From positions 82,711 through 146,710 of the forward strand of contig JALOQK010000003.1 in assembly GCA_025453395.1 (NCBI GenBank): 64,000 bases of DNA, read 5' to 3'. Each line of letters begins with the position of its first letter. Positions within the stretch are counted from its first letter, which is position 1. Below are positions 1 through 64,000 of the stretch, one piece after another. The translations under genes and the position numbers were made by a program. Source of the DNA: Candidatus Omnitrophota bacterium. GTDB lineage: Bacteria > Omnitrophota > Gorgyraeia > Gygaellales > Profunditerraquicolaceae. The notes beneath the pieces were generated by a model. That model had not been told where the DNA came from. It searched no databases and was given only the letters and a program-made list of their open reading frames with translations.

Positions 1-239
1 AAGCTGTTCTAGGCAGGCGTATTGCGATATCTGTGATATGGGTAGCAGCATCCCCCGGGTTAATTCATGGGCGAAGGTTGCCGTGTGCAGTTGGCAGCAG
101 TAGCTTTGCTCAGTGTTGAAGTATATAAAATAAAGCCGGGTGGCTAATAGGCACAGGGCAAGAAAAAGAAATGTTGGATTCTTTGGGGCGGATAGCTTGC
201 GCATATTTTTGATGAAAGTGATTATAGCATATTATCCAA

Positions 240-400
240 TGCTTTAACAATAACCAATAATCAAGTTACCAATAATCCAATAATCATCAAACATCAATTA
301 CCAATACCCAAACTTGTTTGAAAACCCGTTTGGTTATTCGGATATTGATTATTGGAATTTGTTTGGTTATTGAAATTTGGTAATTGGGTATTATTATGTT
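240..400. repeat. AT-rich imperfect palindrome (about 160 bp) built from CCAATAAT / ATTATTGG units with a central CCAAAC..GTTTGG inverted repeat. Its 3' half recurs at 33675-33750.
   Basis: Direct reading: repeated 'accaataat' units at 240-320, their reverse complements ('ttggttattg', 'attgattattgg') at 330-400, and the palindromic centre 'ccaaacttgtttgaaaacccgtttgg'. Confidence 0.6.
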
Positions 401-428
401 ATACTACTGTCATTAAACAGGAGGAGAA

Positions 429-749
429 ATGGCTACAATAGAAGATTTCAAGAAAATAGAATTAAGGATCGGCCAGATTATAGAGGCAACAGAGCATCCT
501 AATGCCGACCGGCTTTTTGTGATTAAGGTGGACCTGGGAGATAAACAGAAGCAGTTAGTGGCGGGCATAAGAGCTTCTTACCAGAAAGAAGATTTAATCG
601 GCAAACAGGTTGTGGTTGTGGATAATCTGGAATCTGCGATGTTAAGGGGCGTGGAAAGCCAGGGCATGCTTTTGGCCTGTTCTGATGAAACAGGCATTGC
701 CATTGTTTCGCCGCAGCGGCAGATGAAATTAGGAAGCATTGTCAAATGA
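429..749 (+). CDS. tRNA-binding domain protein (CsaA / Trbp111 / MetRS C-terminal-like fold)
   Basis: 106 aa. Begins 'DFKKIELRIGQIIEATEHPNADRLFV..VDLG', the classic tRNA-binding-arm motif. RBS 'aggagg' at 419-424. Confidence 0.7.
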   Translation: MATIEDFKKIELRIGQIIEATEHPNADRLFVIKVDLGDKQKQLVAGIRASYQKEDLIGKQVVVVDNLESAMLRGVESQGMLLACSDETGIAIVSPQRQMKLGSIVK

Positions 750-1255
750 AGCTTAAACAAATCGTTCCCGAAAGTTTTTGTTTGAAATGCCAGGGGTGCT
801 GCCGTTTTCGCCAGGCCAATTCACCATGGCTGCCCTGTTTAATGCACGAGGAGATACAGGATTTACTGGATAGAAAAATACCGCCTGTGTCTATTTCCAT
901 AGATAGAAAGATCCAGCCGGTTTTTGATCCGCAATCAGAGATGTATCTATGCGCCCTTCTGGATAAGCCCTCTAATAAATGCAAGATTTACGGTTTTCAC
1001 CCCTTTGAATGCCAGCTTTATCCTTTTTTGATAAACTTACGCCAGGACAAAGCCATTATTACTGTGGATATGAATTGTCCGTATGTGGAAAAAAGCGCGC
1101 ATACGCAAGAATTTAGAGACTATGTTAAATACCTAACCGAATTTTTAAATGCCCCGGAGCAAATAAAGCTTATTAAAAACAACCCCCAGAACTTAGAGGC
1201 CTATGAAGAGCTGGCAAAGGTTATTGAATTAAATCTTCCCGATGAAGCTGCGTAA
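746..1255 (+). CDS. YkgJ-family (UPF0153) putative Fe-S / zinc-chelating protein
   Basis: N-terminal 'CLKCQGCC' = CxxCxxCC signature of YkgJ family. 169 aa. Start overlaps the upstream stop (ATGA). Confidence 0.55.
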   Translation: MKLKQIVPESFCLKCQGCCRFRQANSPWLPCLMHEEIQDLLDRKIPPVSISIDRKIQPVFDPQSEMYLCALLDKPSNKCKIYGFHPFECQLYPFLINLRQDKAIITVDMNCPYVEKSAHTQEFRDYVKYLTEFLNAPEQIKLIKNNPQNLEAYEELAKVIELNLPDEAA

Positions 1256-2153
1256 GCTATCACTAAAGAGCCGTGAAATATTTCAGGCGCATCTAAGAAA
1301 CTATAAATGCAATTTAGCCGCATATTCTTTTGAGAATATTTATATTTGGAAATGCCTGTTCGATATCAGGTGGGCAATTATCGAAAATAACCTCTGTATC
1401 TTTTTTAAAGATAGCTTTGGGACATTTCTTTATTTGCCGCCATTAGGCAAAAAGCCAGAGGCGCTATTAACGGGCGGGCTTTTTGCCTTTCTGGATAGTT
1501 TGAACAGGAATTCAGAAGTAAGCCGGATTGAAAACGTAAGAGAAGAAGAAGCCAACTTTTATAAAGCTTTAGGCTATGATGTTTCCCCAAAGCCGGGAGA
1601 TTTTATTTACGTTCGTCAAGCGCTTGCGGATTTGCGCGGAAATAAATATAAATCAAAGCGCTCCAGTTTGAATTTTTTCATCAAGAATTATCCGGCGCGG
1701 GTATTTGCCTATAAAGCTCAGCACGCGAAAGAGTGTTTAAAACTTTATAAAAACTGGGCAACAGCCCGAGCTAAGGAAACAACCGACACTTTTTATATCG
1801 GCATGATGGATGATAGCTATAAGGCTTTAGAGGTTTTATTGAAGAGCCAAAAAGGCTTGCGCTATCAAGGGATAGTGGTAGAAATAGGCGGTAAAATCTG
1901 CGCTTTTAGCTTAGGCTATGAATTAAACGGCCAATGTTTTTGCATTTTATATGAAGTAGCGGATTTATCCTATAAAGGAATAGCGCAATTTATTTTTCAG
2001 GAATTCTGCCGCAGGTTAGAGGATTATAAATACATTAATGCTATGGATGATTCTGGTTTAGATTCTCTTCGCCGGATAAAGCTTTCTTATCGCCCCGCAG
2101 AAATTATTCCCGCATATATTGTGAAGCAAAAGAATATCCAAAGCCGCAGTTAA
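1242..2153 (+). CDS. DUF2156-like protein (resembles the C-terminal aminoacyl-lipid transferase domain of MprF/LysX; GNAT-like fold)
   Basis: 303 aa; 'YSFENIYIWK' N-terminal block and overall size typical of standalone LPG_synthase_C/DUF2156 proteins. Assignment from memory of the family pattern only. Confidence 0.35.
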   Translation: MKLRKLSLKSREIFQAHLRNYKCNLAAYSFENIYIWKCLFDIRWAIIENNLCIFFKDSFGTFLYLPPLGKKPEALLTGGLFAFLDSLNRNSEVSRIENVREEEANFYKALGYDVSPKPGDFIYVRQALADLRGNKYKSKRSSLNFFIKNYPARVFAYKAQHAKECLKLYKNWATARAKETTDTFYIGMMDDSYKALEVLLKSQKGLRYQGIVVEIGGKICAFSLGYELNGQCFCILYEVADLSYKGIAQFIFQEFCRRLEDYKYINAMDDSGLDSLRRIKLSYRPAEIIPAYIVKQKNIQSRS

Positions 2154-2226
2154 TAATTCTTTAACATTAACCTCCTTTCTATTATAATAGACGCGTGGCG
2201 TAGCCTGAATCTTACGGGAAATTTTA

Positions 2227-2826
2227 TTGATGAATAAAGACATAAACGAAGTAGAATTTACTCTTTTTGATACCGAGACTACTGGTTTAAGCCCGGTGGC
2301 AGGGGACAGGGTTGTAGAGATAGCAGGCCTGCGTTTTAAGGGGGATCAGGTAATTGACGTCTTTGAATCTTTTGTGCAAACCGGCAAAGAAATTTCTCCC
2401 GGGGCTTTTGCAGTGAATAAGATCACCCCCCAGATGCTAAAAAACGCTCCTCTTCCCAATGAGGCGATCCCAAATTTTGTAGAATTTGCTAAGGATAGTT
2501 GCCTTTTATCTTATAATGCTATTTTTGATTGGGATTTTTTGACCAATGAATTGAGCTTAATCGGCATGAACTTGCCGCAGGAGACGGAGATTTTAGATAT
2601 TTTAAAGATGGCTCGCCGGGCAATGCCCGGATTAGGCCGGTATCCATTGTGGTTTGTGGCGCAAACTTTAGGCGTAGAAAATCCGCAAGAGCACCGCGCT
2701 TTAGCCGACGCCAAGATGTCTTTCAAAGTATTCTTGAAACTTAAAGCCATGTTAAAAACAAAAGGCGTGGAAGATTTTTCAGCTCTTTTGAATCTCTCGC
2801 GCATACAGCAAAGGTGTAATTTATGA
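2227..2826 (+). CDS. DnaQ-like 3'-5' exonuclease (DNA polymerase III epsilon family, DEDDh)
   Basis: 'FDTETTGL' Exo I motif, 'YNAIFDWDFL' Exo II, 'HRALADA' Exo III. Confidence 0.8.
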   Translation: MMNKDINEVEFTLFDTETTGLSPVAGDRVVEIAGLRFKGDQVIDVFESFVQTGKEISPGAFAVNKITPQMLKNAPLPNEAIPNFVEFAKDSCLLSYNAIFDWDFLTNELSLIGMNLPQETEILDILKMARRAMPGLGRYPLWFVAQTLGVENPQEHRALADAKMSFKVFLKLKAMLKTKGVEDFSALLNLSRIQQRCNL

Positions 2827-5189
2827 AAATCACGGCATCTAAGCTTTTTTTAGCCTTTGCAGTGCTTGTTTTATCGGGATGCCTGCCCAATAATTCCAGT
2901 ATTTCTCCCCAAGCCGCCATTTCGCAATCGGAAAAATATTACCAAGAAGGCATCGCAGGATACAAGAAACTTATAGCGGAAGGAAAAGACACAGACAATT
3001 TATATTTTAAATTGGGGCAGGTTTATTTCGGGCATGGCGAATTTGATAAAGCAATAGAGCAGTTTAAAAAAAGCAATAATCCAGAAGCAAGAAAGTATCT
3101 GGGTATTGCATATTTCAACCGCGGAAATTTTGTGGACGCGCTTGATACTTTCGCTAAGGTTGTCTCTCCGGATGACCAGGCCAATTACTACCACGGGTTA
3201 ACCGCGGAGAAACTGAATCTTTTTGACCAGGCGACTTCTTTTTATCAAAAGATCAAGGCGGGCAGGTTTTTACTGGAGGCGCGCTTAAGAATAAGTGAAA
3301 TTGAAAAGCAAGGGCGGGGTCTGAAGATTTCGCAGATATCGCCAGAAATAGCAAAGCTAATTCAGAGGCATCCTGCTCTTGAAAACTATCCTGAAGCAGG
3401 CACCCTTGTTCTTCTCTGCGACGAGAGAGTGCGCATTACCAAGGAGAATACAGAGATTTCCCAAATGCATTATCTGATCCAAGTGTTGAATCAGCGCGGC
3501 AAAGAGGATTGCGCTGAGACGGGCATAGAATATGATTCTACTTTTGAAAAAGTAGAGCTTGAATACGCGCGCACCATTAAACCTGACGGGACAGTCGTGG
3601 ATGTGGGCAGCCGCCATATCCGCGATGTTTCCAAATATATGAACTTTCCGCTTTATAGCAATGCCAGGGTGTATATTATTTCTTTCCCGGAGATTGCTGA
3701 AAACGCGGTTATTGAGTATAAATACAAAATCACCCGCAATAAGCTTGTCAATGATAAGGATTTTGTCACTGCCTATCCGCTTAAAGGCAAGGATCCGATA
3801 TTAAAAGCCAGATTTGAATTGGTTGTGCCTAAAGACAGGCAGCTTAGGTTTAAGATCATCAATGAGCAATTTAATGATTCTAAGGCCAAGCTAGAGCCGC
3901 AGGTTTCACAAGATAATGACGATAAAATTTATTCATGGGATTTTAAAGATATCCCGCAGATCGTTCCCGAACCGGATATGCCTGACGCGGTTAAGATCAA
4001 TCCGACAATTATGATTTCTTCTTTTTCCGGATGGGACAGCATTTATAAATGGTGGCAAGGCCTGTCAGCGGATAAAATCAAGCCGGATAAAGATATATCA
4101 GAAAAAACCTTGCAGCTAGTTAAAGGAAAGAAGACTGCCCGCGAAAAGGCCGCGGCAATATATGAATTTTGTTCTCGTAAAATAAGATATGTAGCCGTAG
4201 AATATGGGCAGGCAGGTTATCAGCCGCATCAGGCAGCGGATATCTTTAGCAATAAATATGGAGATTGTAAAGATAAGGCCATACTTTTGGTGACTATGTT
4301 GCGTTTGGCGGACTTACAAGCCTATCCGGTACTTATTCCCACAGAAGAGCTTTATGATCTGGATAAAGAATTTCCATCGATGATATTTAATCATGCCATT
4401 GCCGCGGTTATGCTGGGCAAAGAAATGATTTTTATGGATCCTACGTGCGAGGCCTGTTCTTTTGCAGACTTGCCTTCCGCAGACCAAGGAAGAAATGTGC
4501 TGGTGTTTACCCCTTCCGAATATACGATCGTCAATACCCCATTGTCTGAACCGCAACACAATTACCTGCAGCAGAAGTTATCCATTAAGATAAATCCTGA
4601 CGAAACTATAACAGCCAAGAGGACAGTAGTTTCTTCCGGCGTATACGCGCAAGCCCAAAGGTATTGGCTGTGGTATACTTCTCCGGAATTGATCGCTCAG
4701 ACCTTGCGGGGGAAAATACAAGGCATATCTATCGGAGCGCAATTAATCGATTATAAGTTTCAAAATTTAGAGGATCTAAGCCTGCCCGCCCGCTTGGAAT
4801 ATGATTTTCGGGGCAGTGAGTATCTGACATTGGCCGGGGATATGCGCATTCTGCCGCAATTTGCTTCGGTGGATGTCTCAATTGTGGCCCAAGAAAAAAG
4901 GATGTTTGATATACAAATTGGGTTTTTAAGCCAGGAAGACGTGGAGTTGGAGGTTGATATCCCTAAAGGGTTTGTGGTAAAATATATGCCTGATTGCATA
5001 AAAAAAGAAAGCCCTTGGTTTGATCTGGACGTGCAATATAAAATACAAAGCAACAGGATCTATTTTAAACAGAGCTCTATTGTTAAGCAAAGAAAGATAA
5101 GCCAGGGCCAATACGGACAATTCAAGAAATTTATTCAGGACCTGGCGCAGGCAATCAAGCAGAGGATTGTACTTGAAAAAGCAAGATGA
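2823..5189 (+). CDS. Lipoprotein with N-terminal TPR repeats, DUF3857-like region and transglutaminase-like cysteine-protease core
   Basis: Signal peptide plus lipobox 'LSGC'. TPR-like 'YFKLGQVYFGHGEFDKAIEQF'. 'YGDCKDKAILLVTMLR' resembles the transglutaminase-like Cys core. 788 aa. Confidence 0.5.
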   Translation: MKITASKLFLAFAVLVLSGCLPNNSSISPQAAISQSEKYYQEGIAGYKKLIAEGKDTDNLYFKLGQVYFGHGEFDKAIEQFKKSNNPEARKYLGIAYFNRGNFVDALDTFAKVVSPDDQANYYHGLTAEKLNLFDQATSFYQKIKAGRFLLEARLRISEIEKQGRGLKISQISPEIAKLIQRHPALENYPEAGTLVLLCDERVRITKENTEISQMHYLIQVLNQRGKEDCAETGIEYDSTFEKVELEYARTIKPDGTVVDVGSRHIRDVSKYMNFPLYSNARVYIISFPEIAENAVIEYKYKITRNKLVNDKDFVTAYPLKGKDPILKARFELVVPKDRQLRFKIINEQFNDSKAKLEPQVSQDNDDKIYSWDFKDIPQIVPEPDMPDAVKINPTIMISSFSGWDSIYKWWQGLSADKIKPDKDISEKTLQLVKGKKTAREKAAAIYEFCSRKIRYVAVEYGQAGYQPHQAADIFSNKYGDCKDKAILLVTMLRLADLQAYPVLIPTEELYDLDKEFPSMIFNHAIAAVMLGKEMIFMDPTCEACSFADLPSADQGRNVLVFTPSEYTIVNTPLSEPQHNYLQQKLSIKINPDETITAKRTVVSSGVYAQAQRYWLWYTSPELIAQTLRGKIQGISIGAQLIDYKFQNLEDLSLPARLEYDFRGSEYLTLAGDMRILPQFASVDVSIVAQEKRMFDIQIGFLSQEDVELEVDIPKGFVVKYMPDCIKKESPWFDLDVQYKIQSNRIYFKQSSIVKQRKISQGQYGQFKKFIQDLAQAIKQRIVLEKAR

Positions 5190-7126
5190 CCCATAAATCA
5201 GAAGCTTTAAACCGCAGGCAGTATGTGCGCCTGGATTCCGTGTTTCCTGTAGGCTTCAGGCTTTTTAAGAAAGACGCCAATTGTTTTCTTTCCGGCTGGG
5301 TCCAGGGGTTTACCAGTAACGTCGGGAAAGGCGGGATTTGTCTTGAGGCGCGTAAGATAAATCCCGAAATAGCCAGGCTTTTAAATGACCCATCAGTGGC
5401 CTTAGAAATAGAGTTACTGATGCCCTTAGGCTCAAGCGCTATCCGGGCAAAAGCGGAAGTGATTTGGGTAAGCAGAGGGCAATCCGAAGATGAGTATGTC
5501 ATCGGGTTAAAGTATGCTTCTATTTTGGAAAGTCAGCGTCGGAAGATTATCCGTTACGCGTGGGGAAAGAAAATATTCACCCCGTTGGTTTTATCGTTGG
5601 TTGCGATATTGGCGGTGGGTTTGCTTGTGAATAGCTATCTGCATCTAAGATTAATCCGGCAAAACCGCCAGCTCATAGAACAATTAGTTGTTTCCCGGAA
5701 AGAAGTTGAACGGATACAAAGCACGCTTGAAAAGATAACCGGGGAAAAAGCCAGCCTTCAGGAAAACCTAAAGGCTTTGGAAGAAAAGCTTAATAATACT
5801 ACAGAGGCAAAAAGCAGATTGTTGCCGGAGTCTATTCACGAGGCGCAGTCTTTGGTGAAATTGCGTGAAGCCAATTTATTAATCGCTCAAATAAATAAAG
5901 AACGAGCCTTCTTAAAGGAAAAGCTGTCTGAATTGTCAAATACCCAGGCACAGGCAGCAGAGCAATTAACCAGCGTTGAAAAGACGCGTCTGCGCTTAGA
6001 AAGGGCCAATGTGGACAAAATGTATGAGTGGATCAAGGTGCATCAAAGCCCGCGCACCGGCCTGGTGATGAGTTTTGAGGGCGACAAAGATTTTGCCTCG
6101 TGGGCGTTTACTTACGACCAGGCGTTATCAGCGCTGGCCTTTACTTATTTTGGGGACTACGCGCGTTCCAGGAAAATATTTGATTTTTACCTGAATAAAG
6201 CCGAGAAATTGCGCTGGGGGTTCTTAAACGGATATTATTTCAACGATGGGGCTGCGGCGGAATACACAGTGCATTCCGGGCCTAATCTTTGGGTGGGCAT
6301 AGCTATAGCGCAATATACGCGCAGAACCAATGATACTTCGTATTTGCCTTTGGCGGAAAAGATCGCTGATTTTATTATATCTTTGCAATCTGAAGATCAG
6401 GATTCGGGAATCCGCGGAGGCCCGGATGTTAAATGGTTTTCTACCGAGCATAACCTCGATGCCTATGCTTTTTTAAATATGCTTTATATCCTAACCGGCA
6501 AAAACAAATACCTTGTTGCCAGGGACGGGGTATTGGAATGGCTTAAGAAACACACCTATGATCAATATGATGTCCCGATTAATCGCGGCAAGGGAGATTC
6601 TACTATTGCCACCGATACTTATGCCTGGTCTGTGGCCGCGCTGGGCCCGGAAAAACTTATCGCCATCGGCATGGATCCGGTGGATATTATGGACTTTGCC
6701 GATAAGAATTGCGCGGTAGAAGTAGATTATATGCGCCCCGAAGCAGTCAAGGTAAGAGTAAAAGGTTTTGATTTTGCTGCCCAAAGGCATGTTGCAAGAC
6801 CAGCAGTGGTTTCCTCAGAGTGGACATCCCAGATGATCCTATCTTTTAAGATCATGGCGGATTTTTTAAGCCGCACCGGCCAGACCAAGAAAGCGCTGGA
6901 TTATAAACAGAAAGCGCAAGATTATTTAGCTTCTTTAAGCGGCATGATCATTTCAAGCCCTTCAGCCTCTGGCCAGGGGCAGGGGTGTCTTCCTTATGCC
7001 AGCGAAGACTTTGTGGATACCGGGCACGGGTGGACCACGCCTAAGGGGAAATCCACCGGTTCTCTTGCCGGGACAGCTTACACGATCTTTGCCTACTATA
7101 ATTTTAATCCTTTGAATTTTGAGTAA
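5186..7126 (+). CDS. PilZ-domain (c-di-GMP-binding) protein with a TM segment, a long coiled coil and a C-terminal alpha/alpha-toroid-like (glycoside-hydrolase-like) domain
   Basis: 'RRQYVRLD' (RxxxR) followed by 'NVGKGGICL' (D/NxSxGG) are the two PilZ motifs. A hydrophobic segment lies at about aa 125-148. A heptad-rich region follows (EKITGEKASLQENLKALEEKLNN...). The C-terminus has W/Y/F-rich helical repeats. Confidence 0.55.
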   Translation: MTHKSEALNRRQYVRLDSVFPVGFRLFKKDANCFLSGWVQGFTSNVGKGGICLEARKINPEIARLLNDPSVALEIELLMPLGSSAIRAKAEVIWVSRGQSEDEYVIGLKYASILESQRRKIIRYAWGKKIFTPLVLSLVAILAVGLLVNSYLHLRLIRQNRQLIEQLVVSRKEVERIQSTLEKITGEKASLQENLKALEEKLNNTTEAKSRLLPESIHEAQSLVKLREANLLIAQINKERAFLKEKLSELSNTQAQAAEQLTSVEKTRLRLERANVDKMYEWIKVHQSPRTGLVMSFEGDKDFASWAFTYDQALSALAFTYFGDYARSRKIFDFYLNKAEKLRWGFLNGYYFNDGAAAEYTVHSGPNLWVGIAIAQYTRRTNDTSYLPLAEKIADFIISLQSEDQDSGIRGGPDVKWFSTEHNLDAYAFLNMLYILTGKNKYLVARDGVLEWLKKHTYDQYDVPINRGKGDSTIATDTYAWSVAALGPEKLIAIGMDPVDIMDFADKNCAVEVDYMRPEAVKVRVKGFDFAAQRHVARPAVVSSEWTSQMILSFKIMADFLSRTGQTKKALDYKQKAQDYLASLSGMIISSPSASGQGQGCLPYASEDFVDTGHGWTTPKGKSTGSLAGTAYTIFAYYNFNPLNFE

Positions 7127-7764
7127 TGGATGTTAAAAAAGAATTAAAAGATATTTATAAAAAGTTATTCCGTTGTTTCGGGCGGCAATATTGGTGGCCG
7201 GCAGAAAGCCCTTTTGAGGTGATGGTCGGCGCGATATTAACCCAGAATACAAACTGGCGCAATGTAGAGAAAGCCATCGGTAATCTTAAGCAGAATAAGG
7301 CTCTTGACCCATTCAAGATGCTGGCTATGCCGCATAAGAAATTAGCCTGCATGATCCGGCCCGCGGGTTACTATAATATTAAAACCAAGAGGCTCAAAGA
7401 GTTCTTAAAATTCTTTACCCGTATTTATAAAGCTGACTTTGGCCTGATGCGCGCGCAAAATACTGATGCGTTGCGCAAAGAACTCTTGGCGGTAAAAGGC
7501 ATTGGAGAAGAAACCGCTGACTCCATACTTCTTTACGCCTTAAGCAAGCCGGTGTTTGTGATTGATGCCTACACAAAGAGGCTTCTTGCGCGGCACAATT
7601 TTATTGCCGGCAGTTGCCTGTATCAGCAGGCGCAGAAAATATTTATGGAAAACCTTAATAAAGACGTGAAAATGTTTAACGAATACCATGCCTTGATAGT
7701 AAAATTGAACAAAGAATTTTGCTTGAAAAACAACCCGAGGTGCCGGATATGTCCATTAAAGTAA
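7126..7764 (+). CDS. Endonuclease III-like HhH-GPD DNA glycosylase with C-terminal 4-Cys [4Fe-4S] loop
   Basis: 'GAILTQNTNWRNVEKA' HhH-GPD block. C-terminal 'C..NNPRCRICPL' Cys cluster. Confidence 0.7.
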   Translation: MDVKKELKDIYKKLFRCFGRQYWWPAESPFEVMVGAILTQNTNWRNVEKAIGNLKQNKALDPFKMLAMPHKKLACMIRPAGYYNIKTKRLKEFLKFFTRIYKADFGLMRAQNTDALRKELLAVKGIGEETADSILLYALSKPVFVIDAYTKRLLARHNFIAGSCLYQQAQKIFMENLNKDVKMFNEYHALIVKLNKEFCLKNNPRCRICPLK

Positions 7765-9113
7765 GCGATTTTTTATACAGGGTTTCCAATACCTATTTTA
7801 TTCAATATCTCCAGGAGATATTCGATATAGACCTTGATGAGATGCGCGAGATCCAGAAGGATTTTCTCTCGCAGATGAAGCGCGGCCTGCAGGGCAAGGA
7901 AAGCCCGTTAAAAATGCTGGTTACTTATGCGCATATGCCCGATGGCAATGAAAGAGGCAGTTTCATCGCCCTGGATTTAGGCGGGACAAATTTACGTATT
8001 CTTTTAGTAGAACTGCAGGGTGCCGGAAAAGTAAGGATGGTGAAAGAAAAGCGGGTTACTATACATAAGAGGCATACCCGGGGCAAGGCGGCCAAGCTTT
8101 TTGGTTTTATCGCCCGCTCTATTGAAGATTTTATGCGCGAATGCCGCATTAAACCATACATGAAAATAAACATAGGTTTTACCTTTTCTTTTCCGGTGAA
8201 GCAATTGGCAATTAACAGGGGAAAATTAATGCATTGGACTAAAGACTTTGCCATTACTGAAGAAGAGGGGTTGGATGTGGTAGAGCTTTTGAATTGCGCC
8301 CTTACCAAGAGAAATTTGCATAATCTAAAAGTCGCGGCACTCTTAAATGACACGGTAGGCACCCTTGTGACAAGGGGATACTCAGAACATGATTGCGACG
8401 CAGGCATGATCCTTGGCACCGGGACCAACGCCTGTTATATAGAAAAGCCTTCTAATATTACCAAGGCGCATATTAAAGGCTTAAAGAAAAAGGGCATGAT
8501 TGTCAATATCGAGTGGGGAAATTTTGATAAACTGCGTTTGACTGAATATGACCGCGCTATTGATAAAGAGTCCGGGAATATCGGGATGCAGCTTTTGGAA
8601 AAAACCGTTTCCGGAAAATATTTAGGCGAGATCGTGCGCGTGACTTTAAAGGATCTGGCGCGCAGGAAATTTATTTTCAGCCTTTATCCGCAAAGCAGGC
8701 CCTTTGATAAGCCGGGCACATTTAATGCCGAGTATTTATCGCGCATAGAGGCGGATTCTTCTTCGGATTTAAAGCAGGTCGCCTCTGTTTTTAAAGAAAT
8801 AGGAGCTGCGCCAACGGTTCTTGCCGAAAGGCGCTTGGTGAAAAATACCTGTGGCATTATAAGCCGAAGAGCAGCACGGATCATAGCTTCTGTGTTAACA
8901 GCGGTGATCTTTAAAATGGACCCCTATTTTCTTAAGCGCCACGTGGTGGCTGTAGACGGAAGTTTATATGAAAAGCATCCGTTTTTCTCTGCACATATAC
9001 TTGAAGCCATGCGGGAATTATTAGGCAAGCGCGCAGATAAAATAACCCTGGAATTAACCAAGGATGGTTCGGGAAAAGGCGCGGCGATCGTGGCGGCAAT
9101 ATCCACAGGTTAA
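7749..9113 (+). CDS. Hexokinase (eukaryotic-type hexokinase family; Hexokinase_1/_2 domains)
   Basis: 'LDLGGTNLR' and 'GFTFSFPVKQ' are the hexokinase signature (LGFTFSFP). Start taken at internal Met 'MSIKVSD' to limit overlap with the upstream gene. Confidence 0.8.
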   Translation: MSIKVSDFLYRVSNTYFIQYLQEIFDIDLDEMREIQKDFLSQMKRGLQGKESPLKMLVTYAHMPDGNERGSFIALDLGGTNLRILLVELQGAGKVRMVKEKRVTIHKRHTRGKAAKLFGFIARSIEDFMRECRIKPYMKINIGFTFSFPVKQLAINRGKLMHWTKDFAITEEEGLDVVELLNCALTKRNLHNLKVAALLNDTVGTLVTRGYSEHDCDAGMILGTGTNACYIEKPSNITKAHIKGLKKKGMIVNIEWGNFDKLRLTEYDRAIDKESGNIGMQLLEKTVSGKYLGEIVRVTLKDLARRKFIFSLYPQSRPFDKPGTFNAEYLSRIEADSSSDLKQVASVFKEIGAAPTVLAERRLVKNTCGIISRRAARIIASVLTAVIFKMDPYFLKRHVVAVDGSLYEKHPFFSAHILEAMRELLGKRADKITLELTKDGSGKGAAIVAAISTG

Positions 9114-9117
9114 AAAC

Positions 9118-10239
9118 ATGGAAAATCCAGTTATCCGTTTGACAGAGGATTTAATCCGTATTAATTCGGAGAATCCGGGAAGCAACGAATATAAGATAGG
9201 CCGTTTTGTTAAAACTTATTTTGACCGGCTTGGATTAGCGGCTAAATTGTATGAGTTTTCGCCCCGGCGCACCAATGTGGTTGCGGTATTAAAGAACGCT
9301 TCTTCGAGCAAATCACTTTTGATCACTCCGCATCTGGATACTGTCCCCGCGGGAAAAAACTGGAAAAATAAGCCTTTTGCCCCGGAAATAAAAAACGGCA
9401 AGCTTTTTGGCTTAGGCTCTACTGATTGTAAAGGTAATCTTGCGGTAGCGATGGAGGCGGTAAAAGCGCTGGTTACGCAGAAAGCAAGATTAGGTTATAA
9501 TCTTATCTTTGCCGCGACAAGCGATGAAGAAACCGGTTCCGCCTTGGGCCTTATGAAGCTTTTGGAAAGAAATATTATTAGGGCTTCTGCGGCAGTAGTT
9601 CTGGATTCTGACGATTTTAGGATTATCACCGCGCAAAAAGGCCTGATGCATCTTAAATTTATCTTTTCCGGAATTAAGGCGCATGCAGCTTATCCTTATT
9701 TAGGGATTAACGCCATAGACCTGGCCTGTAAGGCGATCAAAGAGATCAAGGATTTCCAGTTTAAGATAAAGAAACATCCGCTTTTAAGCCCGCCTACGGT
9801 GAATATCGGGACTATCCAGGGCGGAGATAAGGTTAATGTTGTGGCGGACTGGTGTTTCTTCGAGGCGGACTTACGTTTCTTGCCGCGAGAGAATCCGGAA
9901 GAAATTCTGCGCCAGGTTAAAAGCGCTGTCCACAAGAACGCAGGGAAATTTAAGCTTGAAATAGAGGGCGTACAAAAACCGTTTGAAATAGAAAAAAGCC
10001 ATCCGCTGGTGCAGGGGTTTATGCGGGCAATGCGCAATAATAAAATATCCCCGGTTATAGAAGGTTCAGAGGGCGCCACGGTAGTATCATTTTTTGATAA
10101 ATATCATATTCCTTCAATTGCTACCGGGTTTGGTTCTTCGGGTTGCGCGCATATTTGCGATGAATATGTAAAAATTTCCAATCTGGTTAAAGGCGTGGAA
10201 GTTTTGAGTGATTTTCTAAGAAATTATAAATTTAATTAG
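9118..10239 (+). CDS. M20-family metallopeptidase (ArgE/DapE-like deacetylase/desuccinylase)
   Basis: 'HLDTVPAG' metal-binding block, 'SDEETGS', Gly-rich dimerisation region. Start moved to 'MENPVIRL' just after the hexokinase stop. Confidence 0.7.
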   Translation: MENPVIRLTEDLIRINSENPGSNEYKIGRFVKTYFDRLGLAAKLYEFSPRRTNVVAVLKNASSSKSLLITPHLDTVPAGKNWKNKPFAPEIKNGKLFGLGSTDCKGNLAVAMEAVKALVTQKARLGYNLIFAATSDEETGSALGLMKLLERNIIRASAAVVLDSDDFRIITAQKGLMHLKFIFSGIKAHAAYPYLGINAIDLACKAIKEIKDFQFKIKKHPLLSPPTVNIGTIQGGDKVNVVADWCFFEADLRFLPRENPEEILRQVKSAVHKNAGKFKLEIEGVQKPFEIEKSHPLVQGFMRAMRNNKISPVIEGSEGATVVSFFDKYHIPSIATGFGSSGCAHICDEYVKISNLVKGVEVLSDFLRNYKFN

Positions 10240-10253
10240 CAAGGAGACAGATT

Positions 10254-11219
10254 ATGGAAGGAATCATTATGCAGAATAAGCCGAAATTAACCAATCCCTG
10301 CCTTATAGCTTCTTGGCCGGGAATGGGGGAAGTGGCTTTTAAAACAGCAAGCTATCTTATCCAGAAATTAGGGGCGAAAGAGTTCGCTTCTTTAGACCCG
10401 CAAGAATTTTTCTATTTTACCGCAAGCGCGGTTAAAGACGGGATATTGGATGTTCCGGAATTGCCGTCGGGAAAATTCTATTTTTGGAATAATCCCGGCC
10501 GCGCGGGGGATATTGTTTTTTTCTTAAGTAACGCCCAGCCGGATTTAGCTTATGCGCAAAAATATTGCGGGCGGATTATCCGCATGGCAAAACTATTAAA
10601 AATTAAAACAGTTATCGGTATGGCTGCGATGCCATCCGCGATTGATCATACTCAAACCCCAAGCGTTCATTTTGCCGCCACCCATAAGGCAGTAGCCGAG
10701 CATCTGAAGAAATTTAAAATCAACCTTCTTAACCAGGGCCACATAAGCGGAATGAACGGCTTGTTCTTAGGGCTTGTCAAGGAGGCGGGGCTTAAGGGAT
10801 TTTGCCTGTTGGGAGAAATCCCGTTTTACACTATTCAAATAGAGAATCCGCGCGCCAACGCCGCGGTTATTGAGGCGCTCAATCAAGTCTTAAATCTTAA
10901 AATCGATACCGCAGCTCTTATAGACCAGGGCAGGCTTCTGGAGGATGAGATCAATAAGCTGATGGAATTTTTGAAGGTTTCTCCTTCCATGGATAATCCC
11001 ATCGGCGAAGATGATATTGAAAAGATAAAAAAAGCGCTGACCCAGCTTACCACCCTGCCGGTTTCAGTTAAAGAAAAGATCGAACAGCTTTTTATTTTGG
11101 CTAAAAGCGATCTGGATAAGGCGGGGGAACTTAAGAGCGAGCTTGACAAGTGGAATGTCTATAAAGAATACGAAGACAGGTTTCTGGATCTTTTCAAGAA
11201 AAAAGATCCAGATAATTAG
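10254..11219 (+). CDS. PAC2-family (proteasome-assembly-chaperone-2-like) protein with C-terminal coiled coil
   Basis: N-terminal 'NPCLIASWPGMGEVAFKTASYLIQKL' matches the PAC2 family N-terminal pattern. Confidence 0.5.
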   Translation: MEGIIMQNKPKLTNPCLIASWPGMGEVAFKTASYLIQKLGAKEFASLDPQEFFYFTASAVKDGILDVPELPSGKFYFWNNPGRAGDIVFFLSNAQPDLAYAQKYCGRIIRMAKLLKIKTVIGMAAMPSAIDHTQTPSVHFAATHKAVAEHLKKFKINLLNQGHISGMNGLFLGLVKEAGLKGFCLLGEIPFYTIQIENPRANAAVIEALNQVLNLKIDTAALIDQGRLLEDEINKLMEFLKVSPSMDNPIGEDDIEKIKKALTQLTTLPVSVKEKIEQLFILAKSDLDKAGELKSELDKWNVYKEYEDRFLDLFKKKDPDN

Positions 11220-11237
11220 CCCTTCGCCAATACCGGC

Positions 11238-11978
11238 ATGGCAAAAAAAGCGGCCTTTCAAAAAAGATTCTATCGGCATTCTGTAAGACCCCAGGGGTTA
11301 TACGCGTGCGTTGCCAGATTGCAGGAAACCGATGTGCAGGTATTAACGGATACGCCTGTAAGCAAGGATTTCATCGTTAAAAGGATTAAGAAATACCGCA
11401 GAGAAATAGAAAACTATATTTCCCGCCATCCGCGTTTTTTAACAAGCCTGAAACCCATACCGGTAGAAATAAACGCCCAGCCGATTATTAAGAAAATGGC
11501 GCAAGCCGCCCAAAAAGCCAATGTCGGGCCCATGGCCGCTGTTGCCGGGGCAATCGCTTTTTTTCTGGGCAAAGACCTTATGCGCAGGAAATGCAGGGAT
11601 GTAATTATTGAAAACGGCGGAGATATTTTTGTAAAAACTTCCCGCGCGCGCATTGTAGGAATTTATTCCGGGCGGTCCAGCCTTTTTAACGGCATTAAGT
11701 TAAGAATCCGCCCCCGCATGAGAATATCAGGGGTTTGTGCTTCTTCTGGCACGATTGGGCATTCTTTGAGCTTTGGAAAAGCTGATAGCGCGGTTATTTT
11801 AGCCGTTGACCCTGTTATTGCCGACGCGGTAGCTACCGCTACCTGTAACTTAGTCCGAAAAAAAGAAGATTTAAAAAAGGCAATTGATTTTGCCAAATCC
11901 ATAAAGGCAGTTAAGGGCGCAGTGCTGATCATGGGGGATAATCTTGCCAGCTGGGGGAAAGCCGAACTTGTTTTATAA
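11238..11978 (+). CDS. UPF0280-family protein (COG2122)
   Basis: 'FYRHSVRPQGLYACVARLQETDVQV' matches the UPF0280 N-terminal consensus (FYR..V....L..F.V.V.ETDL). Confidence 0.5.
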   Translation: MAKKAAFQKRFYRHSVRPQGLYACVARLQETDVQVLTDTPVSKDFIVKRIKKYRREIENYISRHPRFLTSLKPIPVEINAQPIIKKMAQAAQKANVGPMAAVAGAIAFFLGKDLMRRKCRDVIIENGGDIFVKTSRARIVGIYSGRSSLFNGIKLRIRPRMRISGVCASSGTIGHSLSFGKADSAVILAVDPVIADAVATATCNLVRKKEDLKKAIDFAKSIKAVKGAVLIMGDNLASWGKAELVL

Positions 11979-11981
11979 AAT

Positions 11982-13142
11982 ATGCCTAAGGCCAGAATTC
12001 TATACATAATTACTAAACTTGAATTAGGCGGGGCGCAGAAACAACTGCTTAATCTTATTGACCTGTTAGACAAAGATAGGTTTGAGGTTTTTTTGTTTAC
12101 CGCCCAAGAAGGATATCTTTTGGGCCGGGCCAAGGCAATCCCCGGGGTTAGATTGTATTTATCGCGTTTTCTGGAAAGGCCGGTAAACCCGCTTAAAGAT
12201 ATCCGCGCCTTATTTGAAATACGCAAGTTTATCTTTGAGAATAAAATAGATATTGTGCATACCCACAGTTCCAAGGCCGGGATATTGGGCCGTTTTGCCG
12301 CCTGGATTTCAGGCGCGCCTTTTATTATCCACACTGTTCACGGATGGAGCTTCAACTGTTATCAAGTGTTTCCCCGGCGCGCTGTTTTTATTCTTTTGGA
12401 GCATTTTTGCGCGCGCCTGACGCGGGCTATCATTTGTGCCTGCAAAAGCGATCTGGAAAAAGGCCGCGGGTTTAACGATAGAGGTAAATATTATTTGATT
12501 CCATACGGCTTGTCCTTGGAAGATTTCGCGCCTTCTGACGGAAGAAAGGCAAAACAAAAACAGGGCATAAAAGATGATAAGCTTGTTATCGGGATGATCG
12601 CTTGTTTTAAGCCGCAGAAAGCCCCGCTTGATTTTGTTAAAGCAGTCAATATTTTTAAAGGGCAAGGCGGGGTTGCTAAATTTATTTTAATCGGAGATGG
12701 GGCCTTGCGCGGCAAGATAGAAAGGAAGATCAAAGAATTAAATCTTCAGGATGATATTTCACTCTTGGGCTGGAGAGAAGATATTGCAGGCTTAATCCAG
12801 GCTATGGATATTTTTGTTTTGACTTCTCTCTGGGAAGGGCTGCCGGTATCTGTTTTAGAAGCCATGGCAGCCTCCAAGCCGATAGTTGCCACAAATACCG
12901 GAGGCATAAGAGAGGTCCTTCGAGATGGAGAAAATGGATTTTTGGTCAAGCCTCAAGACGCTTTCGGTATCGCGAGAGGCTTAAGAGTCTTGGCCGATGA
13001 TGTTTTTTTGCGTGAATCTTTCGGCAAAGTTTCATTTTCTATCTCGCGATCTTTTCTTTCCCATAAAGAAGTTGCGGAAAAACATATGAAGCTGTATGAT
13101 AGTTTTATACAGGAGGGGGAATATGGCCCAAGTAGAAATTAA
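11982..13142 (+). CDS. Glycosyltransferase, GT4 family (GT-B fold)
   Basis: N-terminal 'ILYIITKLELGGAQKQLLNL'. C-terminal 'EGLPVSVLEAMAASKPIVATNTGGIREV' (E-X7-E type motif). Confidence 0.8.
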   Translation: MPKARILYIITKLELGGAQKQLLNLIDLLDKDRFEVFLFTAQEGYLLGRAKAIPGVRLYLSRFLERPVNPLKDIRALFEIRKFIFENKIDIVHTHSSKAGILGRFAAWISGAPFIIHTVHGWSFNCYQVFPRRAVFILLEHFCARLTRAIICACKSDLEKGRGFNDRGKYYLIPYGLSLEDFAPSDGRKAKQKQGIKDDKLVIGMIACFKPQKAPLDFVKAVNIFKGQGGVAKFILIGDGALRGKIERKIKELNLQDDISLLGWREDIAGLIQAMDIFVLTSLWEGLPVSVLEAMAASKPIVATNTGGIREVLRDGENGFLVKPQDAFGIARGLRVLADDVFLRESFGKVSFSISRSFLSHKEVAEKHMKLYDSFIQEGEYGPSRN

Positions 13143-14049
13143 GAATTTGATAGACAATATCGGCAAGGTTATTATCGGCAAGGATGAAACAGTAAAGTTG
13201 TTGTTGGTGGGGCTTTTGACAAATGGGCATATCTTAATAGAAGATGTCCCCGGGACGGGTAAAACCATGCTTGCCCTGGCCTTGGCAAAGTCCATACAGG
13301 CGGATTTTAAACGCATTCAGTTTACTCCGGATTTGCTTCCATCAGATGTTACAGGGGGTTTTATTTATAATTCAAAGACAGGGGAATTTGATTTCCATCA
13401 AGGCCCGGTATTTACTAATATACTTTTGGCGGATGAAATAAACCGTACTACTCCCCGGACGCAGTCAGCCCTTTTGGAGTGTATGCAGGAAGCAAAGATT
13501 ACTTTAGAGGGGAAAACCTTTAGCCTGCCTAAGCCGTTTATGGTTGTGGCTACCCAGAACCCCATTGAGTATCAAGGCACATATCCGTTGCCCGAAGCGC
13601 AGATAGACAGGTTTTTGATGTTGGTGCGCATGGGTTATCTTTCTCCTGAAGATGAAGTTAAGGTAATCTCCGGGCAGCAAAGACAGCACCCCATAGAATC
13701 TTTAAGCGCGGTAATGGAGACGTCAAGGCTTGTTGCTTTGCAGGAAGAGGTCAAGAAAATAGAGGTTTCTATCCATCTGTTGCAATACATTACCCGGCTT
13801 GTTTCTGCTACCCGCAAAAACGATTCTATAAAACTTGGGGCCAGCCCCCGCGCATCCATCGCGCTTATGAAAGCCGCTGCCGCCTGGGCTCTTTTAGAGG
13901 GGAGAAATTACGCTATACCCGAAGACGTGGTATTCTTGCTGCCCCATATTTTAACGCATAGGCTGATCCTGCATCCCAAGGTTTCTATTGCCGGGAAAAA
14001 TACCCAAGATATCATCAAGGAATTAGTGCATTCCGTAGCCATCCCTTAA
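13123..14049 (+). CDS. MoxR-family AAA+ ATPase
   Basis: 'GHILIEDVPGTGKT' Walker A, 'LLADEINR' Walker B, 'VVATQNP'. Typical MoxR length. Confidence 0.85.
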   Translation: MAQVEIKNLIDNIGKVIIGKDETVKLLLVGLLTNGHILIEDVPGTGKTMLALALAKSIQADFKRIQFTPDLLPSDVTGGFIYNSKTGEFDFHQGPVFTNILLADEINRTTPRTQSALLECMQEAKITLEGKTFSLPKPFMVVATQNPIEYQGTYPLPEAQIDRFLMLVRMGYLSPEDEVKVISGQQRQHPIESLSAVMETSRLVALQEEVKKIEVSIHLLQYITRLVSATRKNDSIKLGASPRASIALMKAAAAWALLEGRNYAIPEDVVFLLPHILTHRLILHPKVSIAGKNTQDIIKELVHSVAIP

Positions 14050-14055
14050 GAGAAT

Positions 14056-15288
14056 ATGGCGCGCCTATTTATTAAGAAGTGGATTTTTATAGGGGTTTTA
14101 ATTCTGGCCATGCCGATAATCGCTCTTAAAACCGGCATAGCCTTTTTTTATTTTTCTTCGTGGTTTCTTTTGTTTTTTATCCTGGGCAATATCTTCTGGG
14201 TAGTTTTTTCTTTTGTCTTGCTGGATGTCCAGATAAAACGGCAATTTTTTCCTACCGCGGTAGAAGGCGAAACCATAGAAGTGCAAGTATCTATAAAGAA
14301 TAAAAGTCTTCTGGGGGCCTATAATATTTTATTTCAAGATAACTGTCCGTGCGGGCGTCATGGCCAGGCAGAAAAAAATATGCCTGTTTGGCATATCCCC
14401 GCGCAGTCGTGGTTCTATGTAAAATACAATCTTTATTGCCTGCGCAGGGGTAAATATACGCTTGGCCCTTTTCATGCGTATGTGCTTGATCCTTTTGGGA
14501 TCTTTTATTTGACTGTGCATCTGCCTGTTTACGACGATTTATATGTTTATCCGCGCATTTTCCGGATTGAGAAATTCCCCGAGCTTGCCAAAGGAAATGC
14601 CCCTTGGTTTGGCATTCAGACCACTCGCTCCATCGGCGAAGACGATGAATTTTTTGGGTTAAGAGAATACCGTGCCGGTGATTCCCTGCGTAGGGTGCAT
14701 TGGATGTCTACCGCGAGGATGAATCAGGTTATTGTCAAACAGTTCCAGCGCCAGGGGTTTTGCCGGGCTACGATTATGTTCAGCCTTTTGCATAAGTATG
14801 ACCTTTCTTCGGGGGAAAAAAGGCTTTCAGACTATATAGTCAGCTTAGCCGCTTCTATAACAAAGTATTTACTGGATCAGGGCGTCTCTGTTGAGCTTGT
14901 GGCGCATACCGGTTCATATGCGCGCATAGATTTCAATAAAGGAAATGAGCATATGCAGGAGATCTTAAAGTTTTTGTCAGTTGCTCAGGCAGACAGCCAA
15001 ACAAGCGTTGTTGAGCTTTTTGAAGGGCATCGGCGTTTTTTACAGCATGATTCCACGGTGATCATTATTATGCCGGATGCCGAATGGGAGATCCTAAGCG
15101 CTGCTGTGCCGCTTGATAAAAGGGATTTTTCTTTTATACCCTTAGTCCTTTTATCCGCCTCTTTCTTAAGTAATTTGTCCACAGAGCGCGTTATCAAAGA
15201 TTCACAAATAAAATTATTAAACAGCACCACGTTTTCTCCGGTTGTTTTGCCCTGCAACCAATATTTTGAGGAGGCGTTTTTGCGCTAG
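14056..15288 (+). CDS. DUF58-domain protein (MoxR partner, vWA-like)
   Basis: 'EFFGLREYRAGDSLRRVHWMSTAR' is the DUF58 signature. N-terminal TM helices. Confidence 0.8.
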   Translation: MARLFIKKWIFIGVLILAMPIIALKTGIAFFYFSSWFLLFFILGNIFWVVFSFVLLDVQIKRQFFPTAVEGETIEVQVSIKNKSLLGAYNILFQDNCPCGRHGQAEKNMPVWHIPAQSWFYVKYNLYCLRRGKYTLGPFHAYVLDPFGIFYLTVHLPVYDDLYVYPRIFRIEKFPELAKGNAPWFGIQTTRSIGEDDEFFGLREYRAGDSLRRVHWMSTARMNQVIVKQFQRQGFCRATIMFSLLHKYDLSSGEKRLSDYIVSLAASITKYLLDQGVSVELVAHTGSYARIDFNKGNEHMQEILKFLSVAQADSQTSVVELFEGHRRFLQHDSTVIIIMPDAEWEILSAAVPLDKRDFSFIPLVLLSASFLSNLSTERVIKDSQIKLLNSTTFSPVVLPCNQYFEEAFLR

Positions 15289-15294
15289 GCGGAT

Positions 15295-17070
15295 ATGGAA
15301 GAAAGAGAATCTTTATACGAACGCGTTATTATGACAGCGATGGTGTTGTCGGCTTGCATTCTCTTGCGATCCGCCCATTCTTTTCTTATTGCTGCCGGAG
15401 CGGCAGTTTTTTTGGCAGGGAATATTTACCGCATTTTTTTTATTTCTTCAGATTCCCGCGGTTTAAGAAACCTTATTACCGCGCTGTGCATAGGGATAAT
15501 TTTATTGCAGGGGGCAGCTATTGTTAATTCCCACCTTCTCTATAAAGAGATCATCGGGATAGGCGCGCAGACTTCGGTATTATTAATGATGGTCTTAAGT
15601 TTTGCCTCATCTTCCCGCAAACATAAAGGATACATAGAGATATTAAGCCTTACGCTTATTCTTTGTTGCGGTATTTTTATACAAAAATACACAAATCTAG
15701 ACATATTTCTTTTAGGGGTTTATCTTTTGGCAGGATGCCTATTAATGCGCATAAGGTTTTATCGTATCTGGGGGGCAGAGGACAGTTCCGCCTCCGCCCT
15801 TTTTAATTCTTCCGGGTTTTTGGCGATGCTTTTTGTGCTATTGATTTCTTGCGCAGGATTATTTTTGACCGCTAAATTATCAGCAGGCAGATATTTACAT
15901 GGAGGGGTTTTTGCCGATATCGGTGAAGCGGGGGATATTATTGATCCCAAGGATTATTATAAGCTGCAGTCTGTTTTGCTGGATAAAATGCTTCCTCTTG
16001 TCTCTGAAGGTTATTACCCGAAGGACAAATTGTCGCTTTTAGGCATGCTAAATATTTTAGTGCGCGATGATGCCGTGCTTGTGGAAGTAGACCGCGCAGA
16101 GCAGGGGCTTGTTTCATTTTTGCGCACTCCCGGCTGGGGGGTGGAAGAAGACAAGAATCAGGCGCTTCAGATCTTGAAATCTTATATCCAGGAGAAAATA
16201 AGCAGAAAGATTTCCGCTTCGCAGGAACAGATAAACGAACTTTTTAAATTACAGGCGCCTTTTTCCCTGGGGCAGAGAATAAAGCAATCTTCTTTGGTGC
16301 AAGAATTAAAACAGGCTTCTTCGCTTTCCCAGGTTGAGAGTTTTCATAAGCAGGCGGAAGATTTCATAAATAAATCGTCTTTGTTTGCAGAGGCTGTTGA
16401 TAAGGCAGGCGAAGCCTTAAACGATATCAGGTCATGGAAGGAGTTTGAAATAAAGCACCAAACAAGATATGATGCAGATTTTGCCCCCGGAAAAGAACAG
16501 GCCCCAGGGCAAAATCCAGCTTCGGGCTTGTTGGAACCAACTGCGCCAGAGCCGGCTCAACCTTTGCCCATAGAAATACCTGCCCCGCAGGCCGGTACCG
16601 GATCAGTTTTAAGCCATGGCAGCCTTTGGGCGATTGCGCCTGTGTTCGCGCAGGCATTTTTTATTCTTTTGGCCGTTTTGCTCGCCTTAATATATATACT
16701 TGCGCAAATAGAAAGGTTAAACATCAAATCTCTTGCAGGCCAGCCCAGGCAGTTTATCTTGCGGCTTTATGCGCACTTGCGCCAGGCCTTATTTTACTCC
16801 AGGGCAGTTTACCAAGAAATCCTTCCGCCGCTTTATTACGCATCTAAAATAGAGCAGCAGATGGACTTAAAGGATAATTCTTTATTCCGCTTAAGCTCTA
16901 AATTTGAAGAAGCCAGATACAGCTCGCATATTTTAAGCCCTGAAGACGCAGAGGCCTGCCTTAGTGATTACAATTATTTTTTAAGGGCGTTCTTAAGGAA
17001 ATGTTCCATAAGCACCAAGCTTGTTTTTTATTGCAGGATGTTTTTCTCGCGCAAGCCGGTGTCCATATAA
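15295..17070 (+). CDS. Polytopic membrane protein, third member of the MoxR-DUF58 module. Has a Pro-rich linker and a possible DUF4129-like C-terminus.
   Basis: Multiple hydrophobic segments. 'APEPAQPLPIEIPAPQ' linker. Position immediately after the MoxR/DUF58 pair. Confidence 0.35.
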   Translation: MEERESLYERVIMTAMVLSACILLRSAHSFLIAAGAAVFLAGNIYRIFFISSDSRGLRNLITALCIGIILLQGAAIVNSHLLYKEIIGIGAQTSVLLMMVLSFASSSRKHKGYIEILSLTLILCCGIFIQKYTNLDIFLLGVYLLAGCLLMRIRFYRIWGAEDSSASALFNSSGFLAMLFVLLISCAGLFLTAKLSAGRYLHGGVFADIGEAGDIIDPKDYYKLQSVLLDKMLPLVSEGYYPKDKLSLLGMLNILVRDDAVLVEVDRAEQGLVSFLRTPGWGVEEDKNQALQILKSYIQEKISRKISASQEQINELFKLQAPFSLGQRIKQSSLVQELKQASSLSQVESFHKQAEDFINKSSLFAEAVDKAGEALNDIRSWKEFEIKHQTRYDADFAPGKEQAPGQNPASGLLEPTAPEPAQPLPIEIPAPQAGTGSVLSHGSLWAIAPVFAQAFFILLAVLLALIYILAQIERLNIKSLAGQPRQFILRLYAHLRQALFYSRAVYQEILPPLYYASKIEQQMDLKDNSLFRLSSKFEEARYSSHILSPEDAEACLSDYNYFLRAFLRKCSISTKLVFYCRMFFSRKPVSI

Positions 17071-17093
17071 AACGGTAAACCAAAAGAGGGAAA

Positions 17094-18077
17094 ATGCTTT
17101 TAGGGGTGTGTATTTTCGCTTCAGGGTTATTATTCACCTTAAGCCTTACCTTATTCCTGAGCAGGCTTGCTTCTAGGGGCTCTTCATTGCGCGCCTCCGA
17201 TGGCGTTTTAGCATCAGGCGGTATAGCTATTGCCGCAGGGTTTTTTGCCACGGCAGAAGCGTATCTTGTATTAGGTAATTCCTATCCCAAGATGCAATTT
17301 CTGATCATGGCTTCGTTAGCTATGTTTATTTTTGGCTTGCTTGACGATGTCCATGAATTTTCAGTGGGTTTAAAATTCTTGTCGCAAATTATCGCCTGCT
17401 CTATTGCCGTAGCGGGAGGAATAAAAACAGAGATTGTTTATATCGGGCCATGGGTTAATATAATTATTACCTATATATGGGTGCTGGGGATTACCAATGC
17501 ATTTAATCACCTTGATGTGTTGGACGGGGTAACAGCCGGGACAACTGTTTTTATAAGCGCAGGATTTTTAGTTATTTCCTTGTTTACCGGCCAGCCCATT
17601 GTGACAGTGATTGCGGCTTCGCTTTTGGCCTGCGCCTCGGGATTCTTTATTTTTAATTTTCCTCCCGCGCGCATATATATGGGCAATTCCGGAAGCCATT
17701 TTTTAGGGTTTGTTTTATCTCTAACCGCGCTTATGATTGATTACGCCCCCATGCAGCGCAAGATCGCCCTTATAAGCCCGCTTTTACTTTTGGGCCTGCC
17801 GATTTTTGACAGCGCGTTTTTGATCTGGGTTAGGTTAAAACAGGGCAGGTCTATTGTGAAAAAAAGCGGTGATCATTTTTGCCTGCGCCTTTTGCAGAAA
17901 ATCCCGTCCAAGAAAAAAACCTTATTTCTGATGCTGGGTTTAGCTTTGTTTTTTGTTTCCTGCGGGGTAATCACCAGCCGTTTCTCAAATTTGGCCGGAT
18001 TATTAGTGATTATTTTGTGTTTGGGCGTAAGTATCCCCATAATGTGGTTGATGGCAAAAGTCAAAGTTGATGCGTAA
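17094..18077 (+). CDS. Polyprenyl-phosphate N-acetylhexosamine-1-phosphate transferase (MraY/WecA family)
   Basis: 'ITNAFNHLDVLDGVTAG' = NAxNxxDGxDGL motif of the MraY/WecA family. 10-11 TM helices. Confidence 0.75.
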   Translation: MLLGVCIFASGLLFTLSLTLFLSRLASRGSSLRASDGVLASGGIAIAAGFFATAEAYLVLGNSYPKMQFLIMASLAMFIFGLLDDVHEFSVGLKFLSQIIACSIAVAGGIKTEIVYIGPWVNIIITYIWVLGITNAFNHLDVLDGVTAGTTVFISAGFLVISLFTGQPIVTVIAASLLACASGFFIFNFPPARIYMGNSGSHFLGFVLSLTALMIDYAPMQRKIALISPLLLLGLPIFDSAFLIWVRLKQGRSIVKKSGDHFCLRLLQKIPSKKKTLFLMLGLALFFVSCGVITSRFSNLAGLLVIILCLGVSIPIMWLMAKVKVDA

Positions 18078-19365
18078 GAAAAAAATTATTATTTTAGGCG
18101 CAGGAATAGCTGGTTTAAGCGCGGCGTGGCACTTAAAACAAAAGGGGGCGCATTTTTTATCCTTTGAAAAAGAGCCGCAGGTAGGAGGGTTGTGCCGCTC
18201 TAAGCATGTGGATGGTTTTACTTTTGATTACGATGGGCACTTGATGCATTTTAGGACTGATTATGCGTTTAATTTGGTGCAGCAGCTTTTAGGAAGCAAC
18301 CTTGCCATGCATAAGAGAAATTCCTTTATATATGCTTTCGCAGGTTATACGCGTTATCCTTTTCAGGCGAATTTATATGGCCTTCCGGAACAAGTGGTAA
18401 AAGAGTGTTTACTGGACAGGGTCTCTGTGGATGTGCAGAAAAAAAACAGCCATAGAAACTTTCTGGATTGGATACGCCATAATTTTGGCAACGGGATAGC
18501 GCGCTATTTTATGATTCCGTACAATCTTAAATTTTGGACCCTTTCTCCGGATAAGCTTACCTGTTCGTGGCTTCAGAGCTTTATTCCGGTTCCTTCGTTA
18601 AAACAGGTCCTGGAGGGGACGATTACCGACAGCGACACGCGTTTAGGCTATAACGCTTCTTTCTGGTATCCCAAGAAAGGCGGGATCGAAAAGCTGCCCT
18701 TTGCCTTTAGCCGGCAATTAGTGAATATTTATTGTAACCGTCAGGCTCGGGAAATTGATCTTAAAAGAAAGGAAGTTGTGTTTTCTTCAGGAGAAAAAGA
18801 AAACTACGATGTTTTAATTACCACGATAGCAATGCCGGGTTTAAAAAACCTCATCCAGATCGCTCCGCCTGCTGTGAATAAGGCGCTTTCAAAACTAAAA
18901 TGGAATTCAGTCTATAACCTCAATTTGGGCATAAAAAGAAAGAATGCCGCGGATAAGCATTGGGTGTATTTCCCGGAAAAGGAATTTAGTTTTTTTCGTG
19001 TCGGCTTTGCGCATAATTTTTCCGATTTTCTCGCTCCAGAAGGAAAGGGAATAATTTATACTGAAACTTCTTATTCGCCATGGAGGCCGCTGGACAGGAA
19101 GAGTATAAATAAAAAAATCATCGGTGACCTGGTCAAAGCGGGAATACTAGAGAGCAAGAATGATGTTGTGGCCTGGGACGTAAACGATATAAAATGCGCC
19201 TATCCGATATATGACGAAAATTATAAGCCTGCGCGTAACACCATTATGAAGTTTCTGAATAAGAATGATATTTTCCCCTGCGGCAGGTACGGCTCATGGA
19301 GGTATATGTCTATGGAGGATAGCATATTGGATGGAAAGGAAGTTTCCGAGAAGGTTTTAGCTTAG
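18067..19365 (+). CDS. FAD/NAD(P)-binding oxidoreductase (amine-oxidase / UDP-galactopyranose-mutase-like fold)
   Basis: 'IIILGAGIAGLSAAWHL' Rossmann dinucleotide motif, 'FEKEPQVGGL'. Confidence 0.6.
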   Translation: MMRKKKIIILGAGIAGLSAAWHLKQKGAHFLSFEKEPQVGGLCRSKHVDGFTFDYDGHLMHFRTDYAFNLVQQLLGSNLAMHKRNSFIYAFAGYTRYPFQANLYGLPEQVVKECLLDRVSVDVQKKNSHRNFLDWIRHNFGNGIARYFMIPYNLKFWTLSPDKLTCSWLQSFIPVPSLKQVLEGTITDSDTRLGYNASFWYPKKGGIEKLPFAFSRQLVNIYCNRQAREIDLKRKEVVFSSGEKENYDVLITTIAMPGLKNLIQIAPPAVNKALSKLKWNSVYNLNLGIKRKNAADKHWVYFPEKEFSFFRVGFAHNFSDFLAPEGKGIIYTETSYSPWRPLDRKSINKKIIGDLVKAGILESKNDVVAWDVNDIKCAYPIYDENYKPARNTIMKFLNKNDIFPCGRYGSWRYMSMEDSILDGKEVSEKVLA

Positions 19366-20466
19366 GCTTAAAATCGCCCCGCCTACCGCCCACCAGATCC
19401 AGGATATTTCTGGAAGAAAAAAACTGAAGCTGAATAAATTGTCTATTAGAAAAACCAGATACGCCCCCATTAAGGCGGATGCTTGGGGATTATGGGTTTT
19501 TATTCTTTTGGCGCCATAGAAAAAAACAGAAAAAACCAGGCACAGAAAGGCAGTCAGGCTTAATATTCCAGATTCCGCCCATAACTGCAAATATGATTGA
19601 TGCGCGAAGCGTGAGTGGGCCAGGTTAAAATTACCGCTTCCTATGCCAAATGCCGGGCTTCTTTGGATTATCTGCCAGGTTTGTTCCCAGTATTCCAGGC
19701 GCATCTGGGCAGAAAACCCGGGAGAAAAATGTTGCTTTAGGTAAAGCATTCTGAATAAAAATACCGCGGCAATAGATATGGCGATTGCCCCCAGATACAG
19801 CAGCCATTTTTTGTTCATCTTCGCGGTTAAAACAAAAAATAATGCCAGGCCCGCGCATATGCTGACAAGCGCGCTGATGGAACCGGTAAGAAGCAAAGCG
19901 AAGAATAATATCAAGCACAAATACGCTCTTTTTTTTAAGCCTGCCGCTATAAGAATAACCATGGCCAAATACGCGCCAAGGATATTAGCGGTTACAAAGG
20001 GCAAGAATACGCGTCTTGTGCCTAAAGAATCCGAAGCAAAATGGTTTATAATATTTTTCCCCGCCATGTATTCTTGCGTGTGAGAGAAGCCGAAGAAATA
20101 TTGGTAAATAGCAAGTATTGCTATTATTATCCCCGAGAAGACCACGCAGTAGATTAATTTCTGGCGTTGCTTATCTTTTAAGAAGCCGGCGCAAATAAAA
20201 ATAAGCCCTGATGCGGCATATTGCAGTATCCTTTCTAATCCCAGATCCGGATTAGGCAAAGCCAACATTAATAGATAGGGCAACAAAACAAACGCTCCCA
20301 CCATCCAGAGGGTAAATCCCGGTATTTTTACATCTTTTATATTTTTCAATACCCAAAACAGAAGAAATATGATGCACAGGCAAGTATAAACTGTATTTTC
20401 AAGTGGATAAGCCATTGATGAAAGAAAAGGCCTCAGGCAGATGAAGATTAGGAATGGGTATAACAT
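19357..20466 (-). CDS. O-antigen ligase / polymerase-like (Wzy_C domain) membrane protein
   Basis: About 10 TM helices. 'GIGSGNFNLAHSRFAHQSYLQLWAESGI' resembles the O-antigen ligase periplasmic loop motif. Confidence 0.6.
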   Translation of the reverse strand: MLYPFLIFICLRPFLSSMAYPLENTVYTCLCIIFLLFWVLKNIKDVKIPGFTLWMVGAFVLLPYLLMLALPNPDLGLERILQYAASGLIFICAGFLKDKQRQKLIYCVVFSGIIIAILAIYQYFFGFSHTQEYMAGKNIINHFASDSLGTRRVFLPFVTANILGAYLAMVILIAAGLKKRAYLCLILFFALLLTGSISALVSICAGLALFFVLTAKMNKKWLLYLGAIAISIAAVFLFRMLYLKQHFSPGFSAQMRLEYWEQTWQIIQRSPAFGIGSGNFNLAHSRFAHQSYLQLWAESGILSLTAFLCLVFSVFFYGAKRIKTHNPQASALMGAYLVFLIDNLFSFSFFLPEISWIWWAVGGAILSLS

Positions 20467-20488
20467 TGTGTTATAATATTATGCAAAA

Positions 20489-21421
20489 ATGGATAAGTCA
20501 AACGAATTAGTAAGCGTTATTATTGTGGCCTCCGGCATTTCAAGGTATTTGTTTGACTGCCTTGTTTCAGTGCATGCTCAAAGCCACTCTCATCTGCAGG
20601 TCATAGTTATTGATAACAGCCTGAACAGTTTCTTATCAGGCAAGATTAAACGGGCCGCCCCCTCGGCCCATTTGCACATTTGCCAAGTTTCAACTTCTTA
20701 TTGTGACTCTTTAAACATCGGCATAGAAAAAAGTAGCGCAGAGTATATACTCTGCTTGAATGATGATGTTATCCTTGAAAATAACTTTTTGGAAGAGGCG
20801 CTTAAAGGATTCTTATCTGGAGTGGGCATGGTAAGCGGCAAGATCTTGCGCATGGATAAGAAAACCATAGACACCACCGGCCTTTTTTTAAGCTGTTTCA
20901 GGACCCCACGCGAGCGGGGGTATTCTCAAAAAGACCGCAGGAAATTCCAGGATCCCGGTTTTTGTTTTGGCGTAAACGGGGCAGTTGCTTTATATAAAAA
21001 AGAGATGCTTGATAAAATTAAAGAGGAAAATTATTTTGATTCAAGTTTTGGCTTCTTTTATGAAGACTTGGATATTGCTTGGCGCGCCCAGCGTAAAGGC
21101 TGGAAAGGCTTTTATGCCCCCTTGGCAGTGGCATATCACGCCAGAGGCGCTACCTTAAGAAAAGAAGCTGTAAGTGGGAAAATTTTTGCCAGAGCAAGTA
21201 TAAGCGACAGCTTATTAGCCGACTTGATAAAAAATAGATATCTTGCTATTATTAAGAACGAGTCGCTCTTAGGGTTTTTATGGCATTTACCGGAAATACT
21301 AATCTATGATTGCGCTGCTTGGTCGTATTGTTTGTTATTCAGGCCTGGCGCAGCAGTAATATTTTTATCACGCTTAAAAATAATTCAGTACGCGTTAAAG
21401 AAGCGATTGGCCAAGAAATGA
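20489..21421 (+). CDS. Glycosyltransferase, GT2 family (GT-A fold)
   Basis: 'VSVIIVASG', 'CLNDDV' (DXD). Typical GT2 layout. Confidence 0.75.
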   Translation: MDKSNELVSVIIVASGISRYLFDCLVSVHAQSHSHLQVIVIDNSLNSFLSGKIKRAAPSAHLHICQVSTSYCDSLNIGIEKSSAEYILCLNDDVILENNFLEEALKGFLSGVGMVSGKILRMDKKTIDTTGLFLSCFRTPRERGYSQKDRRKFQDPGFCFGVNGAVALYKKEMLDKIKEENYFDSSFGFFYEDLDIAWRAQRKGWKGFYAPLAVAYHARGATLRKEAVSGKIFARASISDSLLADLIKNRYLAIIKNESLLGFLWHLPEILIYDCAAWSYCLLFRPGAAVIFLSRLKIIQYALKKRLAKK

Positions 21422-22047
21422 AAAAGCCTCCGGAAATATCAATTAGCCGTTTAAGCCTGTATCTGAGGTTTTTGGATGATTACCTGCGCCAAAAAGGCCT
21501 GAATGCCACAATTAGCTCTGAAGAATTAGCTCAACAACTTGACCTTAATCCGCATCAAATCCGCAAAGATCTTTCATACTTTGGTAAATTCGGCTCTCCC
21601 GGAGTGGGGTATCGGGCCCAAGAGTTAAAGTCCAGGGTTTCTGAGATTTTGGGCTTACGCAGGAAATGGAATTTATGTATTTGCGGAAGCGGGAATCTGG
21701 GGGCAGCCTTAGCCGCTTATGAAGGGTTTAAGAAAATGAATTTACACATCGTAGCTTTATTTGACAATGATCCGCTTAAAATAGGAAAAAAGTTTCAAGG
21801 GATCGATGTCTATAGCACTAAAGGCATGGCTTCGGTGTTAGCTTGGCTTAAAGTGGATATTGCCATTATTGCTGTGCCCCAAGAAGCGGCCCAGGCGCTT
21901 GCCGATAAATTAGCGGACGCAGGGGTTAAGGCTATACTTAACTTTGCCCCGGTTTCTCTCTCATCTTCCAAAGAAATAAAAATAAGAAACATGGATGTGG
22001 CGGCAGAATTGCTTAACCTCACCTATTTTTTATCCACCGCAAGATAA
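21418..22047 (+). CDS. rex: Redox-sensing transcriptional repressor Rex
   Basis: 'ISRLSLYLRFL' winged-helix block. 'ICGSGNLGAAL' NADH-binding Rossmann. Start at 'MKKPPE', overlapping the GT2 stop by ATGA. Confidence 0.85.
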   Translation: MKKPPEISISRLSLYLRFLDDYLRQKGLNATISSEELAQQLDLNPHQIRKDLSYFGKFGSPGVGYRAQELKSRVSEILGLRRKWNLCICGSGNLGAALAAYEGFKKMNLHIVALFDNDPLKIGKKFQGIDVYSTKGMASVLAWLKVDIAIIAVPQEAAQALADKLADAGVKAILNFAPVSLSSSKEIKIRNMDVAAELLNLTYFLSTAR

Positions 22048-22182
22048 AATATCATTTCTCGACGCTGATTGCCCGTAGAAATTCCTTGACAAAAGCCGCC
22101 CATTGTGATAAAAAATAAATAAGAAGCAAATAAACTTACAGAGAAAGAAAAGACAAAACTTGGAAAAAATATAGAAGTTTAA

Positions 22183-22216
22183 AGAAAAGGGCTAAGAAGG
22201 GGCCCTTATTTTTTTT
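22183..22216 (+). terminator. Rho-independent-terminator-like hairpin (AAGGGC-N9-GCCCTT) followed by a T8 tract. Either the rex terminator or an attenuator in the leader of the ATP-grasp/KamA operon.
   Basis: Stem 22187-22192 / 22202-22207, then 'atttttttt'. A TTGACA hexamer at 22086 lies upstream. Confidence 0.5.
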
Positions 22217-22229
22217 GTTTTACTTATAA

Positions 22230-23219
22230 ATGAAAACAGTTGGTTTGACCTACGATTTAAAAACAGAATATAAATTCAAAGAAAACGACCCGCCTGACGC
22301 AAACGCCGAGTTTGACCATCCGTCTACCATCGAGGTTATCGCAAACGCCATTGAATCTCAAGGTTTTAAGGTAAAAAAAATCGGAAACGCCTATAATGTT
22401 ATGGAAGGTATGGGCAAATTAGGCGTGGATATCGTGTTTAATATTTCTGAAGGCATTTCCGGAAGAAACCGTGAATCACAGGTTCCTCTTTTGCTGGAAA
22501 TGTCCGGGGTGCCTTTTGTGGGATCGGATGCCTTAACTTTAGGCTTAACCTTGGATAAGGTCATGGCCAAAAAAATATTTATCTCGGAGAAAATACCTAC
22601 CCCGAAATTCTTTGAAATAAAATCCCTGGATGCTTTAGTGGATTCAGACCACCTGCATTATCCCTTGATCGTTAAACCTCGCTTTGAAGGCTCGTCCAAA
22701 GGATTAACCGAAAGCTCGCGTGTGGAAAATATGGAGGAGCTTAAGAAACAAGCAGATCAAATTATAAATATGTATAAGCAGCCTGCTCTTATTGAAGAAT
22801 TTATTGTCGGCCAGGAATTTACAGTTGCCCTGGTGGGAAATGACCCGGTTGAAGTTTTGCCTCCGGTGCAGATCAAGATAGACGGAAAATTAAAACTCAA
22901 TGAGAAATTTTATACCTTTTCGCGGATCACCTCTGATCGTTTGGAATATATTTGCCCGGCTAAGATAAGCGCAGAATTAAGAGATAAGATATCGCAGATA
23001 GCTTTAAAGGTATATAATGCGGTTGAATGCTGTGATTTCGGCAGGGTGGATTTTAGGGTCACAAACGACGGGCATCCTTATGTCTTAGAGATCAATCCTT
23101 TACCTTCGCTTTCCACGGAAGATGTTTTTCAAATAGTAGCCAGAGAAACAGGTATATCTTATGAACAGATTATCGGCAAGATTTTAAACGCGGCCCTAAA
23201 AAGGCACAACCTGAATTAA
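22230..23219 (+). CDS. ATP-grasp ligase, D-Ala-D-Ala-ligase-like (paralogue 1)
   Basis: 'LIVKPRFEGSSKG', 'EEFIVGQEFTV', 'YVLEINPLPSLS' are ATP-grasp/Ddl-family blocks. No Gly-rich Ddl N-terminus. Confidence 0.7.
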   Translation: MKTVGLTYDLKTEYKFKENDPPDANAEFDHPSTIEVIANAIESQGFKVKKIGNAYNVMEGMGKLGVDIVFNISEGISGRNRESQVPLLLEMSGVPFVGSDALTLGLTLDKVMAKKIFISEKIPTPKFFEIKSLDALVDSDHLHYPLIVKPRFEGSSKGLTESSRVENMEELKKQADQIINMYKQPALIEEFIVGQEFTVALVGNDPVEVLPPVQIKIDGKLKLNEKFYTFSRITSDRLEYICPAKISAELRDKISQIALKVYNAVECCDFGRVDFRVTNDGHPYVLEINPLPSLSTEDVFQIVARETGISYEQIIGKILNAALKRHNLN

Positions 23220-23221
23220 AA

Positions 23222-24232
23222 ATGAAAGTCGCCCTGACTTATAATTTAAAGAAAAAAGACGAGACCAAGCCCATAGATTATTTCTCCGAGTTTGATACTC
23301 AGGATACAATTAATGCTATAGTAGGCGCCCTCCAATCCCGCGGGCATGATGTAACCCCGGTTGAAGCAGAGTATGAAAATCTTTTTAGCTTCTTCAAAAA
23401 TAATAAGGTTGATATGGTTTTTAATGTTGCCGAAGGAAAATCCGGGAAGATGCGCGAGTCAGAGATCCCGGCGCTTTTGGAGTATTTACGAATTCCGCAC
23501 ACAGGCTCCAATACTTTTTCTCTGGCCATTGCCTTAAATAAGGCGGTTACCAAGAAAATATTAAGCGCGGAGAATATTCCTACTCCGCGTTATCAGCTTT
23601 TTAGCAAGACAGACGAAGAGCTGAATCCAGAACTTAAGTTTCCTTTGATTGTAAAGCCCAATTGCGAAGGCTCTGCCAAAGGGATTAATAAAACAAGCGT
23701 TGTGCATGATCAGGGTGAATTATCCCGGGAAGTATACAGAGTAATTTCTGTTTATCATCAGGAAGCGTTAGTAGAGGAATTTATCAATGGCAGAGAATTT
23801 ACCGTCGGGATATTAGAAGATGATAAAACCACTATTTTGCCGGTGATGGAAATAGATTTTGCAAGCTGTGAAAAAAGCGGGGAATATTTTTATTCCTGGA
23901 GGATGAAAGAATACCAGGGCAATGCTGAGTTAGGCCTTACTCCCACATTTCATTGCCCGGCGGCCCTTGATAAAGAAACCGAAAGAAAAATAAAAGAAGT
24001 GGCTCTCAGGACGCATCATGCCATTGGATGTTTTGATATTTCGCGTACTGATATACGCTTGAGCGAAGATAATATTCCTTATGTCTTGGAAATCAATCCT
24101 TTGCCGGGTTTATCCCCCAGAGATTCCAATTTCCCCTTGATGGCGTATGCCAATGGCATGCGTTATGAAGATCTAATTGAGGCGATCCTTAAGAGCGCCT
24201 GCAAAAGAAAGGAAAAAATTGAGCCAGCTTGA
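23222..24232 (+). CDS. ATP-grasp ligase, D-Ala-D-Ala-ligase-like (paralogue 2, tandem duplicate)
   Basis: Same block order as paralogue 1: 'LTYNLK', 'LIVKPNCEGSAKG', 'EEFINGREFTV', 'YVLEINPLPGLS'. Confidence 0.7.
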   Translation: MKVALTYNLKKKDETKPIDYFSEFDTQDTINAIVGALQSRGHDVTPVEAEYENLFSFFKNNKVDMVFNVAEGKSGKMRESEIPALLEYLRIPHTGSNTFSLAIALNKAVTKKILSAENIPTPRYQLFSKTDEELNPELKFPLIVKPNCEGSAKGINKTSVVHDQGELSREVYRVISVYHQEALVEEFINGREFTVGILEDDKTTILPVMEIDFASCEKSGEYFYSWRMKEYQGNAELGLTPTFHCPAALDKETERKIKEVALRTHHAIGCFDISRTDIRLSEDNIPYVLEINPLPGLSPRDSNFPLMAYANGMRYEDLIEAILKSACKRKEKIEPA

Positions 24233-25424
24233 TAACTCCCAAGGAAACAGCGCTTTAGAGACACAAAAGCAGCAGGTGGAATTTTCTCCTTCGATACGAA
24301 CCTCCAGAAGATCCAGAGATTATCAGCAGATTGGGATCTACAAAGATGTCAATCCGTTAGATTGGGAGGATTGGCATTGGCAGATCAAGAACAGGGTTTG
24401 CACCAGAGATGTCCTTTCGCAGATAATCCGCTTGACAGCTGATGAGGAAAAAGGGATTGAAAAAGCTAAGGGTAGATTATCCATGGCGATTACTCCTTAT
24501 TGGGCGGCGCTTTTGGATGCAGATGACCCGCAGTGCCCGATTAGAAGGCAGGCTGTGCCGGTAAAAGACGAGTCAGCTGTTTCCGCGCATGAAATGACTG
24601 ATCCTTGCGCCGAAGACAGGGATTCTCCGGCGCCGCATTTGGTGCATCGTTATCCCGACAGGGCGCTTTTATTGGCAACTGATCATTGCGCGATGTACTG
24701 CCGCCACTGCACCCGCAGGCGTTTAGTGGGAGACCATGTTGAAGAAAAAACCAATGGAGTGGACAAATTTGACGCGGCAATCGAATATTTAAGCCAGAAT
24801 AAGAAAATAAGGGATGTGCTTATTTCCGGAGGAGACCCGCTTTTCTTGGAAGATGAGCAGTTAGAATCTTTGATCCAAAGGATCCGGGCCATTTCGCATA
24901 TTGAATTTTTGCGCATTGGAACGCGCATTCCGGTTACCTTGCCGCAACGCATTACCGAAAATCTGGTGAATATGCTTAAGAAATATTCGCCCATTTGGAT
25001 GAGCATACACTTTAACCATCCCAAAGAAATTACCAAGCGTTGCAAGATCGCCTGCGATATGCTGGCGGATTCAGGTATTCCTTTGGGAAGTCAGTCTGTG
25101 CTTTTAAAAGGCATCAATGACCGGCCGTATATCATGAGAAAATTGGTGCATGAATTACTGCAAGTTCGAGTTAGGCCGTATTATATTTACCAGTGCGATC
25201 CGGTTAAAGGCACCCAGCATTTCCGCACTCCGGTTGCCACGGGCATTAACATCATGGAAAAACTGCGCGGGCATACTTCAGGTTACGCGGTTCCTACTTA
25301 TGTAATTGATGGTCCTGGAGGAGGCGGTAAGATCCCGGTGGGCCCTAATTACATTCTTTCCCAGGCTAAGGGAAAATATGTGTTACGCAATTACAAGGGC
25401 AAGATTTATACCTATCTAGAGTAA
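24177..25424 (+). CDS. Lysine 2,3-aminomutase family radical SAM/PLP enzyme (KamA/EpmB/AblA-like)
   Basis: 'CAMYCRHCTRRR' = CxxxCxxC of the KamA family. 'ITPYWAALLD..PIRRQAVP' N-terminal KamA block. 'DWHWQIKN'. The annotated ORF start overlaps the previous gene by about 55 nt, so the true start may lie downstream (non-ATG). Confidence 0.8.
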   Translation: MRRSLRAPAKERKKLSQLDNSQGNSALETQKQQVEFSPSIRTSRRSRDYQQIGIYKDVNPLDWEDWHWQIKNRVCTRDVLSQIIRLTADEEKGIEKAKGRLSMAITPYWAALLDADDPQCPIRRQAVPVKDESAVSAHEMTDPCAEDRDSPAPHLVHRYPDRALLLATDHCAMYCRHCTRRRLVGDHVEEKTNGVDKFDAAIEYLSQNKKIRDVLISGGDPLFLEDEQLESLIQRIRAISHIEFLRIGTRIPVTLPQRITENLVNMLKKYSPIWMSIHFNHPKEITKRCKIACDMLADSGIPLGSQSVLLKGINDRPYIMRKLVHELLQVRVRPYYIYQCDPVKGTQHFRTPVATGINIMEKLRGHTSGYAVPTYVIDGPGGGGKIPVGPNYILSQAKGKYVLRNYKGKIYTYLE

Positions 25425-25445
25425 AACAGGGGATGGTTTTATCCC

Positions 25446-25474
25446 TTGACCCGCCTTTTTGTGTATTATATAAT
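25446..25474 (+). promoter_or_regulatory. Sigma70-type promoter TTGACC-N17-TATAAT, followed by two hairpins in the roughly 140-nt leader of the EF-G-like gene
   Basis: Read directly. The -35 hexamer is at 25446-25451 and the -10 hexamer at 25469-25474. Leader hairpins are ACTCCGCG/CGCGGAGT (25544-25565) and AAATAAACAATA/TATTGTTTATTT (25566-25602), just before the RBS 'aggagc'. Confidence 0.5.
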
Positions 25475-25616
25475 TAATAAACCTTAGGAATATCCATAAA
25501 AATATATAGTCTATTTATCTTTTGATAATATACTAACCCGAAGACTCCGCGCAAAATCGCGGAGTTAAATAAACAATAAGCGCCAGTGGTATTGTTTATT
25601 TAAGGAGCTAAAATAT

Positions 25617-27557
25617 ATGGATACCAAGAACAAGCGCAATTTTATTCTTTTGGGCCATGCCCAGTCAGGCAAGACTTCCTTGGCAGAAAGCATGCTCTTT
25701 TTTGCTCATGCTACAACCCGCAAAGGCGCAATCAACGAAGGCAATACTGTTAGTGATTATAGCTTTGACGAAATTGAAAGAAAAAGTTCAATTAACGCCG
25801 GCTTTTTATATTGTGATTATAAGGGTTGCCGCATCCAGATGGTGGATGCTCCGGGTTACGCGGATTTTTTTGGCGAACCTCTATCATCTGCGCGCGCAGT
25901 AGACAGCGCCATAATCGTGGTAGATGCCGCAAGCGGCATAGAAGTAGGCACGGAAAAAGCTTGGGATTTGGCAGAAGAGCAAAATCTGCCGGTAATGTTC
26001 TTTCTAAATAAAATAGACAAGGAAGGCGCCTCCGCCCAAAGAGTGCTGGCAGATTTAAAATCGCGCTTTTCTAAAGCCTGCGTGATTATTGAGACCTTGG
26101 AAGACCCGGATTTAATGGAGGCCATTGCCGAAAGCGATGATACTTTATTGGCAACCTATTTGGACACCCTGAAGCTTTCTGTTGACCAGATCAAAAACGG
26201 CCTGAAGCAGGCAGTTGTTAAGCGCAAACTTTTTCCGGTTTTAAGCGGCTCGGCGGTTACGGATAAAAGATTGCAGGATTTATTGGAGGATATCATAGAA
26301 TATATGCCTAATCCTCTTGAGCGCGCGCCTGTCTTGGCAGAAGATAAAGAAGTAAGCTTAACGCATGATGGGCCCTTCAGCGCCTTTGTCTTTAAGACCA
26401 TAGTTGACCCTTATGTTGGCCAGCTTACTTTATTAAGGGTTTTTTCCGGATCCCTGTCTTCCAATGGCACCTTTTATAATGCCACCAAGAAGCTCAAAGA
26501 GAAATTCGGCAGTATCTATATTTTGCAAGGAAAAGAACAGCGCGCGGTTGAGGCGGCTTCTTGCGGAGATATTGTGGCCATTGCCAAATTAAAAGACACC
26601 GTAACCGGCGATTCTTTAGCCAATGAAAAATCCCCGGTGTTGTTTGAGCCTCTTGTTTTTCCGGAGCCTGCGATTTCAGCTTCGGTGAAGCCTAAATCCC
26701 GCGCCGATGAGGATAAAATTTCCCTGGCCTTGCATAAGTTAGCCGCTGAAGACCCGACCTTTCATTTTACTCATGATCCCCAGAGTAAAGAGCTTATCAT
26801 TTCCGGGATGGGAGATTTGCATTTAGCGATTATGGTAGGAAGAATAAAAAAGCGCTTTAATGTGGAAGTAGAGCTTGGCACTCCCAAAGTAAGTTACAAA
26901 GAAACTATTACTAAGAAAATCAAGGTGCAGGGAAAATTCAAACGCCAGTCTGGCGGCCGCGGGCAATACGGCGATGTCTGGATTGAAATTGAGCCTAAGT
27001 TAAGAGGAGAAGGTTTTGAATTCGTAGATAAGATTTTTGGAGGTGCCATCCCAAGAAATTATATTCCTTCTGCGGAAAAAGGTATTTTGCAGGCTTGCTC
27101 TGAAGGCGCGGTTGCGGGTTATCCGATTGTGGATTTAAAAGTAACCCTGGTGGATGGTTCGTATCACGACGTAGATTCTTCGGATATGGCCTTTCAGATT
27201 GCCGGAGCCATGGCCTTAAGAAAGGCAGTGGCCGAGGCTGGGCCGGTTCTTCTTGAGCCGGTGATGCAGGTAGATATTTCTATACCTGAAGATTGCCTTG
27301 GCGGGGTAAGCGGAGACATAAATTCCCGCAGAGGCCACATGGCTGGTATGGAAGTAAAAGGTAAGACCCAAGTGTTAAAAGCCTCAATACCGCTTGCGGA
27401 AATGTTTACTTACGCTAATGACTTAAGGTCTTTAACCGGCGGCAGGGGAAGTTACACTATGCGTTTTTCGCATTATGCCGAGGTTCCGCATAAGATTGCC
27501 TCCACGATTATAAGCCACTATCAGGCTTCGCGTAAACAGGACGCGGAAAATCAGTAG
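25617..27557 (+). CDS. Elongation factor G-like translational GTPase (EF-G paralogue, 646 aa)
   Basis: G1 'GHAQSGKTSL', 'DAPGYADF' G3, domain IV/V blocks 'GRGQYGDVWIEIEP', 'GYPIVDLKVTLVDGSYHDVDSS'. Shorter than canonical FusA. Confidence 0.8.
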   Translation: MDTKNKRNFILLGHAQSGKTSLAESMLFFAHATTRKGAINEGNTVSDYSFDEIERKSSINAGFLYCDYKGCRIQMVDAPGYADFFGEPLSSARAVDSAIIVVDAASGIEVGTEKAWDLAEEQNLPVMFFLNKIDKEGASAQRVLADLKSRFSKACVIIETLEDPDLMEAIAESDDTLLATYLDTLKLSVDQIKNGLKQAVVKRKLFPVLSGSAVTDKRLQDLLEDIIEYMPNPLERAPVLAEDKEVSLTHDGPFSAFVFKTIVDPYVGQLTLLRVFSGSLSSNGTFYNATKKLKEKFGSIYILQGKEQRAVEAASCGDIVAIAKLKDTVTGDSLANEKSPVLFEPLVFPEPAISASVKPKSRADEDKISLALHKLAAEDPTFHFTHDPQSKELIISGMGDLHLAIMVGRIKKRFNVEVELGTPKVSYKETITKKIKVQGKFKRQSGGRGQYGDVWIEIEPKLRGEGFEFVDKIFGGAIPRNYIPSAEKGILQACSEGAVAGYPIVDLKVTLVDGSYHDVDSSDMAFQIAGAMALRKAVAEAGPVLLEPVMQVDISIPEDCLGGVSGDINSRRGHMAGMEVKGKTQVLKASIPLAEMFTYANDLRSLTGGRGSYTMRFSHYAEVPHKIASTIISHYQASRKQDAENQ

Positions 27558-27674
27558 GGATTTTAATAAACCATTAATTTATCCCGAAGTTCCGGATATA
27601 AATCTGTCCAGCGCGCCGGAAATTAAATAAAATACTCCGGGGCAATATTTTGGTGCTCCAGAAAGGTATGGATC

Positions 27675-28379
27675 ATGAAGATCGGTATTTTTGGTATTGA
27701 TGGTTTTTCTCAAGGCAAAGCCAATATTGTTGACCAGAGAGTAAAAACTTTGGAGCAGATGTTTAAGTCGGCAAAACAAGTTTTTATACAGGCGGATATT
27801 TTAACTCAGGAAGATAAACTTAAAGAGGCAGATGGTATAATCTCCCTTGAAGAGTCACGCTTGGTTTTAGTGATGACAGACTTGGAATTTGTGGAATTAA
27901 GGCTTTCACGCGGAGCCGAAGCATTAGAAAAGGAATTACTTTTGCGCGCCAAAGACTGCCTTTCCAAAGAAAATATGCTTTCAACTTTGGAATTAACTGA
28001 AGAAGAGAAAAAGATTTCCGCAGCCTTTCCGTTTTTGACTAATAAACCCATATTTTTCTGTAAGCCAGAGGATGCGCAAGAAAAAGAAAAACTTTTATTT
28101 AACGCCTACTACGGGTTTGGATATATTTCCTTTTTTACCGCCGGAGATAAAGACGCGCACGCCTGGTCAATAAAAAAAGGCGCCAATGCCTACGAATCAG
28201 CCGGATGTATTCATTCGGATATCCAGAAAGGTTTTATCCGCGCCGAGGTCTTAAGCTACGATGACCTCATAAAAGATGGCGGGCTTTCTCAGGCCAGGCA
28301 AAATAATCATATCCGCCTTGAGAACAAAGAATATATTGTTCAGGACGGTGACTATATAGTGTTTAAGTGTAATAAATAA
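27675..28379 (+). CDS. Truncated YchF/Obg-like protein. It keeps the YchF helical segment and the C-terminal TGS/DUF933 domain but has a degenerate P-loop and lacks most of the G domain.
   Basis: The C-terminus 'AWSIKKGANAYESAGCIHSDIQKGFIRAEVLSYDDLI...IRLENKEYIVQDGDYIVFK' closely parallels the YchF C-terminus. 'LTEEEKKISAAFPFLTNKP' parallels the YchF helical domain. The N-terminal 'GIFGIDGFSQGKAN' is not a proper GxxxxGK[ST]. Confidence 0.55.
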   Translation: MKIGIFGIDGFSQGKANIVDQRVKTLEQMFKSAKQVFIQADILTQEDKLKEADGIISLEESRLVLVMTDLEFVELRLSRGAEALEKELLLRAKDCLSKENMLSTLELTEEEKKISAAFPFLTNKPIFFCKPEDAQEKEKLLFNAYYGFGYISFFTAGDKDAHAWSIKKGANAYESAGCIHSDIQKGFIRAEVLSYDDLIKDGGLSQARQNNHIRLENKEYIVQDGDYIVFKCNK

Positions 28380-28446
28380 AGAGCATGGGGTTGGTTATGA
28401 GTTATGAGTGAGGGTGAGTTGTGGGGGAAAGAAGAAAGGATAATAT

Positions 28447-30012
28447 ATGCTAAAAATTAAACGCGCATTGATCAGTGTTTCTGATAAAACAGGAATTCTC
28501 GACTTTGCCAAAGTCCTGCAAAGTTTTGGAGTAGAAATTCTTTCTACCGGAGGCACGGCAAAAATTTTTAGAGACAATAATATTCCTGTGCTTGAAGTTT
28601 CAGATTACACCGGTTTTCCGGAAATGCTCGATGGCAGGGTTAAGACTCTCCACCCTAAGATCCACGGTGGGCTTTTGGCGGTGCGTGATAATAGCGCGCA
28701 TATGGAAACTGTGAAAAAGCACAATATCGGTTTGATTGATATGGTGGTAGTTAATCTTTATCCTTTTGAGAAAGTAATTCAAAAAGAAGGTATTCCAATA
28801 GAAGAGGCAATTGAGAATATTGATATCGGTGGGCCCAGTATGCTTCGCTCGGCAGCCAAGAACCACAGGTCAGTGGCGGTTATTTCTTCACCTTTACGCT
28901 ACGCGCAGGTTTCCGAGGAGCTTAAGCGCAGCAAAGGCTTTTTATCAGAAAAGACGCTTCAGGAATTGGGCGTAGAAGTTTTTAAGGTTACATCTTGTTA
29001 CGATTCAGCTATCAATGCATATTTGGGGGAACACATTTTAAATAATCACCAAACATCAAATAACCAATTTCCGGATAAATTAAGTTTGTCATTTTCTAAG
29101 CTGCAGGATTTACGTTACGGAGAAAACCCGCATCAAAGGGGAGCGTTTTACCGCGATCAAAATGCCTGCGTTGGTATTTGCGGGATGAAACAGCTTTGGG
29201 GAAAAGAATTGTCATTTAATAATATTTTGGACCTTAATGCCGCGATAAATATTGTCCAGGAATTTTCCAATCCGGGAGTAGTTTTTATCAAGCACAATAA
29301 TCCTTGCGGGGTAGCGGAAAATAAAAATATCCTGAAAGCTTACCGTGATGCCTGGAGCTGCGATAAATTATCCGCCTTTGGCGGGATCTTGGCAATTAAC
29401 CGAAAAATAGATTTAAATCTGGCTAAATTAATCGCCAGGAGCGGATTTTTAGAATGTATCGTCTGCCCCGGATTCGCGCAAGAGGCAGTAGAATTATTAA
29501 CCGCTAAGAAAAATTTAAGGCTTTTGGAATTCTCCGGGTTACTTGATAAGATAGCGCAAGTTGATTTCAAGAGGGTAAGTGGCGGGCTTCTCGTTCAGGA
29601 CGGCGACGGTAAACTTTTTAATCCGGAAGAGCTAAAAACAGTAACTTCTTTGAAACCTTCAAAATCGCAAATGCAGTCGCTTCTTTTTGCCTGGAAAGTG
29701 GCCAAGCATGTGAAATCAAACGCCATTGTTTTAGTTAAGGGCGCAAAAACCGTCGGTATTGGCGCGGGGCAAATGTCCCGGGTGGATTCGGTATTTATTT
29801 CTACCAAGAAATCCGGCAAGTTAGCCATTGGTTCAGTTATGGCCTCGGACGCATTTTTTCCCAAAGAAGATGCCATACAATTAGCTGCGAAATTTAAGAT
29901 CAGGGCGATCATTCAGCCCGGAGGCTCTATTGCTGATGAGGCGATCATTAAGATGGCAGATAAGCATAAGATCGCCATGGTCTTTACCGGGACAAGGCAC
30001 TTTAAACATTAA
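28447..30012 (+). CDS. purH: Bifunctional AICAR transformylase / IMP cyclohydrolase
   Basis: 'ALISVSDKTGILDFAK', 'STGGTAK', 'VSDYTGFPEMLDGRVKTLHPKIHGG' are near-invariant PurH blocks. Confidence 0.9.
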   Translation: MLKIKRALISVSDKTGILDFAKVLQSFGVEILSTGGTAKIFRDNNIPVLEVSDYTGFPEMLDGRVKTLHPKIHGGLLAVRDNSAHMETVKKHNIGLIDMVVVNLYPFEKVIQKEGIPIEEAIENIDIGGPSMLRSAAKNHRSVAVISSPLRYAQVSEELKRSKGFLSEKTLQELGVEVFKVTSCYDSAINAYLGEHILNNHQTSNNQFPDKLSLSFSKLQDLRYGENPHQRGAFYRDQNACVGICGMKQLWGKELSFNNILDLNAAINIVQEFSNPGVVFIKHNNPCGVAENKNILKAYRDAWSCDKLSAFGGILAINRKIDLNLAKLIARSGFLECIVCPGFAQEAVELLTAKKNLRLLEFSGLLDKIAQVDFKRVSGGLLVQDGDGKLFNPEELKTVTSLKPSKSQMQSLLFAWKVAKHVKSNAIVLVKGAKTVGIGAGQMSRVDSVFISTKKSGKLAIGSVMASDAFFPKEDAIQLAAKFKIRAIIQPGGSIADEAIIKMADKHKIAMVFTGTRHFKH

Positions 30013-30017
30013 GTAAA

Positions 30018-31337
30018 ATGATTTACCCGGAAGCAATCAAATATTTGGAATCGTTCATTAATTACGAGAAAATCCCGTATTATTCTTACAAGGATTCTGT
30101 AAAGTTAGAGCGCATCAAAGATTTTCTTTCCCTTATTGGAAATCCCCAAGAAAGCTTGCGCGTAATCCATGTTGCCGGCAGTAAGGGCAAGGGTTCTACA
30201 AGCGCTTTTATCGCCCAGATATTAAAAGAAGCGGGATTTAAAACCGGATTATACACTTCTCCGCACCTGTCAGACTTCAGGGAAAGAATTCGTGTCTTCA
30301 GCTGTCAGCCTTCAGCTATCAGCCTTCAGCCAAAAGAATTTGAAGGCATGATTGAGAAAAAAGATTTAACGCGCTTAGTTAAAAAACTAAGGCCTAAAAT
30401 AGAACAATACAATAGGATTTTAAAATATGGCCCATTATCATTCTTTGAGGCCTACACAGCGCTAGCTTTTGTTTATTTTAAAGAAAAAAAAGTAGATTTC
30501 GCGGTTTTAGAGACTGGCATGGGCGGAAGGTTAGACGCAACAAATACTACTAATGCCCAAGTTTGTGTGATTACCCCTATTAGCTATGAGCATACGGACA
30601 AATTAGGTAAAACTCTAAGGCAAATAGCAAGAGAAAAGGCCGGAATAATCAAATCCGAAATCCGAAATCCGAAATCCGAAAGTGCAAAACCAATTGTGAT
30701 TTGCGCGCCGCAGGAAAAAGAGGCGTTAGATGTTATTAGAAAAAGATGTATAGATGTTGGCGCAAAGATTTACGAAATAAAGAAAAATAAATTAACGCAG
30801 TTTAAAACTCAACTTTTAGGGTTTCATCAGCAGATAAACGCGAATGTTGCAAAAGAAGCGGTTAAGGCCTTGTCTTATTTTGGAGCAAAAATAAGCGATA
30901 GTAAAATTCGAAAAGGCCTCGCAGGCACTTTTTGGCCGGGAAGATGCGAGGTGATTTCTCAAAAGCCATTTATTGTTTTAGACGGTGCGCAGAATAAAGC
31001 TTCGGCAAAAGCATTAAAAGAAGCTATCAGGGCTAATTTCCGCTATAATAAGTTAATCTTGGTTTTAGGGATTTCACAGGATAAGGATATAAGGGGGATT
31101 TGCGCGCAATTGCGCACTTTAGCGGGTACAGTTATTTTAACTAAATCCAGTAATCCGCGCGCCACAGAACCAAAAGTCTTAGCGCGATATTTTCCTAAGA
31201 AAGATACGCGGCAAACTTCCGGCGTAAAAGAAGCCTTGTGTTTAGCTAAAGAAGAGGCGAAGGAAAAAGATTTAATATTGGTGACTGGGTCGCTGTTTGT
31301 GGTCGGAGAAGCCAGGGAAGATATATTAAGTTATTAA
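30018..31337 (+). CDS. folC: Folylpolyglutamate synthase / dihydrofolate synthase
   Basis: 'HVAGSKGKGST' P-loop, 'TSPHL'. Mur-ligase fold blocks. Contains two in-frame heptamer tandem-repeat tracts. Confidence 0.85.
   Translation: MIYPEAIKYLESFINYEKIPYYSYKDSVKLERIKDFLSLIGNPQESLRVIHVAGSKGKGSTSAFIAQILKEAGFKTGLYTSPHLSDFRERIRVFSCQPSAISLQPKEFEGMIEKKDLTRLVKKLRPKIEQYNRILKYGPLSFFEAYTALAFVYFKEKKVDFAVLETGMGGRLDATNTTNAQVCVITPISYEHTDKLGKTLRQIAREKAGIIKSEIRNPKSESAKPIVICAPQEKEALDVIRKRCIDVGAKIYEIKKNKLTQFKTQLLGFHQQINANVAKEAVKALSYFGAKISDSKIRKGLAGTFWPGRCEVISQKPFIVLDGAQNKASAKALKEAIRANFRYNKLILVLGISQDKDIRGICAQLRTLAGTVILTKSSNPRATEPKVLARYFPKKDTRQTSGVKEALCLAKEEAKEKDLILVTGSLFVVGEAREDILSY
30299..30333 (+). repeat. Heptanucleotide tandem repeat (cagcNNt x5) inside folC
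   Basis: cagctgt cagcctt cagctat cagcctt cagccaa, encoding 'SCQPSAISLQP'. Confidence 0.7.
30654..30681 (+). repeat. Heptanucleotide tandem repeat (tccgaaa x4) inside folC
   Basis: tccgaaa x4, read directly. Encodes 'EIRNPKSES', an apparent insertion relative to canonical FolC. Confidence 0.8.
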
Positions 31338-31365
31338 AAGCCGATGATTGGTAGCGGGGCCTTGT

Positions 31366-31501
31366 CTGTATTTTTGCGGGAACGTTTGCCCCGCCCCAGC
31401 GTGGCGGGGCTGCACTTCGTTCCAGCCCCTCGCTCTCGCTATATGTTTTTAGCGGGCGAACCTTGCCCGCTCGGGGCTTCCAAGATCCCGCAAAAACACA
31501 G
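31366..31501. ncRNA. GC-rich structured element with a three-way-junction-like fold: a 16-bp closing stem encloses two GC hairpins. Candidate small ncRNA or cis-regulatory RNA; strand and family are unassigned.
   Basis: 31366-31381 'ctgtatttttgcggga' pairs with 31486-31501 'tcccgcaaaaacacag' (one mismatch). Hairpin A is GCCCCGCC-ccagcgt-GGCGGGGC (31388-31410). Hairpin B is AGCCCC...AGCGGGC-gaacctt-GCCCGCT-c-GGGGCT (31424-31478). Local GC is far above the window average. The overlapping short ORFs 31344-31547(+) and 31439-31648(-) are probably spurious. Confidence 0.45.
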
Positions 31502-31553
31502 CCAAGCCACCCGCTTAATCAGAGAGTATAATTTTGCTATACTATGAGGAGGG

Positions 31554-32216
31554 GTGATGGAGAAGAAAAGAATAATTCTTGGAGTTTTATTTCTTGTTGG
31601 CGGCTTTGTTATTTTAGTTCTAGTATTGAATATAATAAAGATAAACAAAGCGGAAACTTTCTTAAACAGCCTGAAGGGCGAAATAATTTACGTTAATAGG
31701 GATGGGCAGTATTCAAATGTGTATAAAATATCCGCTAATGGTAAAAATAGACAAATGCTATATCATAATATCGATAGGACGAATTCAAATTGCTTATTTC
31801 CTCAATGGTCATCGGATGGTTCAAGAATTTTCTTCACGGCAATGAGAAATGGTCAATGGAGAACGTTTATCATGGATTCAGATGGTAGCAATGTAGAAGT
31901 AGTTGAAAATAAAGAAAGTTCACTGGTGAGTCATTATTCAAGGGCAAACGACATTATAGTGAAAGCCGGAAATGTGTATTGTGTAGATGATAAAGGAAAT
32001 GAATTTAAAGTATATAGTTTTGATGGTTATGATTACAAATTTAATCCAGGTGCTTCTGAAGCATCATGGAGCCCCGATAAAAAATTTGTTATTTTCCAAT
32101 CATGCGAATATGGTTTCTTAGGAATGTGGGGAGGGTGTAGTATTTTAATAGCAGATCCGGGAACTGCAGAAGTGGTAAAGATAACTGCAGGTAAAGCGCC
32201 TGATTGGAAGTATTAA
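31554..32216 (+). CDS. Membrane-anchored TolB-like beta-propeller (PD40/WD40-like repeat) protein
   Basis: N-terminal TM. 'SSDGSRIFFTAMRNGQWRTFIMDSDGSN' is a PD40-type repeat. Confidence 0.5.
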   Translation: MMEKKRIILGVLFLVGGFVILVLVLNIIKINKAETFLNSLKGEIIYVNRDGQYSNVYKISANGKNRQMLYHNIDRTNSNCLFPQWSSDGSRIFFTAMRNGQWRTFIMDSDGSNVEVVENKESSLVSHYSRANDIIVKAGNVYCVDDKGNEFKVYSFDGYDYKFNPGASEASWSPDKKFVIFQSCEYGFLGMWGGCSILIADPGTAEVVKITAGKAPDWKY

Positions 32217-32249
32217 CCTTTTTATCTTCTAAATTAAAAAAGCATTCTA

Positions 32250-33671
32250 ATGATCAATATGCAGAGTTTAAATTTAAATGATACTATCGCAGCGATTGCT
32301 ACACCTTGCGGAGAAGGCGGGATTGGGATTGTGCGCATAAGTGGTAAAGACGCCTTGCTAGTTGCAGATAAAGTTTTCTCTGCCAAAAGCAATAAGAAGC
32401 CGTCTACTTTTAAGAGTCATATGGTTCATTATGGTTGGATCATGGAAGCGAAAAGCGAAAAGCGAAAAGCGCAAAACGAAAAAATCATAGATGAGGTCCT
32501 GTTGACTGTCATGCGGGCTCCTCGCACTTATACCAAAGAAGATATTGTGGAAATAAACTGTCACGGCGGGATGGTGGCCTTAAAAAGTGTTTTAGATTTG
32601 GTTTTATCCTGCGGCGCGCGCCTTGCCGCTCCGGGTGAATTTACCAAGCGTGCCTTTTTAAACGGAAGAATTGATTTGGCCCAGGCAGAATCAGTGCTTG
32701 ATATTATCCACGCCAAGAGCCAAGAAGCCCTCAGGGTAAGCTTAAGACAACTAAAGGGCGGCTTGTCAGAGAGAATAAATAAAATCCGCCAGGGGCTTTT
32801 GGAATCTTTAGCGTTATTAGAGGCAAATATTGAATTCCCCGATGAGGAAATCGGCAATATTGATAAAGATGCCTTGTTGGGCAAATTAAATGACGCGCTT
32901 GATAAATTAAATAGCCTTATTCAAACTTCTTTCTACGGGAAGATGATGCGCGATGGGATCCACGTTGTTATTTGCGGAAAGCCTAATGCCGGGAAGTCTT
33001 CTCTTTTAAATGCCATTCTTAAAGAAGAGCGCTCCATTGTTACTCCTATTGCCGGGACTACCCGGGATACAGTAGAAGAATTTATTTCCCTAAAAGGGGT
33101 GCCGGTGTGTTTAGTGGATACCGCCGGGCTTAAAGACGCATCCGGTTTGATTGAAAAAGAAGCCATGTCGCGTTCCCGAAAAAAGATAAAACACGCGGAT
33201 GTAGTTTTGGTTGTTTTTGATTCTAGCACTAAACTGAACAAGGACGATAAAAAAATCCTGCGTCAGGCCAACTCCGATATTACAGTTGCGGTTTTAAACA
33301 AAATAGACTTGAAGAAAAGAATAGAAGAGGATGTAATCCGCAGGAGTTTGCCAAGAATAGTGGAAGTTTCCGCGAAAAAAGAAAGAAATATACAGGCTTT
33401 GGAAGAAGCAATTGTGGGGTTGGCCTGTAAAAGACAAGGCTCTTGCCAGGATGGATTTTTTGTTTCCAACACCCGGCACATTCAAGCCCTAAAAGAGGCA
33501 CATAAACTTGTTGCTTCCGCAGTAAGTTCTATGGATAATAATTTATTGCCTGTGGAGTTAGTGGCTCAGGAATTAAAAGACGCATTATCTGGTTTGGATG
33601 AAGTTCTAGGAAAAGATTCAAATAAAGATATTTTAGATAAGATATTTTCGCAATTCTGCATTGGTAAATAA
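32250..33671 (+). CDS. mnmE: tRNA modification GTPase MnmE (TrmE)
   Basis: 'TIAAIATPCGEGGIGIVRISG', G domain 'ICGKPNAGKSSL', C-terminal 'FCIGK' (C[IL]GK motif). Contains an in-frame heptamer repeat insertion. Confidence 0.9.
   Translation: MINMQSLNLNDTIAAIATPCGEGGIGIVRISGKDALLVADKVFSAKSNKKPSTFKSHMVHYGWIMEAKSEKRKAQNEKIIDEVLLTVMRAPRTYTKEDIVEINCHGGMVALKSVLDLVLSCGARLAAPGEFTKRAFLNGRIDLAQAESVLDIIHAKSQEALRVSLRQLKGGLSERINKIRQGLLESLALLEANIEFPDEEIGNIDKDALLGKLNDALDKLNSLIQTSFYGKMMRDGIHVVICGKPNAGKSSLLNAILKEERSIVTPIAGTTRDTVEEFISLKGVPVCLVDTAGLKDASGLIEKEAMSRSRKKIKHADVVLVVFDSSTKLNKDDKKILRQANSDITVAVLNKIDLKKRIEEDVIRRSLPRIVEVSAKKERNIQALEEAIVGLACKRQGSCQDGFFVSNTRHIQALKEAHKLVASAVSSMDNNLLPVELVAQELKDALSGLDEVLGKDSNKDILDKIFSQFCIGK
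32448..32482 (+). repeat. Heptanucleotide tandem repeat (gcgaaaa x3 plus two degenerate units) inside mnmE
   Basis: gcgaaaa gcgaaaa gcgaaaa gcgcaaa acgaaaa, encoding 'KSEKRKAQNEK', an insertion relative to canonical MnmE. Confidence 0.8.
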
Positions 33672-33674
33672 CTA

Positions 33675-33750
33675 GTTTGGTTATTGATGTTTGATTATTG
33701 GTAAGCTTATTTGGTTGTTGGAATTTGGTTATTGATTATTGAATATATAG
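33675..33750. repeat. Second copy of the TTGGTTATTGATTATTGG-type AT-rich repeat (related to 330-400), immediately upstream of folE
   Basis: 'tttggttattgatgtttgattattggtaagcttatttggttgttggaatttggttattgattattgaa' compared with 'tttggttattcggatattgattattggaatttgtttggttattgaaatttggtaattggg' at 330-400. Confidence 0.6.
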
Positions 33751-33778
33751 ATATGTAATTTAACTGGGAGATAAACGA

Positions 33779-34336
33779 ATGGATAAAAAGAAGATTGAGA
33801 AAGCGGTCCGTGATATATTAGTGGCAATCGGGGAAAACCCTAAGAAAAAAGATCTTTTGGAAACGCCTAAGCGCGTAGCAGAGATGTATGAAGAAATATT
33901 TTCTGGGGTAGGGCAAGACCCGCAGAAGTATTTAGAGGTTCTTTTAGAGCAGAAGCACCACGAGATAGTTCTTTTAAAGGGAATTCCTTTATATAGTGTT
34001 TGTGAACATCATCTTTTGCCGTTTTTTGGCAAGGCGCACGTGGCCTATATCCCTAAACAAGGACGGGTTACAGGTTTAAGTAAATTAGCTAGAGTTGTGG
34101 ATATGCTGGCTCGCCGTCCGCAAGTACAGGAGCGTTTGACTACGCAGATCGCGGAAATCATCATGGAGAAATTAAAACCCCAAGGCTGCATGGTAGTTAT
34201 TCAGGCAGAGCATCTTTGTATGTCCATGCGAGGCGTAAGAAAGCCCGGGACTTTGACGGTAACTTCCGCGGTAAGGGGCATCTTTAAAGAAAATCAGAAA
34301 ACCCGTTCGGAAACCTTAGCTTTGATGCGGGATTAA
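33779..34336 (+). CDS. folE: GTP cyclohydrolase I
   Basis: '[18 protein letters not shown]', '[20 protein letters not shown]', 'QVQERLT' are the FolE catalytic blocks. Confidence 0.9.
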
Positions 34337-34348
34337 AACCTTAAAATT

Positions 34349-35287
34349 ATGTTACCCGAGCAAAAGATAAGAACGGCATTATTCTACTTAAGCGTTTTTA
34401 TTTTCTTTTCCGGTCTTCCCTTTATCCTTGCCTTTTCTTTAGGGTATAAATTTGACTATCGCCATTTCAAATTCGCCAAGGCAGGGATGATTGTTTTAAA
34501 AACACAACCCGCAGGCGCGGATGTTTACCTTGATGGCGTATTGATTGAGCAAAAAACTACCGCCACTTTAAATGAGCTTTTGCCCGCCACTTATAATATC
34601 AGGCTGGAATTGCAAGGGCATTATCCGTGGTCAAGCCAGATTAAAGTAGAGCAAGGTAAGGCGTCTTTATTCGAGAAAATAATCCTGTTTGCCAAAAGAA
34701 CCGATATTGAACAGCTGAATAAAACCAGCTTTTCTTCTTTCTATGTTGATAAAGAGCAAAAAAATATTTATTCCCTTGATTATGAAAATAGGAAACTTTA
34801 TGTTTCAGGTTTGCAGGGAGAACACCATCGCCTTGCGGCGCTTGTTCCGAAGATGTCCCAAGAACCGCTTAAATTCATAATTTCTTTTGATAGAAAAAAG
34901 GTCATTTTTTTAAATAGCCGCCAGGTAGCAGTTTCTGAGATATTCACTCGGGAAGAAGATGTAATTGCAGATCAGGGGATTGTTTTGGATTATCCCTCGG
35001 ATGTAATAGTAGATGCATTTTGGTATTCGGATAATTACCACTTTATGCTTGTTTGCCGAAAAAGAATTATTATCTGCGAGCCGGTAGAAGATTTCAAGCC
35101 TGTGGAATTGGCCAGTCTCTCAGGTCATAACCATAGTTATTTTTATGATATATCAAGTGACGTGTTGTACTTTTCTGATTATCAAAAGGCTGTGGATGGC
35201 CAGATGCACCAGAATTTGTATAAATTGGATGTAGCTCCTAAAGTTACTGTTCTGCCTAGAATTATTAAAATAAAGGCCAATGAGTAG
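34349..35287 (+). CDS. Membrane-anchored PEGA-domain protein
   Basis: N-terminal TM, then 'LKTQPAGADVYLDGVLIEQKTTATLNELLPATYNIRLELQGHYPW', a PEGA-domain pattern. Confidence 0.5.
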   Translation: MLPEQKIRTALFYLSVFIFFSGLPFILAFSLGYKFDYRHFKFAKAGMIVLKTQPAGADVYLDGVLIEQKTTATLNELLPATYNIRLELQGHYPWSSQIKVEQGKASLFEKIILFAKRTDIEQLNKTSFSSFYVDKEQKNIYSLDYENRKLYVSGLQGEHHRLAALVPKMSQEPLKFIISFDRKKVIFLNSRQVAVSEIFTREEDVIADQGIVLDYPSDVIVDAFWYSDNYHFMLVCRKRIIICEPVEDFKPVELASLSGHNHSYFYDISSDVLYFSDYQKAVDGQMHQNLYKLDVAPKVTVLPRIIKIKANE

Positions 35288-36782
35288 TTTAGTTTACAAC
35301 AGAAGATTTCTGGAAATCATTCCGGGAGCTGTTTCCTGGGGAATAATTATTTTCTTGGCGGGGATGTCTTTTATGAATCCCAAAGCCTGCGCCGTATTGA
35401 TAATTATTTTTGATTTTTACTGGATCGTGCGCACAGTTTACCTGACAACGCTTCTTTTAATCGCCCATCATAAACTACATGTTCAAAGAAATATGGATTG
35501 GCTTGAGCGGTGCCGGAATTTAAGCGCGCAATACCGCTGGCAAAGTTTGTACCACTTGGTTATTTTTCCTGTTTATAAGGAGGACGCGGAAGTATTGCGT
35601 TTTTCTTTAGCGGCGATCAGAGAAAGCCAGTACCCCAAGGAAAAAATAATTGTTGTCCTGGGGTTTGAACAGCGCAACCATTTTGCAAGCTTTACTGCGA
35701 AAATACTGGAAGAAGAGTTTAAGGGTGATTTCTTAATCCTGTTTTCTGTTTTTCATCCCCAGGATATCCCGGGGGAAACCCAAACTAAAGGTGCCAATGC
35801 GACCTGGGCGGCTAAGCAAGCCAAAGATTTCTTAGATCAAAAACACATAAAATATGAGGATGTAGTCTTATCGTGTTTTGACGCTGATACCTGTGTGCAT
35901 AATCAATATTTTGCTTGTCTGTCGCATTATTTTTTAACTGTGCCTTTTCCTCATCAGGCAAGTTATCAGCCTGTGCCGGTGTACAACAACAATATATGGC
36001 ATGCGCCCTCATTCGCAAGGATCGTGGAAATAAGCTCATCTTTTACCCAGATGATTGAAAGCATGCGCCTTGAGAAATTTGTTACCTTTTCAAGCCATAG
36101 CATGAGTTTTAAGGCCTTAGTGGATATAAATTATTGGCCGGTGGATATGATTTCCGATGATTCTGTGGTTTATTGGAAAGCATTTTTATTTTATAAAGGG
36201 CAATACAGAGTTGTGCCGCTTCCCACAACCGTTTCCATGGACGTGGCATACAGTAAAGGGCTCTTCCGGACGATTGTTACCCAGTATAAACAAAAACGCA
36301 GATGGGCCTGGGGGGTTGAGAATTTTCCATTTTTAGTTATGGGGTTTAAAGATAACCCGGGTATTCCTTTTTTAATCCGTCTGCGGCGCACCTATAATCT
36401 TTTAGAAAGCCACGTAACCTGGGCGGTTTGGGCGGTTATTATTACTTTTATCAGCCCTCTGCCGGTTATTGTGGGAGGGGTATTATTTCAGCAGATGCCT
36501 TTAAGCCAGAATCTACCGCAAGTCACCGGGCTTCTTTTACGTTTTACCCTTGTAACTAGTTTAATCTGGGTTATTTTAAGCCGCCTGACTTTGCCCGCGC
36601 GGCCGCGGGATGTCAGCTGGATGAAAAACATTGTTATGTTTCTGGAGTGGGCGATTGTGCCGTTTGTAATTCTCATATTGGGCTCTACTCCGGCTTTGGA
36701 TGCTCAAACCTGCCTTTTATCCGGCAGGCGAATGAAATTTGTTACTACCCCGAAAATAAAGAGGCCAAATGCCGGCAAATAA
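35280..36782 (+). CDS. Integral-membrane GT2-like (processive, synthase-type) glycosyltransferase
   Basis: Two N-terminal and about four C-terminal TM helices flank a cytoplasmic domain with 'SCFDADTCVH' (DxD) and 'QYKQKRRWAWG' (resembles the QxxRW motif of processive GT2 synthases). Confidence 0.5.
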   Translation: MSSLVYNRRFLEIIPGAVSWGIIIFLAGMSFMNPKACAVLIIIFDFYWIVRTVYLTTLLLIAHHKLHVQRNMDWLERCRNLSAQYRWQSLYHLVIFPVYKEDAEVLRFSLAAIRESQYPKEKIIVVLGFEQRNHFASFTAKILEEEFKGDFLILFSVFHPQDIPGETQTKGANATWAAKQAKDFLDQKHIKYEDVVLSCFDADTCVHNQYFACLSHYFLTVPFPHQASYQPVPVYNNNIWHAPSFARIVEISSSFTQMIESMRLEKFVTFSSHSMSFKALVDINYWPVDMISDDSVVYWKAFLFYKGQYRVVPLPTTVSMDVAYSKGLFRTIVTQYKQKRRWAWGVENFPFLVMGFKDNPGIPFLIRLRRTYNLLESHVTWAVWAVIITFISPLPVIVGGVLFQQMPLSQNLPQVTGLLLRFTLVTSLIWVILSRLTLPARPRDVSWMKNIVMFLEWAIVPFVILILGSTPALDAQTCLLSGRRMKFVTTPKIKRPNAGK

Positions 36783-38211
36783 GATAACTTTTCTGGCTGT
36801 GCTTATTATTATTTTCTCCGCGGCGTGTGTTTATCTTAATTCACTCTCCGGAGATTTTGTTTGGGACGATTGTCTTCTCATCCGCGATAACGATTCTATT
36901 AACAGCTGGAACATAAAATCAATTTTTTTCGCCGACAGGAATACGTTAAGCCCCGGCATGTATGTCAGTTACCGTCCGCTAGAATCCCTAAGCTATTTAT
37001 TTTCCTATAAACTATGGCAGCTTAATCCAGGAGGTTACCATTTTGTAAGCTTGGTTTTGCATATTTTGGTCGGGGTTTTTATTTTTTTGTTCGTAGGCTT
37101 AGTTTTTTCAGACTACCTGCTTTCTTTTCTGGCGGCCCTATTCTTTGTTGTTCATCCGGCGCATACTGAATCGGTTTCATACATAAGCGCCCGCGCAGAA
37201 CCTTTGGCCTTTTTGTTTATCCTTTTGAGCTTTATATTCTATCTTTCCTGCCGCAAGCGCAATTCAGCTTTTGTTTATGCGGGGATATTTATTTTATCTT
37301 CGCTGGCTTTTTTATCCAAGGAAAGCGCTCTTATCCTGCCGGTATTAGTTATTTTATGGCACCTGGTTTTCAAAGAGTCAATTAAGCCTATTAAGATATT
37401 GCTTATGTTTCTAGCTGGCGCCATATTTATCTTTATCAGACAAAAAGCAACAGGCAGCTTTTTACCATCGGGCACAAGCCTTGCAGTTGTTCTTGAGAGG
37501 ATCCCGGGATTCTTTTCTGCCTTCTCAGGGTATATAAGGATTTTATTCTTTCCCAAAGATCTGCATATGGAATATGGAATAGCGCATTTTAGCATATTAA
37601 GCTATGAGGCGCTTTTGGGTCTGGCAGAATTTATCTTTCTGATTTTTATTATGTACAAATACCGTTGGAATAAGATAATATTTTTCTGCTTGGGATGGTT
37701 TATGTGTGCGCTTATTCCGGTGGCGAATATCATTCCTTTTAATGCAACTTATTACATGGCCGAACACTGGCTGTATGTGCCGTCCTTAGGATTTTTTATT
37801 TTGCTGGCCTACTGTATATGCCGGCTTAAAACAAATTATAGAATTTTGGCTTTGAGCGCGGCATTAATCGTTTTTTGTGTTAGCGCGTATTTGACGTTTA
37901 AGCAAAATACTTACTGGAAAGATGAAATATTTTTTTACAACACCACCCTAAAATATAACCCGCAAAGCGCGCGGGTCTGGTATAATTTAGGCAATAGTTA
38001 TTCGTCCAGGGATGATTATAAAAATGCTGTTCAGGCGTATCAGCAGGCAATACGCCTGAAGCCAGATTATACGCAAGCCTGCTATAACCTGGCGTTGGTT
38101 TACTATTGGCAGAAGGAATTTTCTTTAGCCAAAAAATATTTTCTGGAGGCTAAAAAACTAGGGCATTTAGGAAGAATAGATTCTTTGTTGCAAGGGTATA
38201 AGGCAAAATGA
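36769..38211 (+). CDS. Polytopic membrane protein with C-terminal TPR repeats (PMT/TMTC-like or DUF2723-like glycosyltransferase family)
   Basis: About 11 TM helices. C-terminal 'YNLGNSYSSRDDYKNAVQAYQQAIRLKPDYTQACYNLALVYY' TPR repeats. Confidence 0.45.
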   Translation: MPANKITFLAVLIIIFSAACVYLNSLSGDFVWDDCLLIRDNDSINSWNIKSIFFADRNTLSPGMYVSYRPLESLSYLFSYKLWQLNPGGYHFVSLVLHILVGVFIFLFVGLVFSDYLLSFLAALFFVVHPAHTESVSYISARAEPLAFLFILLSFIFYLSCRKRNSAFVYAGIFILSSLAFLSKESALILPVLVILWHLVFKESIKPIKILLMFLAGAIFIFIRQKATGSFLPSGTSLAVVLERIPGFFSAFSGYIRILFFPKDLHMEYGIAHFSILSYEALLGLAEFIFLIFIMYKYRWNKIIFFCLGWFMCALIPVANIIPFNATYYMAEHWLYVPSLGFFILLAYCICRLKTNYRILALSAALIVFCVSAYLTFKQNTYWKDEIFFYNTTLKYNPQSARVWYNLGNSYSSRDDYKNAVQAYQQAIRLKPDYTQACYNLALVYYWQKEFSLAKKYFLEAKKLGHLGRIDSLLQGYKAK

Positions 38212-38930
38212 AAAAATTAATCGCCTGTTTATTTCTAACATTTGTTTTCTGCGGTATAGGTTTTTGCGGTTCTGTCATCCAGATTATTCAGGACTCCATG
38301 CCTGCGATGGTGATTTTGGAGTCTTATAATGTGCAGATTGTTCAGGGCCAGGACACTTATGTTAAGGATGGCCCCATGCTTGCGGTAGTCAAGCCAGTAG
38401 GTATTTCACAATATACAAGAAAAGGGGGAGGGGTGATAGTTGATCCTTCGGGGCTTATTGTGGCTAACAGCCATACCACCCAGCAGGCAGGACGCGTAAA
38501 GGTTGTTTTGGCGGATAACACCGAATATCAGGCAGAGATTTTGGTTTTCTCTCCAGATGATGATTTGGCAATCTTACGCATTAAGCCGGATGCGCCGTTA
38601 AAGTATATAACTCTTGCAGACATAAACAAGATTAAGTTAGGGGATCCGGTTTACAATGTGGGCAGATCTGATATTTTAAAGGATTCCATAAGCGAAGGCA
38701 AGATTATCGGCATCGGGACAAAGACTGACCCGGCAGATAAAAGCGTCTCCACCCAGATGCTAAAAATAGATTTTAATGTTTATCAGGGCGACAGCGGCGG
38801 CCCGGTGCTTAATAAGGACGGAGAGCTTCTGGGCCTTATTTTGGGCGGGTCAGTTACTTCCGGCAGATTAGCCTTGGCAGTTCCCTCTAACAAAATCAAA
38901 AAGTATCTCGATGATGCGCTTTCCAGGTGA
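38208..38930 (+). CDS. Secreted trypsin-like serine protease (S1 family, no PDZ)
   Basis: Signal peptide, 'GDSGGPVLNKDGELLGLILGG' catalytic Ser block, His/Asp blocks upstream. Confidence 0.7.
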   Translation: MKKLIACLFLTFVFCGIGFCGSVIQIIQDSMPAMVILESYNVQIVQGQDTYVKDGPMLAVVKPVGISQYTRKGGGVIVDPSGLIVANSHTTQQAGRVKVVLADNTEYQAEILVFSPDDDLAILRIKPDAPLKYITLADINKIKLGDPVYNVGRSDILKDSISEGKIIGIGTKTDPADKSVSTQMLKIDFNVYQGDSGGPVLNKDGELLGLILGGSVTSGRLALAVPSNKIKKYLDDALSR

Positions 38931-38986
38931 GTAGGTTATTTTGGCCTTGCTGCCGCGCAGATTCATAGGTATAATAAATCCCACTT

Positions 38987-40366
38987 ATGGCTAAATATAT
39001 AAAATTCATACCCACATTTCTATTTTTGATCTTTTTTGCTGCATTGGCGTTGGCTCAAACCCCATCAGGATTCCCGGAAATATCTTTTTCTCCAGAAGAC
39101 AGGGTACTTATCCTGGCTCCTCACCCCGACGATGAGACCATAGCTTGCGCCGGAGTAATCCAAAGGGCGCGCAGTATGAATATACCGGTAGAGGTAGTGC
39201 TTTTTACCGCAGGCGACAACAATCAATGGTCTTTTCTTGTTTACCGCAAGCATCCGGTTTTTTTCCCCAAGGCAGTTCAGAATCTTGGGCTGCTGCGTTA
39301 TGCGGAGTCAATTGTCTCAGGGGCCTTTTTGGGAATCCCCGAAGAAAATATTATTCTTCTGGGCTATCCGGATTTTAAAACCCTGAATATCTGGTATGCT
39401 AATTGGGGAGACAATCCTCCTGTAAAAAGCCTCTTGACCAATGTGCGCGCGGTGCCCTATAAAAATGCTTTTCGTCCCGGGGCCGCCTATAAAGGCGATG
39501 ATATATTGCGTGATTTAAAAACCATCATCAGAGAGTTTAAGCCTACCAAAATATTTGTCTCTCATCCCGCAGACCATAATCCCGACCACCGTTCGCTGTA
39601 TCTATTTTGCCGGGTTGCTCTCTGGGACCTGGAGGGTGAGGTTGCCCCGCAAGTTTTTCCGTATTTGGTGCATTTTAAGAATTGGCCTAAGCCCTCGGCA
39701 TATCGTCCGGAAATGAAAATAATTCCGCCGGCCTTCTTTAAAAATAATGTCAATTGGCAGGAATTAGCATTGACTGCCGAGCAGATAAAGAATAAAACCT
39801 CGGCCGTAGAAAAACACAATTCTCAATATAAATCCAGCAAGAATTACCTTCTTTCTTTTGTCAGGAGCAATGAATTATTCGGGGACTATCCGGTTTTGAA
39901 ATTGCGCAGTTCCTCAGCTAATGAGGATTTTTTAATTTCAGAGGCAGGCGAAGAAATTGAAATACCCGAACAACTTGAAAATAAGGAGAGAGTTTCTTTT
40001 GTGGGGCTTCAATCCAGCTCTGTGCACGTAGAGAAAGATCAGCTTGTGATAAAGCTTGAATTTTCCAGGCCCCTAGGCAGGCAGACAGCGGCGTCTTTGC
40101 ACGTTTTTGGTTACCGGCATGACCGCGAGTTTAGCCAGATGCCCAAGATTCACGTCAAATACGGGATGCTTTGGTATAAAATATTTGATCAAACCAGGCA
40201 ATTAAGATCTAAAATATTTAAGGTAGTGCGTAAAAATAAGCAAACAACAGTCTATATTCCCCTAAAGGTCCTGGGGGATCCGGAAAAAATCCTCATTGGT
40301 TCACACACCTATCTTGGTGCGGTTCCCCTTGACTGGGTGGCCTGGCGCGCGGTAGAGATTAATTAA
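38987..40366 (+). CDS. Secreted PIG-L/LmbE-family N-acetylglucosaminyl deacetylase with C-terminal extension
   Basis: Signal peptide. 'LAPHPDDETIACAG' is the PIG-L Zn-binding motif. 'HPADHNPDH'. Confidence 0.7.
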   Translation: MAKYIKFIPTFLFLIFFAALALAQTPSGFPEISFSPEDRVLILAPHPDDETIACAGVIQRARSMNIPVEVVLFTAGDNNQWSFLVYRKHPVFFPKAVQNLGLLRYAESIVSGAFLGIPEENIILLGYPDFKTLNIWYANWGDNPPVKSLLTNVRAVPYKNAFRPGAAYKGDDILRDLKTIIREFKPTKIFVSHPADHNPDHRSLYLFCRVALWDLEGEVAPQVFPYLVHFKNWPKPSAYRPEMKIIPPAFFKNNVNWQELALTAEQIKNKTSAVEKHNSQYKSSKNYLLSFVRSNELFGDYPVLKLRSSSANEDFLISEAGEEIEIPEQLENKERVSFVGLQSSSVHVEKDQLVIKLEFSRPLGRQTAASLHVFGYRHDREFSQMPKIHVKYGMLWYKIFDQTRQLRSKIFKVVRKNKQTTVYIPLKVLGDPEKILIGSHTYLGAVPLDWVAWRAVEIN

Positions 40367-41889
40367 AAATTTCTGTCCAAGCAGCGATATTGTACCGCTT
40401 CTGAGAGGTGTTCGGTTTTTATATCTTCTGATCCTGCCAAGTCCGCAATCGTCCTTGAAACCTTCAAGATTTTATCATAGGCTCGGGCGCTGAAATTAAG
40501 CTCTGTAATGGCTGATTTGAGTAATTCATTTTCATCTTTTCCTAAAAAACAAAATTTTCTTACCTGTTTGTGGTTCATTTGGGCGTTGTGAAAAATATTT
40601 TCATTTTGAAAACGCCCAAGCTGTATGCTGCGGGCTTTATTGATTCGTTTTTTAATGTCTGCTGAACTTTCTGCCGGCAGGCTACTTGAAAATTCCTGAT
40701 ATCTGGCAGCAGGCACATCTATATGAATATCAATTCTGTCTAAAAGCGGCCCCGAAATTCTTCCGATATAATTTTGGACTTTGCTGGTTCCGCAGCGGCA
40801 GACTTTTTTGGGATGGGTCAGATACCCGCACGGGCAAGGGTTCATTGCTGCCACAAGCATAAATGAGGCCGGGAAGGTAAAAAATTTGTTTGCCCGGGAA
40901 ATACGGATGATGCGCTCTTCAAGCGGCTGGCGCAGTGCCTCAAGGCAGTCGCGGTGAAATTCCGGAAGCTCATCAAGAAATAATACGCCTTGATGCGCTA
41001 AGCTTATTTCTCCGGGCCGGATAGAAGAGCCTCCTCCAACTAAAGCGATATTGGAGGCGGTATGATGCGGGTTTCTAAAGGGCCGCCTTCCGATGAATCC
41101 CTCTTCAGAATCGATCATGCCGGCCACAGAATGGATTTTAGTTACTTCAAGCGCCTCTTGCAGTGTTAGCTGCGGCATAATGCCGGGGATGCGCCCGGCA
41201 AGCATGGATTTGCCGCTTCCCGGGGGGCCGATCATCAGGATATTATGCCCTCCGGCAACCGCCACTTCAATGGCGCGTTTGGCCAGAAACTGTCCTTTGA
41301 CTTCAGAAAAATCCAGAGGGTAAACCGCGCCTTGTTTAAAAATGCCGCAGGTGTCTAATTTATACGGTAACCTAAATTCAGGGTTATGTAAAAGCTCTAT
41401 AGCCTCACACAGGGTGCTTACCGGCAGGGCATTTATCTGTTCTACTAGCGCAGCCTCTTTGGCATTAGCAATAGGAAGGACTAATTTGTATATCTTTCTG
41501 TTTGGCATGGCCATGGCTATGGGAAGCGCCCCGGAAATTCTTCTTAATGCGCCCTCAAGCGACAACTCTCCTAAGAAGCAGAATTCTTCCAGATATTTTG
41601 TATTTATTTGGGCGCTTGAGCCTAAGATTCCGATGGCAATCGCCAGGTCAAAATAAGAACCTTCTTTGCGTATATCAGAGGGAGCCAGGTTCACCGTGAT
41701 TTTTTCTGACGGCCACTTGTAACCGGAGTTTTTAATCGCTGCTTTTACCCTTTCCTTGCTTTCTTTGACTGCGGTGTCTGCCAGGCCAATAATGTTAGTG
41801 AAGGGCAGCCCCCTTGTAACATCTACTTCTATTTCAACAGGATATGCTTCTGTGGCAAAAAGCCCCCAGCCGCAAACTTTAGTTAACAT
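40363..41889 (-). CDS. YifB/ComM-family Mg-chelatase-like AAA+ ATPase
   Basis: N-terminal Lon-protease-like domain, 'MIGPPGSGKSML' Walker A, 'VLFLDELPEF' Walker B, C-terminal 'Mg_chelatase_C' block. Confidence 0.85.
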   Translation of the reverse strand: MLTKVCGWGLFATEAYPVEIEVDVTRGLPFTNIIGLADTAVKESKERVKAAIKNSGYKWPSEKITVNLAPSDIRKEGSYFDLAIAIGILGSSAQINTKYLEEFCFLGELSLEGALRRISGALPIAMAMPNRKIYKLVLPIANAKEAALVEQINALPVSTLCEAIELLHNPEFRLPYKLDTCGIFKQGAVYPLDFSEVKGQFLAKRAIEVAVAGGHNILMIGPPGSGKSMLAGRIPGIMPQLTLQEALEVTKIHSVAGMIDSEEGFIGRRPFRNPHHTASNIALVGGGSSIRPGEISLAHQGVLFLDELPEFHRDCLEALRQPLEERIIRISRANKFFTFPASFMLVAAMNPCPCGYLTHPKKVCRCGTSKVQNYIGRISGPLLDRIDIHIDVPAARYQEFSSSLPAESSADIKKRINKARSIQLGRFQNENIFHNAQMNHKQVRKFCFLGKDENELLKSAITELNFSARAYDKILKVSRTIADLAGSEDIKTEHLSEAVQYRCLDRNF

Positions 41890-41950
41890 ATAATTCTCCT
41901 TTCTTATTTAATAGACGCATAAAGGGGGACAAATCTTACAAGAAAAACAC

Positions 41951-41979
41951 TTGCTTTTTAGGTGGCCGTTTTATATAAT
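41951..41979 (+). promoter_or_regulatory. Sigma70-type promoter TTGCTT-N17-TATAAT for the coiled-coil protein gene
   Basis: Read directly. -35 at 41951-41956, -10 at 41974-41979. Confidence 0.45.
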
Positions 41980-42030
41980 AATACAACTATTAATTGATAG
42001 TATAAGCAGGGTAAATCCAGAGGAGAAAAT

Positions 42031-42669
42031 ATGGGCGGCCCTTTTAGCTTTAAGAAGTTGGTAGTTATTCTATCAGTAACTATCGCTGCTTTCACAAGTT
42101 ACAAATATTTTTCCTCTTTGAAAGAACATTATGGGCTGGTTGAGGAATTAGACACCATGCACCAGGAGCTTTCCGGCTTAAGCAGCGATAAAAACAAGGC
42201 CTTAAAAAAGATAGAAGATCAAAATCAGGCATTGCAGGATTTAAAAACTCAAAATCAGGGTTTAGCTGAAGATTTAAAAATTGCGCAGGATAATTTATCC
42301 CAAGCAAATGACGAGCTTTCCCAGGCTAAGGATAGTTTAGGCAAAACCGAAGCGCGTGCCGCAGGCCTAGAGCAGGAAAATACGCAGTTAAAAGCTGATA
42401 ATCAGAAATTAAAAGTTGACGCTGACAATCTGGCCCAAGAGAACGCCTCATTAAAAGTTAAATTAAGCTCGGTTCAGGAATTAAAAAAGGCAATCCGTGA
42501 GCTTAAGCTGCAGGCGCGTCAGGTTGGAAAAGCGATCATGGCTAAGGCGGTTGAGCCATCTTTAGGAGCAACAGTTGCTGAAGGTAATCGAGGGTTTGTA
42601 ATCAAGGAAGGCAAGTCCACATATTCCGCCCAAGTTAATATTCAGGTCGTTCCTGCCAGCGGGCAATAA
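42031..42669 (+). CDS. Membrane-anchored coiled-coil protein (function unknown)
   Basis: N-terminal TM followed by Q/N/L-rich heptad repeats (QNQALQDLKTQNQGLAEDLK...). Confidence 0.4.
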   Translation: MGGPFSFKKLVVILSVTIAAFTSYKYFSSLKEHYGLVEELDTMHQELSGLSSDKNKALKKIEDQNQALQDLKTQNQGLAEDLKIAQDNLSQANDELSQAKDSLGKTEARAAGLEQENTQLKADNQKLKVDADNLAQENASLKVKLSSVQELKKAIRELKLQARQVGKAIMAKAVEPSLGATVAEGNRGFVIKEGKSTYSAQVNIQVVPASGQ

Positions 42670-42674
42670 CACAG

Positions 42675-43121
42675 ATGAAAGACATTTTTTTTCAGATATC
42701 GCACAATAAAATTTTCCTAAATACGCTTCTTACCTGGATTATAGCGCAGACTATAAAAGTTTTAATCGGGGTAGCGCGTTATAAGAAAATAGATTTCCGC
42801 TGGTTTGTCGGTACAGGGGGCATGCCTTCAAGCCACGCGGCAGGGGCCTCTTGTCTGGCGACAAGCGTAGGTTTAAATTGCGGTTTTGACAGCGCGTATT
42901 TTGCTTTGGCAGCAGCCTTCGCGCTTGTGGTCATGTTTGATGCCCAAGGGGTGCGCCGTTCCAGCGGTAAACAGGCGCGGATACTTAATTTCATCATGGA
43001 AGATATATACTGGAAAGGCAAGATCAACGAAGGGCGTTTGCGCGAACTTATCGGGCACACTCCGGTTGAGGTTATAGCGGGATTTCTATTAGGCGTGCTA
43101 ATAGGTTACTGGGCTAATTAA
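42675..43121 (+). CDS. DUF212 / divergent PAP2 (acid phosphatase / vanadium haloperoxidase-related) membrane protein
   Basis: 'GMPSSHAA' (PSGH-type motif) and 'DAQGVRR'. Size and TM layout typical of the YuiD-like DUF212 family. Confidence 0.6.
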   Translation: MKDIFFQISHNKIFLNTLLTWIIAQTIKVLIGVARYKKIDFRWFVGTGGMPSSHAAGASCLATSVGLNCGFDSAYFALAAAFALVVMFDAQGVRRSSGKQARILNFIMEDIYWKGKINEGRLRELIGHTPVEVIAGFLLGVLIGYWAN

Positions 43122-43133
43122 AGGGGGCACAGG

Positions 43134-43940
43134 GTGAAGAAAATTATCACTTTAGCGGTTATTATTTTAATTGTAGCAGCGTCGGGATTGCTTATTTTCA
43201 AGATCGCCTCGCGCGCGCAAGCAAAACAATGCGCGGCAGGTTCCCTGTCGGATTTATTGGCCAAGGCCAAACAGGCTGAAGCATCACGGGATTATCTGGC
43301 GGCCAAGGATGCCTACCAAAAAATAATTGAAGGTTTTCCTTCCTCGCGGGACCTAATCCTATGGCAGAAGAAACTGGAAGAATTAAGCATCAAGATTATT
43401 GTTTCTGATATCTCTGTGCCGCAGTCCGTTGTTTATGAAGTAAAATCCGGGGATACCCTTGTAAAGATCGCGCGTGATTTTAAGACAACCGTAGAGTTAA
43501 TAAAGAAAAGCAATAATTTAAGCACCGACAAAATCGTTTTGGGCCAGAAATTAAGGGTTTGGAACTCCGCGTTTAATATCTTAGTTGATAAGTCTCAAAA
43601 CCTGCTTACTTTGCAGAATATGAATGAGGTGGTTAAGACATACACTGTGTCAACCGGGGCGAATAATTGTACGCCTGTGGGCACGTTTAAGATTGTTAAT
43701 AAAATAGTTGATCCGACTTGGTATAAAGCTGGGGCAGTGGTTGCTTCAGGGGCCCCCGAAAATATATTAGGCACGCGCTGGATGGGGCTTGATCTTAAAA
43801 GCTATGGAATCCATGGCACCACAGAGCCTAAGAATTTAGGCAAGCAGGTGACTGCTGGCTGTGTGCGCATGGCCAATCCCGAAGTAGAAGAGCTTTACAC
43901 GATTGTTCCGGTTGGGACAGAAGTAACTATCGTAGATTAA
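43134..43940 (+). CDS. LysM-domain L,D-transpeptidase (YkuD family)
   Basis: LysM '[29 protein letters not shown]'. Catalytic 'HGT...[13 protein letters not shown]'. Confidence 0.8.
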
Positions 43941-43983
43941 GAACGAGGATAAACTTTTTACTTTTAACTTTTTACTTTTAACT

Positions 43984-44937
43984 TTGACTATGGCAGGACT
44001 TGATTTTGAGAAACCAATTTTAGAGCTCGAGAAGAAAATTCATGAATTAACGCATTTTGCTTCGGATAAGAAGATCGATATCTCAAGCGAAGTCAAGAAA
44101 CTACAGGAGAAGCTTGAGGATTTAAAGAAACATACCTATACAAGCCTGACGCCTTGGCAGAGAGTTCAGATCGCCCGCCACCCCCAAAGGCCGTATACTT
44201 TAGATTATATCAGTATGATTGCCACGGATTTCTTAGAGCTGCATGGCGATCGCACATTTTCCGACGATATGGCTATTGTGTCGGGGGTTGCTAAAATAGA
44301 TAATCAAAAAGTAGTGATTATGGGTCATCAAAAAGGAAGAGACACAAAAGAAAATTTGCTGCGTAATTTTGGCTGTGCCCATCCCGAAGGGTACAGGAAG
44401 GCCTTGAGGATGATGCAATTAGCTGAAAAGTTTGGCCTGCCGGTTGTGATCTTTATTGATACCCCGGGCGCTTATCCGGGTATAGGCGCGGAAGAGAGGG
44501 GCCAGGCGCAGGCGATCGCGGTTAATTTAAAAGAAATGACTGTTATCGGCTCCCCCATAATTTCTATTGTTATTGGAGAAGGCGGTTCAGGCGGGGCCCT
44601 TGGCATTGGAGTAGCGGATAAAGTTTGTGTTTTGGAAAATTCTTATTATTCGGTTATTTCTCCTGAAGGCTGCGCCGCTATATTATGGAAAAGCGGCACT
44701 AAAGCCCCGCAGGCGGCAGAGGTATTGAAATTAACCGCGCAGGACCTTTTAGGCTTTGGAATTATAGACCAGATAATCTCAGAGCCGTTGGGAGGGGCGC
44801 ATCGTGATCCCCAAAAAACCGCCCAAAATATCAAAGAGGTTATCGTAAAGGCCTTAAAGGATTTCAAATCCCATTCTATGCAAGAACTTCTGGAAGCAAG
44901 ATATAGAAAATTCCGCACTATCGGCGCCTTGGCATGA
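43984..44937 (+). CDS. accA: Acetyl-CoA carboxylase carboxyltransferase alpha subunit
   Basis: '[17 protein letters not shown]', '[48 protein letters not shown]', '[10 protein letters not shown]' are invariant AccA blocks. Confidence 0.9.
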
Positions 44938-45452
44938 TTGAAAATGAAATGATCCTTCTGGGGCTTTTAAAAGAAAGCCCAAAGCACGGCTATGAAATTA
45001 AGAAAGCAGTCAAAGAGATCCTTTCTTTGGTTGCCGGGATTCATTTTAAATCCATATATTATCCCTTAATGGTCCTAGAGAAAAATGGCCTTATTTCCAG
45101 GCGCGCAAGCAAGAAAGGCAATAGGCCTCTAAGGGTGGTTTATGAGCTTACCTCTAAGGGGCATGCCCGTTTTGAACAGCTTCTTTCACAAAGCTTCTTA
45201 AGACTGCAGAGGCCGAAATTCAGCCTTGATACCAGCCTGTTTTTTCTGCAATATCTGGATCCCGCATTAGCTAAGCGCAGCCTCAAGGTGCGCATGCGTA
45301 TCTTGGACAGGCTTCAGTATGATCTAAAAAAGATGATCTCTTCTTTGGGGCAGGATATTCCATCTTCATGGGCGCATATTCTTGAGCATAATCTGCAGAT
45401 GCTTCAGGCAGAATCAAGATTCCTCTCCGGGCTTATCCAGTCTCTTGCCTAA
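44934..45452 (+). CDS. PadR-family transcriptional regulator
   Basis: '[20 protein letters not shown]...[16 protein letters not shown]' winged-helix PadR pattern. Confidence 0.75.
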
Positions 45453-45547
45453 AAGATTCTTAAATATCTTTCTTGACAAAGCGTGTTTCTTAAGATATGC
45501 TTTACTTAGTTTATAGTTAATATAGTTAAATATTAAGGAGATTAATA

Positions 45548-46003
45548 GTGCCCTTGCTTTCTGTCGATCAGTTTGCCGCCCGGATGTCTGAGGCGATACC
45601 GGTGATCATGAAGGAATTCGCCCGCAGGCACCTTGTGGACATCTGTCATGAGAAGATCACCCTGCCGCAGATGCTTATTTTAAATGCCCTGCATACCAGA
45701 GGCGAAGTCAAGATGAAGGATCTGGCGATATGTTTGCGGGTGAGCATGCCGGCCATGACCGGGATTATCAGCAGATTAGTGCGGGATAAATATTGTCAAA
45801 GGGTATACCAAGAACAAGACAGAAGGATTATTAAGGTAAGGCTTACTGCCAAGGGAGAAGCCTTTTTAGAAAAGGTTAACGCCGGACGCAAACAGATGAT
45901 CCTTAAGGTGTTTAGTAAAATATCAGATAAGGACAGGCAGGATTATCTGCGCATTATTACGCAGATAAAAGATATACTAATTAAGGGCCAAGATGAACAA
46001 TAA
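45548..46003 (+). CDS. MarR-family transcriptional regulator (first gene of efflux operon; GTG start)
   Basis: 'LPQMLILNALHTRGEVKMKDLAICLRVSMPAMTGIISRLVRDKY...DRRIIKVRLTAKGEAF' MarR wHTH. Confidence 0.8.
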   Translation: MPLLSVDQFAARMSEAIPVIMKEFARRHLVDICHEKITLPQMLILNALHTRGEVKMKDLAICLRVSMPAMTGIISRLVRDKYCQRVYQEQDRRIIKVRLTAKGEAFLEKVNAGRKQMILKVFSKISDKDRQDYLRIITQIKDILIKGQDEQ

Positions 46004-47261
46004 ATTAATATGCGTATTTTTATTATTCCTGTTTATTCCCTGTTTCTTGCGGGCGGCAGAAGTTTCGCTTGATATCCAAGAGGCGGTGGGCTTAGCCTTA
46101 AGGCAAAACCGCGATATTGCTTTGCAGTCGCAGCAGGTAATGAAAGCCAAAGCAAAGATTAAAGAAGCGCAAGCGGGGCTTCTTCCTGCTTTAAGCGTAA
46201 GCCAGACTTTTATGCTTGTCAGAGGCGCGTATGGAAAAGATTTTTCAAATCTTACCGGCCAGGCTACGATTAAGCAGAAAATTTACACAGGCGGATTGGT
46301 TACTAATACCATTAAATACAACGGCATTGATTTTCAAATTCAAGAGGCGCTTTTAGATAAAGCCAATATGGATACTGCCTGGGCAGTGAAAAAGGCATTT
46401 TACGCTTTAGTTTTAAGCGCCAAATTAAAAACCTTAAACCAGAAGATTTTGGAAAATACTCAGAAGCATCTGGATTATCTTCAGGCCCGTTATCAGAATG
46501 GGCAGGCCTCTGAATCCGAGATTATAAAGTTAGAATCTTCTTTATCTGGCGTTAAGAAAGAGTACGAAGTGTCTTTGAATCAAGAAGAACAGGCCAGGCA
46601 TATATTAACTAATTTGCTGGTTATTTCAAGCGATGTTATAATAAAGCCGCAGGGCGATTTTGTTTATAACCCCCGTCAGGCGGCTTTTGACGAAGCGCTC
46701 TTGGAGGCGGTGAAAAACCGGCCCGAGGTGCGTCAATATCGGCTGGGGGAGAAAGCCGCCCAAGTTAATGTGGACCTTAATCGTGCCGGGAATAAGCCGA
46801 CTGTATATGCCTCTTGGGATTATTATAACAGCTCTCATGCTGCCGCGGGGACAAGCAAAAACTGGCAGGATTCCAATATTCTGGGGATCACATTTTCCTG
46901 GCCGATATTTGACGGCGGTTTGACTAAGGCCAAGATTGAAGAGGCATTGGTGGATTTAAAGAAGGCGCAGATACTCAAAGATAAAATAATAAGCGACATC
47001 GGCCTGGAATTAAAAGAGGCTTATCTTAATCTAAAAAGCTCTCTATGGCGGGTAGAGGCAGCAGATCAAGACGCGCGCGCTTATAAAGATAATCTTTCTG
47101 TGGTTAATGCGAAGTACAAGCAGGGTTTAGCCAGTACGCTTGATGAAGATGACGCGCTTTTGAAATACGAGATTGCGAATTTTAATTATGAGCAGGCAGT
47201 TTACGGTTATTTAACGGCAAGAGAAGATTTTAATAAGGCAACTGGATCTTCGGAAATATAG
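45993..47261 (+). CDS. TolC-like outer-membrane efflux protein (OEP family)
   Basis: Signal peptide. Two OEP repeats with 'ALRQNRDIALQ' and 'LLEAVKNRPEV' starts. Confidence 0.8.
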   Translation: MNNKLICVFLLFLFIPCFLRAAEVSLDIQEAVGLALRQNRDIALQSQQVMKAKAKIKEAQAGLLPALSVSQTFMLVRGAYGKDFSNLTGQATIKQKIYTGGLVTNTIKYNGIDFQIQEALLDKANMDTAWAVKKAFYALVLSAKLKTLNQKILENTQKHLDYLQARYQNGQASESEIIKLESSLSGVKKEYEVSLNQEEQARHILTNLLVISSDVIIKPQGDFVYNPRQAAFDEALLEAVKNRPEVRQYRLGEKAAQVNVDLNRAGNKPTVYASWDYYNSSHAAAGTSKNWQDSNILGITFSWPIFDGGLTKAKIEEALVDLKKAQILKDKIISDIGLELKEAYLNLKSSLWRVEAADQDARAYKDNLSVVNAKYKQGLASTLDEDDALLKYEIANFNYEQAVYGYLTAREDFNKATGSSEI

Positions 47262-47279
47262 CTTTTTAGGAGAATAAAA

Positions 47280-48161
47280 ATGAAAATAAGAAATGCTTAT
47301 ATTTTACCTTTGATAATTGCTTGTTTACTGTTTTTGACAGGTTGCCATAAAGAAACCAAGGTTAAAAACGGCAATGGCGATGTCTATCCGGTTAAAGTAA
47401 GTAAAGTCCAGCTTCGTGATTTAGATGATATTATTGAATATGTGGGCAATGTTAAGGCGCAAGATGAGGCAGTGGTGTATCCTAAGGCAGCAGGTAAGAT
47501 CATTAAGAAGCTTAAGCAGGAGGGCGATATTGTGGCTAAGGCAGAGCCGATCCTTTTGATTGACCGCGATGAGGTGGGGTTGAAATTTGAGAATTCTCCG
47601 GTAGAAAGCCCCATCGACGGGGTAGTAGGCAGGGTATATGTGGACATAGGAGAAAATGTAAGCGCTCAAAGCAAGGTTGCCCTGGTGGTTAATATGGATA
47701 CGGTAAAAATTAATTTAGACATTCCAGAAAAATATCTTTCTAAGATTTCTTTGGGGCAGGAAGCAAAAGTTGGCGTGGATGCCTATCCTAAAGAGGAATT
47801 CCCCGGTAAAATTACCAAGATCAATCCGGTTGTGGATATTGCCAGCCGTTCCGCGCAGGTTGAAATAACCGTGGATAACCCGAAGCATTTCTTAAAGTCG
47901 GGGATGTTCGCTCGCGCCAGCCTTGTCTTGGAAAAACGTTCAAAGATAGTGGTCGTGATGAAGGAATCTGTTATCGGGAAAGGCCCGGATACCTATATTT
48001 ATACGGTCTCAAACGATACGGCATCTTTGAAAAAGGTTTCTTTGGGATTACGCTATGGGGCTTATTATGAGATTAAGAACGGGCTTTCTGCCGGTGATCA
48101 AGTAGTAGTCATGGGGCAGCAAAAACTATTTGAAGGCGCCAAAGTCAAAGTGGAGCAATAA
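47280..48161 (+). CDS. RND efflux periplasmic adaptor (membrane fusion protein, HlyD_D23 family) lipoprotein
   Basis: Lipobox 'LTGC'. Biotinyl-lipoyl-like and beta-barrel blocks ('VESPIDGVVGRVYVDIGENV'). Confidence 0.8.
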   Translation: MKIRNAYILPLIIACLLFLTGCHKETKVKNGNGDVYPVKVSKVQLRDLDDIIEYVGNVKAQDEAVVYPKAAGKIIKKLKQEGDIVAKAEPILLIDRDEVGLKFENSPVESPIDGVVGRVYVDIGENVSAQSKVALVVNMDTVKINLDIPEKYLSKISLGQEAKVGVDAYPKEEFPGKITKINPVVDIASRSAQVEITVDNPKHFLKSGMFARASLVLEKRSKIVVVMKESVIGKGPDTYIYTVSNDTASLKKVSLGLRYGAYYEIKNGLSAGDQVVVMGQQKLFEGAKVKVEQ

Positions 48162-51100
48162 TGAAGCTTCCCGAATTCGGAGTAAAGCGTCCGGTTACCA
48201 ATTTAATGATTTTCTGCGCGATCTTGGTTTTGGCTTTTTACAGCTTAAGCCGTCTGGGTATCGATCTGTATCCAGAAATTGAGCCTCCCGTAGTAAGCGT
48301 TATTACTGCTTATCCCGGGGCCAGCCCTGGGGATGTAGAAATAAAAGTAACCGAAGTCTTGGAAAACCAGTTAGCCACTACTCCGGCTCTGGAGAAAATT
48401 ACTTCTACTTCCGCTGAGGGGATTTCTTTTATAAACTTGAAGTTTATTTGGGGCACAGACCTTGATGCTGCCTCCAATGATATTCGTGATCGTATTGAGC
48501 TTGCTAAGCGGCTCTTGCCTGATATCCCCGATGAAATGGATAATCCTTATATATTCAAGTTTAACTCCGCGAATATCCCGATCCTTTTTATGGGCGTTAC
48601 CGCCAAGGAATCTTACACCCAGTTGTATGATATGATTGACCAGAGGTTAGGCGATGCCTTACGCCAGCTGCCCGGGGTGGGGACAGTGCAAATTCAGGGC
48701 GGCGGCCTTAAAAGGCAGATTAATATTTGGGTAGACAGGCAGAGGCTTGAGGGGTACGGGTTTTCTATCCTGGAGATAAATAATGTTATCGCCAAAGAAA
48801 ATATAACTCAACCGGTGGGGAACCTTAAGACCGGGATGACCGATTACCTTATTCGTTTGCCGGGAGAATTTAAGAATCCGGAAGAGATCAATAACGTTAT
48901 TCTGGGGATGCGTTCTGGAAAGGCAGTTTATCTAAAGGATGTTGCGCGCGTGGAGGATGGTTTTCAGGAAACAGTCAACGTGGTCAGGTTTAATAAAGAG
49001 CCGGCGCTTATGATGATGGTTCAGAAACAAAGCGGGACAAATACCGTTGAGGTTACTGAAAGGGTAAAACAAAAGCTTGCCCAAATGCAAAAGGTCTTGC
49101 CCGCGGATGTTAAGATAAGCATTGTCTTTGATACCTCTAAGGATATTATTAGTTCCATTAATACCTTAACATCTTCTTTGTGGCAGGCGATTGTTTTGGT
49201 TATTTTGGTAGTTTGGTTTTTCTTGCGCCAAGCCTCTCCCAGCATGATTATCGCTTTAAGCATACCCTTCTCATTATTGATAAGCTTTATCTACATATTC
49301 TTGGCGGGCAAGACCATCAACGCTATCAGTTTGTCGTCTTTGGCGATTGCTTCGGGCATGGTTGTGGATAATGCCATAGTGGTAGTAGATAATATTCATA
49401 GGAAGATGGAAAGCGGGCAGCGTATCAAAGAGGCCGCTATCTTCGGGGCGCAGGAGATGTTCTTGCCGATTGTCGCCTCCACGCTTACCACAGTAGTTGT
49501 TTTTGTGCCCATGCTTTTTATCCCCGGAGTAGTTGGTATTATGTTCGGGGAGTTGGCAATAATTGTTATTGTGACGCTTGCGGCCAGTCTTTTTACCGCG
49601 TCGACCTTTACGCCGATGCTTTGTTCCAAATGGATGGCTAAAATTGATAAAGCCAAGAAAGGCTGGGTGCAGGGGTGGTATAACGCTTGGGAAAGAATAT
49701 TTTGTTCTTGGGAAGAGGCCTATTCTAAATCCCTTGCCTGGGCGCTTAAGCATAAGAAAATAGTCATATTGGGCTTTACGGCGATTTTTATTTCTTCGCT
49801 TTTTCTCACCTCTTTTGTAGGGAATGAATTTATCCCCAATGAAGACACGGGGGATGTGCGCTTGACGGTAAATCTTCCTATAGGAACCAGGTTTGAAGAG
49901 TCAGAAAAAGTAGCTTCTAAAATAGAAGACATGATTAAATCCGATGTTCCGGAGGCCAGGCTTTATTTTGCCCGCTGCGGGCAAATTCCCGGGCAGGCTC
50001 GCGCTTATGGCAATACTTCTGGAAGCCATGTGATTGTTGCCGGAGCAAAGCTTGTTTCCAAGACACAGCGCAAGCGTTCGGATACGCAAATCGCGAATTC
50101 TTTGCGCTCAAAAATAGAAAATATCCCCGGAGTAATGAAGATAGATATAACTACCGGCAATCCGATAGGGCGTTTAATTACTGGCACAGGGGGGAAAAGC
50201 ATCCAGGTTGAGATTTTAGGAAATTCTTTTGAAGACACAGATGCTTTAGCAGCTAAGATAAAGCTTATTATGGAAAAGATCAACGGGGCAGTAGACGTGA
50301 GCATCTCCCGTGAAGCTAACCGGCCGGAATTGCGCCTTACCATTGACAGGGAAAAAGCAAGCTTCTTGGGCCTTAATATGTACACCATTACCCAGACTTT
50401 AAATACATATCTGCAAGGGTACACTGCTTCGCGTTATCGCGAGAAGGGTGAAACCTATGATATCTACGTGCGCCTTGAGGAATCTTCCCGCAGTAAAATA
50501 GAAGATATTGAAAATTTATTCGTCGTATCTTCCTCGGGCGAGAAAATACGCTTTTCCAATTTTGCCACTGTCCAGGAGACCACCAGCCCTCAGGAAATAG
50601 AGCGGAAGAACAGGCAGCGCCTTGTCAGGGTAGAATGTAACGCCTTTGGCCGTTCAAGCGGGAAGATAGTAGAAGATGTGAAGACAGCCTTGCGTGATGT
50701 TGTCCTGCCCCAGGATGTGATGCTTAATATCGGAGGCGAGGCCGAAGAGCAGGCCAAGGCCTTTAGAGATATGGGCATTTTGCTGGCCTTGGGGATTATT
50801 TTGGTGTATATGGTAATGGCCGCGCAGTTTGAATCTTTGCTGCAGCCGTTTATTATCATGTTTGCCATTCCTTTTACTTTTACAGGGGTTATCTGGGGAT
50901 TTTTGCTGACAGGGGTTACCTTAAGCTTAATTAGCTATCTGGGGATAATTATGCTAATGGGTATCGTTGTGAATAACGCTATAGTTTTAATAAGCTATAT
51001 TAATATTTTGCGCGCAAGAGGCCACGGTATTCTAGAGGCAGTGACTATGTCCGGGAAAAGTAGATTACGTCCGGTATTGATGACTACCATTACTACCCTA

Positions 51101-51277
51101 GTGGGGTTGTTGCCTTTGGCTTTATCGCGAGGTGAAGGTTCAGAAACTTGGCAGCCATTAGGGGTAACTATGATCGGGGGTTTGACCGTTTCAACCTTGA
51201 TTACTTTATTATTTGTTCCTACATTGTATGCGGTTTTTGAAGTCCGCCGCATTAAAAAGGAAGTGCCAAATGGATAA
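48161..51277 (+). CDS. RND-family efflux transporter permease (AcrB/CzcA superfamily, about 1038 aa)
   Basis: 12-TM + 2 large periplasmic loop architecture. TM4 'ASGMVVDNAIVVVDNI'. Confidence 0.85.
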   Translation: MKLPEFGVKRPVTNLMIFCAILVLAFYSLSRLGIDLYPEIEPPVVSVITAYPGASPGDVEIKVTEVLENQLATTPALEKITSTSAEGISFINLKFIWGTDLDAASNDIRDRIELAKRLLPDIPDEMDNPYIFKFNSANIPILFMGVTAKESYTQLYDMIDQRLGDALRQLPGVGTVQIQGGGLKRQINIWVDRQRLEGYGFSILEINNVIAKENITQPVGNLKTGMTDYLIRLPGEFKNPEEINNVILGMRSGKAVYLKDVARVEDGFQETVNVVRFNKEPALMMMVQKQSGTNTVEVTERVKQKLAQMQKVLPADVKISIVFDTSKDIISSINTLTSSLWQAIVLVILVVWFFLRQASPSMIIALSIPFSLLISFIYIFLAGKTINAISLSSLAIASGMVVDNAIVVVDNIHRKMESGQRIKEAAIFGAQEMFLPIVASTLTTVVVFVPMLFIPGVVGIMFGELAIIVIVTLAASLFTASTFTPMLCSKWMAKIDKAKKGWVQGWYNAWERIFCSWEEAYSKSLAWALKHKKIVILGFTAIFISSLFLTSFVGNEFIPNEDTGDVRLTVNLPIGTRFEESEKVASKIEDMIKSDVPEARLYFARCGQIPGQARAYGNTSGSHVIVAGAKLVSKTQRKRSDTQIANSLRSKIENIPGVMKIDITTGNPIGRLITGTGGKSIQVEILGNSFEDTDALAAKIKLIMEKINGAVDVSISREANRPELRLTIDREKASFLGLNMYTITQTLNTYLQGYTASRYREKGETYDIYVRLEESSRSKIEDIENLFVVSSSGEKIRFSNFATVQETTSPQEIERKNRQRLVRVECNAFGRSSGKIVEDVKTALRDVVLPQDVMLNIGGEAEEQAKAFRDMGILLALGIILVYMVMAAQFESLLQPFIIMFAIPFTFTGVIWGFLLTGVTLSLISYLGIIMLMGIVVNNAIVLISYINILRARGHGILEAVTMSGKSRLRPVLMTTITTLVGLLPLALSRGEGSETWQPLGVTMIGGLTVSTLITLLFVPTLYAVFEVRRIKKEVPNG

Positions 51278-51563
51278 AATGATTATGATCATCTATAACG
51301 AAGCCATAGACATTGAAGTTATGGAGGTTTTAGAAAAGTGCGCGGTAAAAAGTTATACTAAGGTTCCGGGGGTCTTTGGCGCAGGAGAAAAATCCGGCAT
51401 ACATTTAGGCGATGATATCTGGCCGGGAAGGAACAATTTGCTTTTTGCTGCGGTAAACGCCATCCAGTCGGCAAAGGTTTTGGAAGAAATAAGAAAGTTA
51501 CGAATAAGTTTAGCCCATGAAGGGGTTAAGGCGTTTGTTATGCCAATTGAATCCTTCACATAA
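51270..51563 (+). CDS. PII-like small protein (DUF3240-like, commonly encoded next to RND pumps)
   Basis: 'MIMIIYNEAIDIEVMEVLEKCAVKSYTKVPGVFGAGEKSG' follows the beta-alpha-beta PII/GlnB-like pattern. Start taken at 'MDKMIMII', overlapping the RND stop. Confidence 0.4.
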   Translation: MDKMIMIIYNEAIDIEVMEVLEKCAVKSYTKVPGVFGAGEKSGIHLGDDIWPGRNNLLFAAVNAIQSAKVLEEIRKLRISLAHEGVKAFVMPIESFT

Positions 51564-51565
51564 TC

Positions 51566-52228
51566 TTAGCTGGGGCTAAAGATGTAGCCTTTTGCATAAA
51601 CACTTCTTATATACCTGTTTCCGATCTTTTTGCGCAAGGCATTGATGTGCACGTCTACTGTGCGGGTGTCTTGCGCGCTGTGGTATCCCCAAACCTGCTG
51701 CAAAAGTTCTTCCCGGGAAACCACCTTGTCTTTATTGGAGATTAAAAAGCGCAGGATCTTCAATTCCAATAGTGAAAGCGCAAGCTTCCTTTTTTTCTTC
51801 ACAGCAAGGCATCTTCGAAAGTCTATTTCCAGCGCGCCATCTTTATACTCTACCGCAGTAGAAGCTTCTTTGCGCCGCAGAAGGGCTTTTATTCTGGCTT
51901 TTAACTCCTCCAGGCTGAAGGGTTTAGTGATATAATCATCACTTCCCATTTCAAGCCCCTTGACTTTATCCGAGATCTGATCTTTTGCCGTGAGCATAAT
52001 AATACAAGCGTCAATGCCGTTTTCTTTTAGTTTCCGGCATAACAAGAAGCCGTCTGCGTCAGGCAGGATTATATCCAGCAAAATAAGATCCACTTCTTGG
52101 GATTGGGCTATATTTAAGCCTTCTTTTCCGGTTGAAGCGCTTAATACAGTATATTCTTTTTCCAGCTCGTCTTTTAATCCCAGCATAATCGCCGGCTCGT
52201 CTTCTATTATCAATATCTTGTTAGGCAT
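51566..52228 (-). CDS. OmpR/PhoB-family response regulator
   Basis: Receiver 'ILIIEDEP...DLILLDIILPDADG...IIMLTAK' plus winged-helix C-terminus. Confidence 0.85.
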   Translation of the reverse strand: MPNKILIIEDEPAIMLGLKDELEKEYTVLSASTGKEGLNIAQSQEVDLILLDIILPDADGFLLCRKLKENGIDACIIMLTAKDQISDKVKGLEMGSDDYITKPFSLEELKARIKALLRRKEASTAVEYKDGALEIDFRRCLAVKKKRKLALSLLELKILRFLISNKDKVVSREELLQQVWGYHSAQDTRTVDVHINALRKKIGNRYIRSVYAKGYIFSPS

Positions 52229-52242
52229 AAACTTTCAATTTT

Positions 52243-53187
52243 TTAGGGTATGGTTATGGTGAATTTTACCCCTCGCGGGATTTGATTTTCTACCGTAATT
52301 TCTCCATGGTTTTTTTCTATGAAATTCTTGGCTAAGGTTAACCCCAGGCCGGTGCCTTTGCCTTTGTGGTAAAACGGGTCAAATATTTTCTTCTGCTCAT
52401 CTTTTGGTATTCCATCTCCCTGGTCGATAATCTCTATTGTTGCGCCCTGTCCTTGGGCGGACAAATTAATAGTTATTTTACCCGATGCGGGTGAAAATTT
52501 CAGGGCGTTGTCCAATATATTGATAAATGCGCGGGTAAATGATTCTTTGTCCAGCTTGATCTTATGCCCTATGTCTTTGAAGTTTATTTCCAGGCGGCAA
52601 TCAGGGCGGATTAAAGACGCGGGGTATTCCTGGATAGCTTTTTGCGTTAACTGGCCAATGTCTGTTTCTTCAAAACACAAATTTTCTTTTTTGTTTTCCG
52701 CCTTAGAAAAGTCCAAGATATTGCTGATTAGGCTGCTCAAATAATAGCTTTGCTGCAGGATGTGCAAGTGGTATTGGCTTTGTTTATCCGCTTCTTGAGG
52801 ATTATTCACCAGCCTTTCTGCTAAAAGCCGTATTGCGGTTAAGGGTGTTTTTAATTCGTGGGAAACGGTGGAAACGAAGTTGTTTTTCAGCTTTGATATT
52901 TCCATCTGCCTTTGGATGTCTTGAGAGCTTAAATAGCTTCCCGTGGCCATGATAAGGACCAGGGCAAAAATGATGAGCGAGAAAGCCAGGGTGCTTATTT
53001 TGGTATAGGAACCGATATTTTCTCTTATAAAAAACGCTTTTCCGGACTCGTTTAGGACATAGGAAATTATCTGGTATTGACGGGTGAGCATCCAGAGGGC
53101 GATTACCCCCAGGATGACGCTTGAGGCAACTACAATATAAGCGTAAATTTCTATGCGTTTATTGTTTATAAAGTCAACTTTGCCCAT
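52243..53187 (-). CDS. Sensor histidine kinase (HisKA + HATPase_c), membrane-anchored
   Basis: H-box 'VSHELKTPLTAI', N-box 'ILDNALKFSP', G-boxes 'DQGDGIP', 'GTGLGLTLAK'. Confidence 0.85.
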   Translation of the reverse strand: MGKVDFINNKRIEIYAYIVVASSVILGVIALWMLTRQYQIISYVLNESGKAFFIRENIGSYTKISTLAFSLIIFALVLIMATGSYLSSQDIQRQMEISKLKNNFVSTVSHELKTPLTAIRLLAERLVNNPQEADKQSQYHLHILQQSYYLSSLISNILDFSKAENKKENLCFEETDIGQLTQKAIQEYPASLIRPDCRLEINFKDIGHKIKLDKESFTRAFINILDNALKFSPASGKITINLSAQGQGATIEIIDQGDGIPKDEQKKIFDPFYHKGKGTGLGLTLAKNFIEKNHGEITVENQIPRGVKFTITIP

Positions 53188-53317
53188 TAAAGTAAATCTA
53201 ACACAGCAGCCCTAAGATGTAAAGGGAATTTAGGATTGTAAGGGAAATGTAAAATCAGCTTAAAAGGTATTGCAATTGTCTTTGGAAAGAGGTATATTTT
53301 GTATAAGGAGAATTATC

Positions 53318-56300
53318 ATGGAAAAGATTACCGGGAATAAAGGGATGGTTCTTATTGTTTCTCTTTTCTTGGCCATTGTAATCGCTACCATGGCTGGCAT
53401 ATTATATTTTCGCGCGGTTAACGAATCGCGTTTGTCAGTAATAAGCGACGCGGCGCTTCAGGCTTTTTACGAAGCAGAGGCGGGACTGGCTTTTGCTTAT
53501 GCCGCGGAAAAAAAGAGCAATTTTACCTGGTTTACCCACGCAGATAAGATTACAAAGGCAAGCGCAGTTTCGGTTCCTTCTGGCGTTCCGGGCGCAATTG
53601 ATAACTCAAGCGGTTGTTATGTTGTATCAGGGCGTAATTTTAAAGTCAAAACTTTCCCAGAGAAAAAAGGTACTGTTGAAACCGGAATTGTGGTTGTGCT
53701 GTCACAGGCTACTATTAACGGGGTTACCCGTACTTTAGAGCATCGCATTGGCCAGAAATCCGCTTATCAATATTTTTTCTTCTTTCCTGAAGACCACACC
53801 TTTGATACCGCCACTTACGACGGACGCAACTTTGGCGGGCTTCATGTGAATGGCGATATCAACCTTATCAACCATCCGACCTTTGCTTTCTTAACTGAAT
53901 TAAGCAGCGGTTCAAATACTTCCCATAAAGGCTATATCCGAAGGCCGCTTTTAGAGGCCTTTACAGCTTTAAGCGGCAACAAGGATTATAATATTTCAGC
54001 TTCTAGCGTCCAAGGGCTTCCATGGCAGCTTTATACAAATATTAACTATCGCACTTCAAACGGAGATATCGGTTCAGGAACATATACTACTTTTAAGATT
54101 GGCGATATCAACAGCCCCGCAACAATAAATATCCCAGAATATATGGGCGGGCAGTGGTCATTTGATAAATATACCAAGGCGGGTTCGCCCACAACTTATA
54201 ATATTACGGAAACCTCTTTGAAGAATGCCGGATTGCGAGAGATTACTTCTTCCGCAGGAGATGTTTCCTTGTTTGATAATAACAAATCTATCAATATCAA
54301 CTTTGGGGGTTCACCAGAAAGCCTTACTGAGAAAGAAATGTTTAAGAGGATATACAACCTTCCGGATGATCAGCAAACCAGTTATTGGAGCCAATATTGG
54401 GATCAGTGGAAAGTCAATCATAATTCCGATTATTCAGCTTATCATACTTCTGGAGTGTTAACAGCGGGAGATGATTGGAAAAGAAGATTATTTTGGGCAA
54501 CTTATGACTGGAAAGATTACAATTCTGACGGTATCCCTTACGGAATAAACCGGGAGTGGTGGGAAGATTTAAGTTATGGAGACGATTATTACGATTATGG
54601 CCCTAATGGCACATCCCCGGCCTGCGTGGTAGACCACGACACAGGATTGTCATTAGATAAATATTTCTTGAACACAGAAGAACAGGGTACGCAATGGAAA
54701 AATTTGTTAGATGCAAACAACCTTGATGAGGCCGCAGATAATAAAACCCTTGTTTTAGACAGAAGCCAGGGCGGCAAAGAAATCAATGCCGGGGATATCA
54801 TTAGCAATTATGATACTTCAAGTTATAGTGTTTTAGAAGGCCAAGCGCGCAACAGCGGGATTTATATGGGGGTTAAGACTGATCAGGCCTATAAGGATTG
54901 GCAGATTTTGGCTGTGACTGCCAGCATGAAGGCAAATTCTGCGCTTGATAAAGCGAATGCCAAATTTTCTGAATGCACGGTAAAATATAATCAGACCGCA
55001 TGTTCTTCAACTTCCGGAGGCTCAACATCAGCAGAAGCCGTTGCTTGTTGGTCAGATTATAGCGGCCTATACCAAAAATATACTCAAGCTTATGGCGAAT
55101 ACACGCAAGTTATGCAGGATAAGCCTCCTACTGTTTGGTGGGAAGGTAAAAATTCAAATCTTCTTAAGGATTGCGTTTCTGAAACTCCGTTTTATAACGC
55201 GCAAAACCCTGCCCGGGGCAGCGATGGGAAATATTCTCCCAGCCATATCCTTACCATTGATTTAGCTAAGCTTAAAAGCAATATTGACCAGAAAGGTTCG
55301 GGTTTTAACGGGATCATCTATATAGATTTGGACGCTTACCAATGGCAAGAGAATACTGTGGATGACGGAACTAAAGTTTCAGATGAAAAGAGCGCTATTG
55401 GAGTAATGTTTGTTAATGGAGAGCGCCTTCCGGATCAGGGTTTAAGCATAGTTACTAAGCATAATGTTTACGTTAAGGGGGATTTTAACCTTGACCCGGA
55501 TGGAGATTCTAGCCGTAACCGCGCTGCCGACCCCTCAAATGTTTTAAATACCGTTGCGAATAATAAAGGCCTTGATGTTGATGATTTTAAATGGCGCCCA
55601 GCGGAAATAATCACCTACAGGCAGGTATACTTTCTATCGAATGATTTCAATCTGCCAAAAACCATGCCTTTATTGGATACACAATATGGGCAATTTTACG
55701 ATGAATATTATAATAAGACTCGAGCGGATGTGGTTACGCATCCTTTATATGGCGCACCGGATACTGCCACAAGCGCTTCTGCCAGTTGGATGCCTGCGTA
55801 TAATAGCTCGGATTCTTCATGGGGGAAGATAAATGATTGGTTTTCTCTTACCGGGATAACCCCCCCAGCTTCATGGGATGTAAACTGGCTTGATGGCAAT
55901 CAGCTGAACCAGATGGATTCCACCCCGGATTTGTTAACTGGCGTAAACGGGAAACAATACCCCAAATGGGATAATTACAGCTGGAGTGATTCTTATGTCT
56001 ATAAATTAGACGATGGCTCAGGCGGGACAACATATATCATGCGTCAGGATTTAAAGTATCAACTTTATAGCAAAGTACTGAGTGCCTATAGAAATCAATA
56101 CGCTTACAATGTTAGTAACTCGCCCGCGGCATACCAGATGGTTGATGTTGTGACCCGCCCGGAAAGCTATATTTACAATACGGCAGTGATTACTCCCTAT
56201 GCCCCAGAGGGGTATAGTTTAGAGCGCTGGAACAATAAGAATCGCGTGATTAACGGCGCGTTTATTCAGCTGCCTTCAGGTATGCAACTTCCCGTTCCCG

Positions 56301-56476
56301 TTGAATCTTATAAGGATACTGGTTCCGGAGCAATAAGGTTTAACCAGCCCAAGAAAACATTTAATTATGAGTCTCGCTTTGGTAAAAACGGGGATCCTTC
56401 TGATCAGCCCCACGCAAGGTTATTATTTGGCATGGATTCAACATGGAGGGAAATAAATAATGCCGCGTTTCAATAA
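53318..56476 (+). CDS. Giant PilX-N-domain minor-pilin-like protein (about 1050 aa), a putative pilus tip adhesin
   Basis: N-terminal 'KGMVLIVSLFLAIVIATMAGILYFRAVNESRLSVISDAALQAFYEAEAGLAFAYA' matches the PilX_N pattern (hydrophobic helix + 'QAFyaAEAGl'). The remainder is N/Y/W/D/S/T-rich with no TM. Confidence 0.55.
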   Translation: MEKITGNKGMVLIVSLFLAIVIATMAGILYFRAVNESRLSVISDAALQAFYEAEAGLAFAYAAEKKSNFTWFTHADKITKASAVSVPSGVPGAIDNSSGCYVVSGRNFKVKTFPEKKGTVETGIVVVLSQATINGVTRTLEHRIGQKSAYQYFFFFPEDHTFDTATYDGRNFGGLHVNGDINLINHPTFAFLTELSSGSNTSHKGYIRRPLLEAFTALSGNKDYNISASSVQGLPWQLYTNINYRTSNGDIGSGTYTTFKIGDINSPATINIPEYMGGQWSFDKYTKAGSPTTYNITETSLKNAGLREITSSAGDVSLFDNNKSININFGGSPESLTEKEMFKRIYNLPDDQQTSYWSQYWDQWKVNHNSDYSAYHTSGVLTAGDDWKRRLFWATYDWKDYNSDGIPYGINREWWEDLSYGDDYYDYGPNGTSPACVVDHDTGLSLDKYFLNTEEQGTQWKNLLDANNLDEAADNKTLVLDRSQGGKEINAGDIISNYDTSSYSVLEGQARNSGIYMGVKTDQAYKDWQILAVTASMKANSALDKANAKFSECTVKYNQTACSSTSGGSTSAEAVACWSDYSGLYQKYTQAYGEYTQVMQDKPPTVWWEGKNSNLLKDCVSETPFYNAQNPARGSDGKYSPSHILTIDLAKLKSNIDQKGSGFNGIIYIDLDAYQWQENTVDDGTKVSDEKSAIGVMFVNGERLPDQGLSIVTKHNVYVKGDFNLDPDGDSSRNRAADPSNVLNTVANNKGLDVDDFKWRPAEIITYRQVYFLSNDFNLPKTMPLLDTQYGQFYDEYYNKTRADVVTHPLYGAPDTATSASASWMPAYNSSDSSWGKINDWFSLTGITPPASWDVNWLDGNQLNQMDSTPDLLTGVNGKQYPKWDNYSWSDSYVYKLDDGSGGTTYIMRQDLKYQLYSKVLSAYRNQYAYNVSNSPAAYQMVDVVTRPESYIYNTAVITPYAPEGYSLERWNNKNRVINGAFIQLPSGMQLPVPVESYKDTGSGAIRFNQPKKTFNYESRFGKNGDPSDQPHARLLFGMDSTWREINNAAFQ

Positions 56477-56867
56477 GAATAAGGGTTTTAGTTTGATTGA
56501 AATCCTTGTTGCCTGCGTGATTATCGCGGCATCCGCAGGAGCTTTTATGCTGTCTTTAGGCCAGACAGCTAAGGCAACCGGAACATTTGATGATACCGAT
56601 ATAGCGCTTAATGCCGCCCAGTCTAAGATGGAAGAGGTCGGAAATGAAGATTTTAGCACCGATAATATAGCTAATATTATATCAGCATACAATAATAAAT
56701 ATTTCGCGGTATCCGGGCTTTCCGCGCCAAACAATTGGCCCAACCCAATACTTGTGACTATAAGCCAGATCAATAATGATTTATATGATGTTTTGGTTAA
56801 AGTAAGTTGGCAGGCCAGGGGAAGGACATATCTTAAGCAATTAAAAAGGACATTCGCTTTGAAATAA
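56460..56867 (+). CDS. Type IV pilin / pseudopilin with prepilin N-terminal cleavage-methylation motif
   Basis: 'NKGFSLIEILVACVIIAASAGAF' = G|FxLIE prepilin peptidase site plus hydrophobic helix. Confidence 0.75.
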   Translation: MPRFNKNKGFSLIEILVACVIIAASAGAFMLSLGQTAKATGTFDDTDIALNAAQSKMEEVGNEDFSTDNIANIISAYNNKYFAVSGLSAPNNWPNPILVTISQINNDLYDVLVKVSWQARGRTYLKQLKRTFALK

Positions 56868-56868
56868 T

Positions 56869-57486
56869 ATGAAGAATAAGGGGTTTACTTTAGTTGAAGT
56901 ATTTATTTCTGCGGGGATAATGTTATTGGTTGTTGGGACAGCCTATACTATTATCTTGACAGGAAATTTTTCTATGAACACGCAGGAAAACGAAATTAAT
57001 GCTCAAAATTCCGCGCAGCTTGCCTTATTTCAAATAGCCCAAGATTTACGCCTTGCAAGCGGAGTTAAGGTTTGGGTTTCTGACGGTTTTGGGACTACAC
57101 AGGGCACACCAGCAGTCGCCTATAAAGTAGTAAACTTTCAAATACCTGTGGGCAGCTTTGAGTCTGCGATAGCTCTGGATAGCAATAATTACATTTCTTG
57201 GGGCAGTGAAAGGCTAAGCTTAAGCGATGATGGCACGGGTAATTATATCGCTTATAGCCTCGATAACCAGGGCCAGATCATAAGGACAGTTTATAGCGCG
57301 TCTGGCACAGTCTATACCACTAAAAAGACAAGGATTGTGGCAAGGAACATTTCTAGCCTGAATTTCACGCGCAGCTTATCAGAAAATTTACTGCAGATTC
57401 AAATTACTTCTAATATTCTAGCCAGCAAGCAGTCCGCGCCCATACAAAAGACGGTGTCCACGACAGTATTATTAAGGAACGGTTAA
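56869..57486 (+). CDS. Minor pilin (PilW/GspJ-like) with prepilin N-terminal motif
   Basis: 'NKGFTLVEVFISAGIMLLVVGTAY' prepilin motif. 'LALFQIAQDLRLAS' resembles PilW-type minor pilins. Confidence 0.7.
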   Translation: MKNKGFTLVEVFISAGIMLLVVGTAYTIILTGNFSMNTQENEINAQNSAQLALFQIAQDLRLASGVKVWVSDGFGTTQGTPAVAYKVVNFQIPVGSFESAIALDSNNYISWGSERLSLSDDGTGNYIAYSLDNQGQIIRTVYSASGTVYTTKKTRIVARNISSLNFTRSLSENLLQIQITSNILASKQSAPIQKTVSTTVLLRNG

Positions 57487-57531
57487 TCCAACCCTTTTAT
57501 AATCCTATACTTACATTCTAAACAAAATTGC

Positions 57532-57560
57532 TTGACAGGGTTGTTTTGTCTTTATATAAT
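57532..57560 (+). promoter_or_regulatory. Consensus sigma70 promoter TTGACA-N17-TATAAT in front of the biosynthetic locus
   Basis: Read directly. TTGACA at 57532-57537, 17-nt spacer, TATAAT at 57555-57560. RBS 'gaaggaag' precedes the ATG at 57614. Confidence 0.6.
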
Positions 57561-57613
57561 AACGAGAAATTAGAATAGTAAAATTTTACTATATTAAAAA
57601 AAGAAGGAAGTTT

Positions 57614-57892
57614 ATGGATTGGGATATAGAGGTAAAAGAGCGCCTAAAGCAGATGACTGCGAAGATTCCGGTTTTTCACCGGCACATTACCCAAAACGCG
57701 GTTACGCTTAAGGCGGAAGAAAACGCCCGCCAAAGAAACTGCCCCAAGGTGGAAGAAGTGGATGTCTTGGGCGCTTTTTTTTCGGATGTGCCTTCGCCAT
57801 TCTACAGTATGATGGTCAGGCTATTAGAGCAAAGCGGTTTTGACTATAAAAAATACGGTTTTCCTAAAACGAAACCCAAACTTATGGAGTGA
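57614..57892 (+). CDS. PCP_red-domain small protein (the domain is otherwise C-terminal in protochlorophyllide reductase subunit B; standalone form of unknown function)
   Basis: 'WDIEVKERLKQMTAKIPVFHRHITQNAVTLKAEENARQRN' matches the PCP_red pattern W..eA...l..iP.fvR..v....E..Ar. Confidence 0.5.
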   Translation: MDWDIEVKERLKQMTAKIPVFHRHITQNAVTLKAEENARQRNCPKVEEVDVLGAFFSDVPSPFYSMMVRLLEQSGFDYKKYGFPKTKPKLME

Positions 57893-57901
57893 TAACGCAC
57901 T

Positions 57902-57921
57902 CCTGCCTGCCGGCAGGCAGG
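57902..57921 (+). terminator. Perfect 20-nt GC palindrome CCTGCCTGCCGGCAGGCAGG followed by a weak T-rich tract; terminator or attenuator between the PCP_red gene and the reductase gene
   Basis: Read directly. The downstream tract 'taagtttgaggttgagttt' is only weakly U-rich. Confidence 0.4.
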
Positions 57922-57940
57922 TAAGTTTGAGGTTGAGTTT

Positions 57941-58000
57941 ATCCCGACGAATATGCCAAAATTATGGAACAGAATTTTGGCATAGTTTATGAGTCGGGAT
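57941..58000 (+). promoter_or_regulatory. Nested inverted repeats ATCCCGAC-[ATGCCAAAATT-loop-AATTTTGGCAT]-GTCGGGAT forming a roughly 60-nt stem-loop 20 nt upstream of the reductase start
   Basis: Read directly. Outer arms are 57941-57948 / 57993-58000. Inner arms are 57953-57963 / 57973-57983. Confidence 0.45.
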
Positions 58001-58019
58001 AGAGAAGCAATAAAATAGA

Positions 58020-59030
58020 ATGAAAATTGGGGTTATTGGCGCCGGGGCAATAGGCAACCTTGTTGCCGCGTATCTTAAATTAAAAGAAGAAGATGTTTTT
58101 CTTGCTGGCACAGCATCGTCTATTGATGCCATAAAGAAAAATGGCCTTGATGTTTCTGGTGTGCGCGGAGATTTTCATCTGTCTTTAGATTGCGGATTAT
58201 TGCTTAATGAAAAAAAAGACCTTGTAATACTGGCGGCCAAGACACAGGATTTAAAAGAAGCCCTTAACGCCAACTTAGATTTTATTAAAGGCGCTTTATT
58301 GGTTACTACGCAAAACGGCGTTGCCGCAGATAGTATTGCTGCTGGTTTTGCCCCCAAGGAAAATATTATCTCAAGCATTGTTATGTTTGGCGCTACTTAT
58401 TTAGAGCCGGGAAAAATAGTGCATAATTTTGAAGGAAGCTGGATTTTAGCAGGCGCCTTTGGCAAAAATAATAAAAAAACCCCGCAGGTATCAGAGGTTT
58501 TAAATAAAATATTCCCTTGTTTAGTAAGTGAAGATATCCGGGGGATGAAGTATTTAAAGATCTTTGTTAACGCCAACAATTGTATCCCGGCGGTATTAGG
58601 CCAGAGCATGCAGGAAGCGTTCTCTGACCTAGAAATAAGCAGAATCAGTATTGCTATTTGGAAAGAGGCCATGGATGTGGTTTCGCGCTCTAATATAAAA
58701 CTTGTTTCTCTGCCGGATTTTCCTCTTGAAAGGCTAGTGCGTATGACCCAAATGCCGATTTCCGAAGCCGCGCGCATTTATTCCGGGATCATGGCGTCTT
58801 TAAGCAAACAGCCCGTTTATGGCTCGATATTGCAGAGTATTAAACGTAAACGCGCTTCCGAAATAGATTACATTAATGGCGAATTCGTTTCTCTGGCAAA
58901 AGTCCATAATTCACAGGCGCCGCTTAATGAAATGCTGGTTAGTATGGTGCACAGGGTAGAAAAAACAGGGGATTTCTTTTCAAAAGAAGAGCTTTTGAGT
59001 AAAACCAAAGATTTAGTGGAGAAGATATGA
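58020..59030 (+). CDS. Ketopantoate-reductase-family (ApbA/PanE-like) NAD(P)H-dependent reductase
   Basis: 'MKIGVIGAGAIGNLVAAYL' Rossmann motif. ApbA_C-like C-terminal half ('EIDYINGEFVSLAK'). Confidence 0.65.
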   Translation: MKIGVIGAGAIGNLVAAYLKLKEEDVFLAGTASSIDAIKKNGLDVSGVRGDFHLSLDCGLLLNEKKDLVILAAKTQDLKEALNANLDFIKGALLVTTQNGVAADSIAAGFAPKENIISSIVMFGATYLEPGKIVHNFEGSWILAGAFGKNNKKTPQVSEVLNKIFPCLVSEDIRGMKYLKIFVNANNCIPAVLGQSMQEAFSDLEISRISIAIWKEAMDVVSRSNIKLVSLPDFPLERLVRMTQMPISEAARIYSGIMASLSKQPVYGSILQSIKRKRASEIDYINGEFVSLAKVHNSQAPLNEMLVSMVHRVEKTGDFFSKEELLSKTKDLVEKI

Positions 59031-59620
59031 GCGAAGTCAATACACCGTTCCCAAAACTAAGGTTAACCGTTAGCGCTGTTTATGGTGAATGTTACCATGG
59101 CTACAAAAAGGGCGACGAAATAATTTTAGAGGATTTTACCCACCCGCCAAAGCATTTTTGTCTGGGCCTGGCGCATGCCCTTTTTCCGGTAATTTACGCG
59201 TTAAGTTTCGGAGCAAGATTTCCCTTTCGTGACAATCAAAGGTCTTTATTGGTGACCTGCCCTGATGGTGGTAAGCTTGAATTTAAAGCTGAAATCTTAA
59301 ACAAAGATGGCAAGATAGAAGAAATGCCTAAGGATCCGAATTTCAAAGGGCCAAATCCAAAGAAGATGATAATTGAGGTGGTTGAGGCAAAAGGAAAATG
59401 TACTTTTGGTTATAAAGTAGGCGATAAATGGGAGACTTGTGGCTTGAAGTGTATTCCCGGATTTTGCGGAGCAGCATTTCATACTGCCTTTCCGGCATTG
59501 TTCGCGCTTAATTTTGGCGCCAAGTTCTTTTTTATGCAGGATCCAAATTCTATTGATACTGTAACTTGTCCCGATGGCGGGAACATTATATTTAAGGTAA
59601 AAAGGATTGAAGAGAAATAA
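59027..59620 (+). CDS. Tandem-duplicated TIGR04076-like Cys-rich protein (two copies of about 95 aa, each ending in CPDGG)
   Basis: Internal repeat: 'CYHGYKKGDEI...HPPKHFCLGLAHALFPVIYALSFGARFPF...LLVTCPDGGKLEFK' versus 'CTFGYKVGDKW...CIPGFCGAAFHTAFPALFALNFGAKFFF...DTVTCPDGGNIIFK'. Confidence 0.5.
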   Translation: MSEVNTPFPKLRLTVSAVYGECYHGYKKGDEIILEDFTHPPKHFCLGLAHALFPVIYALSFGARFPFRDNQRSLLVTCPDGGKLEFKAEILNKDGKIEEMPKDPNFKGPNPKKMIIEVVEAKGKCTFGYKVGDKWETCGLKCIPGFCGAAFHTAFPALFALNFGAKFFFMQDPNSIDTVTCPDGGNIIFKVKRIEEK

Positions 59621-59622
59621 TT

Positions 59623-60885
59623 ATGAATAAAAAACGCGTTGTGATTACAGGTTTAGGGGTTATATCCCCCAATGGCATTGGAAAAGATAATGTCTGGCAG
59701 GCGATGGTAAATGGAAAGTCCGCGGTGCGTAGGGTGGATAGTTTTGATGTTTCGGTTTTTAACACCAAGATTGCCGCCGAGGTTAGAGATTTTGATCCTT
59801 TTAAATTGGGCCTAACCCATGACGAGGCCATGCGTATGGACCGCTATGTGCAGTTTGGGGTTGTGGCAGCTGATATGGCGATAAAGGATAGTAAATTAGA
59901 TTTTTCTAAAGTAAACCTAGAGCGCGTGGGGGTGTGCCTTGCCAATGCCATCTGCGGCACAAAATATATGGAAGAAGAATTCGCCCTTGTTACTGATGAC
60001 GGGAGAAATCCCATTGATCCTTTAAAGGTGCGCCCTGATTTGTATGATGCCGCGATGTTTAATACTCCCTCCATAGAGATTTCCGCGCGTTATAAATTAA
60101 AAGGTTTCTGCAACACTCTTTCTACCGGTTGCACCGCCGGGACAGACTCGCTTGGATTCGGTTTAGAGGCCATTCAGGACGCAGAACAGGATATTATGGT
60201 CTGTGGCGCGGCCGAGGCGCCGATTACGCCGATTACCTTTGGGGCTTTTGACGTGGTCAATGTCTTGTCTGTGCATAATGATATTCCGGAACAGGCCTCC
60301 AGGCCGTTTGATAAGAAACGTAACGGCTTTGTGATTTCCGAGGGGGCAGGGATACTTATCTTGGAAGAATTAAGCCACGCCTTAAAAAGAAACGCGCATA
60401 TTTACGCGGAGGTATCGGGTTTTGGCACAAGCTGTAACGCCTTTCATATGACTGACCTGCCTTCTGACGGAACAGCTATGGCAAATTGTATTAATCTTGC
60501 CCTTGCCGATGCTTCTATGAAACCGCAGGAGATCGATTACATAAATGCCCATGGCTCTTCCACGCGCATGAACGATATCTTTGAGACTGCGGCCTATAAA
60601 ATGTCATTTGGGGATTACGCCTATAAATTGCCGGCAAGTTCCTTAAAATCCATGATCGGCCACCCGTTAGCTGCGGCAAACGCCATAGAGTTAGTGGTTT
60701 GTTGTTTTATTTTTAAGAATAATATTCTTCCTCCGACAATAAATCAAGAGGAGCGCGACCCTTTATGCGACTTGGATTATGTTTCAAACGTGGCACGGGA
60801 AAAGAAAGTAAATACAATATTAAAGACTTCAAGCGGTTTTTCAGGGATACATTCGGCCTTAATTGTGAAGAGGTTCAAAGAATAA
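59623..60885 (+). CDS. Beta-ketoacyl-ACP synthase (KAS I/II / type-II PKS KS-alpha-like), catalytically complete
   Basis: 'RVVITGLGVISPNG'. Active-site Cys in 'LSTGCTAGTDSL'. 'NAHGSST' His and 'MIGHPLAAANAIE' His are both present. Confidence 0.8.
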   Translation: MNKKRVVITGLGVISPNGIGKDNVWQAMVNGKSAVRRVDSFDVSVFNTKIAAEVRDFDPFKLGLTHDEAMRMDRYVQFGVVAADMAIKDSKLDFSKVNLERVGVCLANAICGTKYMEEEFALVTDDGRNPIDPLKVRPDLYDAAMFNTPSIEISARYKLKGFCNTLSTGCTAGTDSLGFGLEAIQDAEQDIMVCGAAEAPITPITFGAFDVVNVLSVHNDIPEQASRPFDKKRNGFVISEGAGILILEELSHALKRNAHIYAEVSGFGTSCNAFHMTDLPSDGTAMANCINLALADASMKPQEIDYINAHGSSTRMNDIFETAAYKMSFGDYAYKLPASSLKSMIGHPLAAANAIELVVCCFIFKNNILPPTINQEERDPLCDLDYVSNVAREKKVNTILKTSSGFSGIHSALIVKRFKE

Positions 60886-60886
60886 A

Positions 60887-62119
60887 ATGGATAGAAAAAT
60901 AGCAATCACAGGTTTAGGGATAGTCGCTCCTTCGGGAATAGGCCGTAGGCAGTTTTGGGCAAACATTAAATCCGCAAGAAGCTTTGTGAAAAAGATCAAC
61001 CGTTTTGACGCTTCTCGGTATCCATCGCATATTGCCGGGCAAATTGATGAGCTTGATAAGTATAGCAATGTCTCCGAGCGGCTTCTAAAAAAGATGGATG
61101 CCTTTTCCCACATGGCGTTGATTGCTTCGGAGCTGGCGTTAGAGGATGCCAAGATTGATATAAAAAAAGAAGACCCGAATTTAGTGGGGATATTTTTGGG
61201 CAATGCCATTGGCGGCTGGCTTTATGCCGAAACAGAATTAAGGGACCTGTATATTGAGGGAAGAGACGGAGTTTCTCCTTATATGGCCTCAGCCTGGTTT
61301 CCGGCTGCGCCGCAGGGCCAGGTGTCTATTTATTACGGGATAAAAGGTTTTTCTAAGACCGTTGTTTCTGACCGCGCCAGCTCCCTTGACGCGTTAGGCT
61401 ATGCCAGAAAAACCATTTCTAAGGGCAAGCTAAATATGATTTTAGCCGGAGGCATGGAAGCGCCGGTTACTCCTTATGCTCTTTTATGCTGCAATACTTA
61501 TGGCGGGCTTTCCGTAGAGAATGATAACCCGGAAACAGCCTATAGGCCATTTGATAAGAAAAGAAGCGGGTTTGTTATTGCTGAAGGAGCCGGGATAGTG
61601 GTGTTAGAGCCGCAGGAAAGAGCTTGCAAGCGAAATGCTCCGGTTCAGGCCTATATCTGTGGTTATGGCTCTACCTGCGACGCAGTAGACAGGATTAATC
61701 CGGATAAAGAAGGCAAAGAATTAGCCCGCGCGATTAACATGGCTTTATCTGATGCTAACTTTTCTCCTGAAGATATTGATTATATAAGCCTTGATGGCTT
61801 AGCAGTGGGCGTGTGGGATGATTCAGAAATTAAAGCCCTAAAAGAGGTTTTTGGAAAGCGTATGGAAAAAATACCAGTTAGCTGCCCCAAGAGCATGTTT
61901 GGAAACTTATTGGGCGCATCTGGGGCGGTGGACCTTATCGCAACAATTTTAGCTATGGAGAATAATTTGATTCCGCCTACCATAAATGTAGAATCTTGCG
62001 CCTATGAAGGGATAAACTTGATTTGCAATAAGGCAGTTCCAGCAGAAATAAAAAAAGCGCTTATTATCTCCCGCGGCAGAGGCGGGATAAATTCAGTCTT
62101 GGCAATAGAGAAAGCATAA
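60887..62119 (+). CDS. Ketosynthase-like protein lacking the Cys-His-His triad (KS-beta / chain-length-factor-like partner)
   Basis: Thiolase fold ('IAITGLGIVAPSG'). The Cys position reads 'VVSDRASSLDA' with no Cys. The 'HGT' position reads 'SLDGLAVG'. The 'GH' position reads 'FGNLLGASGA' (His to Asn). Confidence 0.7.
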   Translation: MDRKIAITGLGIVAPSGIGRRQFWANIKSARSFVKKINRFDASRYPSHIAGQIDELDKYSNVSERLLKKMDAFSHMALIASELALEDAKIDIKKEDPNLVGIFLGNAIGGWLYAETELRDLYIEGRDGVSPYMASAWFPAAPQGQVSIYYGIKGFSKTVVSDRASSLDALGYARKTISKGKLNMILAGGMEAPVTPYALLCCNTYGGLSVENDNPETAYRPFDKKRSGFVIAEGAGIVVLEPQERACKRNAPVQAYICGYGSTCDAVDRINPDKEGKELARAINMALSDANFSPEDIDYISLDGLAVGVWDDSEIKALKEVFGKRMEKIPVSCPKSMFGNLLGASGAVDLIATILAMENNLIPPTINVESCAYEGINLICNKAVPAEIKKALIISRGRGGINSVLAIEKA

Positions 62120-62227
62120 AGCGTAAAACGAAAAATTAAAAACCATAATTCAAAACTCAAAATTTTTAATTTTACACTATAGTTTTTCACTTTGAGCTTT
62201 TAGTTTTACGCTAAAAATGGAGGATTT

Positions 62228-63688
62228 ATGAAGATTTTATTTGTGATGCCTAAAGTTGGAGCCTGGGCTACCCACGGAATACATCGTTCGCCTAACCAGC
62301 TTTACGCGCATTGGGCCGCCTATGTCCGCGAAAGAGGCTATAAGGATATCGCGGTTATAGACGGAAAAGCTGATCAGACCCCTATGGATGAATTAGTCCA
62401 AAAGGTTAAAGTTATAAATCCCGATGTGGTAGTTATGGGTGAGCAGCTGCATGGTTATGGCGGATACGGGGTCCTAAGGCATTTTAAAGAAGCAGCGCAA
62501 AAGATTAAAAAGGCGCTTCCCAGGACTAAAATCATCTTAGGCGGCTTGTGGTATTCAGCTATGCCAGTACCCACCCTTGAGGAAAACCCGGAAGTAGATT
62601 TTATTGTCATGGGCGAAGAAGAATCCTTTGGCGATTTAATAGAAGCAATAGACAAAAAAACGGATCTTAAGAATGTAGGAGGGGTTACTTCTCGCGTAGA
62701 CGGACAAATTGTGATGGGGCCGCATAAACCATTAATGAAAGACTTGGATAAATTGCCTTTGCCGGCCTATGATTTGTTTCCCATGGATAAATATGTGGGC
62801 CACACTTATTGGAAACCATTTGTGGATATGGTAACAAGCCGCGGTTGTCCTTCGGCGTGCACATTTTGTTATGAGTGGGATCAATATGATCCTCGCCATC
62901 CTTCGGATTTTTTGACTTGGCGCGCCAAATCTCCAGAGAGAGTCATTGAGGAGATGGAAGTCCTGCAGAATAAATATGGGGTAAAGGTAGTAGTTATCCA
63001 GGATGATAATTTTAATGTCGACCCGGAACGGGTAAGAAAATTTTGTGAATTAAAAAAGAAGAAGAAAATTGATATTAAATGGGTTTCCTTAGGAAGAGCC
63101 ATTGACTGGGTGAATTGTGAACAAGTATTGCCATTAATGAAAGAAACCGGGCTTTTTATGGGAGTTTTCGGCATTGAGGTAACTACACAGTCAGAGCTTA
63201 AGAAAATCGCCAAGGGTATTACTCTTGATCAGATCCAGAAAACTATTGAGCTTTTGCGCAAACACGATATCGCCATTGTCGCGGATATTATGATGGGTTT
63301 TGATTATGACACCGAGCAGATTATTAAGAAGCGATTTGAATTTACCGATCAGGTTGATCCGGATATTTTGTGGGTGGGCTACGTAACCCCAGCTCCTAAT
63401 TCTCCGATGTGGAGGATCGCCATGAAGAAAAACTGGATCGATCCTAAGAAAGTTGATTTCAGCACTTGGGATTTTCTGCATCCGGTTATTCCTACGGATC
63501 ATCTTACTACCGAAGACTTAGGCAGGCTTGGCTCATGGTGCATGAGAGAATTTTTCTCTAAGCCCGGAAGAATACATAGGATCATGGAAAGCAATTTTGA
63601 TCCTCTAGCGAAGTTATGCTTTAAAGATGTTATGGATGGGATTAATAAATGGGAAAACGCAGCCACTAAAGGTGAAGTGCAGATATAG
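62228..63688 (+). CDS. Cobalamin-binding-domain radical SAM enzyme (class B radical SAM)
   Basis: N-terminal B12-binding-like Rossmann domain. 'SRGCPSACTFC' = CxxxCxxC radical SAM cluster motif. Confidence 0.8.
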   Translation: MKILFVMPKVGAWATHGIHRSPNQLYAHWAAYVRERGYKDIAVIDGKADQTPMDELVQKVKVINPDVVVMGEQLHGYGGYGVLRHFKEAAQKIKKALPRTKIILGGLWYSAMPVPTLEENPEVDFIVMGEEESFGDLIEAIDKKTDLKNVGGVTSRVDGQIVMGPHKPLMKDLDKLPLPAYDLFPMDKYVGHTYWKPFVDMVTSRGCPSACTFCYEWDQYDPRHPSDFLTWRAKSPERVIEEMEVLQNKYGVKVVVIQDDNFNVDPERVRKFCELKKKKKIDIKWVSLGRAIDWVNCEQVLPLMKETGLFMGVFGIEVTTQSELKKIAKGITLDQIQKTIELLRKHDIAIVADIMMGFDYDTEQIIKKRFEFTDQVDPDILWVGYVTPAPNSPMWRIAMKKNWIDPKKVDFSTWDFLHPVIPTDHLTTEDLGRLGSWCMREFFSKPGRIHRIMESNFDPLAKLCFKDVMDGINKWENAATKGEVQI

Positions 63689-63730
63689 CCCGCAGTTATG
63701 GACAGGTAAGAACTCAAAAAGAGGAGTAAG

Positions 63731-63961
63731 ATGGATACAAAAGCAAAAATAAAAGATACCTTTGTGAAGCTACTTAAAGTAAAGCCAGAAGAATTAAAAG
63801 ACGAAGTGTCTTTGGTAAATAGCATTGGAGTAGATTCAACCGAGATGGTGGAAGCCTTGATTGCCTTGGAGAAAGTCTTTAATACCAAGCTTGGGCCCAA
63901 AGAGATTACCAAGAATTCTACCATAAGCGAAATCGAAAAAGTTATTCAGTCCAAACTATAA
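63731..63961 (+). CDS. Acyl carrier protein
   Basis: 76 aa. 'IGVDSTEMVEALIALE' contains the phosphopantetheine-attachment DS motif in a helix II-like context. Confidence 0.7.
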   Translation: MDTKAKIKDTFVKLLKVKPEELKDEVSLVNSIGVDSTEMVEALIALEKVFNTKLGPKEITKNSTISEIEKVIQSKL

Positions 63962-64000
63962 GGCGGCATCTGATGCGCATAATTGACTTGAGCCTTCCCA

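Follow-up and report, generated by a model that had tools for sequence, protein, structure and literature searches.

The last seven genes of a 64,000-nt stretch of Candidatus Omnitrophota DNA (the window) probably form the 5′ half of an operon of about 12 core genes for an aromatic type II polyketide synthase (PKS). Taken together with the whole of the mechanism proposed below, this reading, which is based on sequence comparison, is given a probability of roughly 0.7. By its predicted gene content the operon has the KS-CLF-ACP-TcmN-OxyN arrangement published as the ‘ancestral’ layout of non-actinomycete type II PKSs (PMC7693217). An earlier note on this DNA had described the same genes as the best candidate for a lipid or polyene pathway; its observations and its enzyme set stand, while the product class is not supported.

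Organisation of the locus

All seven open reading frames of the earlier note were re-derived at exactly the same coordinates, co-directional on the plus strand and tightly packed or overlapping, with intergenic spacings from the gene at 58020 onward of −4, +2, +1, +108 and +42 nt. The features of the locus are as follows.

44934..45452, plus strand: PadR-family regulator (PF03551 PadR, TIGR03433)
45548..51563, plus strand: MarR regulator, outer-membrane factor, membrane-fusion protein, RND pump and PG0541-family protein
57532..57560, plus strand: sigma-70-type promoter, TTGACA-N17-TATAAT (12/12 match)
57614..57892, plus strand: DUF2621-like, weakly PCP_red-like helical protein (92 aa)
57893..58019, plus strand: 127-nt spacer with two strong hairpins (from folding)
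58020..59030, plus strand: ketopantoate-reductase (KPR)-family NAD(P)H oxidoreductase (336 aa; ApbA and ApbA_C)
59027..59620, plus strand: tandem-duplicated TIGR04076 Cys/His-rich protein (197 aa)
59623..60885, plus strand: ketosynthase KS-alpha (420 aa; C170, H310, H347)
60887..62119, plus strand: chain-length-factor (CLF)-like dead ketosynthase (410 aa; R163, D303, N340)
62228..63688, plus strand: B12-binding radical SAM enzyme (486 aa; Pfam B12-binding and Radical_SAM)
63731..63961, plus strand: dedicated acyl carrier protein, ACP (76 aa; PP-binding, Ser36)
63973..64000, plus strand: start of a PF04199 (OxyN-type) cyclase gene, truncated where the window stops and continuing as L001 11746-12546

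With this last gene beginning at 63973, the locus runs past the window as had been proposed, and the tailoring and export genes predicted beyond 64000 are present on the parent contig.

The promoter, previously called textbook, is the sole 12/12 match in 16 kb. Of 61 related loci, 51 have a promoter matching at 11 or more of 12 positions, 60–125 nt ahead of the first gene, and one is also found in a divergent lineage. The spacer behind the first gene has a predicted minimum free energy of −47.8 kcal/mol (z −5.9). Elsewhere the same gene pair has a median gap of 2 nt, against 127 nt here; the structured spacer is specific to the branch of the source genome.

The ketosynthase pair and the carrier protein

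A Pfam profile search found the N- and C-terminal ketoacyl-synt domains in both the ketosynthase and its partner. On alignment the ketosynthase has an intact C170/H310/H347 triad and is complete, while the partner carries R163/D303/N340 at the aligned positions, residues which are invariant in 26 orthologues and also occur in the divergent lineage. The ACP matches PP-binding (E 2.4e-9), with Ser36 in a DS motif. An active ketosynthase, a catalytically dead CLF-like partner and an ACP of their own thus share one operon, as first described.

Compared with solved structures, the ketosynthase is closest to the actinorhodin KS-alpha (1TQY_A, 374 bits), followed by AntD (353) and FabF (342). This margin over FabF is modest and counts against an aromatic PKS, as do three further points: the best-scoring relative of the CLF is FabF (the act CLF match being 263 bits); where actinobacterial CLFs typically have Gln, this CLF carries Arg in place of the Cys; and no phosphopantetheinyl transferase or malonyl transferase gene lies within 10 kb. 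The Gln of CLFs is associated with decarboxylative priming.

Were the ketosynthase simply the FabF of housekeeping fatty-acid synthesis, with the other genes as neighbours, this would be in keeping with the very high conservation, the strong, constitutive-looking promoter and the frequent presence of AccA upstream. FabF models are also its best matches in NCBIfam, and its PRK07314 score of 443.9 bits clears the subfamily cutoff of 387. It nevertheless scores 454.4 bits where the fabF equivalog cutoff is 493.75, is nearer to the act KS-alpha and AntD, and comes with cyclases and a partner that is obligately dead. No fabD, fabH, fabZ or fabI was found near the locus, the ACP does not reach the acpP equivalog cutoffs, and in most relatives an exporter lies within the operon. 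From the roughly 74 kb of the genome that the analysis covered, a housekeeping role is therefore extremely improbable, in agreement with the earlier note.

Downstream genes and product class

Past the window the parent contig encodes an OxyN-type Zn cyclase, a TcmN/WhiE-type aromatase/cyclase (ARO/CYC), a short-chain dehydrogenase/reductase (SDR) and an ACMSD/LigW-type decarboxylase. The PF04199 cyclase contains the HxGTHxDxxxH metal motif. The SRPBCC-fold ARO/CYC matches TcmN and WhiE ARO/CYC (E 1e-25) and keeps equivalents of the pocket residues W28, F32, E34, Y35, W65, S67 and R69. The Amidohydro_2 decarboxylase matches ACMSD, LigW and gamma-resorcylate decarboxylases. The SDR is generic and FabG-like, with no specific similarity to the act KR. 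Together, these four enzymes argue for an aromatic type II PKS rather than a lipid, ladderane or polyene system.

In the lipid or polyene interpretation, the KS/CLF pair would make a reduced or conjugated acyl chain, which the radical SAM enzyme would cyclise or methylate. In its favour, the anammox ladderane cluster is likewise built around a ketosynthase, a dead partner, an ACP and a B12-radical SAM enzyme; ‘ladderane’ and aryl-polyene clusters have been reported from Omnitrophota by surveys of the antiSMASH type, and both ketosynthase proteins score well against fabF models. Against it are the two aromatic-polyketide cyclases and the aromatic-acid decarboxylase, which are conserved, and the lack of any dehydratase (FabZ/FabA), enoyl reductase or phytoene-desaturase homologue in the operon. 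The radical SAM enzyme scores only 80.8 bits against the ladderane-associated model TIGR04072 (cutoff 360), and the anammox (9S5H, 289 bits), ishigamide (232) and 7F27 (216) ketosynthases match less well than those of the actinorhodin and Ant systems. Such a product is very unlikely.

The B12-radical SAM enzyme

As first described, the operon encodes a B12-radical SAM enzyme, with both domains recognised by Pfam and a CxxxCxxC motif at C206/C210/C213; a domain search detected no DUF4070 tail. Among named families it comes closest to BchE (214.6 bits, cutoff 481) and HpnJ (159.9, cutoff 578), and its best PDB match is AprD4 (60 bits). Its scores fall far short of all the curated family cutoffs, which counts against the favoured explanation, and only about five full-length representative clusters exceed 35% identity to it. 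A paralogous radical SAM clade of Omnitrophota adjoins a small radical SAM protein near ribonucleotide-reductase genes.

It is possible, at somewhat less than even odds, that the enzyme acts on the aromatic core as a class B C-methyltransferase and not as an anaerobic oxidase or cyclase. Many B12-radical SAM methylases are among its matches, including TokK and CysS in the PDB, and many ‘BchE-like’ annotations have later turned out to be methylases. However, the top families, BchE and HpnJ, are non-methylases and outscore the methylase models (PhpK-type 109–111 bits, HpnR 107, BzaD 100) by a factor of about 1.5 to 2, and one divergent locus (L085) also has a conventional SAM methyltransferase.

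Accessory proteins

The 92-aa protein had been labelled as PCP_red. A weak match does exist (E=0.006, 17 bits; cutoff 32.5), but it is sub-threshold and DUF2621, itself sub-threshold at 19.6 bits, fits better: among the orthologues DUF2621 is matched by 40 of 41, still below threshold, and PCP_red by 19 of 41. A profile search gave no PDB match. The gene always adjoins the KPR-like gene, and in the divergent lineage lies beside the radical SAM and KPR-like genes. The KPR-like protein belongs to the ApbA/PanE-like family, as previously assigned, since it exceeds the TIGR00745 cutoff (147.8 against 141.35 bits); its best PDB match is the T. kodakarensis KPR (87 bits) and it keeps the QNG, K..K..VN and E-x-D-Y-I-x-G motifs. 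With an aromatic product, its proposed use as a replacement beta-keto or enoyl reductase becomes unnecessary. The two-copy Cys-rich protein matches TIGR04076 twice (98.5 bits, cutoff 33), has CPDGG in both halves, as had been noticed, and gave no functional fold match; it is a lineage-specific accessory, found in two lineages.

Conservation, regulation and export

Relatives of the CLF are present in 355 species genomes, and the operon is nearly invariant across hundreds of uncultured Omnitrophota species. The gene order, whose conservation had been put forward as a check, does not vary among the 80 loci examined, and core enzymes are 79–87% identical pairwise between loci, compared with 65.7% for syntenic flanking genes. 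The B12-radical SAM, DUF2621-like and KPR-like genes keep their linkage to KS/CLF even where the locus is rearranged, as it is in at least three lineages.

The PadR protein is probably the cluster regulator. In the source genome it is split from the operon by inserted genes; in type-A loci about 630 nt separate its orthologue from the first operon gene downstream, and in the divergent lineage it comes directly before the promoter. In at least 14 related loci the MarR-RND block (Pfam OEP, RND-MFP and ACR_tran; NF045581 PG0541 family, 82.7 bits) likewise separates PadR from the operon, an association which suggests a possible export or self-resistance module. An MFS exporter is found inside the operon in 27 of 35 loci.

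A 5′-deoxynucleoside salvage-type block

A block encoding a nucleoside phosphorylase (PNP_UDP_1), an MtnA-like isomerase, a class II aldolase, an aldehyde dehydrogenase and an acyl-CoA ligase is tied to KS/CLF in three arrangements, and in the divergent lineage lies within the same promoter-led gene string as the PKS genes. The isomerase exceeds the TIGR00524 cutoff (200.5 against 185.85 bits), the ligase is FadD-like (455 bits), the dehydrogenase is of the non-acylating type (534 bits) and the phosphorylase is below all equivalog cutoffs. Shared descent, rather than a shared function, could also explain why the block lies here.

The DHAP shunt is a salvage route for 5′-deoxyadenosine and MTA, while the fluoroacetate pathway starts from 5′-fluoro-5′-deoxyadenosine. 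The implied order of reactions here—phosphorylase, isomerase, class II aldolase, aldehyde dehydrogenase—is like that of both, to which the Omnitrophota block, unlike either, adds a FadD-like acyl-CoA ligase and a fixed association with a PKS operon. Mirroring the fluoroacetate route, the block might go beyond by-product disposal and build the PKS starter from a SAM-derived 5′-substituted 5′-deoxyadenosine, with 5′-deoxyadenosine giving acetyl or MTA giving methylthioacetyl. The entire block, ligase and dehydrogenase included, stays attached to the PKS genes in all three arrangements, and the CLF lacks the Gln linked to decarboxylative priming. Yet the same enzymes reportedly serve as a DHAP shunt for radical SAM by-products (North, in 2020; Beaudoin, in 2018), and the locus encodes no SAM halogenase or other 5′-modifying enzyme and no dedicated priming KSIII or acyltransferase. 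A starter-unit role is unlikely.

Proposed pathway

In the aromatic PKS model, the KS/CLF heterodimer would iteratively condense malonyl units, supplied by the host malonyl-CoA:ACP transacylase, on the ACP to give a poly-beta-ketone. The two cyclases would fold and aromatise this chain into a fused-ring phenol or anthrone-like core, the SDR may reduce one carbonyl (a guess, because the SDR is generic) and the decarboxylase would take off the terminal carboxylate. The BchE/HpnJ-like radical SAM enzyme, with the DUF2621-like and KPR-like proteins, may then carry out an oxygen-independent modification—C-H oxidation, C-C bond formation or C-methylation—standing in for the O2-dependent tailoring of aerobes. 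The salvage-type block would convert the 5′-deoxyadenosine made by this enzyme to DHAP and an acyl-CoA. Export would occur via the MFS pump in most relatives or the neighbouring RND system. PadR, the probable regulator, is encoded upstream of the near-consensus promoter.

Relation to known systems

With the ancestral-layout clusters the operon shares KS-alpha, CLF and ACP, a TcmN-type ARO/CYC, an OxyN/PF04199 cyclase, one oxidoreductase, transporter and regulator genes and, in several cases, an anaerobic host. It differs in that its monodomain TcmN-type cyclase is placed after the OxyN-type cyclase, its CLF has Arg at the Cys site, and it is physically tied to the salvage-type block. Its additional conserved parts are the B12-radical SAM enzyme, the DUF2621-like protein, the KPR-family reductase and the Amidohydro_2 decarboxylase, together with the duplicated TIGR04076 protein in two lineages. 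For the den cluster the contrast is drawn from its description, which lists no radical SAM enzyme.

Of the Streptomyces systems, actinorhodin provides the best solved relative of the ketosynthase and a match for the CLF, and tetracenomycin and WhiE provide the ARO/CYC with its retained pocket. Unlike these, the Omnitrophota operon has a CLF without Gln, no TcmI/TcmJ-type cyclases, no oxygenases, an SDR not specifically like the act KR, and anaerobe-style radical SAM tailoring. Like BchE, the anaerobic Mg-protoporphyrin monomethyl ester cyclase, and HpnJ, the enzyme of hopanoid cyclitol ring contraction, the radical SAM enzyme has an N-terminal B12-binding domain and a radical SAM core; they may serve as a model for its O2-independent oxidation or C-C chemistry, although it sits among PKS genes and not tetrapyrrole or hopanoid genes. 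The anammox ladderane ‘Cluster I’ comprises amxACP, amxFabZ, amxFabF2/amxFabFmut, a phytoene-desaturase homologue and radical SAM enzymes (10.64898/2026.05.19.726425). It resembles the present operon in its active and dead ketosynthase pair, dedicated ACP, radical SAM enzymes and PVC-group host; the Omnitrophota operon lacks FabZ and the desaturase, has aromatic cyclases, and encodes a radical SAM enzyme outside TIGR04072 and a ketosynthase that matches 9S5H less well than FabF or the act KS.

The ancestral-layout clusters are sporadic, whereas the Omnitrophota operon is phylum-wide and conserved almost to the degree of housekeeping genes. This conservation, together with the constant presence of an unusual B12-radical SAM enzyme, suggests that the product probably matters to these bacteria, and its extent across the phylum argues for a physiological role rather than that of a sporadic antibiotic.

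Organisation of the operon

The earlier note had described seven co-directional genes at the end of the window, and exactly seven are present as listed there, with a cyclase gene following them:

57614..57892, + strand, 92-aa DUF2621-like protein
58020..59030, + strand, ketopantoate reductase (KPR)-like protein
59027..59620, + strand, protein with two TIGR04076 repeats
59623..60885, + strand, ketosynthase (KS)
60887..62119, + strand, chain-length factor (CLF), the dead KS partner
62228..63688, + strand, B12-binding radical SAM enzyme (rSAM)
63731..63961, + strand, ACP
63973 onwards, + strand, PF04199 cyclase

From the KPR-like gene to the ACP gene the packing is tight, with a 4-nt overlap followed by gaps of 2 nt, 1 nt, 108 nt and 42 nt. 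The TTGACA-N17-TATAAT promoter recognised earlier is a perfect match at 57532-57560 and the sole 12/12 site in 16 kb; 51 of 61 loci have a site matching at 11 or more of the 12 positions, 60-125 nt 5' of the first operon gene. The 127-nt spacer after the first gene (57893-58019) folds with an energy of -47.8 kcal/mol (z -5.9) into a pair of strong hairpins; one hairpin is a perfect palindrome of 18 nt that occurs nowhere else in the window. In other genomes this gap is about 2 nt. The spacer could be an inserted element, or a signal for mRNA processing or stability. Rfam returned no riboswitch and no RNA gene over the whole window.

AccA and a PadR regulator are the ancestral upstream neighbours of the operon, PadR lying some 630 nt 5' of the first operon gene. 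The species studied here (45548-51563) and at least 14 others have a MarR-OEP-MFP-RND-PG0541 efflux block inserted after PadR and before the operon; the PG0541-family protein in it is transporter-associated. Beyond this block the window carries another insertion, made up of a two-component system, a protein of 1068 aa without Pfam hits and a pair of small proteins whose N-termini resemble those of type IV pilins (GFSLIE and GFTLVE; the N_methyl match is weak). The 1068-aa protein and the pilin-like pair (53270-57486) are absent from all 80 related loci.

Ketosynthase, chain-length factor and ACP

HMM scans confirmed two ketoacyl-synthase proteins in the operon. The KS is complete, with C170, H310 and H347 in the motifs STGCTAG, NAHGSST and MIGHPL, and these residues are also kept in a divergent lineage of the operon. 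Alignment upheld the reading of its partner as catalytically dead: R163, D303 and N340 occupy the triad positions and are invariant in 26 orthologues. The CLF is 35% identical to the KS, and its start codon lies 1 nt after the KS stop. A Gln at the position matching the KS Cys is a hallmark of actinobacterial CLFs; this one lacks that Gln and has Arg163, preceded by Asp162. Non-actinobacterial CLFs reportedly score poorly against actinobacterial CLF models (PMC10132072). The ACP is likewise as first read (PP-binding, E 2.4e-9), with its phosphopantetheine-attachment Ser36 in GVDST.

By bit score, the KS is nearest to actinorhodin KS-alpha (374), followed by Photorhabdus AntD (353) and the best FabF (342); scores against the anammox, ishigamide and 7F27 ketosynthases are well below the actinorhodin and AntD values. 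Against the fabF equivalog TIGR03150 it reaches 454.4 bits, below the cutoff of 493.75, and the fabD/fabG/acpP/fabZ neighbourhood of a housekeeping FabF was found neither in the window nor on L001, a longer contig carrying the same operon, about 74 kb of this genome being covered in all.

Genes beyond the window and the aromatic reading

L001 is a 187-kb JGI metagenome contig that encodes an identical rSAM protein (window coordinate = L001 coordinate + 52227). The expectation that the locus runs past 64000 with further tailoring genes was borne out by this continuation.

Genes following the ACP gene on L001
First: PF04199 'Cyclase' protein; 104 bits against a cutoff of 23.1; metal motif HIGTHLDYSFH
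Second: SRPBCC protein, 160 aa; TcmN-type aromatase/cyclase (ARO/CYC)
Third: SDR
Fourth: 129-aa protein without family
Fifth: Amidohydro_2 protein; decarboxylase-type

Among solved structures, the ARO/CYCs TcmN and WhiE match the SRPBCC protein at 93-95 bits (E 1e-25), and this protein keeps the equivalents of TcmN W28, F32, E34, Y35, W65, S67 and R69, which we take to be the essential pocket residues of that enzyme. The Amidohydro_2 protein matches the non-oxidative decarboxylases ACMSD, LigW and gamma-resorcylate decarboxylase, and retains the N-terminal HxH and the Asp of GSDWP. Together, the PF04199 cyclase, the TcmN-type ARO/CYC, the decarboxylase and the KS scores define the operon, as judged from sequence, as a putative aromatic type II PKS. 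A KS-CLF-ACP set with a TcmN-type and an OxyN-type cyclase has been called the 'ancestral' layout of non-actinomycete systems, and the clostrubin, dendrubin and AQ-256 clusters share it with the Omnitrophota operon (PMC7693217).

The earlier note had favoured a lipid, polyene or ladderane-type pathway. A KS/CLF pair, an ACP and a B12-binding radical SAM enzyme are indeed present, but the operon contains no dehydratase, enoyl reductase or desaturase, so these readings are unsupported. The FabZ and phytoene-desaturase partners of the anammox ladderane cluster are missing, and the rSAM scores 80.8 bits against the ladderane model TIGR04072 (rSAM_ladder_B12), for which the cutoff is 360. Two aromatic cyclases are encoded, and the aromatic type II PKS is the preferred reading.

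Accessory proteins

The assignment of the B12-binding radical SAM enzyme was confirmed by HMM scan. It scores 214.6 bits against BchE (TIGR02026), under the cutoff of 481.35, and has only the B12-binding plus radical SAM architecture and the CxxxCxxC motif in common with it. Full-length relatives above 35% identity number only about five among 1.84 billion 50%-identity representatives, and below 35% identity the scores fall to generic BchE-like levels. Searching with a profile built from these relatives yielded 536 proteins, and those with names all come from Omnitrophota. A paralogous clade (loci L088 6292-8594 and L089 10001-12267) is about 44-46% identical to the representative P0243; it always precedes a 265-270-aa radical SAM protein and lies near NrdD or RNR small subunit genes, away from PKS genes. 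This clade rules out the proposal that every relative of the rSAM is PKS-linked, and membership of the family alone is therefore no sign of PKS linkage.

The 92-aa protein had been labelled PCP_red (PF08369), a label which was not sustained at 17.0 bits against a gathering cutoff of 32.5. Its match to DUF2621 (PF11084) is also below the gathering cutoff (19.6 against 27.7 bits). Among 41 orthologues, sub-threshold matches were obtained to DUF2621 in 40 and to PCP_red in 19, with best E-values of 1.6e-7 and 6e-4, respectively, and the orthologue at the divergent locus L087 has a DUF2621 hit on record. A PDB profile search with the family gave no BchB/ChlB chain and nothing relevant, and a single-sequence AF2 model was of poor quality (pTM 0.35). 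An apparent fusion of this protein to the KPR-like protein in two loci is an artefact, as an in-frame stop is present.

The ApbA/PanE-like reductase was correctly recognised: it scores 147.8 against 141.35 for the subfamily model TIGR00745, with every equivalog model far below its cutoff. Its Asn, Lys and Glu motifs align with those of T. kodakarensis KPR, and it is predicted to belong to the ketopantoate reductase PanE/ApbA family. The duplicated TIGR04076 protein also stands, at 98.5 bits against a cutoff of 33, with CPDGG in each of its two repeats. In the literature, TIGR04076 receives passing mentions only, and none was found for DUF2621.

Conservation across Omnitrophota

A 100%-identical CLF is deposited as Candidatus Omnitrophica. 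Apart from the query itself (100%), the at least 120 listed protein clusters (90% identity) are 76-81% identical to the CLF, and the named ones are from Omnitrophota. In a scan of one genome per GTDB species, a CLF relative was found in 355 genomes. Nearly all of the best 80 of these 355 loci, at 73-79% identity, are labelled Omnitrophota; a few loci of equal identity bear the names 'Planctomycetales', 'Pseudomonadota' and 'Patescibacteria', probably through MAG labelling. For the genes present, order and strand are the same in 80/80 of these best loci, with truncation only at contig ends, so that the arrangement is conserved.

Median pairwise identity among loci is 85% for the rSAM, 84% for the SDR, 81% for both the KS and the duplicated TIGR04076 protein, 79% for the CLF, 77% for the ARO/CYC and 74% for the cyclase, while syntenic flanking orthologues in the same genome pairs have a median of 65.7%. 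The surroundings in the window are ordinary chromosome (EF-G, YchF, PurH, FolC, MnmE, FolE, AccA and glycosyltransferases).

Two operon genes seen elsewhere are absent in this genome: an MFS efflux-type transporter between ARO/CYC and SDR in 27 of 35 loci (for example L008 14300-15424), and a secreted, signal-peptide-bearing CBM_11-like protein in 28 of 44 loci (for example L010 15164-15775). Whether the RND system upstream stands in for the MFS pump of the operon, and vice versa, was considered; the counts (12 / 5 / 2 / 4) show that they are not mutually exclusive.

A divergent lineage and rearranged loci

A second, divergent lineage is represented by three contexts of rSAM relatives and several metagenome contigs. 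Its identity to the lineage of the window is 71% for KS, 61% for CLF and 49% for rSAM, and its CLF retains D-R/D/N. The gene order begins PadR - promoter - FadD-like AMP ligase - PNP_UDP_1 - MtnA-like isomerase - short IF-2B - class II aldolase - aldehyde dehydrogenase, continues B12-rSAM - DUF2621-like - KPR-like - (DUF4440) - KS - CLF - ACP, and ends cyclase - ARO/CYC - (MFS) - SDR - PC4-like - Amidohydro_2. Two further loci are rearranged: L090 has KPR - TIGR04076x2 - KS - CLF - ... - SDR - Amidohydro_2 - rSAM, and L107 has SDR - rSAM - Amidohydro_2. The rSAM, DUF2621-like and KPR-like proteins have thus stayed with KS/CLF through several rearrangements, and are not passengers.

No TIGR04076 gene was found in the divergent loci, and the duplicated TIGR04076 protein is an accessory of the window lineage and L090. 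The slot that it occupies between KPR and KS is filled in the divergent lineage by a DUF4440 protein with an NTF2/SnoaL-like fold (L087 12804-13232; also L100, L105 and L137), which might take over the role of the duplicated TIGR04076 protein or act as an additional cyclase.

An attached salvage-type block

Downstream of the decarboxylase gene, loci of the window lineage normally carry genes for PNP_UDP_1, MtnA-like isomerase, class II aldolase, aldehyde dehydrogenase and AMP ligase (as in L002). Four loci, and the divergent lineage throughout, have this block upstream. PNP_UDP_1, IF-2B (TIGR00524, 200.5 against 185.85) and Aldolase_II are encoded adjacently, so that the phosphorylase, MtnA-type isomerase and class II aldolase of a predicted DHAP-shunt set occur together. 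BADH-type models give 534 bits for the aldehyde dehydrogenase, which is of a non-acylating type, and the ligase resembles FadD (455 bits). We take these enzymes to correspond to the DHAP shunt, which removes 5'-deoxyadenosine or MTA, and also to the fluoroacetate route from 5'-fluoro-5'-deoxyadenosine. Most simply, the block would dispose of the rSAM by-product, and a C2 acid would re-enter the acyl-CoA pool; a bolder reading has it supply the starter unit of the PKS. The aldolase (L001 20001-20999) has a C-terminal extension with a weak match to SCP2 (lipid/acyl-carrier-like), which is unusual for a DHAP-shunt aldolase.

In this genome the block is separated from the decarboxylase gene by an HTH_17 and Fic pair, shared only with L033 and L034, followed by a second TIGR04076 protein (301 aa) whose gene overlaps that of a radical SAM/SPASM enzyme (L001 15455-18184, about 3.7-6.4 kb past the window end). 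One genome thereby holds two TIGR04076-rSAM pairings.

Other features of the window

The window (1-64000) is on the leading strand of one replichore; of its 56 called genes, 52 lie on the + strand, and every 2-kb bin has a positive GC skew, with a monotonic rise in cumulative skew. Just 5' of EF-G, two ATP-grasp proteins are followed by a lysine-2,3-aminomutase-like radical SAM enzyme (LAM_C) at 22230-25424; this group could be a small unit forming a peptide or beta-amino acid. Amid glycosyltransferase genes, 13096-17070 encodes a MoxR-type AAA ATPase (bpMoxR), a DUF58 protein and a 591-aa protein without family.

Proposed pathway and significance

Catalytic motifs are intact in the KS, the ACP, both cyclases, the decarboxylase, the KPR-like enzyme and the rSAM core, alongside an obligately dead CLF and conserved gene linkage. 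In the proposed pathway, the KS/CLF pair would assemble an ACP-bound poly-beta-ketone, which the TcmN-type and OxyN-type cyclases would aromatise; the SDR would reduce one carbonyl and the decarboxylase would trim the terminal carboxylate. The B12-rSAM, helped by the DUF2621-like and KPR-like proteins, might then carry out an O2-independent oxidation, C-C coupling or methylation, before the product would be exported. The named families nearest the rSAM are BchE and HpnJ, neither of which is a methylase.

The fullest version of this reading is that a phylum-wide, constitutively expressed aromatic polyketide has a core physiological role in these anaerobic nanobacteria, as a redox-active quinone or electron carrier or as an oxygen protectant; that the BchE-like B12-rSAM and its DUF2621-like and KPR-like partners replace oxygenase chemistry without O2; and that the phosphorylase/isomerase/aldolase/dehydrogenase/ligase block converts 5'-dAdo or MTA to an acyl unit feeding the synthase. 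Taken whole, this is speculative, and we would give it about one chance in five. Clostrubins are reported to let anaerobes tolerate oxygen, and by analogy oxygen tolerance is one plausible type of role for the product; that of a redox carrier is another.

A catalogue of 2023 names Candidatus Omnitrophica as one of the phyla with KS-CLF pairs and describes no cluster (PMC10132072). BGC surveys contain 'ladderane' and aryl-polyene calls in Omnitrophota, and the main genomic study of the phylum leaves polyketides unmentioned; no description of the operon, its accessory set or its phylum-wide conservation was found in the literature. Since the operon is a type II PKS, it is no new kind of system. 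It is a distinct version, with an unusual metabolic attachment and a putative module for anaerobic tailoring.

Type II PKSs tend to be regarded as antibiotic or pigment pathways that occur sporadically in actinomycetes. The Omnitrophota are an uncultured phylum, mostly anaerobic and with ultra-small cells, and hundreds of their species retain one such system gene for gene. It is joined by an unexpected hard link to a 5'-deoxynucleoside salvage-type route, and its B12-rSAM, DUF2621-like protein, KPR-like reductase and TIGR04076 protein are defined candidates for oxygen-independent tailoring of aromatic polyketides. The operon genes are all small and intact, which makes heterologous reconstitution realistic. 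Conservation above that of neighbouring genes, together with a near-consensus promoter, points to a conserved small molecule in Omnitrophota.

Follow-up and report, generated by a model that had tools for sequence, protein, structure and literature searches.

The window analysed here, a stretch of 64,000 nucleotides from Candidatus Omnitrophota, carries near its 3' end a run of genes that are all encoded on the + strand. The first of these, small92 (57614..57892), encodes a 92-aa protein with weak matches to Pfam DUF2621 and PCP_red, both below cutoff. It is followed by a gene for a PanE/ApbA-family NAD(P)H 2-oxoacid-type reductase (58020..59030; PF02558, PF08546, and TIGR00745 at 147.8 bits against a cutoff of 141), hereafter PanE, and then by the gene of interest (59027..59620), whose 197-aa product we call T2. 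Two ketosynthase-like genes come next. KS-alpha (59623..60885; PF00109 and PF02801) is the catalytic ketosynthase, with the catalytic cysteine (motif STGCTAG) and both histidines (NAHGSST and IGHPL) present. KS-beta (60887..62119), assigned by Pfam and motif alignment, is a chain-length-factor (CLF)-like subunit without the catalytic triad: it is 34% identical to KS-alpha, with Arg in place of the catalytic Cys and Asp and Asn in place of the first and second His, and lacks the Gln of classical CLFs. Downstream lie a lineage-specific tailoring gene for a B12-binding radical SAM (rSAM) enzyme (62228..63688; PF02310 and PF04055), which is BchE-like in that BchE is its best NCBIfam match, at 214 bits and below the cutoff of 481, and a gene for an acyl carrier protein (ACP; 63731..63961; PF00550, PP-binding). 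On the contig (L002), the operon runs on outside the window with an OxyN-like PF04199 cyclase, a TcmN-like SRPBCC cyclase (Polyketide_cyc2), and an SDR ketoreductase (KR), and then with a 129-aa ORF (p129) and an Amidohydro_2 gene. Judged by its gene content (KS-alpha, an Arg-type CLF, an ACP, and OxyN-like and TcmN-like cyclases), the locus is an ancestral-type type II polyketide synthase (PKS) operon, putatively for aromatic products.

As an earlier note on this DNA had it, T2 sits between the reductase and KS genes, with PanE upstream and KS-alpha downstream. The PanE stop and the T2 start overlap in an ATGA, and KS-alpha starts 2 nt past the T2 stop; T2 is co-transcribed with both neighbours and its translation is apparently coupled to theirs. 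The same note had proposed that 59027-59620 holds an internal tandem duplication of a small Cys-rich domain, and had suggested that a TIGR04076 HMM search should return two matches and that the protein should align to itself. Both expectations were borne out. The NCBIfam TIGR04076 model matched two stretches of whole T2 (98.5 bits), and the halves scanned separately scored 48.9 bits (N) and 53.8 bits (C), each above the curated cutoff of 33 bits. By BLASTP, the N half aligned with the C half over 81 residues at 40% identity (E 7e-17). T2 is thus a protein of two TIGR04076 domains, an assignment that also draws on six invariant cysteines and an AlphaFold2 model; no Pfam model covers T2.

A family HMM built in this analysis set the domain borders at aa 9-96 (59051..59314, + strand) and aa 109-197 (59351..59617, + strand), close to but not identical with the limits of 18-100 and 112-195 given earlier. 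Of the ordered motifs that had been described as common to the two halves, C-x-[HF]-G-Y-K-x-G-D, FP-x-[LI]-[YF]-AL-x-FGA-[RK]-F, and CPDGG are indeed present in both. The fourth, C-x-G-x-[AC]-H, fits the first half (CLGLAH) but not the second (CGAAFH), and the feature that they do have in common is C-x4-H. By HMM and alignment, the N-terminal domain is a diverged copy and carries a lineage-specific motif, DFTHPPKHFC. The C-terminal domain is closest to single-domain forms that are PKS-associated or ACP-fused, as judged by HMM, identity comparison, and a single-domain AlphaFold2 model. Among 59 T2 orthologues, mean identity is 66% for N-N comparisons and 62% for C-C, but 36.5% for N-C, and each copy keeps conserved residues of its own; in the N copy, Y23-H24 and D36-F37-T38-H39-x-P41 are near-invariant. 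A search for repeats at the DNA level inside the T2 ORF found none, which indicates that the duplication is old.

Tandem duplication is ordinary for the TIGR04076 family. HMMER was run in full against 1.84 billion cluster representatives and recovered 299 clusters of the family; the best 150 of these (50% identity) divide into 104 with a single domain, 27 with two, 4 with three, and 15 with four. The family even goes by the JGI name "uncharacterized repeat protein (TIGR04076 family)". Hence a fused double copy is not the unusual arrangement that it had been taken for. In some metagenomic loci, two or three separate single-domain TIGR04076 genes stand in succession; these separate tandem genes and the fusions fit a working unit that is an oligomer and has been fused repeatedly. 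T2 resembles the rest of the family in its match to the model, in the three invariant cysteines, G-x-C...K-x-GD, and C-P-D present in each half, and in its copy number, two- and four-copy members being common. It differs in that its orthogroup is Omnitrophota-specific, its copies are diverged, the N copy has the extra DFTHPPKHFC, and the gene is tied firmly to a type II PKS operon.

More than 800 homologues of T2 were found, and the 120 closest listed are ~200 aa long and 80-90% identical; among listed homologues with a source name, all come from Candidatus Omnitrophota/Omnitrophica. One homologue, 82% identical, is labelled Deltaproteobacteria. A scan of GTDB with one genome per species found T2 relatives in 292, and we examined the best 80 loci (clade A; all Omnitrophota, 81-91% identity). 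That the T2 ORF might be spurious is ruled out by the >800 homologues and by the relatives encoded in 292 species genomes. In 80/80 of the best clade-A loci, the genes are colinear in the order small92-PanE-T2-KSa-KSb-rSAM-ACP-cyclase-PKcyc2-KR-p129-Amidohydro_2. Where the contig reaches, small92 is present in 68/68 loci, PanE in 73/73, KS-alpha in 69/69, rSAM in 53/53, and ACP in 46/46; the sole absence in clade A is that of p129 from one locus (39/40). T2 ranks among the best-conserved products of the operon, with a median clade-A identity of 84.8% (rSAM 87.0%, KS-alpha 80.2%, KS-beta 74.6%, PanE 59.6%), a comparison in which T2 is slightly inflated because the 80 loci were chosen by T2 similarity.

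More distant Omnitrophota orthologues (53-63% identity) were examined at four loci, L208 to L211, which represent three further clades and one member of a large ~55% clade. All four (L208, L209, L210, and L211) keep PanE-T2-KSa-KSb-ACP-cyclase. At 47% identity, the T2 orthologue of L007 lies in a small ORF-T2-KSa-KSb run that follows a PPTase gene. Homologues of small92 were found near the T2 gene in L004, L007, L208, and L209. Exceptions to the pattern are L004 and L005/L006, where T2 orthologues of ~55% identity have no KS nearby and another B12-rSAM gene stands one to two genes away. A tblastn search of plasmids with T2 and the related proteins P0137 and P0187 gave no match.

The link to polyketide synthesis extends to proteins outside the two-domain orthogroup. 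First, P0171 and P0180 each consist of a single TIGR04076 domain fused to the N-terminus of an ACP (PP-binding). In L212, P0180 fills the ACP slot of a cluster that reads KS-KS-[TIGR04076-ACP]-PF04199 OxyN-like cyclase-TcmN-like Polyketide_cyc, and a second TIGR04076 gene lies directly upstream of KSIII. Second, P0137, an 88-aa protein with one domain, is encoded between KS-beta and ACP in L213. The KS-beta subunits of all these PKS clusters have D-[RK]-A at the Cys position in common, so the clusters are homologous and form one PKS lineage. These PKS-associated single domains are 42-50% identical to the C copy of T2 and 34-37% identical to its N copy. A homologue search with a single-domain profile was dominated by the two-domain Omnitrophota proteins and brought no new lineages. 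The TIGR04076 family has thus been joined repeatedly, by adjacency or fusion, to PKS ACPs and ketosynthases in several lineages. The suggestion that T2 might act as a substrate-carrier partner comes near what these ACP fusions and ACP adjacencies suggest.

The same note implied a link of T2 to the neighbouring rSAM gene and stated that single-copy family members are typically found near radical SAM genes. A reading along these lines would make T2 a small Fe-S/redox partner, either an electron donor or a maturation factor, of the BchE-like B12 rSAM. Several contexts speak for such a partnership: the rSAM gene in the operon of 53/53 clade-A loci, the B12-rSAM genes beside the KS-less T2 orthologues of L004 and L005/L006, those at both ends of L208, and the three that come after TIGR04076-ACP in L213. 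On the contig of the window itself (L002), a second TIGR04076 repeat protein is encoded directly upstream of an rSAM, and in Bilophila a TIGR04076 member lies two genes from the activase IslB (PMC8667426). Against these stand the operons in which T2 stays with PanE-KS-CLF-ACP and no rSAM gene occurs within 8 kb of T2 (L209, L210, and L211), as well as L212, where none occurs within 8 kb of TIGR04076-ACP; co-occurrence with a radical SAM gene at every locus was therefore not found. The rSAMs of L004/L005, moreover, are only distantly related to that of the window (E 1e-11 to 1e-13). The statement on single-copy members fared no better: across 77 loci of one single-domain subfamily, Radical_SAM was outside the top neighbour families at a distance of one or two genes, and CxxxCxxC was found in only 1/181 neighbours within two genes. 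We conclude that the "near radical SAM" heuristic for TIGR04076 failed in the contexts sampled. The constant partner of T2 is the ketosynthase/carrier core and not a radical SAM enzyme, and we regard an rSAM partnership as distinctly improbable.

The invariant cysteines of T2 are C22, C45, C78, C125, C147, and C181 (59 orthologues), three per half, in agreement with the family pattern of one Cys each in G-x-C, G-x-C-x-x-A, and C-P-D per domain of ~90 aa. In 188 TIGR04076 domain instances, the three cysteines are each 98-99% conserved, and the other conserved positions are the Gly of the K-x-G-D turn (88%), one Pro (89%), and the Pro (92%) and Asp (69%) of the C-P-D motif. The position five residues past the second Cys is His in 43% of these instances and otherwise mostly N, D, Y, or Q. 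Conserved Cys and His residues had been proposed earlier to form a metal or cluster site. The three cysteines are compatible with this proposal, but the histidine is not a family-wide feature. The Cys3 set together with a variable polar fourth position can reasonably be read from these patterns as a putative metal centre, either Zn or an Fe-S cluster.

An AlphaFold2 model of full-length T2, based on 59 orthologues, reached a pLDDT of 94.6 and a pTM of 0.90, the latter implying a fixed packing of the two domains; the C domain modelled alone reached a pLDDT of 92. Each domain is predicted to have the topology beta-beta-alpha-beta-beta. Foldseek found no significant PDB neighbour of the full-length model, and PDB sequence and profile searches with the family alignments gave chance-level matches only. 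The predicted topology and the lack of a Foldseek PDB match led us to reject a known PKS tailoring fold for the domain, whether an alpha+beta barrel of the TcmI/ActVA-Orf6 type or another. The best neighbours of the single-domain model are N-terminal domains of the XdhC/CoxI family, 3on5 and 2we7, and both entries are also among the matches of the full-length model; the likeness is weak (query-normalised TM 0.53-0.56 over ~90 residues, i.e., ~0.55, with a Foldseek probability <=0.66) and not statistically significant. On the strength of this resemblance, T2 could be imagined as a cofactor- or sulfur-handling chaperone of XdhC-like fold, unrelated to the chemistry of the polyketide chain. Given a similarity so weak, we consider such a chaperone very improbable. 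T2 and XdhC/CoxI show no sequence similarity, no Cys motif was established as common to them, and their genomic contexts are unrelated.

Instead, we tentatively favour a reading in which T2 is a pseudo-dimeric, putatively metal-binding Cys3 protein that may well serve as a dedicated accessory subunit of the type II PKS KS/CLF/ACP core. Its two TIGR04076 domains, covalently fused, would form a pseudo-dimer with one Cys3 centre per half. The C copy, which is similar to the ACP-fused and ACP-adjacent single domains, may dock the ACP or KS-CLF, and the diverged N copy may have acquired a contact peculiar to this lineage, perhaps to the PanE-like reductase. The role of T2 would then likely be to service the carrier protein, not to support the rSAM. 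Candidate steps are loading or priming in the absence of the usual Gln from the CLF, or a redox reaction of the chain bound to the ACP.

Comparison with known systems bears on this proposal from two sides. Ancestral clusters of the KS-CLF-ACP-TcmN-OxyN type have already been described, namely den and, cited with it, ant and pcy (PMC7693217). The T2 operon resembles them in the Cys-His-His triad of KS-alpha, the CLF-like partner without the triad, the ACP, the TcmN-like SRPBCC cyclase, the OxyN-like PF04199 cyclase, and the SDR ketoreductase. It differs in having Arg/Lys, not Gln, at the Cys position of the CLF, and it adds the TIGR04076 protein, the PanE-like reductase, the 92-aa ORF, and, in clade A, the BchE-like B12-rSAM. 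Since den, ant, and pcy as presented there have no TIGR04076-type gene, a T2-like gene is not universally required. In the Photorhabdus anthraquinone PKS, on the other hand, a PPTase (AntB) and an AMP-ligase-like protein (AntG) are needed beside KS/CLF/ACP for a working minimal PKS (PMC6638757). AntB and AntG are extra cluster-encoded proteins outside actinomycetes with the kind of role proposed for T2, and as a precedent for extra ACP-servicing proteins they make such a role plausible. T2, built from a small Cys3 domain, has no sequence or fold relationship to AntB or AntG, both of which have a defined catalytic fold.

A broader version of the accessory-subunit proposal would extend it from T2 to the PKS-linked family members as a group. 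The "minimal" type II PKS of anaerobic non-actinomycete lineages would then have a fourth, so far unrecognised component in TIGR04076, a Cys3 metallo-domain acting directly on the phosphopantetheine arm of the ACP; we hold this to be possible but doubtful. The component would occur stand-alone, ACP-fused, or in tandem beside KS-alpha, and would supply a step of which classical systems with a Gln-type CLF have no need, for example priming/loading or thiol/redox chemistry on the tethered chain. If true, the idea would account for the difficulty of reconstituting such PKSs and would give an orphan family its first function.

Omnitrophica KS-CLF pairs have been catalogued, with a mention at catalogue level only (PMC10132072). 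Our literature search found only two mentions of TIGR04076, both in passing, no report linking it to type II PKSs or ACPs, and no paper in which a type II PKS has a Cys-rich accessory protein. It appears, then, that the family membership of T2 was already known and annotated and that the PKS link is unreported; the useful result is this PKS/ACP connection and not the tandem repeat. An orphan, widely distributed three-cysteine domain is fixed in a conserved 12-gene type II PKS operon, which provides a first concrete functional handle on TIGR04076. It also makes T2 a candidate missing component for the reconstitution of type II PKSs of the ancestral or anaerobic kind, enzymes that are attractive for aromatic polyketide engineering outside actinomycetes.

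Outside these clusters, the family occurs in quite different settings. We sampled one single-domain subfamily (C..GHKVGD.W) with a hand-made degenerate DNA pattern and verified 77/80 metagenomic loci. Among the 113 immediate-neighbour ORFs of this one subfamily, the most frequent were 13 Fer4+CCG HdrD-like proteins, 9 AMP-binding proteins, 7 class II aminoacyl-tRNA synthetases, and 4 D-2-hydroxyacid dehydrogenases, counts that are phylogenetically non-independent because one recurrent locus (SIR2, AMP-binding, TIGR04076, and a Fer4/CCG protein) contributes to them. Subfamilies in contexts as unrelated as HdrD-like, AMP-binding, and aminoacyl-tRNA synthetase genes show that TIGR04076 is not PKS-specific; only one branch of the family is PKS-bound. 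Other fusions join the domain to Flavin_Reduct (P0223) and to DUF362 with 2x[4Fe-4S] Fer4 (P0217), and one metagenomic sequence, P0125, joins PanE to T2. The family therefore leans in general towards redox, thiol, and thioester chemistry.

The same contexts could be taken to mean that T2 is a generic low-potential electron carrier with two Cys-ligated clusters, which would play a ferredoxin-like role and feed the PanE-like reductase, AFOR, or KR without a specific ACP/KS contact. The Flavin_Reduct and Fer4 fusions and the prominence of the Fer4+CCG HdrD-like proteins (13/113) point this way, as do an AFOR gene directly upstream of PanE-T2 in L210, the PanE-T2 fusion P0125, and the "CP" after the last cysteine of the domain, which resembles ferredoxin motifs. 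PanE-family reductases, however, use NAD(P)H directly, so no need for an electron carrier is expected. Each domain also has just three conserved cysteines with a variable fourth ligand, and a generic carrier leaves unexplained both the ACP fusions and the adjacency to KS and ACP genes in L212 and L213, which are PanE-less. We therefore judge a generic carrier to be unlikely and retain T2 as a tentative accessory subunit of the KS/CLF/ACP core. As for P0125, it is a single sequence, truncated, that could have arisen from one indel where the two genes overlap in the ATGA.

The two-domain TIGR04076 protein of the type II PKS operon, T2, is not the only family member in this genome. About 4.4 kb past the window end, on the same contig, lies a second TIGR04076 repeat protein of 301 aa with about four degenerate repeats (L002:19371-20276), and a Radical_SAM/Fer4_12 gene is found directly downstream of it. 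Hence, within a single genome, one member of the family is tied to a PKS and another to a radical SAM gene. The family also occurs in other arrangements. In a type II PKS cluster of GCA_030706015.1, a natural TIGR04076-ACP fusion (L212:8001-8510) fills the ACP slot, and a second TIGR04076 gene of the cluster, a single-domain form (L212:15161-15460), lies directly upstream of KSIII and PPTase. Two or three separate single-domain genes stand head to tail in metagenome loci L099, L092, L106, L109, L142, L146, and L157; the fused two- and four-domain proteins probably arose from such rows of genes. In the metagenomic protein P0125 (449 aa), which is cut short by the contig end, the N-terminal part of T2 is joined in frame to a PanE/ApbA reductase. 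P0125 is either a true PanE-T2 fusion or the product of an indel at the ATGA overlap between the reductase stop and the T2 start.

The CLF-like subunit, KS-beta, is encoded at window 60887-62119 (+ strand). Whereas classical CLFs have a glutamine at the position of the KS-alpha catalytic cysteine, an arginine or a lysine occupies it, within the motif V-[SA]-D-[RK]-A-[SG], in KS-beta of the window, of the more distant Omnitrophota loci (L007 and L208-L211), and of the clusters with single-domain TIGR04076 forms (L212 and L213). Given this replacement, one may ask how priming works in this PKS.

In 68 of 68 loci the operon opens with a conserved 92-aa ORF (window 57614-57892, + strand) whose only Pfam matches, to DUF2621 and PCP_red, are sub-threshold. 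Homologs are also found near T2 in L004, L007, L208, and L209 and are absent from L210 and L211. We suggest that this ORF may be a second uncharacterized accessory protein. Just upstream of the operon (window 53270-57486, + strand) are genes for a 1068-aa protein without a Pfam match and for two small proteins with prepilin-type N-termini that match N_methyl weakly; L001 lacks this set at the corresponding place. Ahead of the operon in two other clades are AMP-binding, PNP_UDP_1, IF-2B (MtnA-like), Aldolase_II, and Aldedh genes (L208:35-4764 and L209:99-6265), which look like a 5'-deoxyadenosine or methylthioribose salvage set, and L210 has an aldehyde:ferredoxin oxidoreductase in their place.

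A different gene set recurs in L090, L094, L107, L110, L118, L167, and others: SIR2, an AMP-binding acyl-CoA synthetase, an 89-aa TIGR04076 protein, and an HdrD-like protein of roughly 670 aa with Fer4 and two CCG domains. These loci probably all come from one lineage.

Many GTDB records with the operon (L008, L009, L016, L020, L021, and others) are titled "uncultured Planctomycetales." Their T2 orthologs share 84-91% identity with proteins from records named Omnitrophota, and the titles are probably a naming artifact of one assembly project.

Follow-up and report, generated by a model that had tools for sequence, protein, structure and literature searches.

[quoted passage not shown] In the classical actinobacterial system for actinorhodin (act), the inactive partner or chain length factor (CLF; ActI-ORF2, PDB 1TQY chain B) is encoded right after its catalytic ketosynthase (KSα). 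Non-actinobacterial CLFs have already been described as clades apart from the classical ones (PMC6638757, PMC7693217). Among them, AntE from the type II PKS that makes the anthraquinone AQ-256 in Photorhabdus luminescens (PDB 6SMO chain C) carries an Asp where the active-site Cys would be (PMC6638757), and its cluster displays the KS-CLF-ACP-TcmN-OxyN architecture, which is that of the ancestral non-actinomycete type II PKSs (PMC7693217). E. coli has served as the host for expressing and purifying KrKSCLF of Ktedonobacter racemifer (bioRxiv 10.1101/2020.05.18.102780), and KS-CLF pairs are recorded for Candidatus Omnitrophica, among other phyla, in a catalogue of 2023 (PMC10132072).

Here we analyse two abutting ketosynthase genes, KS1 and KS2, in a metagenome-assembled contig of a Candidatus Omnitrophota bacterium (the window, that is, the whole stretch of 64,000 nucleotides under study; Table 1). 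On the basis of the results below, we propose that KS2 is the non-catalytic partner subunit (CLF, KSβ) of an aromatic-type type II PKS, a reading to which we assign a probability of about 85%. The assignment is supported by purifying selection, by the affinities of both proteins to KSα and CLF, by the abutting genes and by the composition of the cluster, all in favour of the sequence-only reading of this DNA, which had taken KS2 for a CLF-like non-catalytic partner and not for a product of decay.

Results

KS2 has lost the catalytic triad

Both PF00109 and PF02801 are present in KS2 (410 aa), and the protein aligns with KS1 from end to end (34% identity, E = 9e-90, 13 gap positions), as the sequence-only reading had seen. 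In the pairwise alignment, for which the codons of the three replaced residues were checked, STGC170TAG of KS1 is matched by VSDR163ASS of KS2, NAH310GSS by SLD303GLA, and IGH347PL by FGN340LL. The earlier reading had thus correctly recognized the exchange of the Cys context for DRASS, leaving the residue at the Cys position, Arg163, unnamed, and that of the GH His for Asn340. It was also right in that the first catalytic His has become an Asp in a DGL motif, but the motif of KS1 at this place is HGS and not HGT. Alignment of KS2 to FabF crystal structures puts the same Arg, Asp and Asn at the catalytic positions and restores neither the Cys nor either His; no alternative alignment with a Cys and two His was found.

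As a FabF (KAS II), KS2 was ruled out: its triad is Arg/Asp/Asn, and it scores 374 bits against the TIGR03150 model, for which the cut-off is 493.75.

Table 1. Positions of the KS1 and KS2 features and of the surrounding cluster genes in the window.
Feature	Position	Strand	Basis
Conserved 92-aa protein at the 5' end of the cluster, no known function	57614..57892	+	
ApbA/PanE-type NAD(P)H oxidoreductase, conserved in the cluster	58020..59030	+	
Tandem TIGR04076-domain protein, 197 aa, conserved in the cluster	59027..59620	+	
KS1, catalytic ketosynthase (KSα), 420 aa, Cys170/His310/His347 intact	59623..60885	+	
KS1 TAA stop, 1-nt spacer, KS2 ATG	60883..60889	+	abutting genes
KS2, probable chain length factor (KSβ), 410 aa, Arg163/Asp303/Asn340 in place of the triad	60887..62119	+	conservation, diagnostic blocks
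KS2 residues 95-172, nearly invariant block with the AWFPAAPQGQ CLF signature and Trp111/Ala114/Leu118	61169..61402	+	orthologue columns
Arg163 codon, active-site Cys position (act CLF Gln, AntE Asp)	61373..61375	+	
Asp303 codon, first catalytic His position (act CLF also Asp)	61793..61795	+	
Asn340 codon, second catalytic His position (act CLF Arg)	61904..61906	+	
Arg398 codon, for the Phe of the C-terminal GFGG loop; RGRGG parallels act CLF RGRWG	62078..62080	+	
B12-binding radical SAM enzyme, BchE/HpnJ-like, conserved in the cluster	62228..63688	+	
Acyl carrier protein (ACP), 76 aa, GVDST phosphopantetheine site	63731..63961	+	
PF04199 (OxyN-type) cyclase, gene start, continues past the window end	63973..64000	+	
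SRPBCC cyclase, ketoreductase (KR), 129-aa protein, Amidohydro_2	downstream of the window on the contig		

KS2 is conserved and retains the ketosynthase fold

Having lost the gating Phe as well as the whole catalytic triad, KS2 might be regarded as a decaying duplicate of the upstream ketosynthase that has no function of its own. The orthologues speak against this. A genome scan with one genome per species yielded at least 80 loci from distinct MAG assemblies, nearly all of them labelled Omnitrophota, across which KS2 is 73-79% identical. Among the loci listed, 80 of 80 species representatives carry KS2 as one uninterrupted ORF of full length. The replacing residues Arg163, Asp303, Asn340 and Arg398 are present in all of 120 KS2 orthologues (protein clusters, 76-81% identity). 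In the 72 species for which both genes are complete, KS2 has as many invariant columns as its catalytic partner (162 of 411 compared with 164 of 422 in KS1), and the median dN amounts to 0.164 for KS2 and 0.138 for KS1. As dS is saturated in most orthologue pairs (median above 2.4), dN/dS was taken from 29-38 closer pairs with unsaturated dS and is about 0.08 for KS2 and 0.045 for KS1. Purifying selection on KS2 is almost as strong as on its catalytic neighbour, and because of these conservation data decay is excluded as an explanation.

The predicted structure of KS2 points in the same direction. A diverse alignment was needed for modelling: with 41 close orthologues alone, AlphaFold2 reached a pLDDT of only 62.6, compared with a pLDDT of 95.5 and a pTM of 0.95 for the diverse alignment. 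The latter model superimposes on FabF with a TM-score of 0.96 and on act CLF with 0.94. As determined from the model and from Pfam, the complete secondary structure of a ketosynthase and both thiolase halves are kept, in agreement with the earlier claim that the fold is conserved despite the total loss of the triad. The strict invariance of Arg163, Asp303 and Asn340 could mean more than structural filler.

Diagnostic regions of KS2 are CLF-like

Whole-length searches of the PDB do not discriminate FabF from CLF for KS2, FabF structures scoring slightly above act CLF in both sequence and fold; fragment queries were used for this purpose. With residues 128-210, comprising the former active site, the first matches are AntE (6smo_C, 6.3e-13) and act CLF (1tqy_B), and the FabFs rank behind. 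With residues 68-154, AntE is found at 2.2e-25, compared with 5.6e-12 for the best FabF. The C-terminal fragment, in contrast, is more FabF-like than CLF-like. Since the whole-length scores slightly favour FabF, it is the diagnostic regions, together with the tree and the genomic surroundings, that carry the CLF assignment of KS2.

The CLF-like blocks contain an AWF(P/Y)A..GQ motif that is absent from FabF and KSα. AntE is the best solved match to both blocks and shares with KS2 the motif GGW...AWFPAA.QGQ; it differs by its Asp in place of Arg163 and by its length of 371 residues, parts of the C-terminal half being missing, whereas KS2 is full-length. Act CLF is 37% identical to KS2 over 405 residues. 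As derived characters the two share RFDxSRYP..AGQID, AWF, the change of the first His to Asp and the RGR(G/W)G loop; a retained Lys (PK motif) and the location of the gene immediately after that of the KSα are also common to both. The two proteins differ at the Cys position (Gln in act CLF, Arg in KS2) and at the second His position (Arg and Asn, respectively). By analogy with the solved structures, the block of residues 95-172 would correspond to the dimer interface and the polyketide tunnel. Within it, Trp111, Ala114 and Leu118 of KS2 align with the act CLF gatekeepers Phe109, Thr112 and Phe116, where AntE has Trp, Ile and Val. The partner KS1 shows the complementary affinity, its top PDB matches being act KSα (1tqy_A, 7.7e-111) and AntD (6smo_B, 1.9e-104), with every FabF scoring lower.

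Two other kinds of inactive partner were considered and ruled out. ApeC, the CLF of aryl polyene or highly reducing type II PKSs, whose clusters include dehydratases, is truncated and has a single thiolase domain (PMC8358021); KS2 keeps both halves, and no dehydratase was found in its cluster. An AmcG-type cyclization factor, which lacks ketosynthase motifs and some secondary-structure elements and is accompanied by an AmcH-type adenylating enzyme, is incompatible with the full ketosynthase secondary structure of KS2 and with a cluster that contains no adenylating enzyme; KS2 matches only the AmcF model and not that of AmcG, and its 151 bits fall far short of the cut-off of 325.

Arg often replaces the Cys in the sampled non-actinobacterial CLF clade

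Relatives of KS2 were sought exhaustively, without a profile, among 1.8 billion representative proteins, and a neighbour-joining tree was calculated from the domains of representative proteins. KS2 falls inside one clade of Cys-less proteins with the WF motif. The clade includes a protein from a Deltaproteobacteria-labelled MAG, which is 60% identical and carries Arg/Asp/Asn as well, the CLF of Clostridium beijerinckii and C. puniceum (46% identical, Arg/Glu/His), that of Ktedonobacter racemifer (Arg/His/His), an Archangium protein (Arg/Asp/His) and also one classical Gln-type CLF. In the same tree, KS1 pairs with the clostridial KSα, and the two halves of a natural KS-CLF fusion, P0122 (869 aa), fall one into the KS clade and the other into the CLF clade.

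At the Cys position, 16 of roughly 30 representatives of the KS2 clade have Arg and 3 more have Lys, and Arg is the commonest state in the sampled non-actinobacterial CLF clade. Of these 19 Arg- or Lys-type proteins, 13 possess an acidic residue, Asp or Glu, in place of the first His, a pattern that would fit a buried ion pair in a vestigial active site. Across the wider clade the two His positions are occupied by His, Asp, Glu, Asn or Ala. The Gln of the classical (actinobacterial) CLF or KSQ type is absent from KS2, as the earlier reading had pointed out. Given the Asp of AntE and the 16 Arg-type representatives without Gln, this residue marks the classical subgroup and does not define CLFs as a whole. 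The suggestion that KS2 represents a distinct CLF lineage holds insofar as the protein belongs to a non-actinobacterial group apart from the Gln type; the group itself, however, was already recognized, and Arg is common in it.

We found no discussion of an Arg at the CLF Cys position in the literature; the residue at this position goes unmentioned in the Ktedonobacter papers, in a 2025 review of type II PKSs and in a 2026 preprint on KS/CLF evolution. A search on the heterodimeric ketosynthase entry PDB 9S5H yielded nothing relevant.

The clostridial CLF, most likely ClrB of clostrubin biosynthesis as judged from the organisms and not from a published accession, shares the Arg at the Cys position (VADRASG), but its two His positions are taken by Glu and His, where KS2 has Asp303 and Asn340. 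Its partner ketosynthase is 45% identical to KS1. The likeness extends to the PF04199 cyclase (47%), the SRPBCC cyclase (43%), the Amidohydro_2 protein (34%) and TIGR04076-domain proteins, and in the type II PKS locus of C. beijerinckii a TIGR04076 domain is fused to an ACP. Three members of the Omnitrophota cluster were not seen in the clostridial locus, namely the B12 radical SAM enzyme, the ApbA-type reductase and the KR; conversely, that locus contains phosphopantetheinyl transferases (PPTases), DUF362 and DUF169 proteins and hydrolases as extras. The CLF of Ktedonobacter racemifer (38% identity) belongs to the same Cys-less WFPAAP clade and again has Arg at the Cys position (VSDRASG), but retains both His residues and the Phe of the GFGG loop that are lost in KS2 (Arg-His-Lys-His-Phe).

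KS1 and KS2 are part of a conserved gene cluster

The KS1/KS2 junction is consistent with translational coupling. Of 76 orthologous loci, 66 have the KS2 start between -11 and +4 nucleotides from the KS1 stop, and among the at least 80 species loci the two genes are neighbours wherever the contig extends far enough. They belong to a cluster of 12 genes, which begins with the 92-aa protein, the ApbA-type reductase, the tandem TIGR04076 protein, KS1, KS2, the B12 radical SAM enzyme and the ACP, and continues with the PF04199 (OxyN-type) cyclase, an SRPBCC (TcmN-type) cyclase, an SDR ketoreductase, a 129-aa protein and an Amidohydro_2 enzyme. The gene order is retained in essentially all sufficiently long loci from the at least 80 species, at 55-92% amino-acid identity, and the Deltaproteobacteria-labelled locus contains nearly the whole gene set. 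For a secondary-metabolite cluster, 73-92% amino-acid identity over at least 80 species is unusual.

The content of the cluster matches the ancestral non-actinomycete KS-CLF-ACP-TcmN-OxyN architecture. Compared with the ant cluster, as far as its description goes, the Omnitrophota cluster has in addition the B12 radical SAM enzyme, the TIGR04076 protein and the ApbA-type reductase, all of which go unmentioned there. Neither a dehydratase nor an enoyl reductase was seen in the cluster, and neither these nor a FabF occurs among 20 other ORFs scanned in the window. The lack of a dehydratase and an enoyl reductase argues for an aromatic over a highly reducing or lipid system, and the product of the cluster would accordingly be aromatic.

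We nevertheless considered that KS1 and KS2 act in a lipid pathway ('ladderane'-type, with a B12 radical SAM enzyme) or in a highly reducing polyene pathway, in which KS2 would be the length-setting partner for an unusual acyl chain. Ladderane-type clusters have been reported by antiSMASH in Omnitrophota MAGs (PMC9902471), conservation over at least 80 species resembles that of core metabolism, and KS2 is unusually FabF-like. The B12 radical SAM enzyme also gives a weak match to TIGR04072 ('lipid biosynthesis B12-binding/radical SAM protein'); its 80.8 bits are, however, far under the cut-off of 360, the BchE and HpnJ models score higher, and the enzyme stays under every NCBIfam cut-off. Besides the missing reductive enzymes, the cluster encodes two cyclases of the aromatic-PKS type. 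KS1 is nearer to the aromatic KSαs 1tqy_A and 6smo_B than to the polyene ketosynthase Iga11 (6kxd), and the nearest named relatives come from C. beijerinckii and C. puniceum, both makers of the aromatic polyketide clostrubin (PMC7693217). A lipid or polyene pathway is therefore very unlikely.

Discussion

We propose that KS1 and KS2, co-produced from abutting genes, would assemble into a KSα/KSβ heterodimer of the thiolase fold, as homologous pairs do. In such a complex, KS1 would carry out all Claisen condensations on the ACP of the cluster, and KS2 would contribute half of the dimer interface and seal the polyketide tunnel at its far end. The closure would be brought about by the block of residues 95-172 including Trp111, Ala114 and Leu118, which may thereby help to set the chain length, a role predicted by homology to known CLFs. 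Indirect support for the heterodimer and for a limit on chain length comes from the P0122 fusion and from the near-invariance of the interface block. The resulting poly-β-keto chain would be reduced and cyclised by the KR and by the TcmN-type and OxyN-type cyclases, and further tailoring may involve the B12 radical SAM enzyme, the ApbA-type reductase, the TIGR04076 protein and the Amidohydro_2 (decarboxylase-family) enzyme.

The most likely task of the invariant Arg163, Asp303 and Asn340 is to occupy the pocket of KS2 that is no longer used and to keep it stable. An ion pair between Arg163 and Asp303, if formed as the residue pattern suggests, probably has a structural role. Alternatively, KS2 could partner KS1 and at the same time use these residues for chemistry of its own, such as binding the carboxylate of malonyl- or acyl-ACP for decarboxylative priming, a function proposed for the CLF Gln, or directing cyclisation in the manner of AmcG. 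This idea draws on the strict invariance of the three residues and of Arg398, and on the non-actinobacterial CLF clade, in which the Cys position repeatedly carries a basic residue and the first His is then usually replaced by Asp or Glu. The cluster, moreover, has no FabH-type priming ketosynthase, and the Gln of CLFs has been tied to decarboxylation (PMC3691225, citing Bisang 1999). Partner subunits with roles other than that of a CLF do exist, as exemplified by AmcG of cispentacin synthesis (PMC10698177); the match of KS2 to the AmcF model and not to AmcG, itself far below the cut-off, is at odds with such a function. Known decarboxylation by ketosynthases requires both His residues, of which KS2 has neither, and the Arg-Asp pairing is what would be expected of a buried structural salt bridge. 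The variability of both His positions in the wider clade also argues against one conserved catalytic set. On balance, we regard chemistry by KS2 itself as improbable and favour the CLF with a vestigial pocket.

A broader version of this idea concerns the pathway as a whole. The cluster, in place of a sporadic antibiotic cluster of the ordinary kind, might encode a near-core pathway found throughout Omnitrophota and in a related lineage labelled Deltaproteobacteria. An ancestral type II PKS would there act together with a B12 radical SAM enzyme and TIGR04076 proteins to supply a cofactor, pigment or membrane component derived from an aromatic polyketide, with Arg163, Asp303 and Asn340 being catalytic or substrate-binding, for example in the recognition of a carboxylate during priming. 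In this combined form we consider the proposal improbable.

The identification of KS2 as a probable CLF changes little by itself, as Arg in place of Gln is common to other non-actinobacterial CLFs. It does illustrate that Gln is no defining feature of CLFs outside the actinomycetes and that a pair of a basic and an acidic residue is usual in the sampled clade. The cluster is of more interest than KS2, for it combines an aromatic PKS with a B12 radical SAM enzyme, a TIGR04076 protein and an ApbA-type reductase. The natural fusion ties TIGR04076 proteins to ACP-dependent polyketide synthesis. In at least 80 species of Omnitrophota, a phylum that has no cultured members, an aromatic PKS cluster of the ancestral type keeps its gene order and is strongly conserved, and both this cluster and the link to TIGR04076 are targets for heterologous expression.

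Conservation of the KS1/KS2 cluster in the Omnitrophota

The 12-gene cluster that encodes the catalytic ketosynthase KS1 and the chain length factor (CLF) KS2 keeps its synteny in essentially all of the 80 Omnitrophota loci listed (at least 80 species representatives), and the amino-acid identity of its proteins across these loci is 55–92%. Conservation of this degree is unusually strong and uncommon among polyketide clusters. Two species representatives, L012 and L071, carry a seemingly truncated KS1 reading frame together with an intact KS2, which could mean either that the assembly introduced a frameshift or that the gene is truly disrupted. One metagenome-assembled genome (assembly CAZOGI01) contributes the cluster on two contigs, L042 and L044; percent identities and offsets are identical for every gene, and the assembly has probably duplicated a single cluster.

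PDB searches returned moderate matches of KS1 and KS2 to two chains of the recently solved entry 9s5h. Its chains B and C are different 3-oxoacyl-ACP synthases of 413 and 412 amino acids, and the entry may represent another heterodimeric ketosynthase; a literature search retrieved no paper on it.

A related cluster labelled Deltaproteobacteria

Locus L085 (GCA_964580455.1), whose protein cluster is labelled Deltaproteobacteria, encodes a CLF that is 60% identical to KS2 and has in common with it Arg163, Asp303, Asn340 and Arg398 (KS2 numbering). The gene set is likewise almost that of the Omnitrophota, comprising a B12-binding radical SAM enzyme, ApbA, tandem TIGR04076, KS, CLF, ACP, two cyclases, MFS and Amidohydro_2, but additionally includes two aldehyde:ferredoxin oxidoreductase genes along with a flavoprotein of the amine-oxidase type. 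By position, its MFS_1 transporter gene corresponds to a gene for a 374-residue multi-pass membrane protein, located between the SRPBCC cyclase and the ketoreductase (KR) in many orthologous clusters, and the SRPBCC–KR gap measures roughly 1.1–1.6 kb in many of the 80 loci. The contig of the window lacks this gene, and its SRPBCC and KR genes overlap.

Coordinates of the features discussed
Feature	Locus	Position
Hexokinase and PAC2-family genes	window	7719–9113 and 10254–11219
1068-aa protein and two prepilin-like proteins	window	53270–57486
12-gene cluster	window	57614–64000 and beyond
12-gene cluster	L001 (window's own contig)	6728–16616
Tandem TIGR04076 protein, 197 aa	window	59027–59620
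B12-binding radical SAM enzyme	window	62228–63688
Post-cluster genes	L001	17511–21233
Post-cluster genes	L085	17447–19220
Deltaproteobacteria-labelled cluster	L085	1–19242
374-aa membrane protein	L011	12300–13424
Truncated KS1, aligned residues 1–320	L012	6937–7999
Truncated KS1, aligned residues 1–252	L071	1649–2642
TIGR04076 genes	L003 (C. beijerinckii)	9260–9787 and 13656–13946

Other genes of the window

Elsewhere in the window, a 1068-residue protein with no Pfam match precedes two small proteins with prepilin-like N termini (KGFSLIEIL and KGFTLVEV); it may be an adhesin associated with a type IV pilus or pseudopilus. Amid ordinary bacterial housekeeping genes lie those for a hexokinase with Pfam matches to Hexokinase_1 (E = 6e-63) and Hexokinase_2 (E = 5e-71) and for a member of the PAC2 family, two families more familiar from eukaryotic and archaeal genomes.

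Radical SAM and TIGR04076 proteins

For the B12-binding radical SAM enzyme of the cluster, the best-scoring models were BchE, at 214 bits with a cut-off of 481, and HpnJ, and the enzyme missed every family cut-off; C-methylation and ring chemistry are possible reactions. Downstream of the cluster, Omnitrophota and Deltaproteobacteria-labelled loci encode a PNP_UDP_1 nucleosidase and an IF-2B-family protein resembling methylthioribose-1-phosphate isomerase, preceded in L001 by a TIGR04076-containing protein of 301 residues and a SPASM-type radical SAM enzyme. This group may serve to salvage radical SAM by-products.

The 197-residue protein of the cluster consists of two TIGR04076 domains in tandem, a family of unassigned function. 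In the type II PKS locus of Clostridium beijerinckii, a TIGR04076–ACP fusion gene directly follows the CLF, and a second TIGR04076 gene stands alone. These arrangements link the TIGR04076 family to ACP-bound polyketide chemistry.
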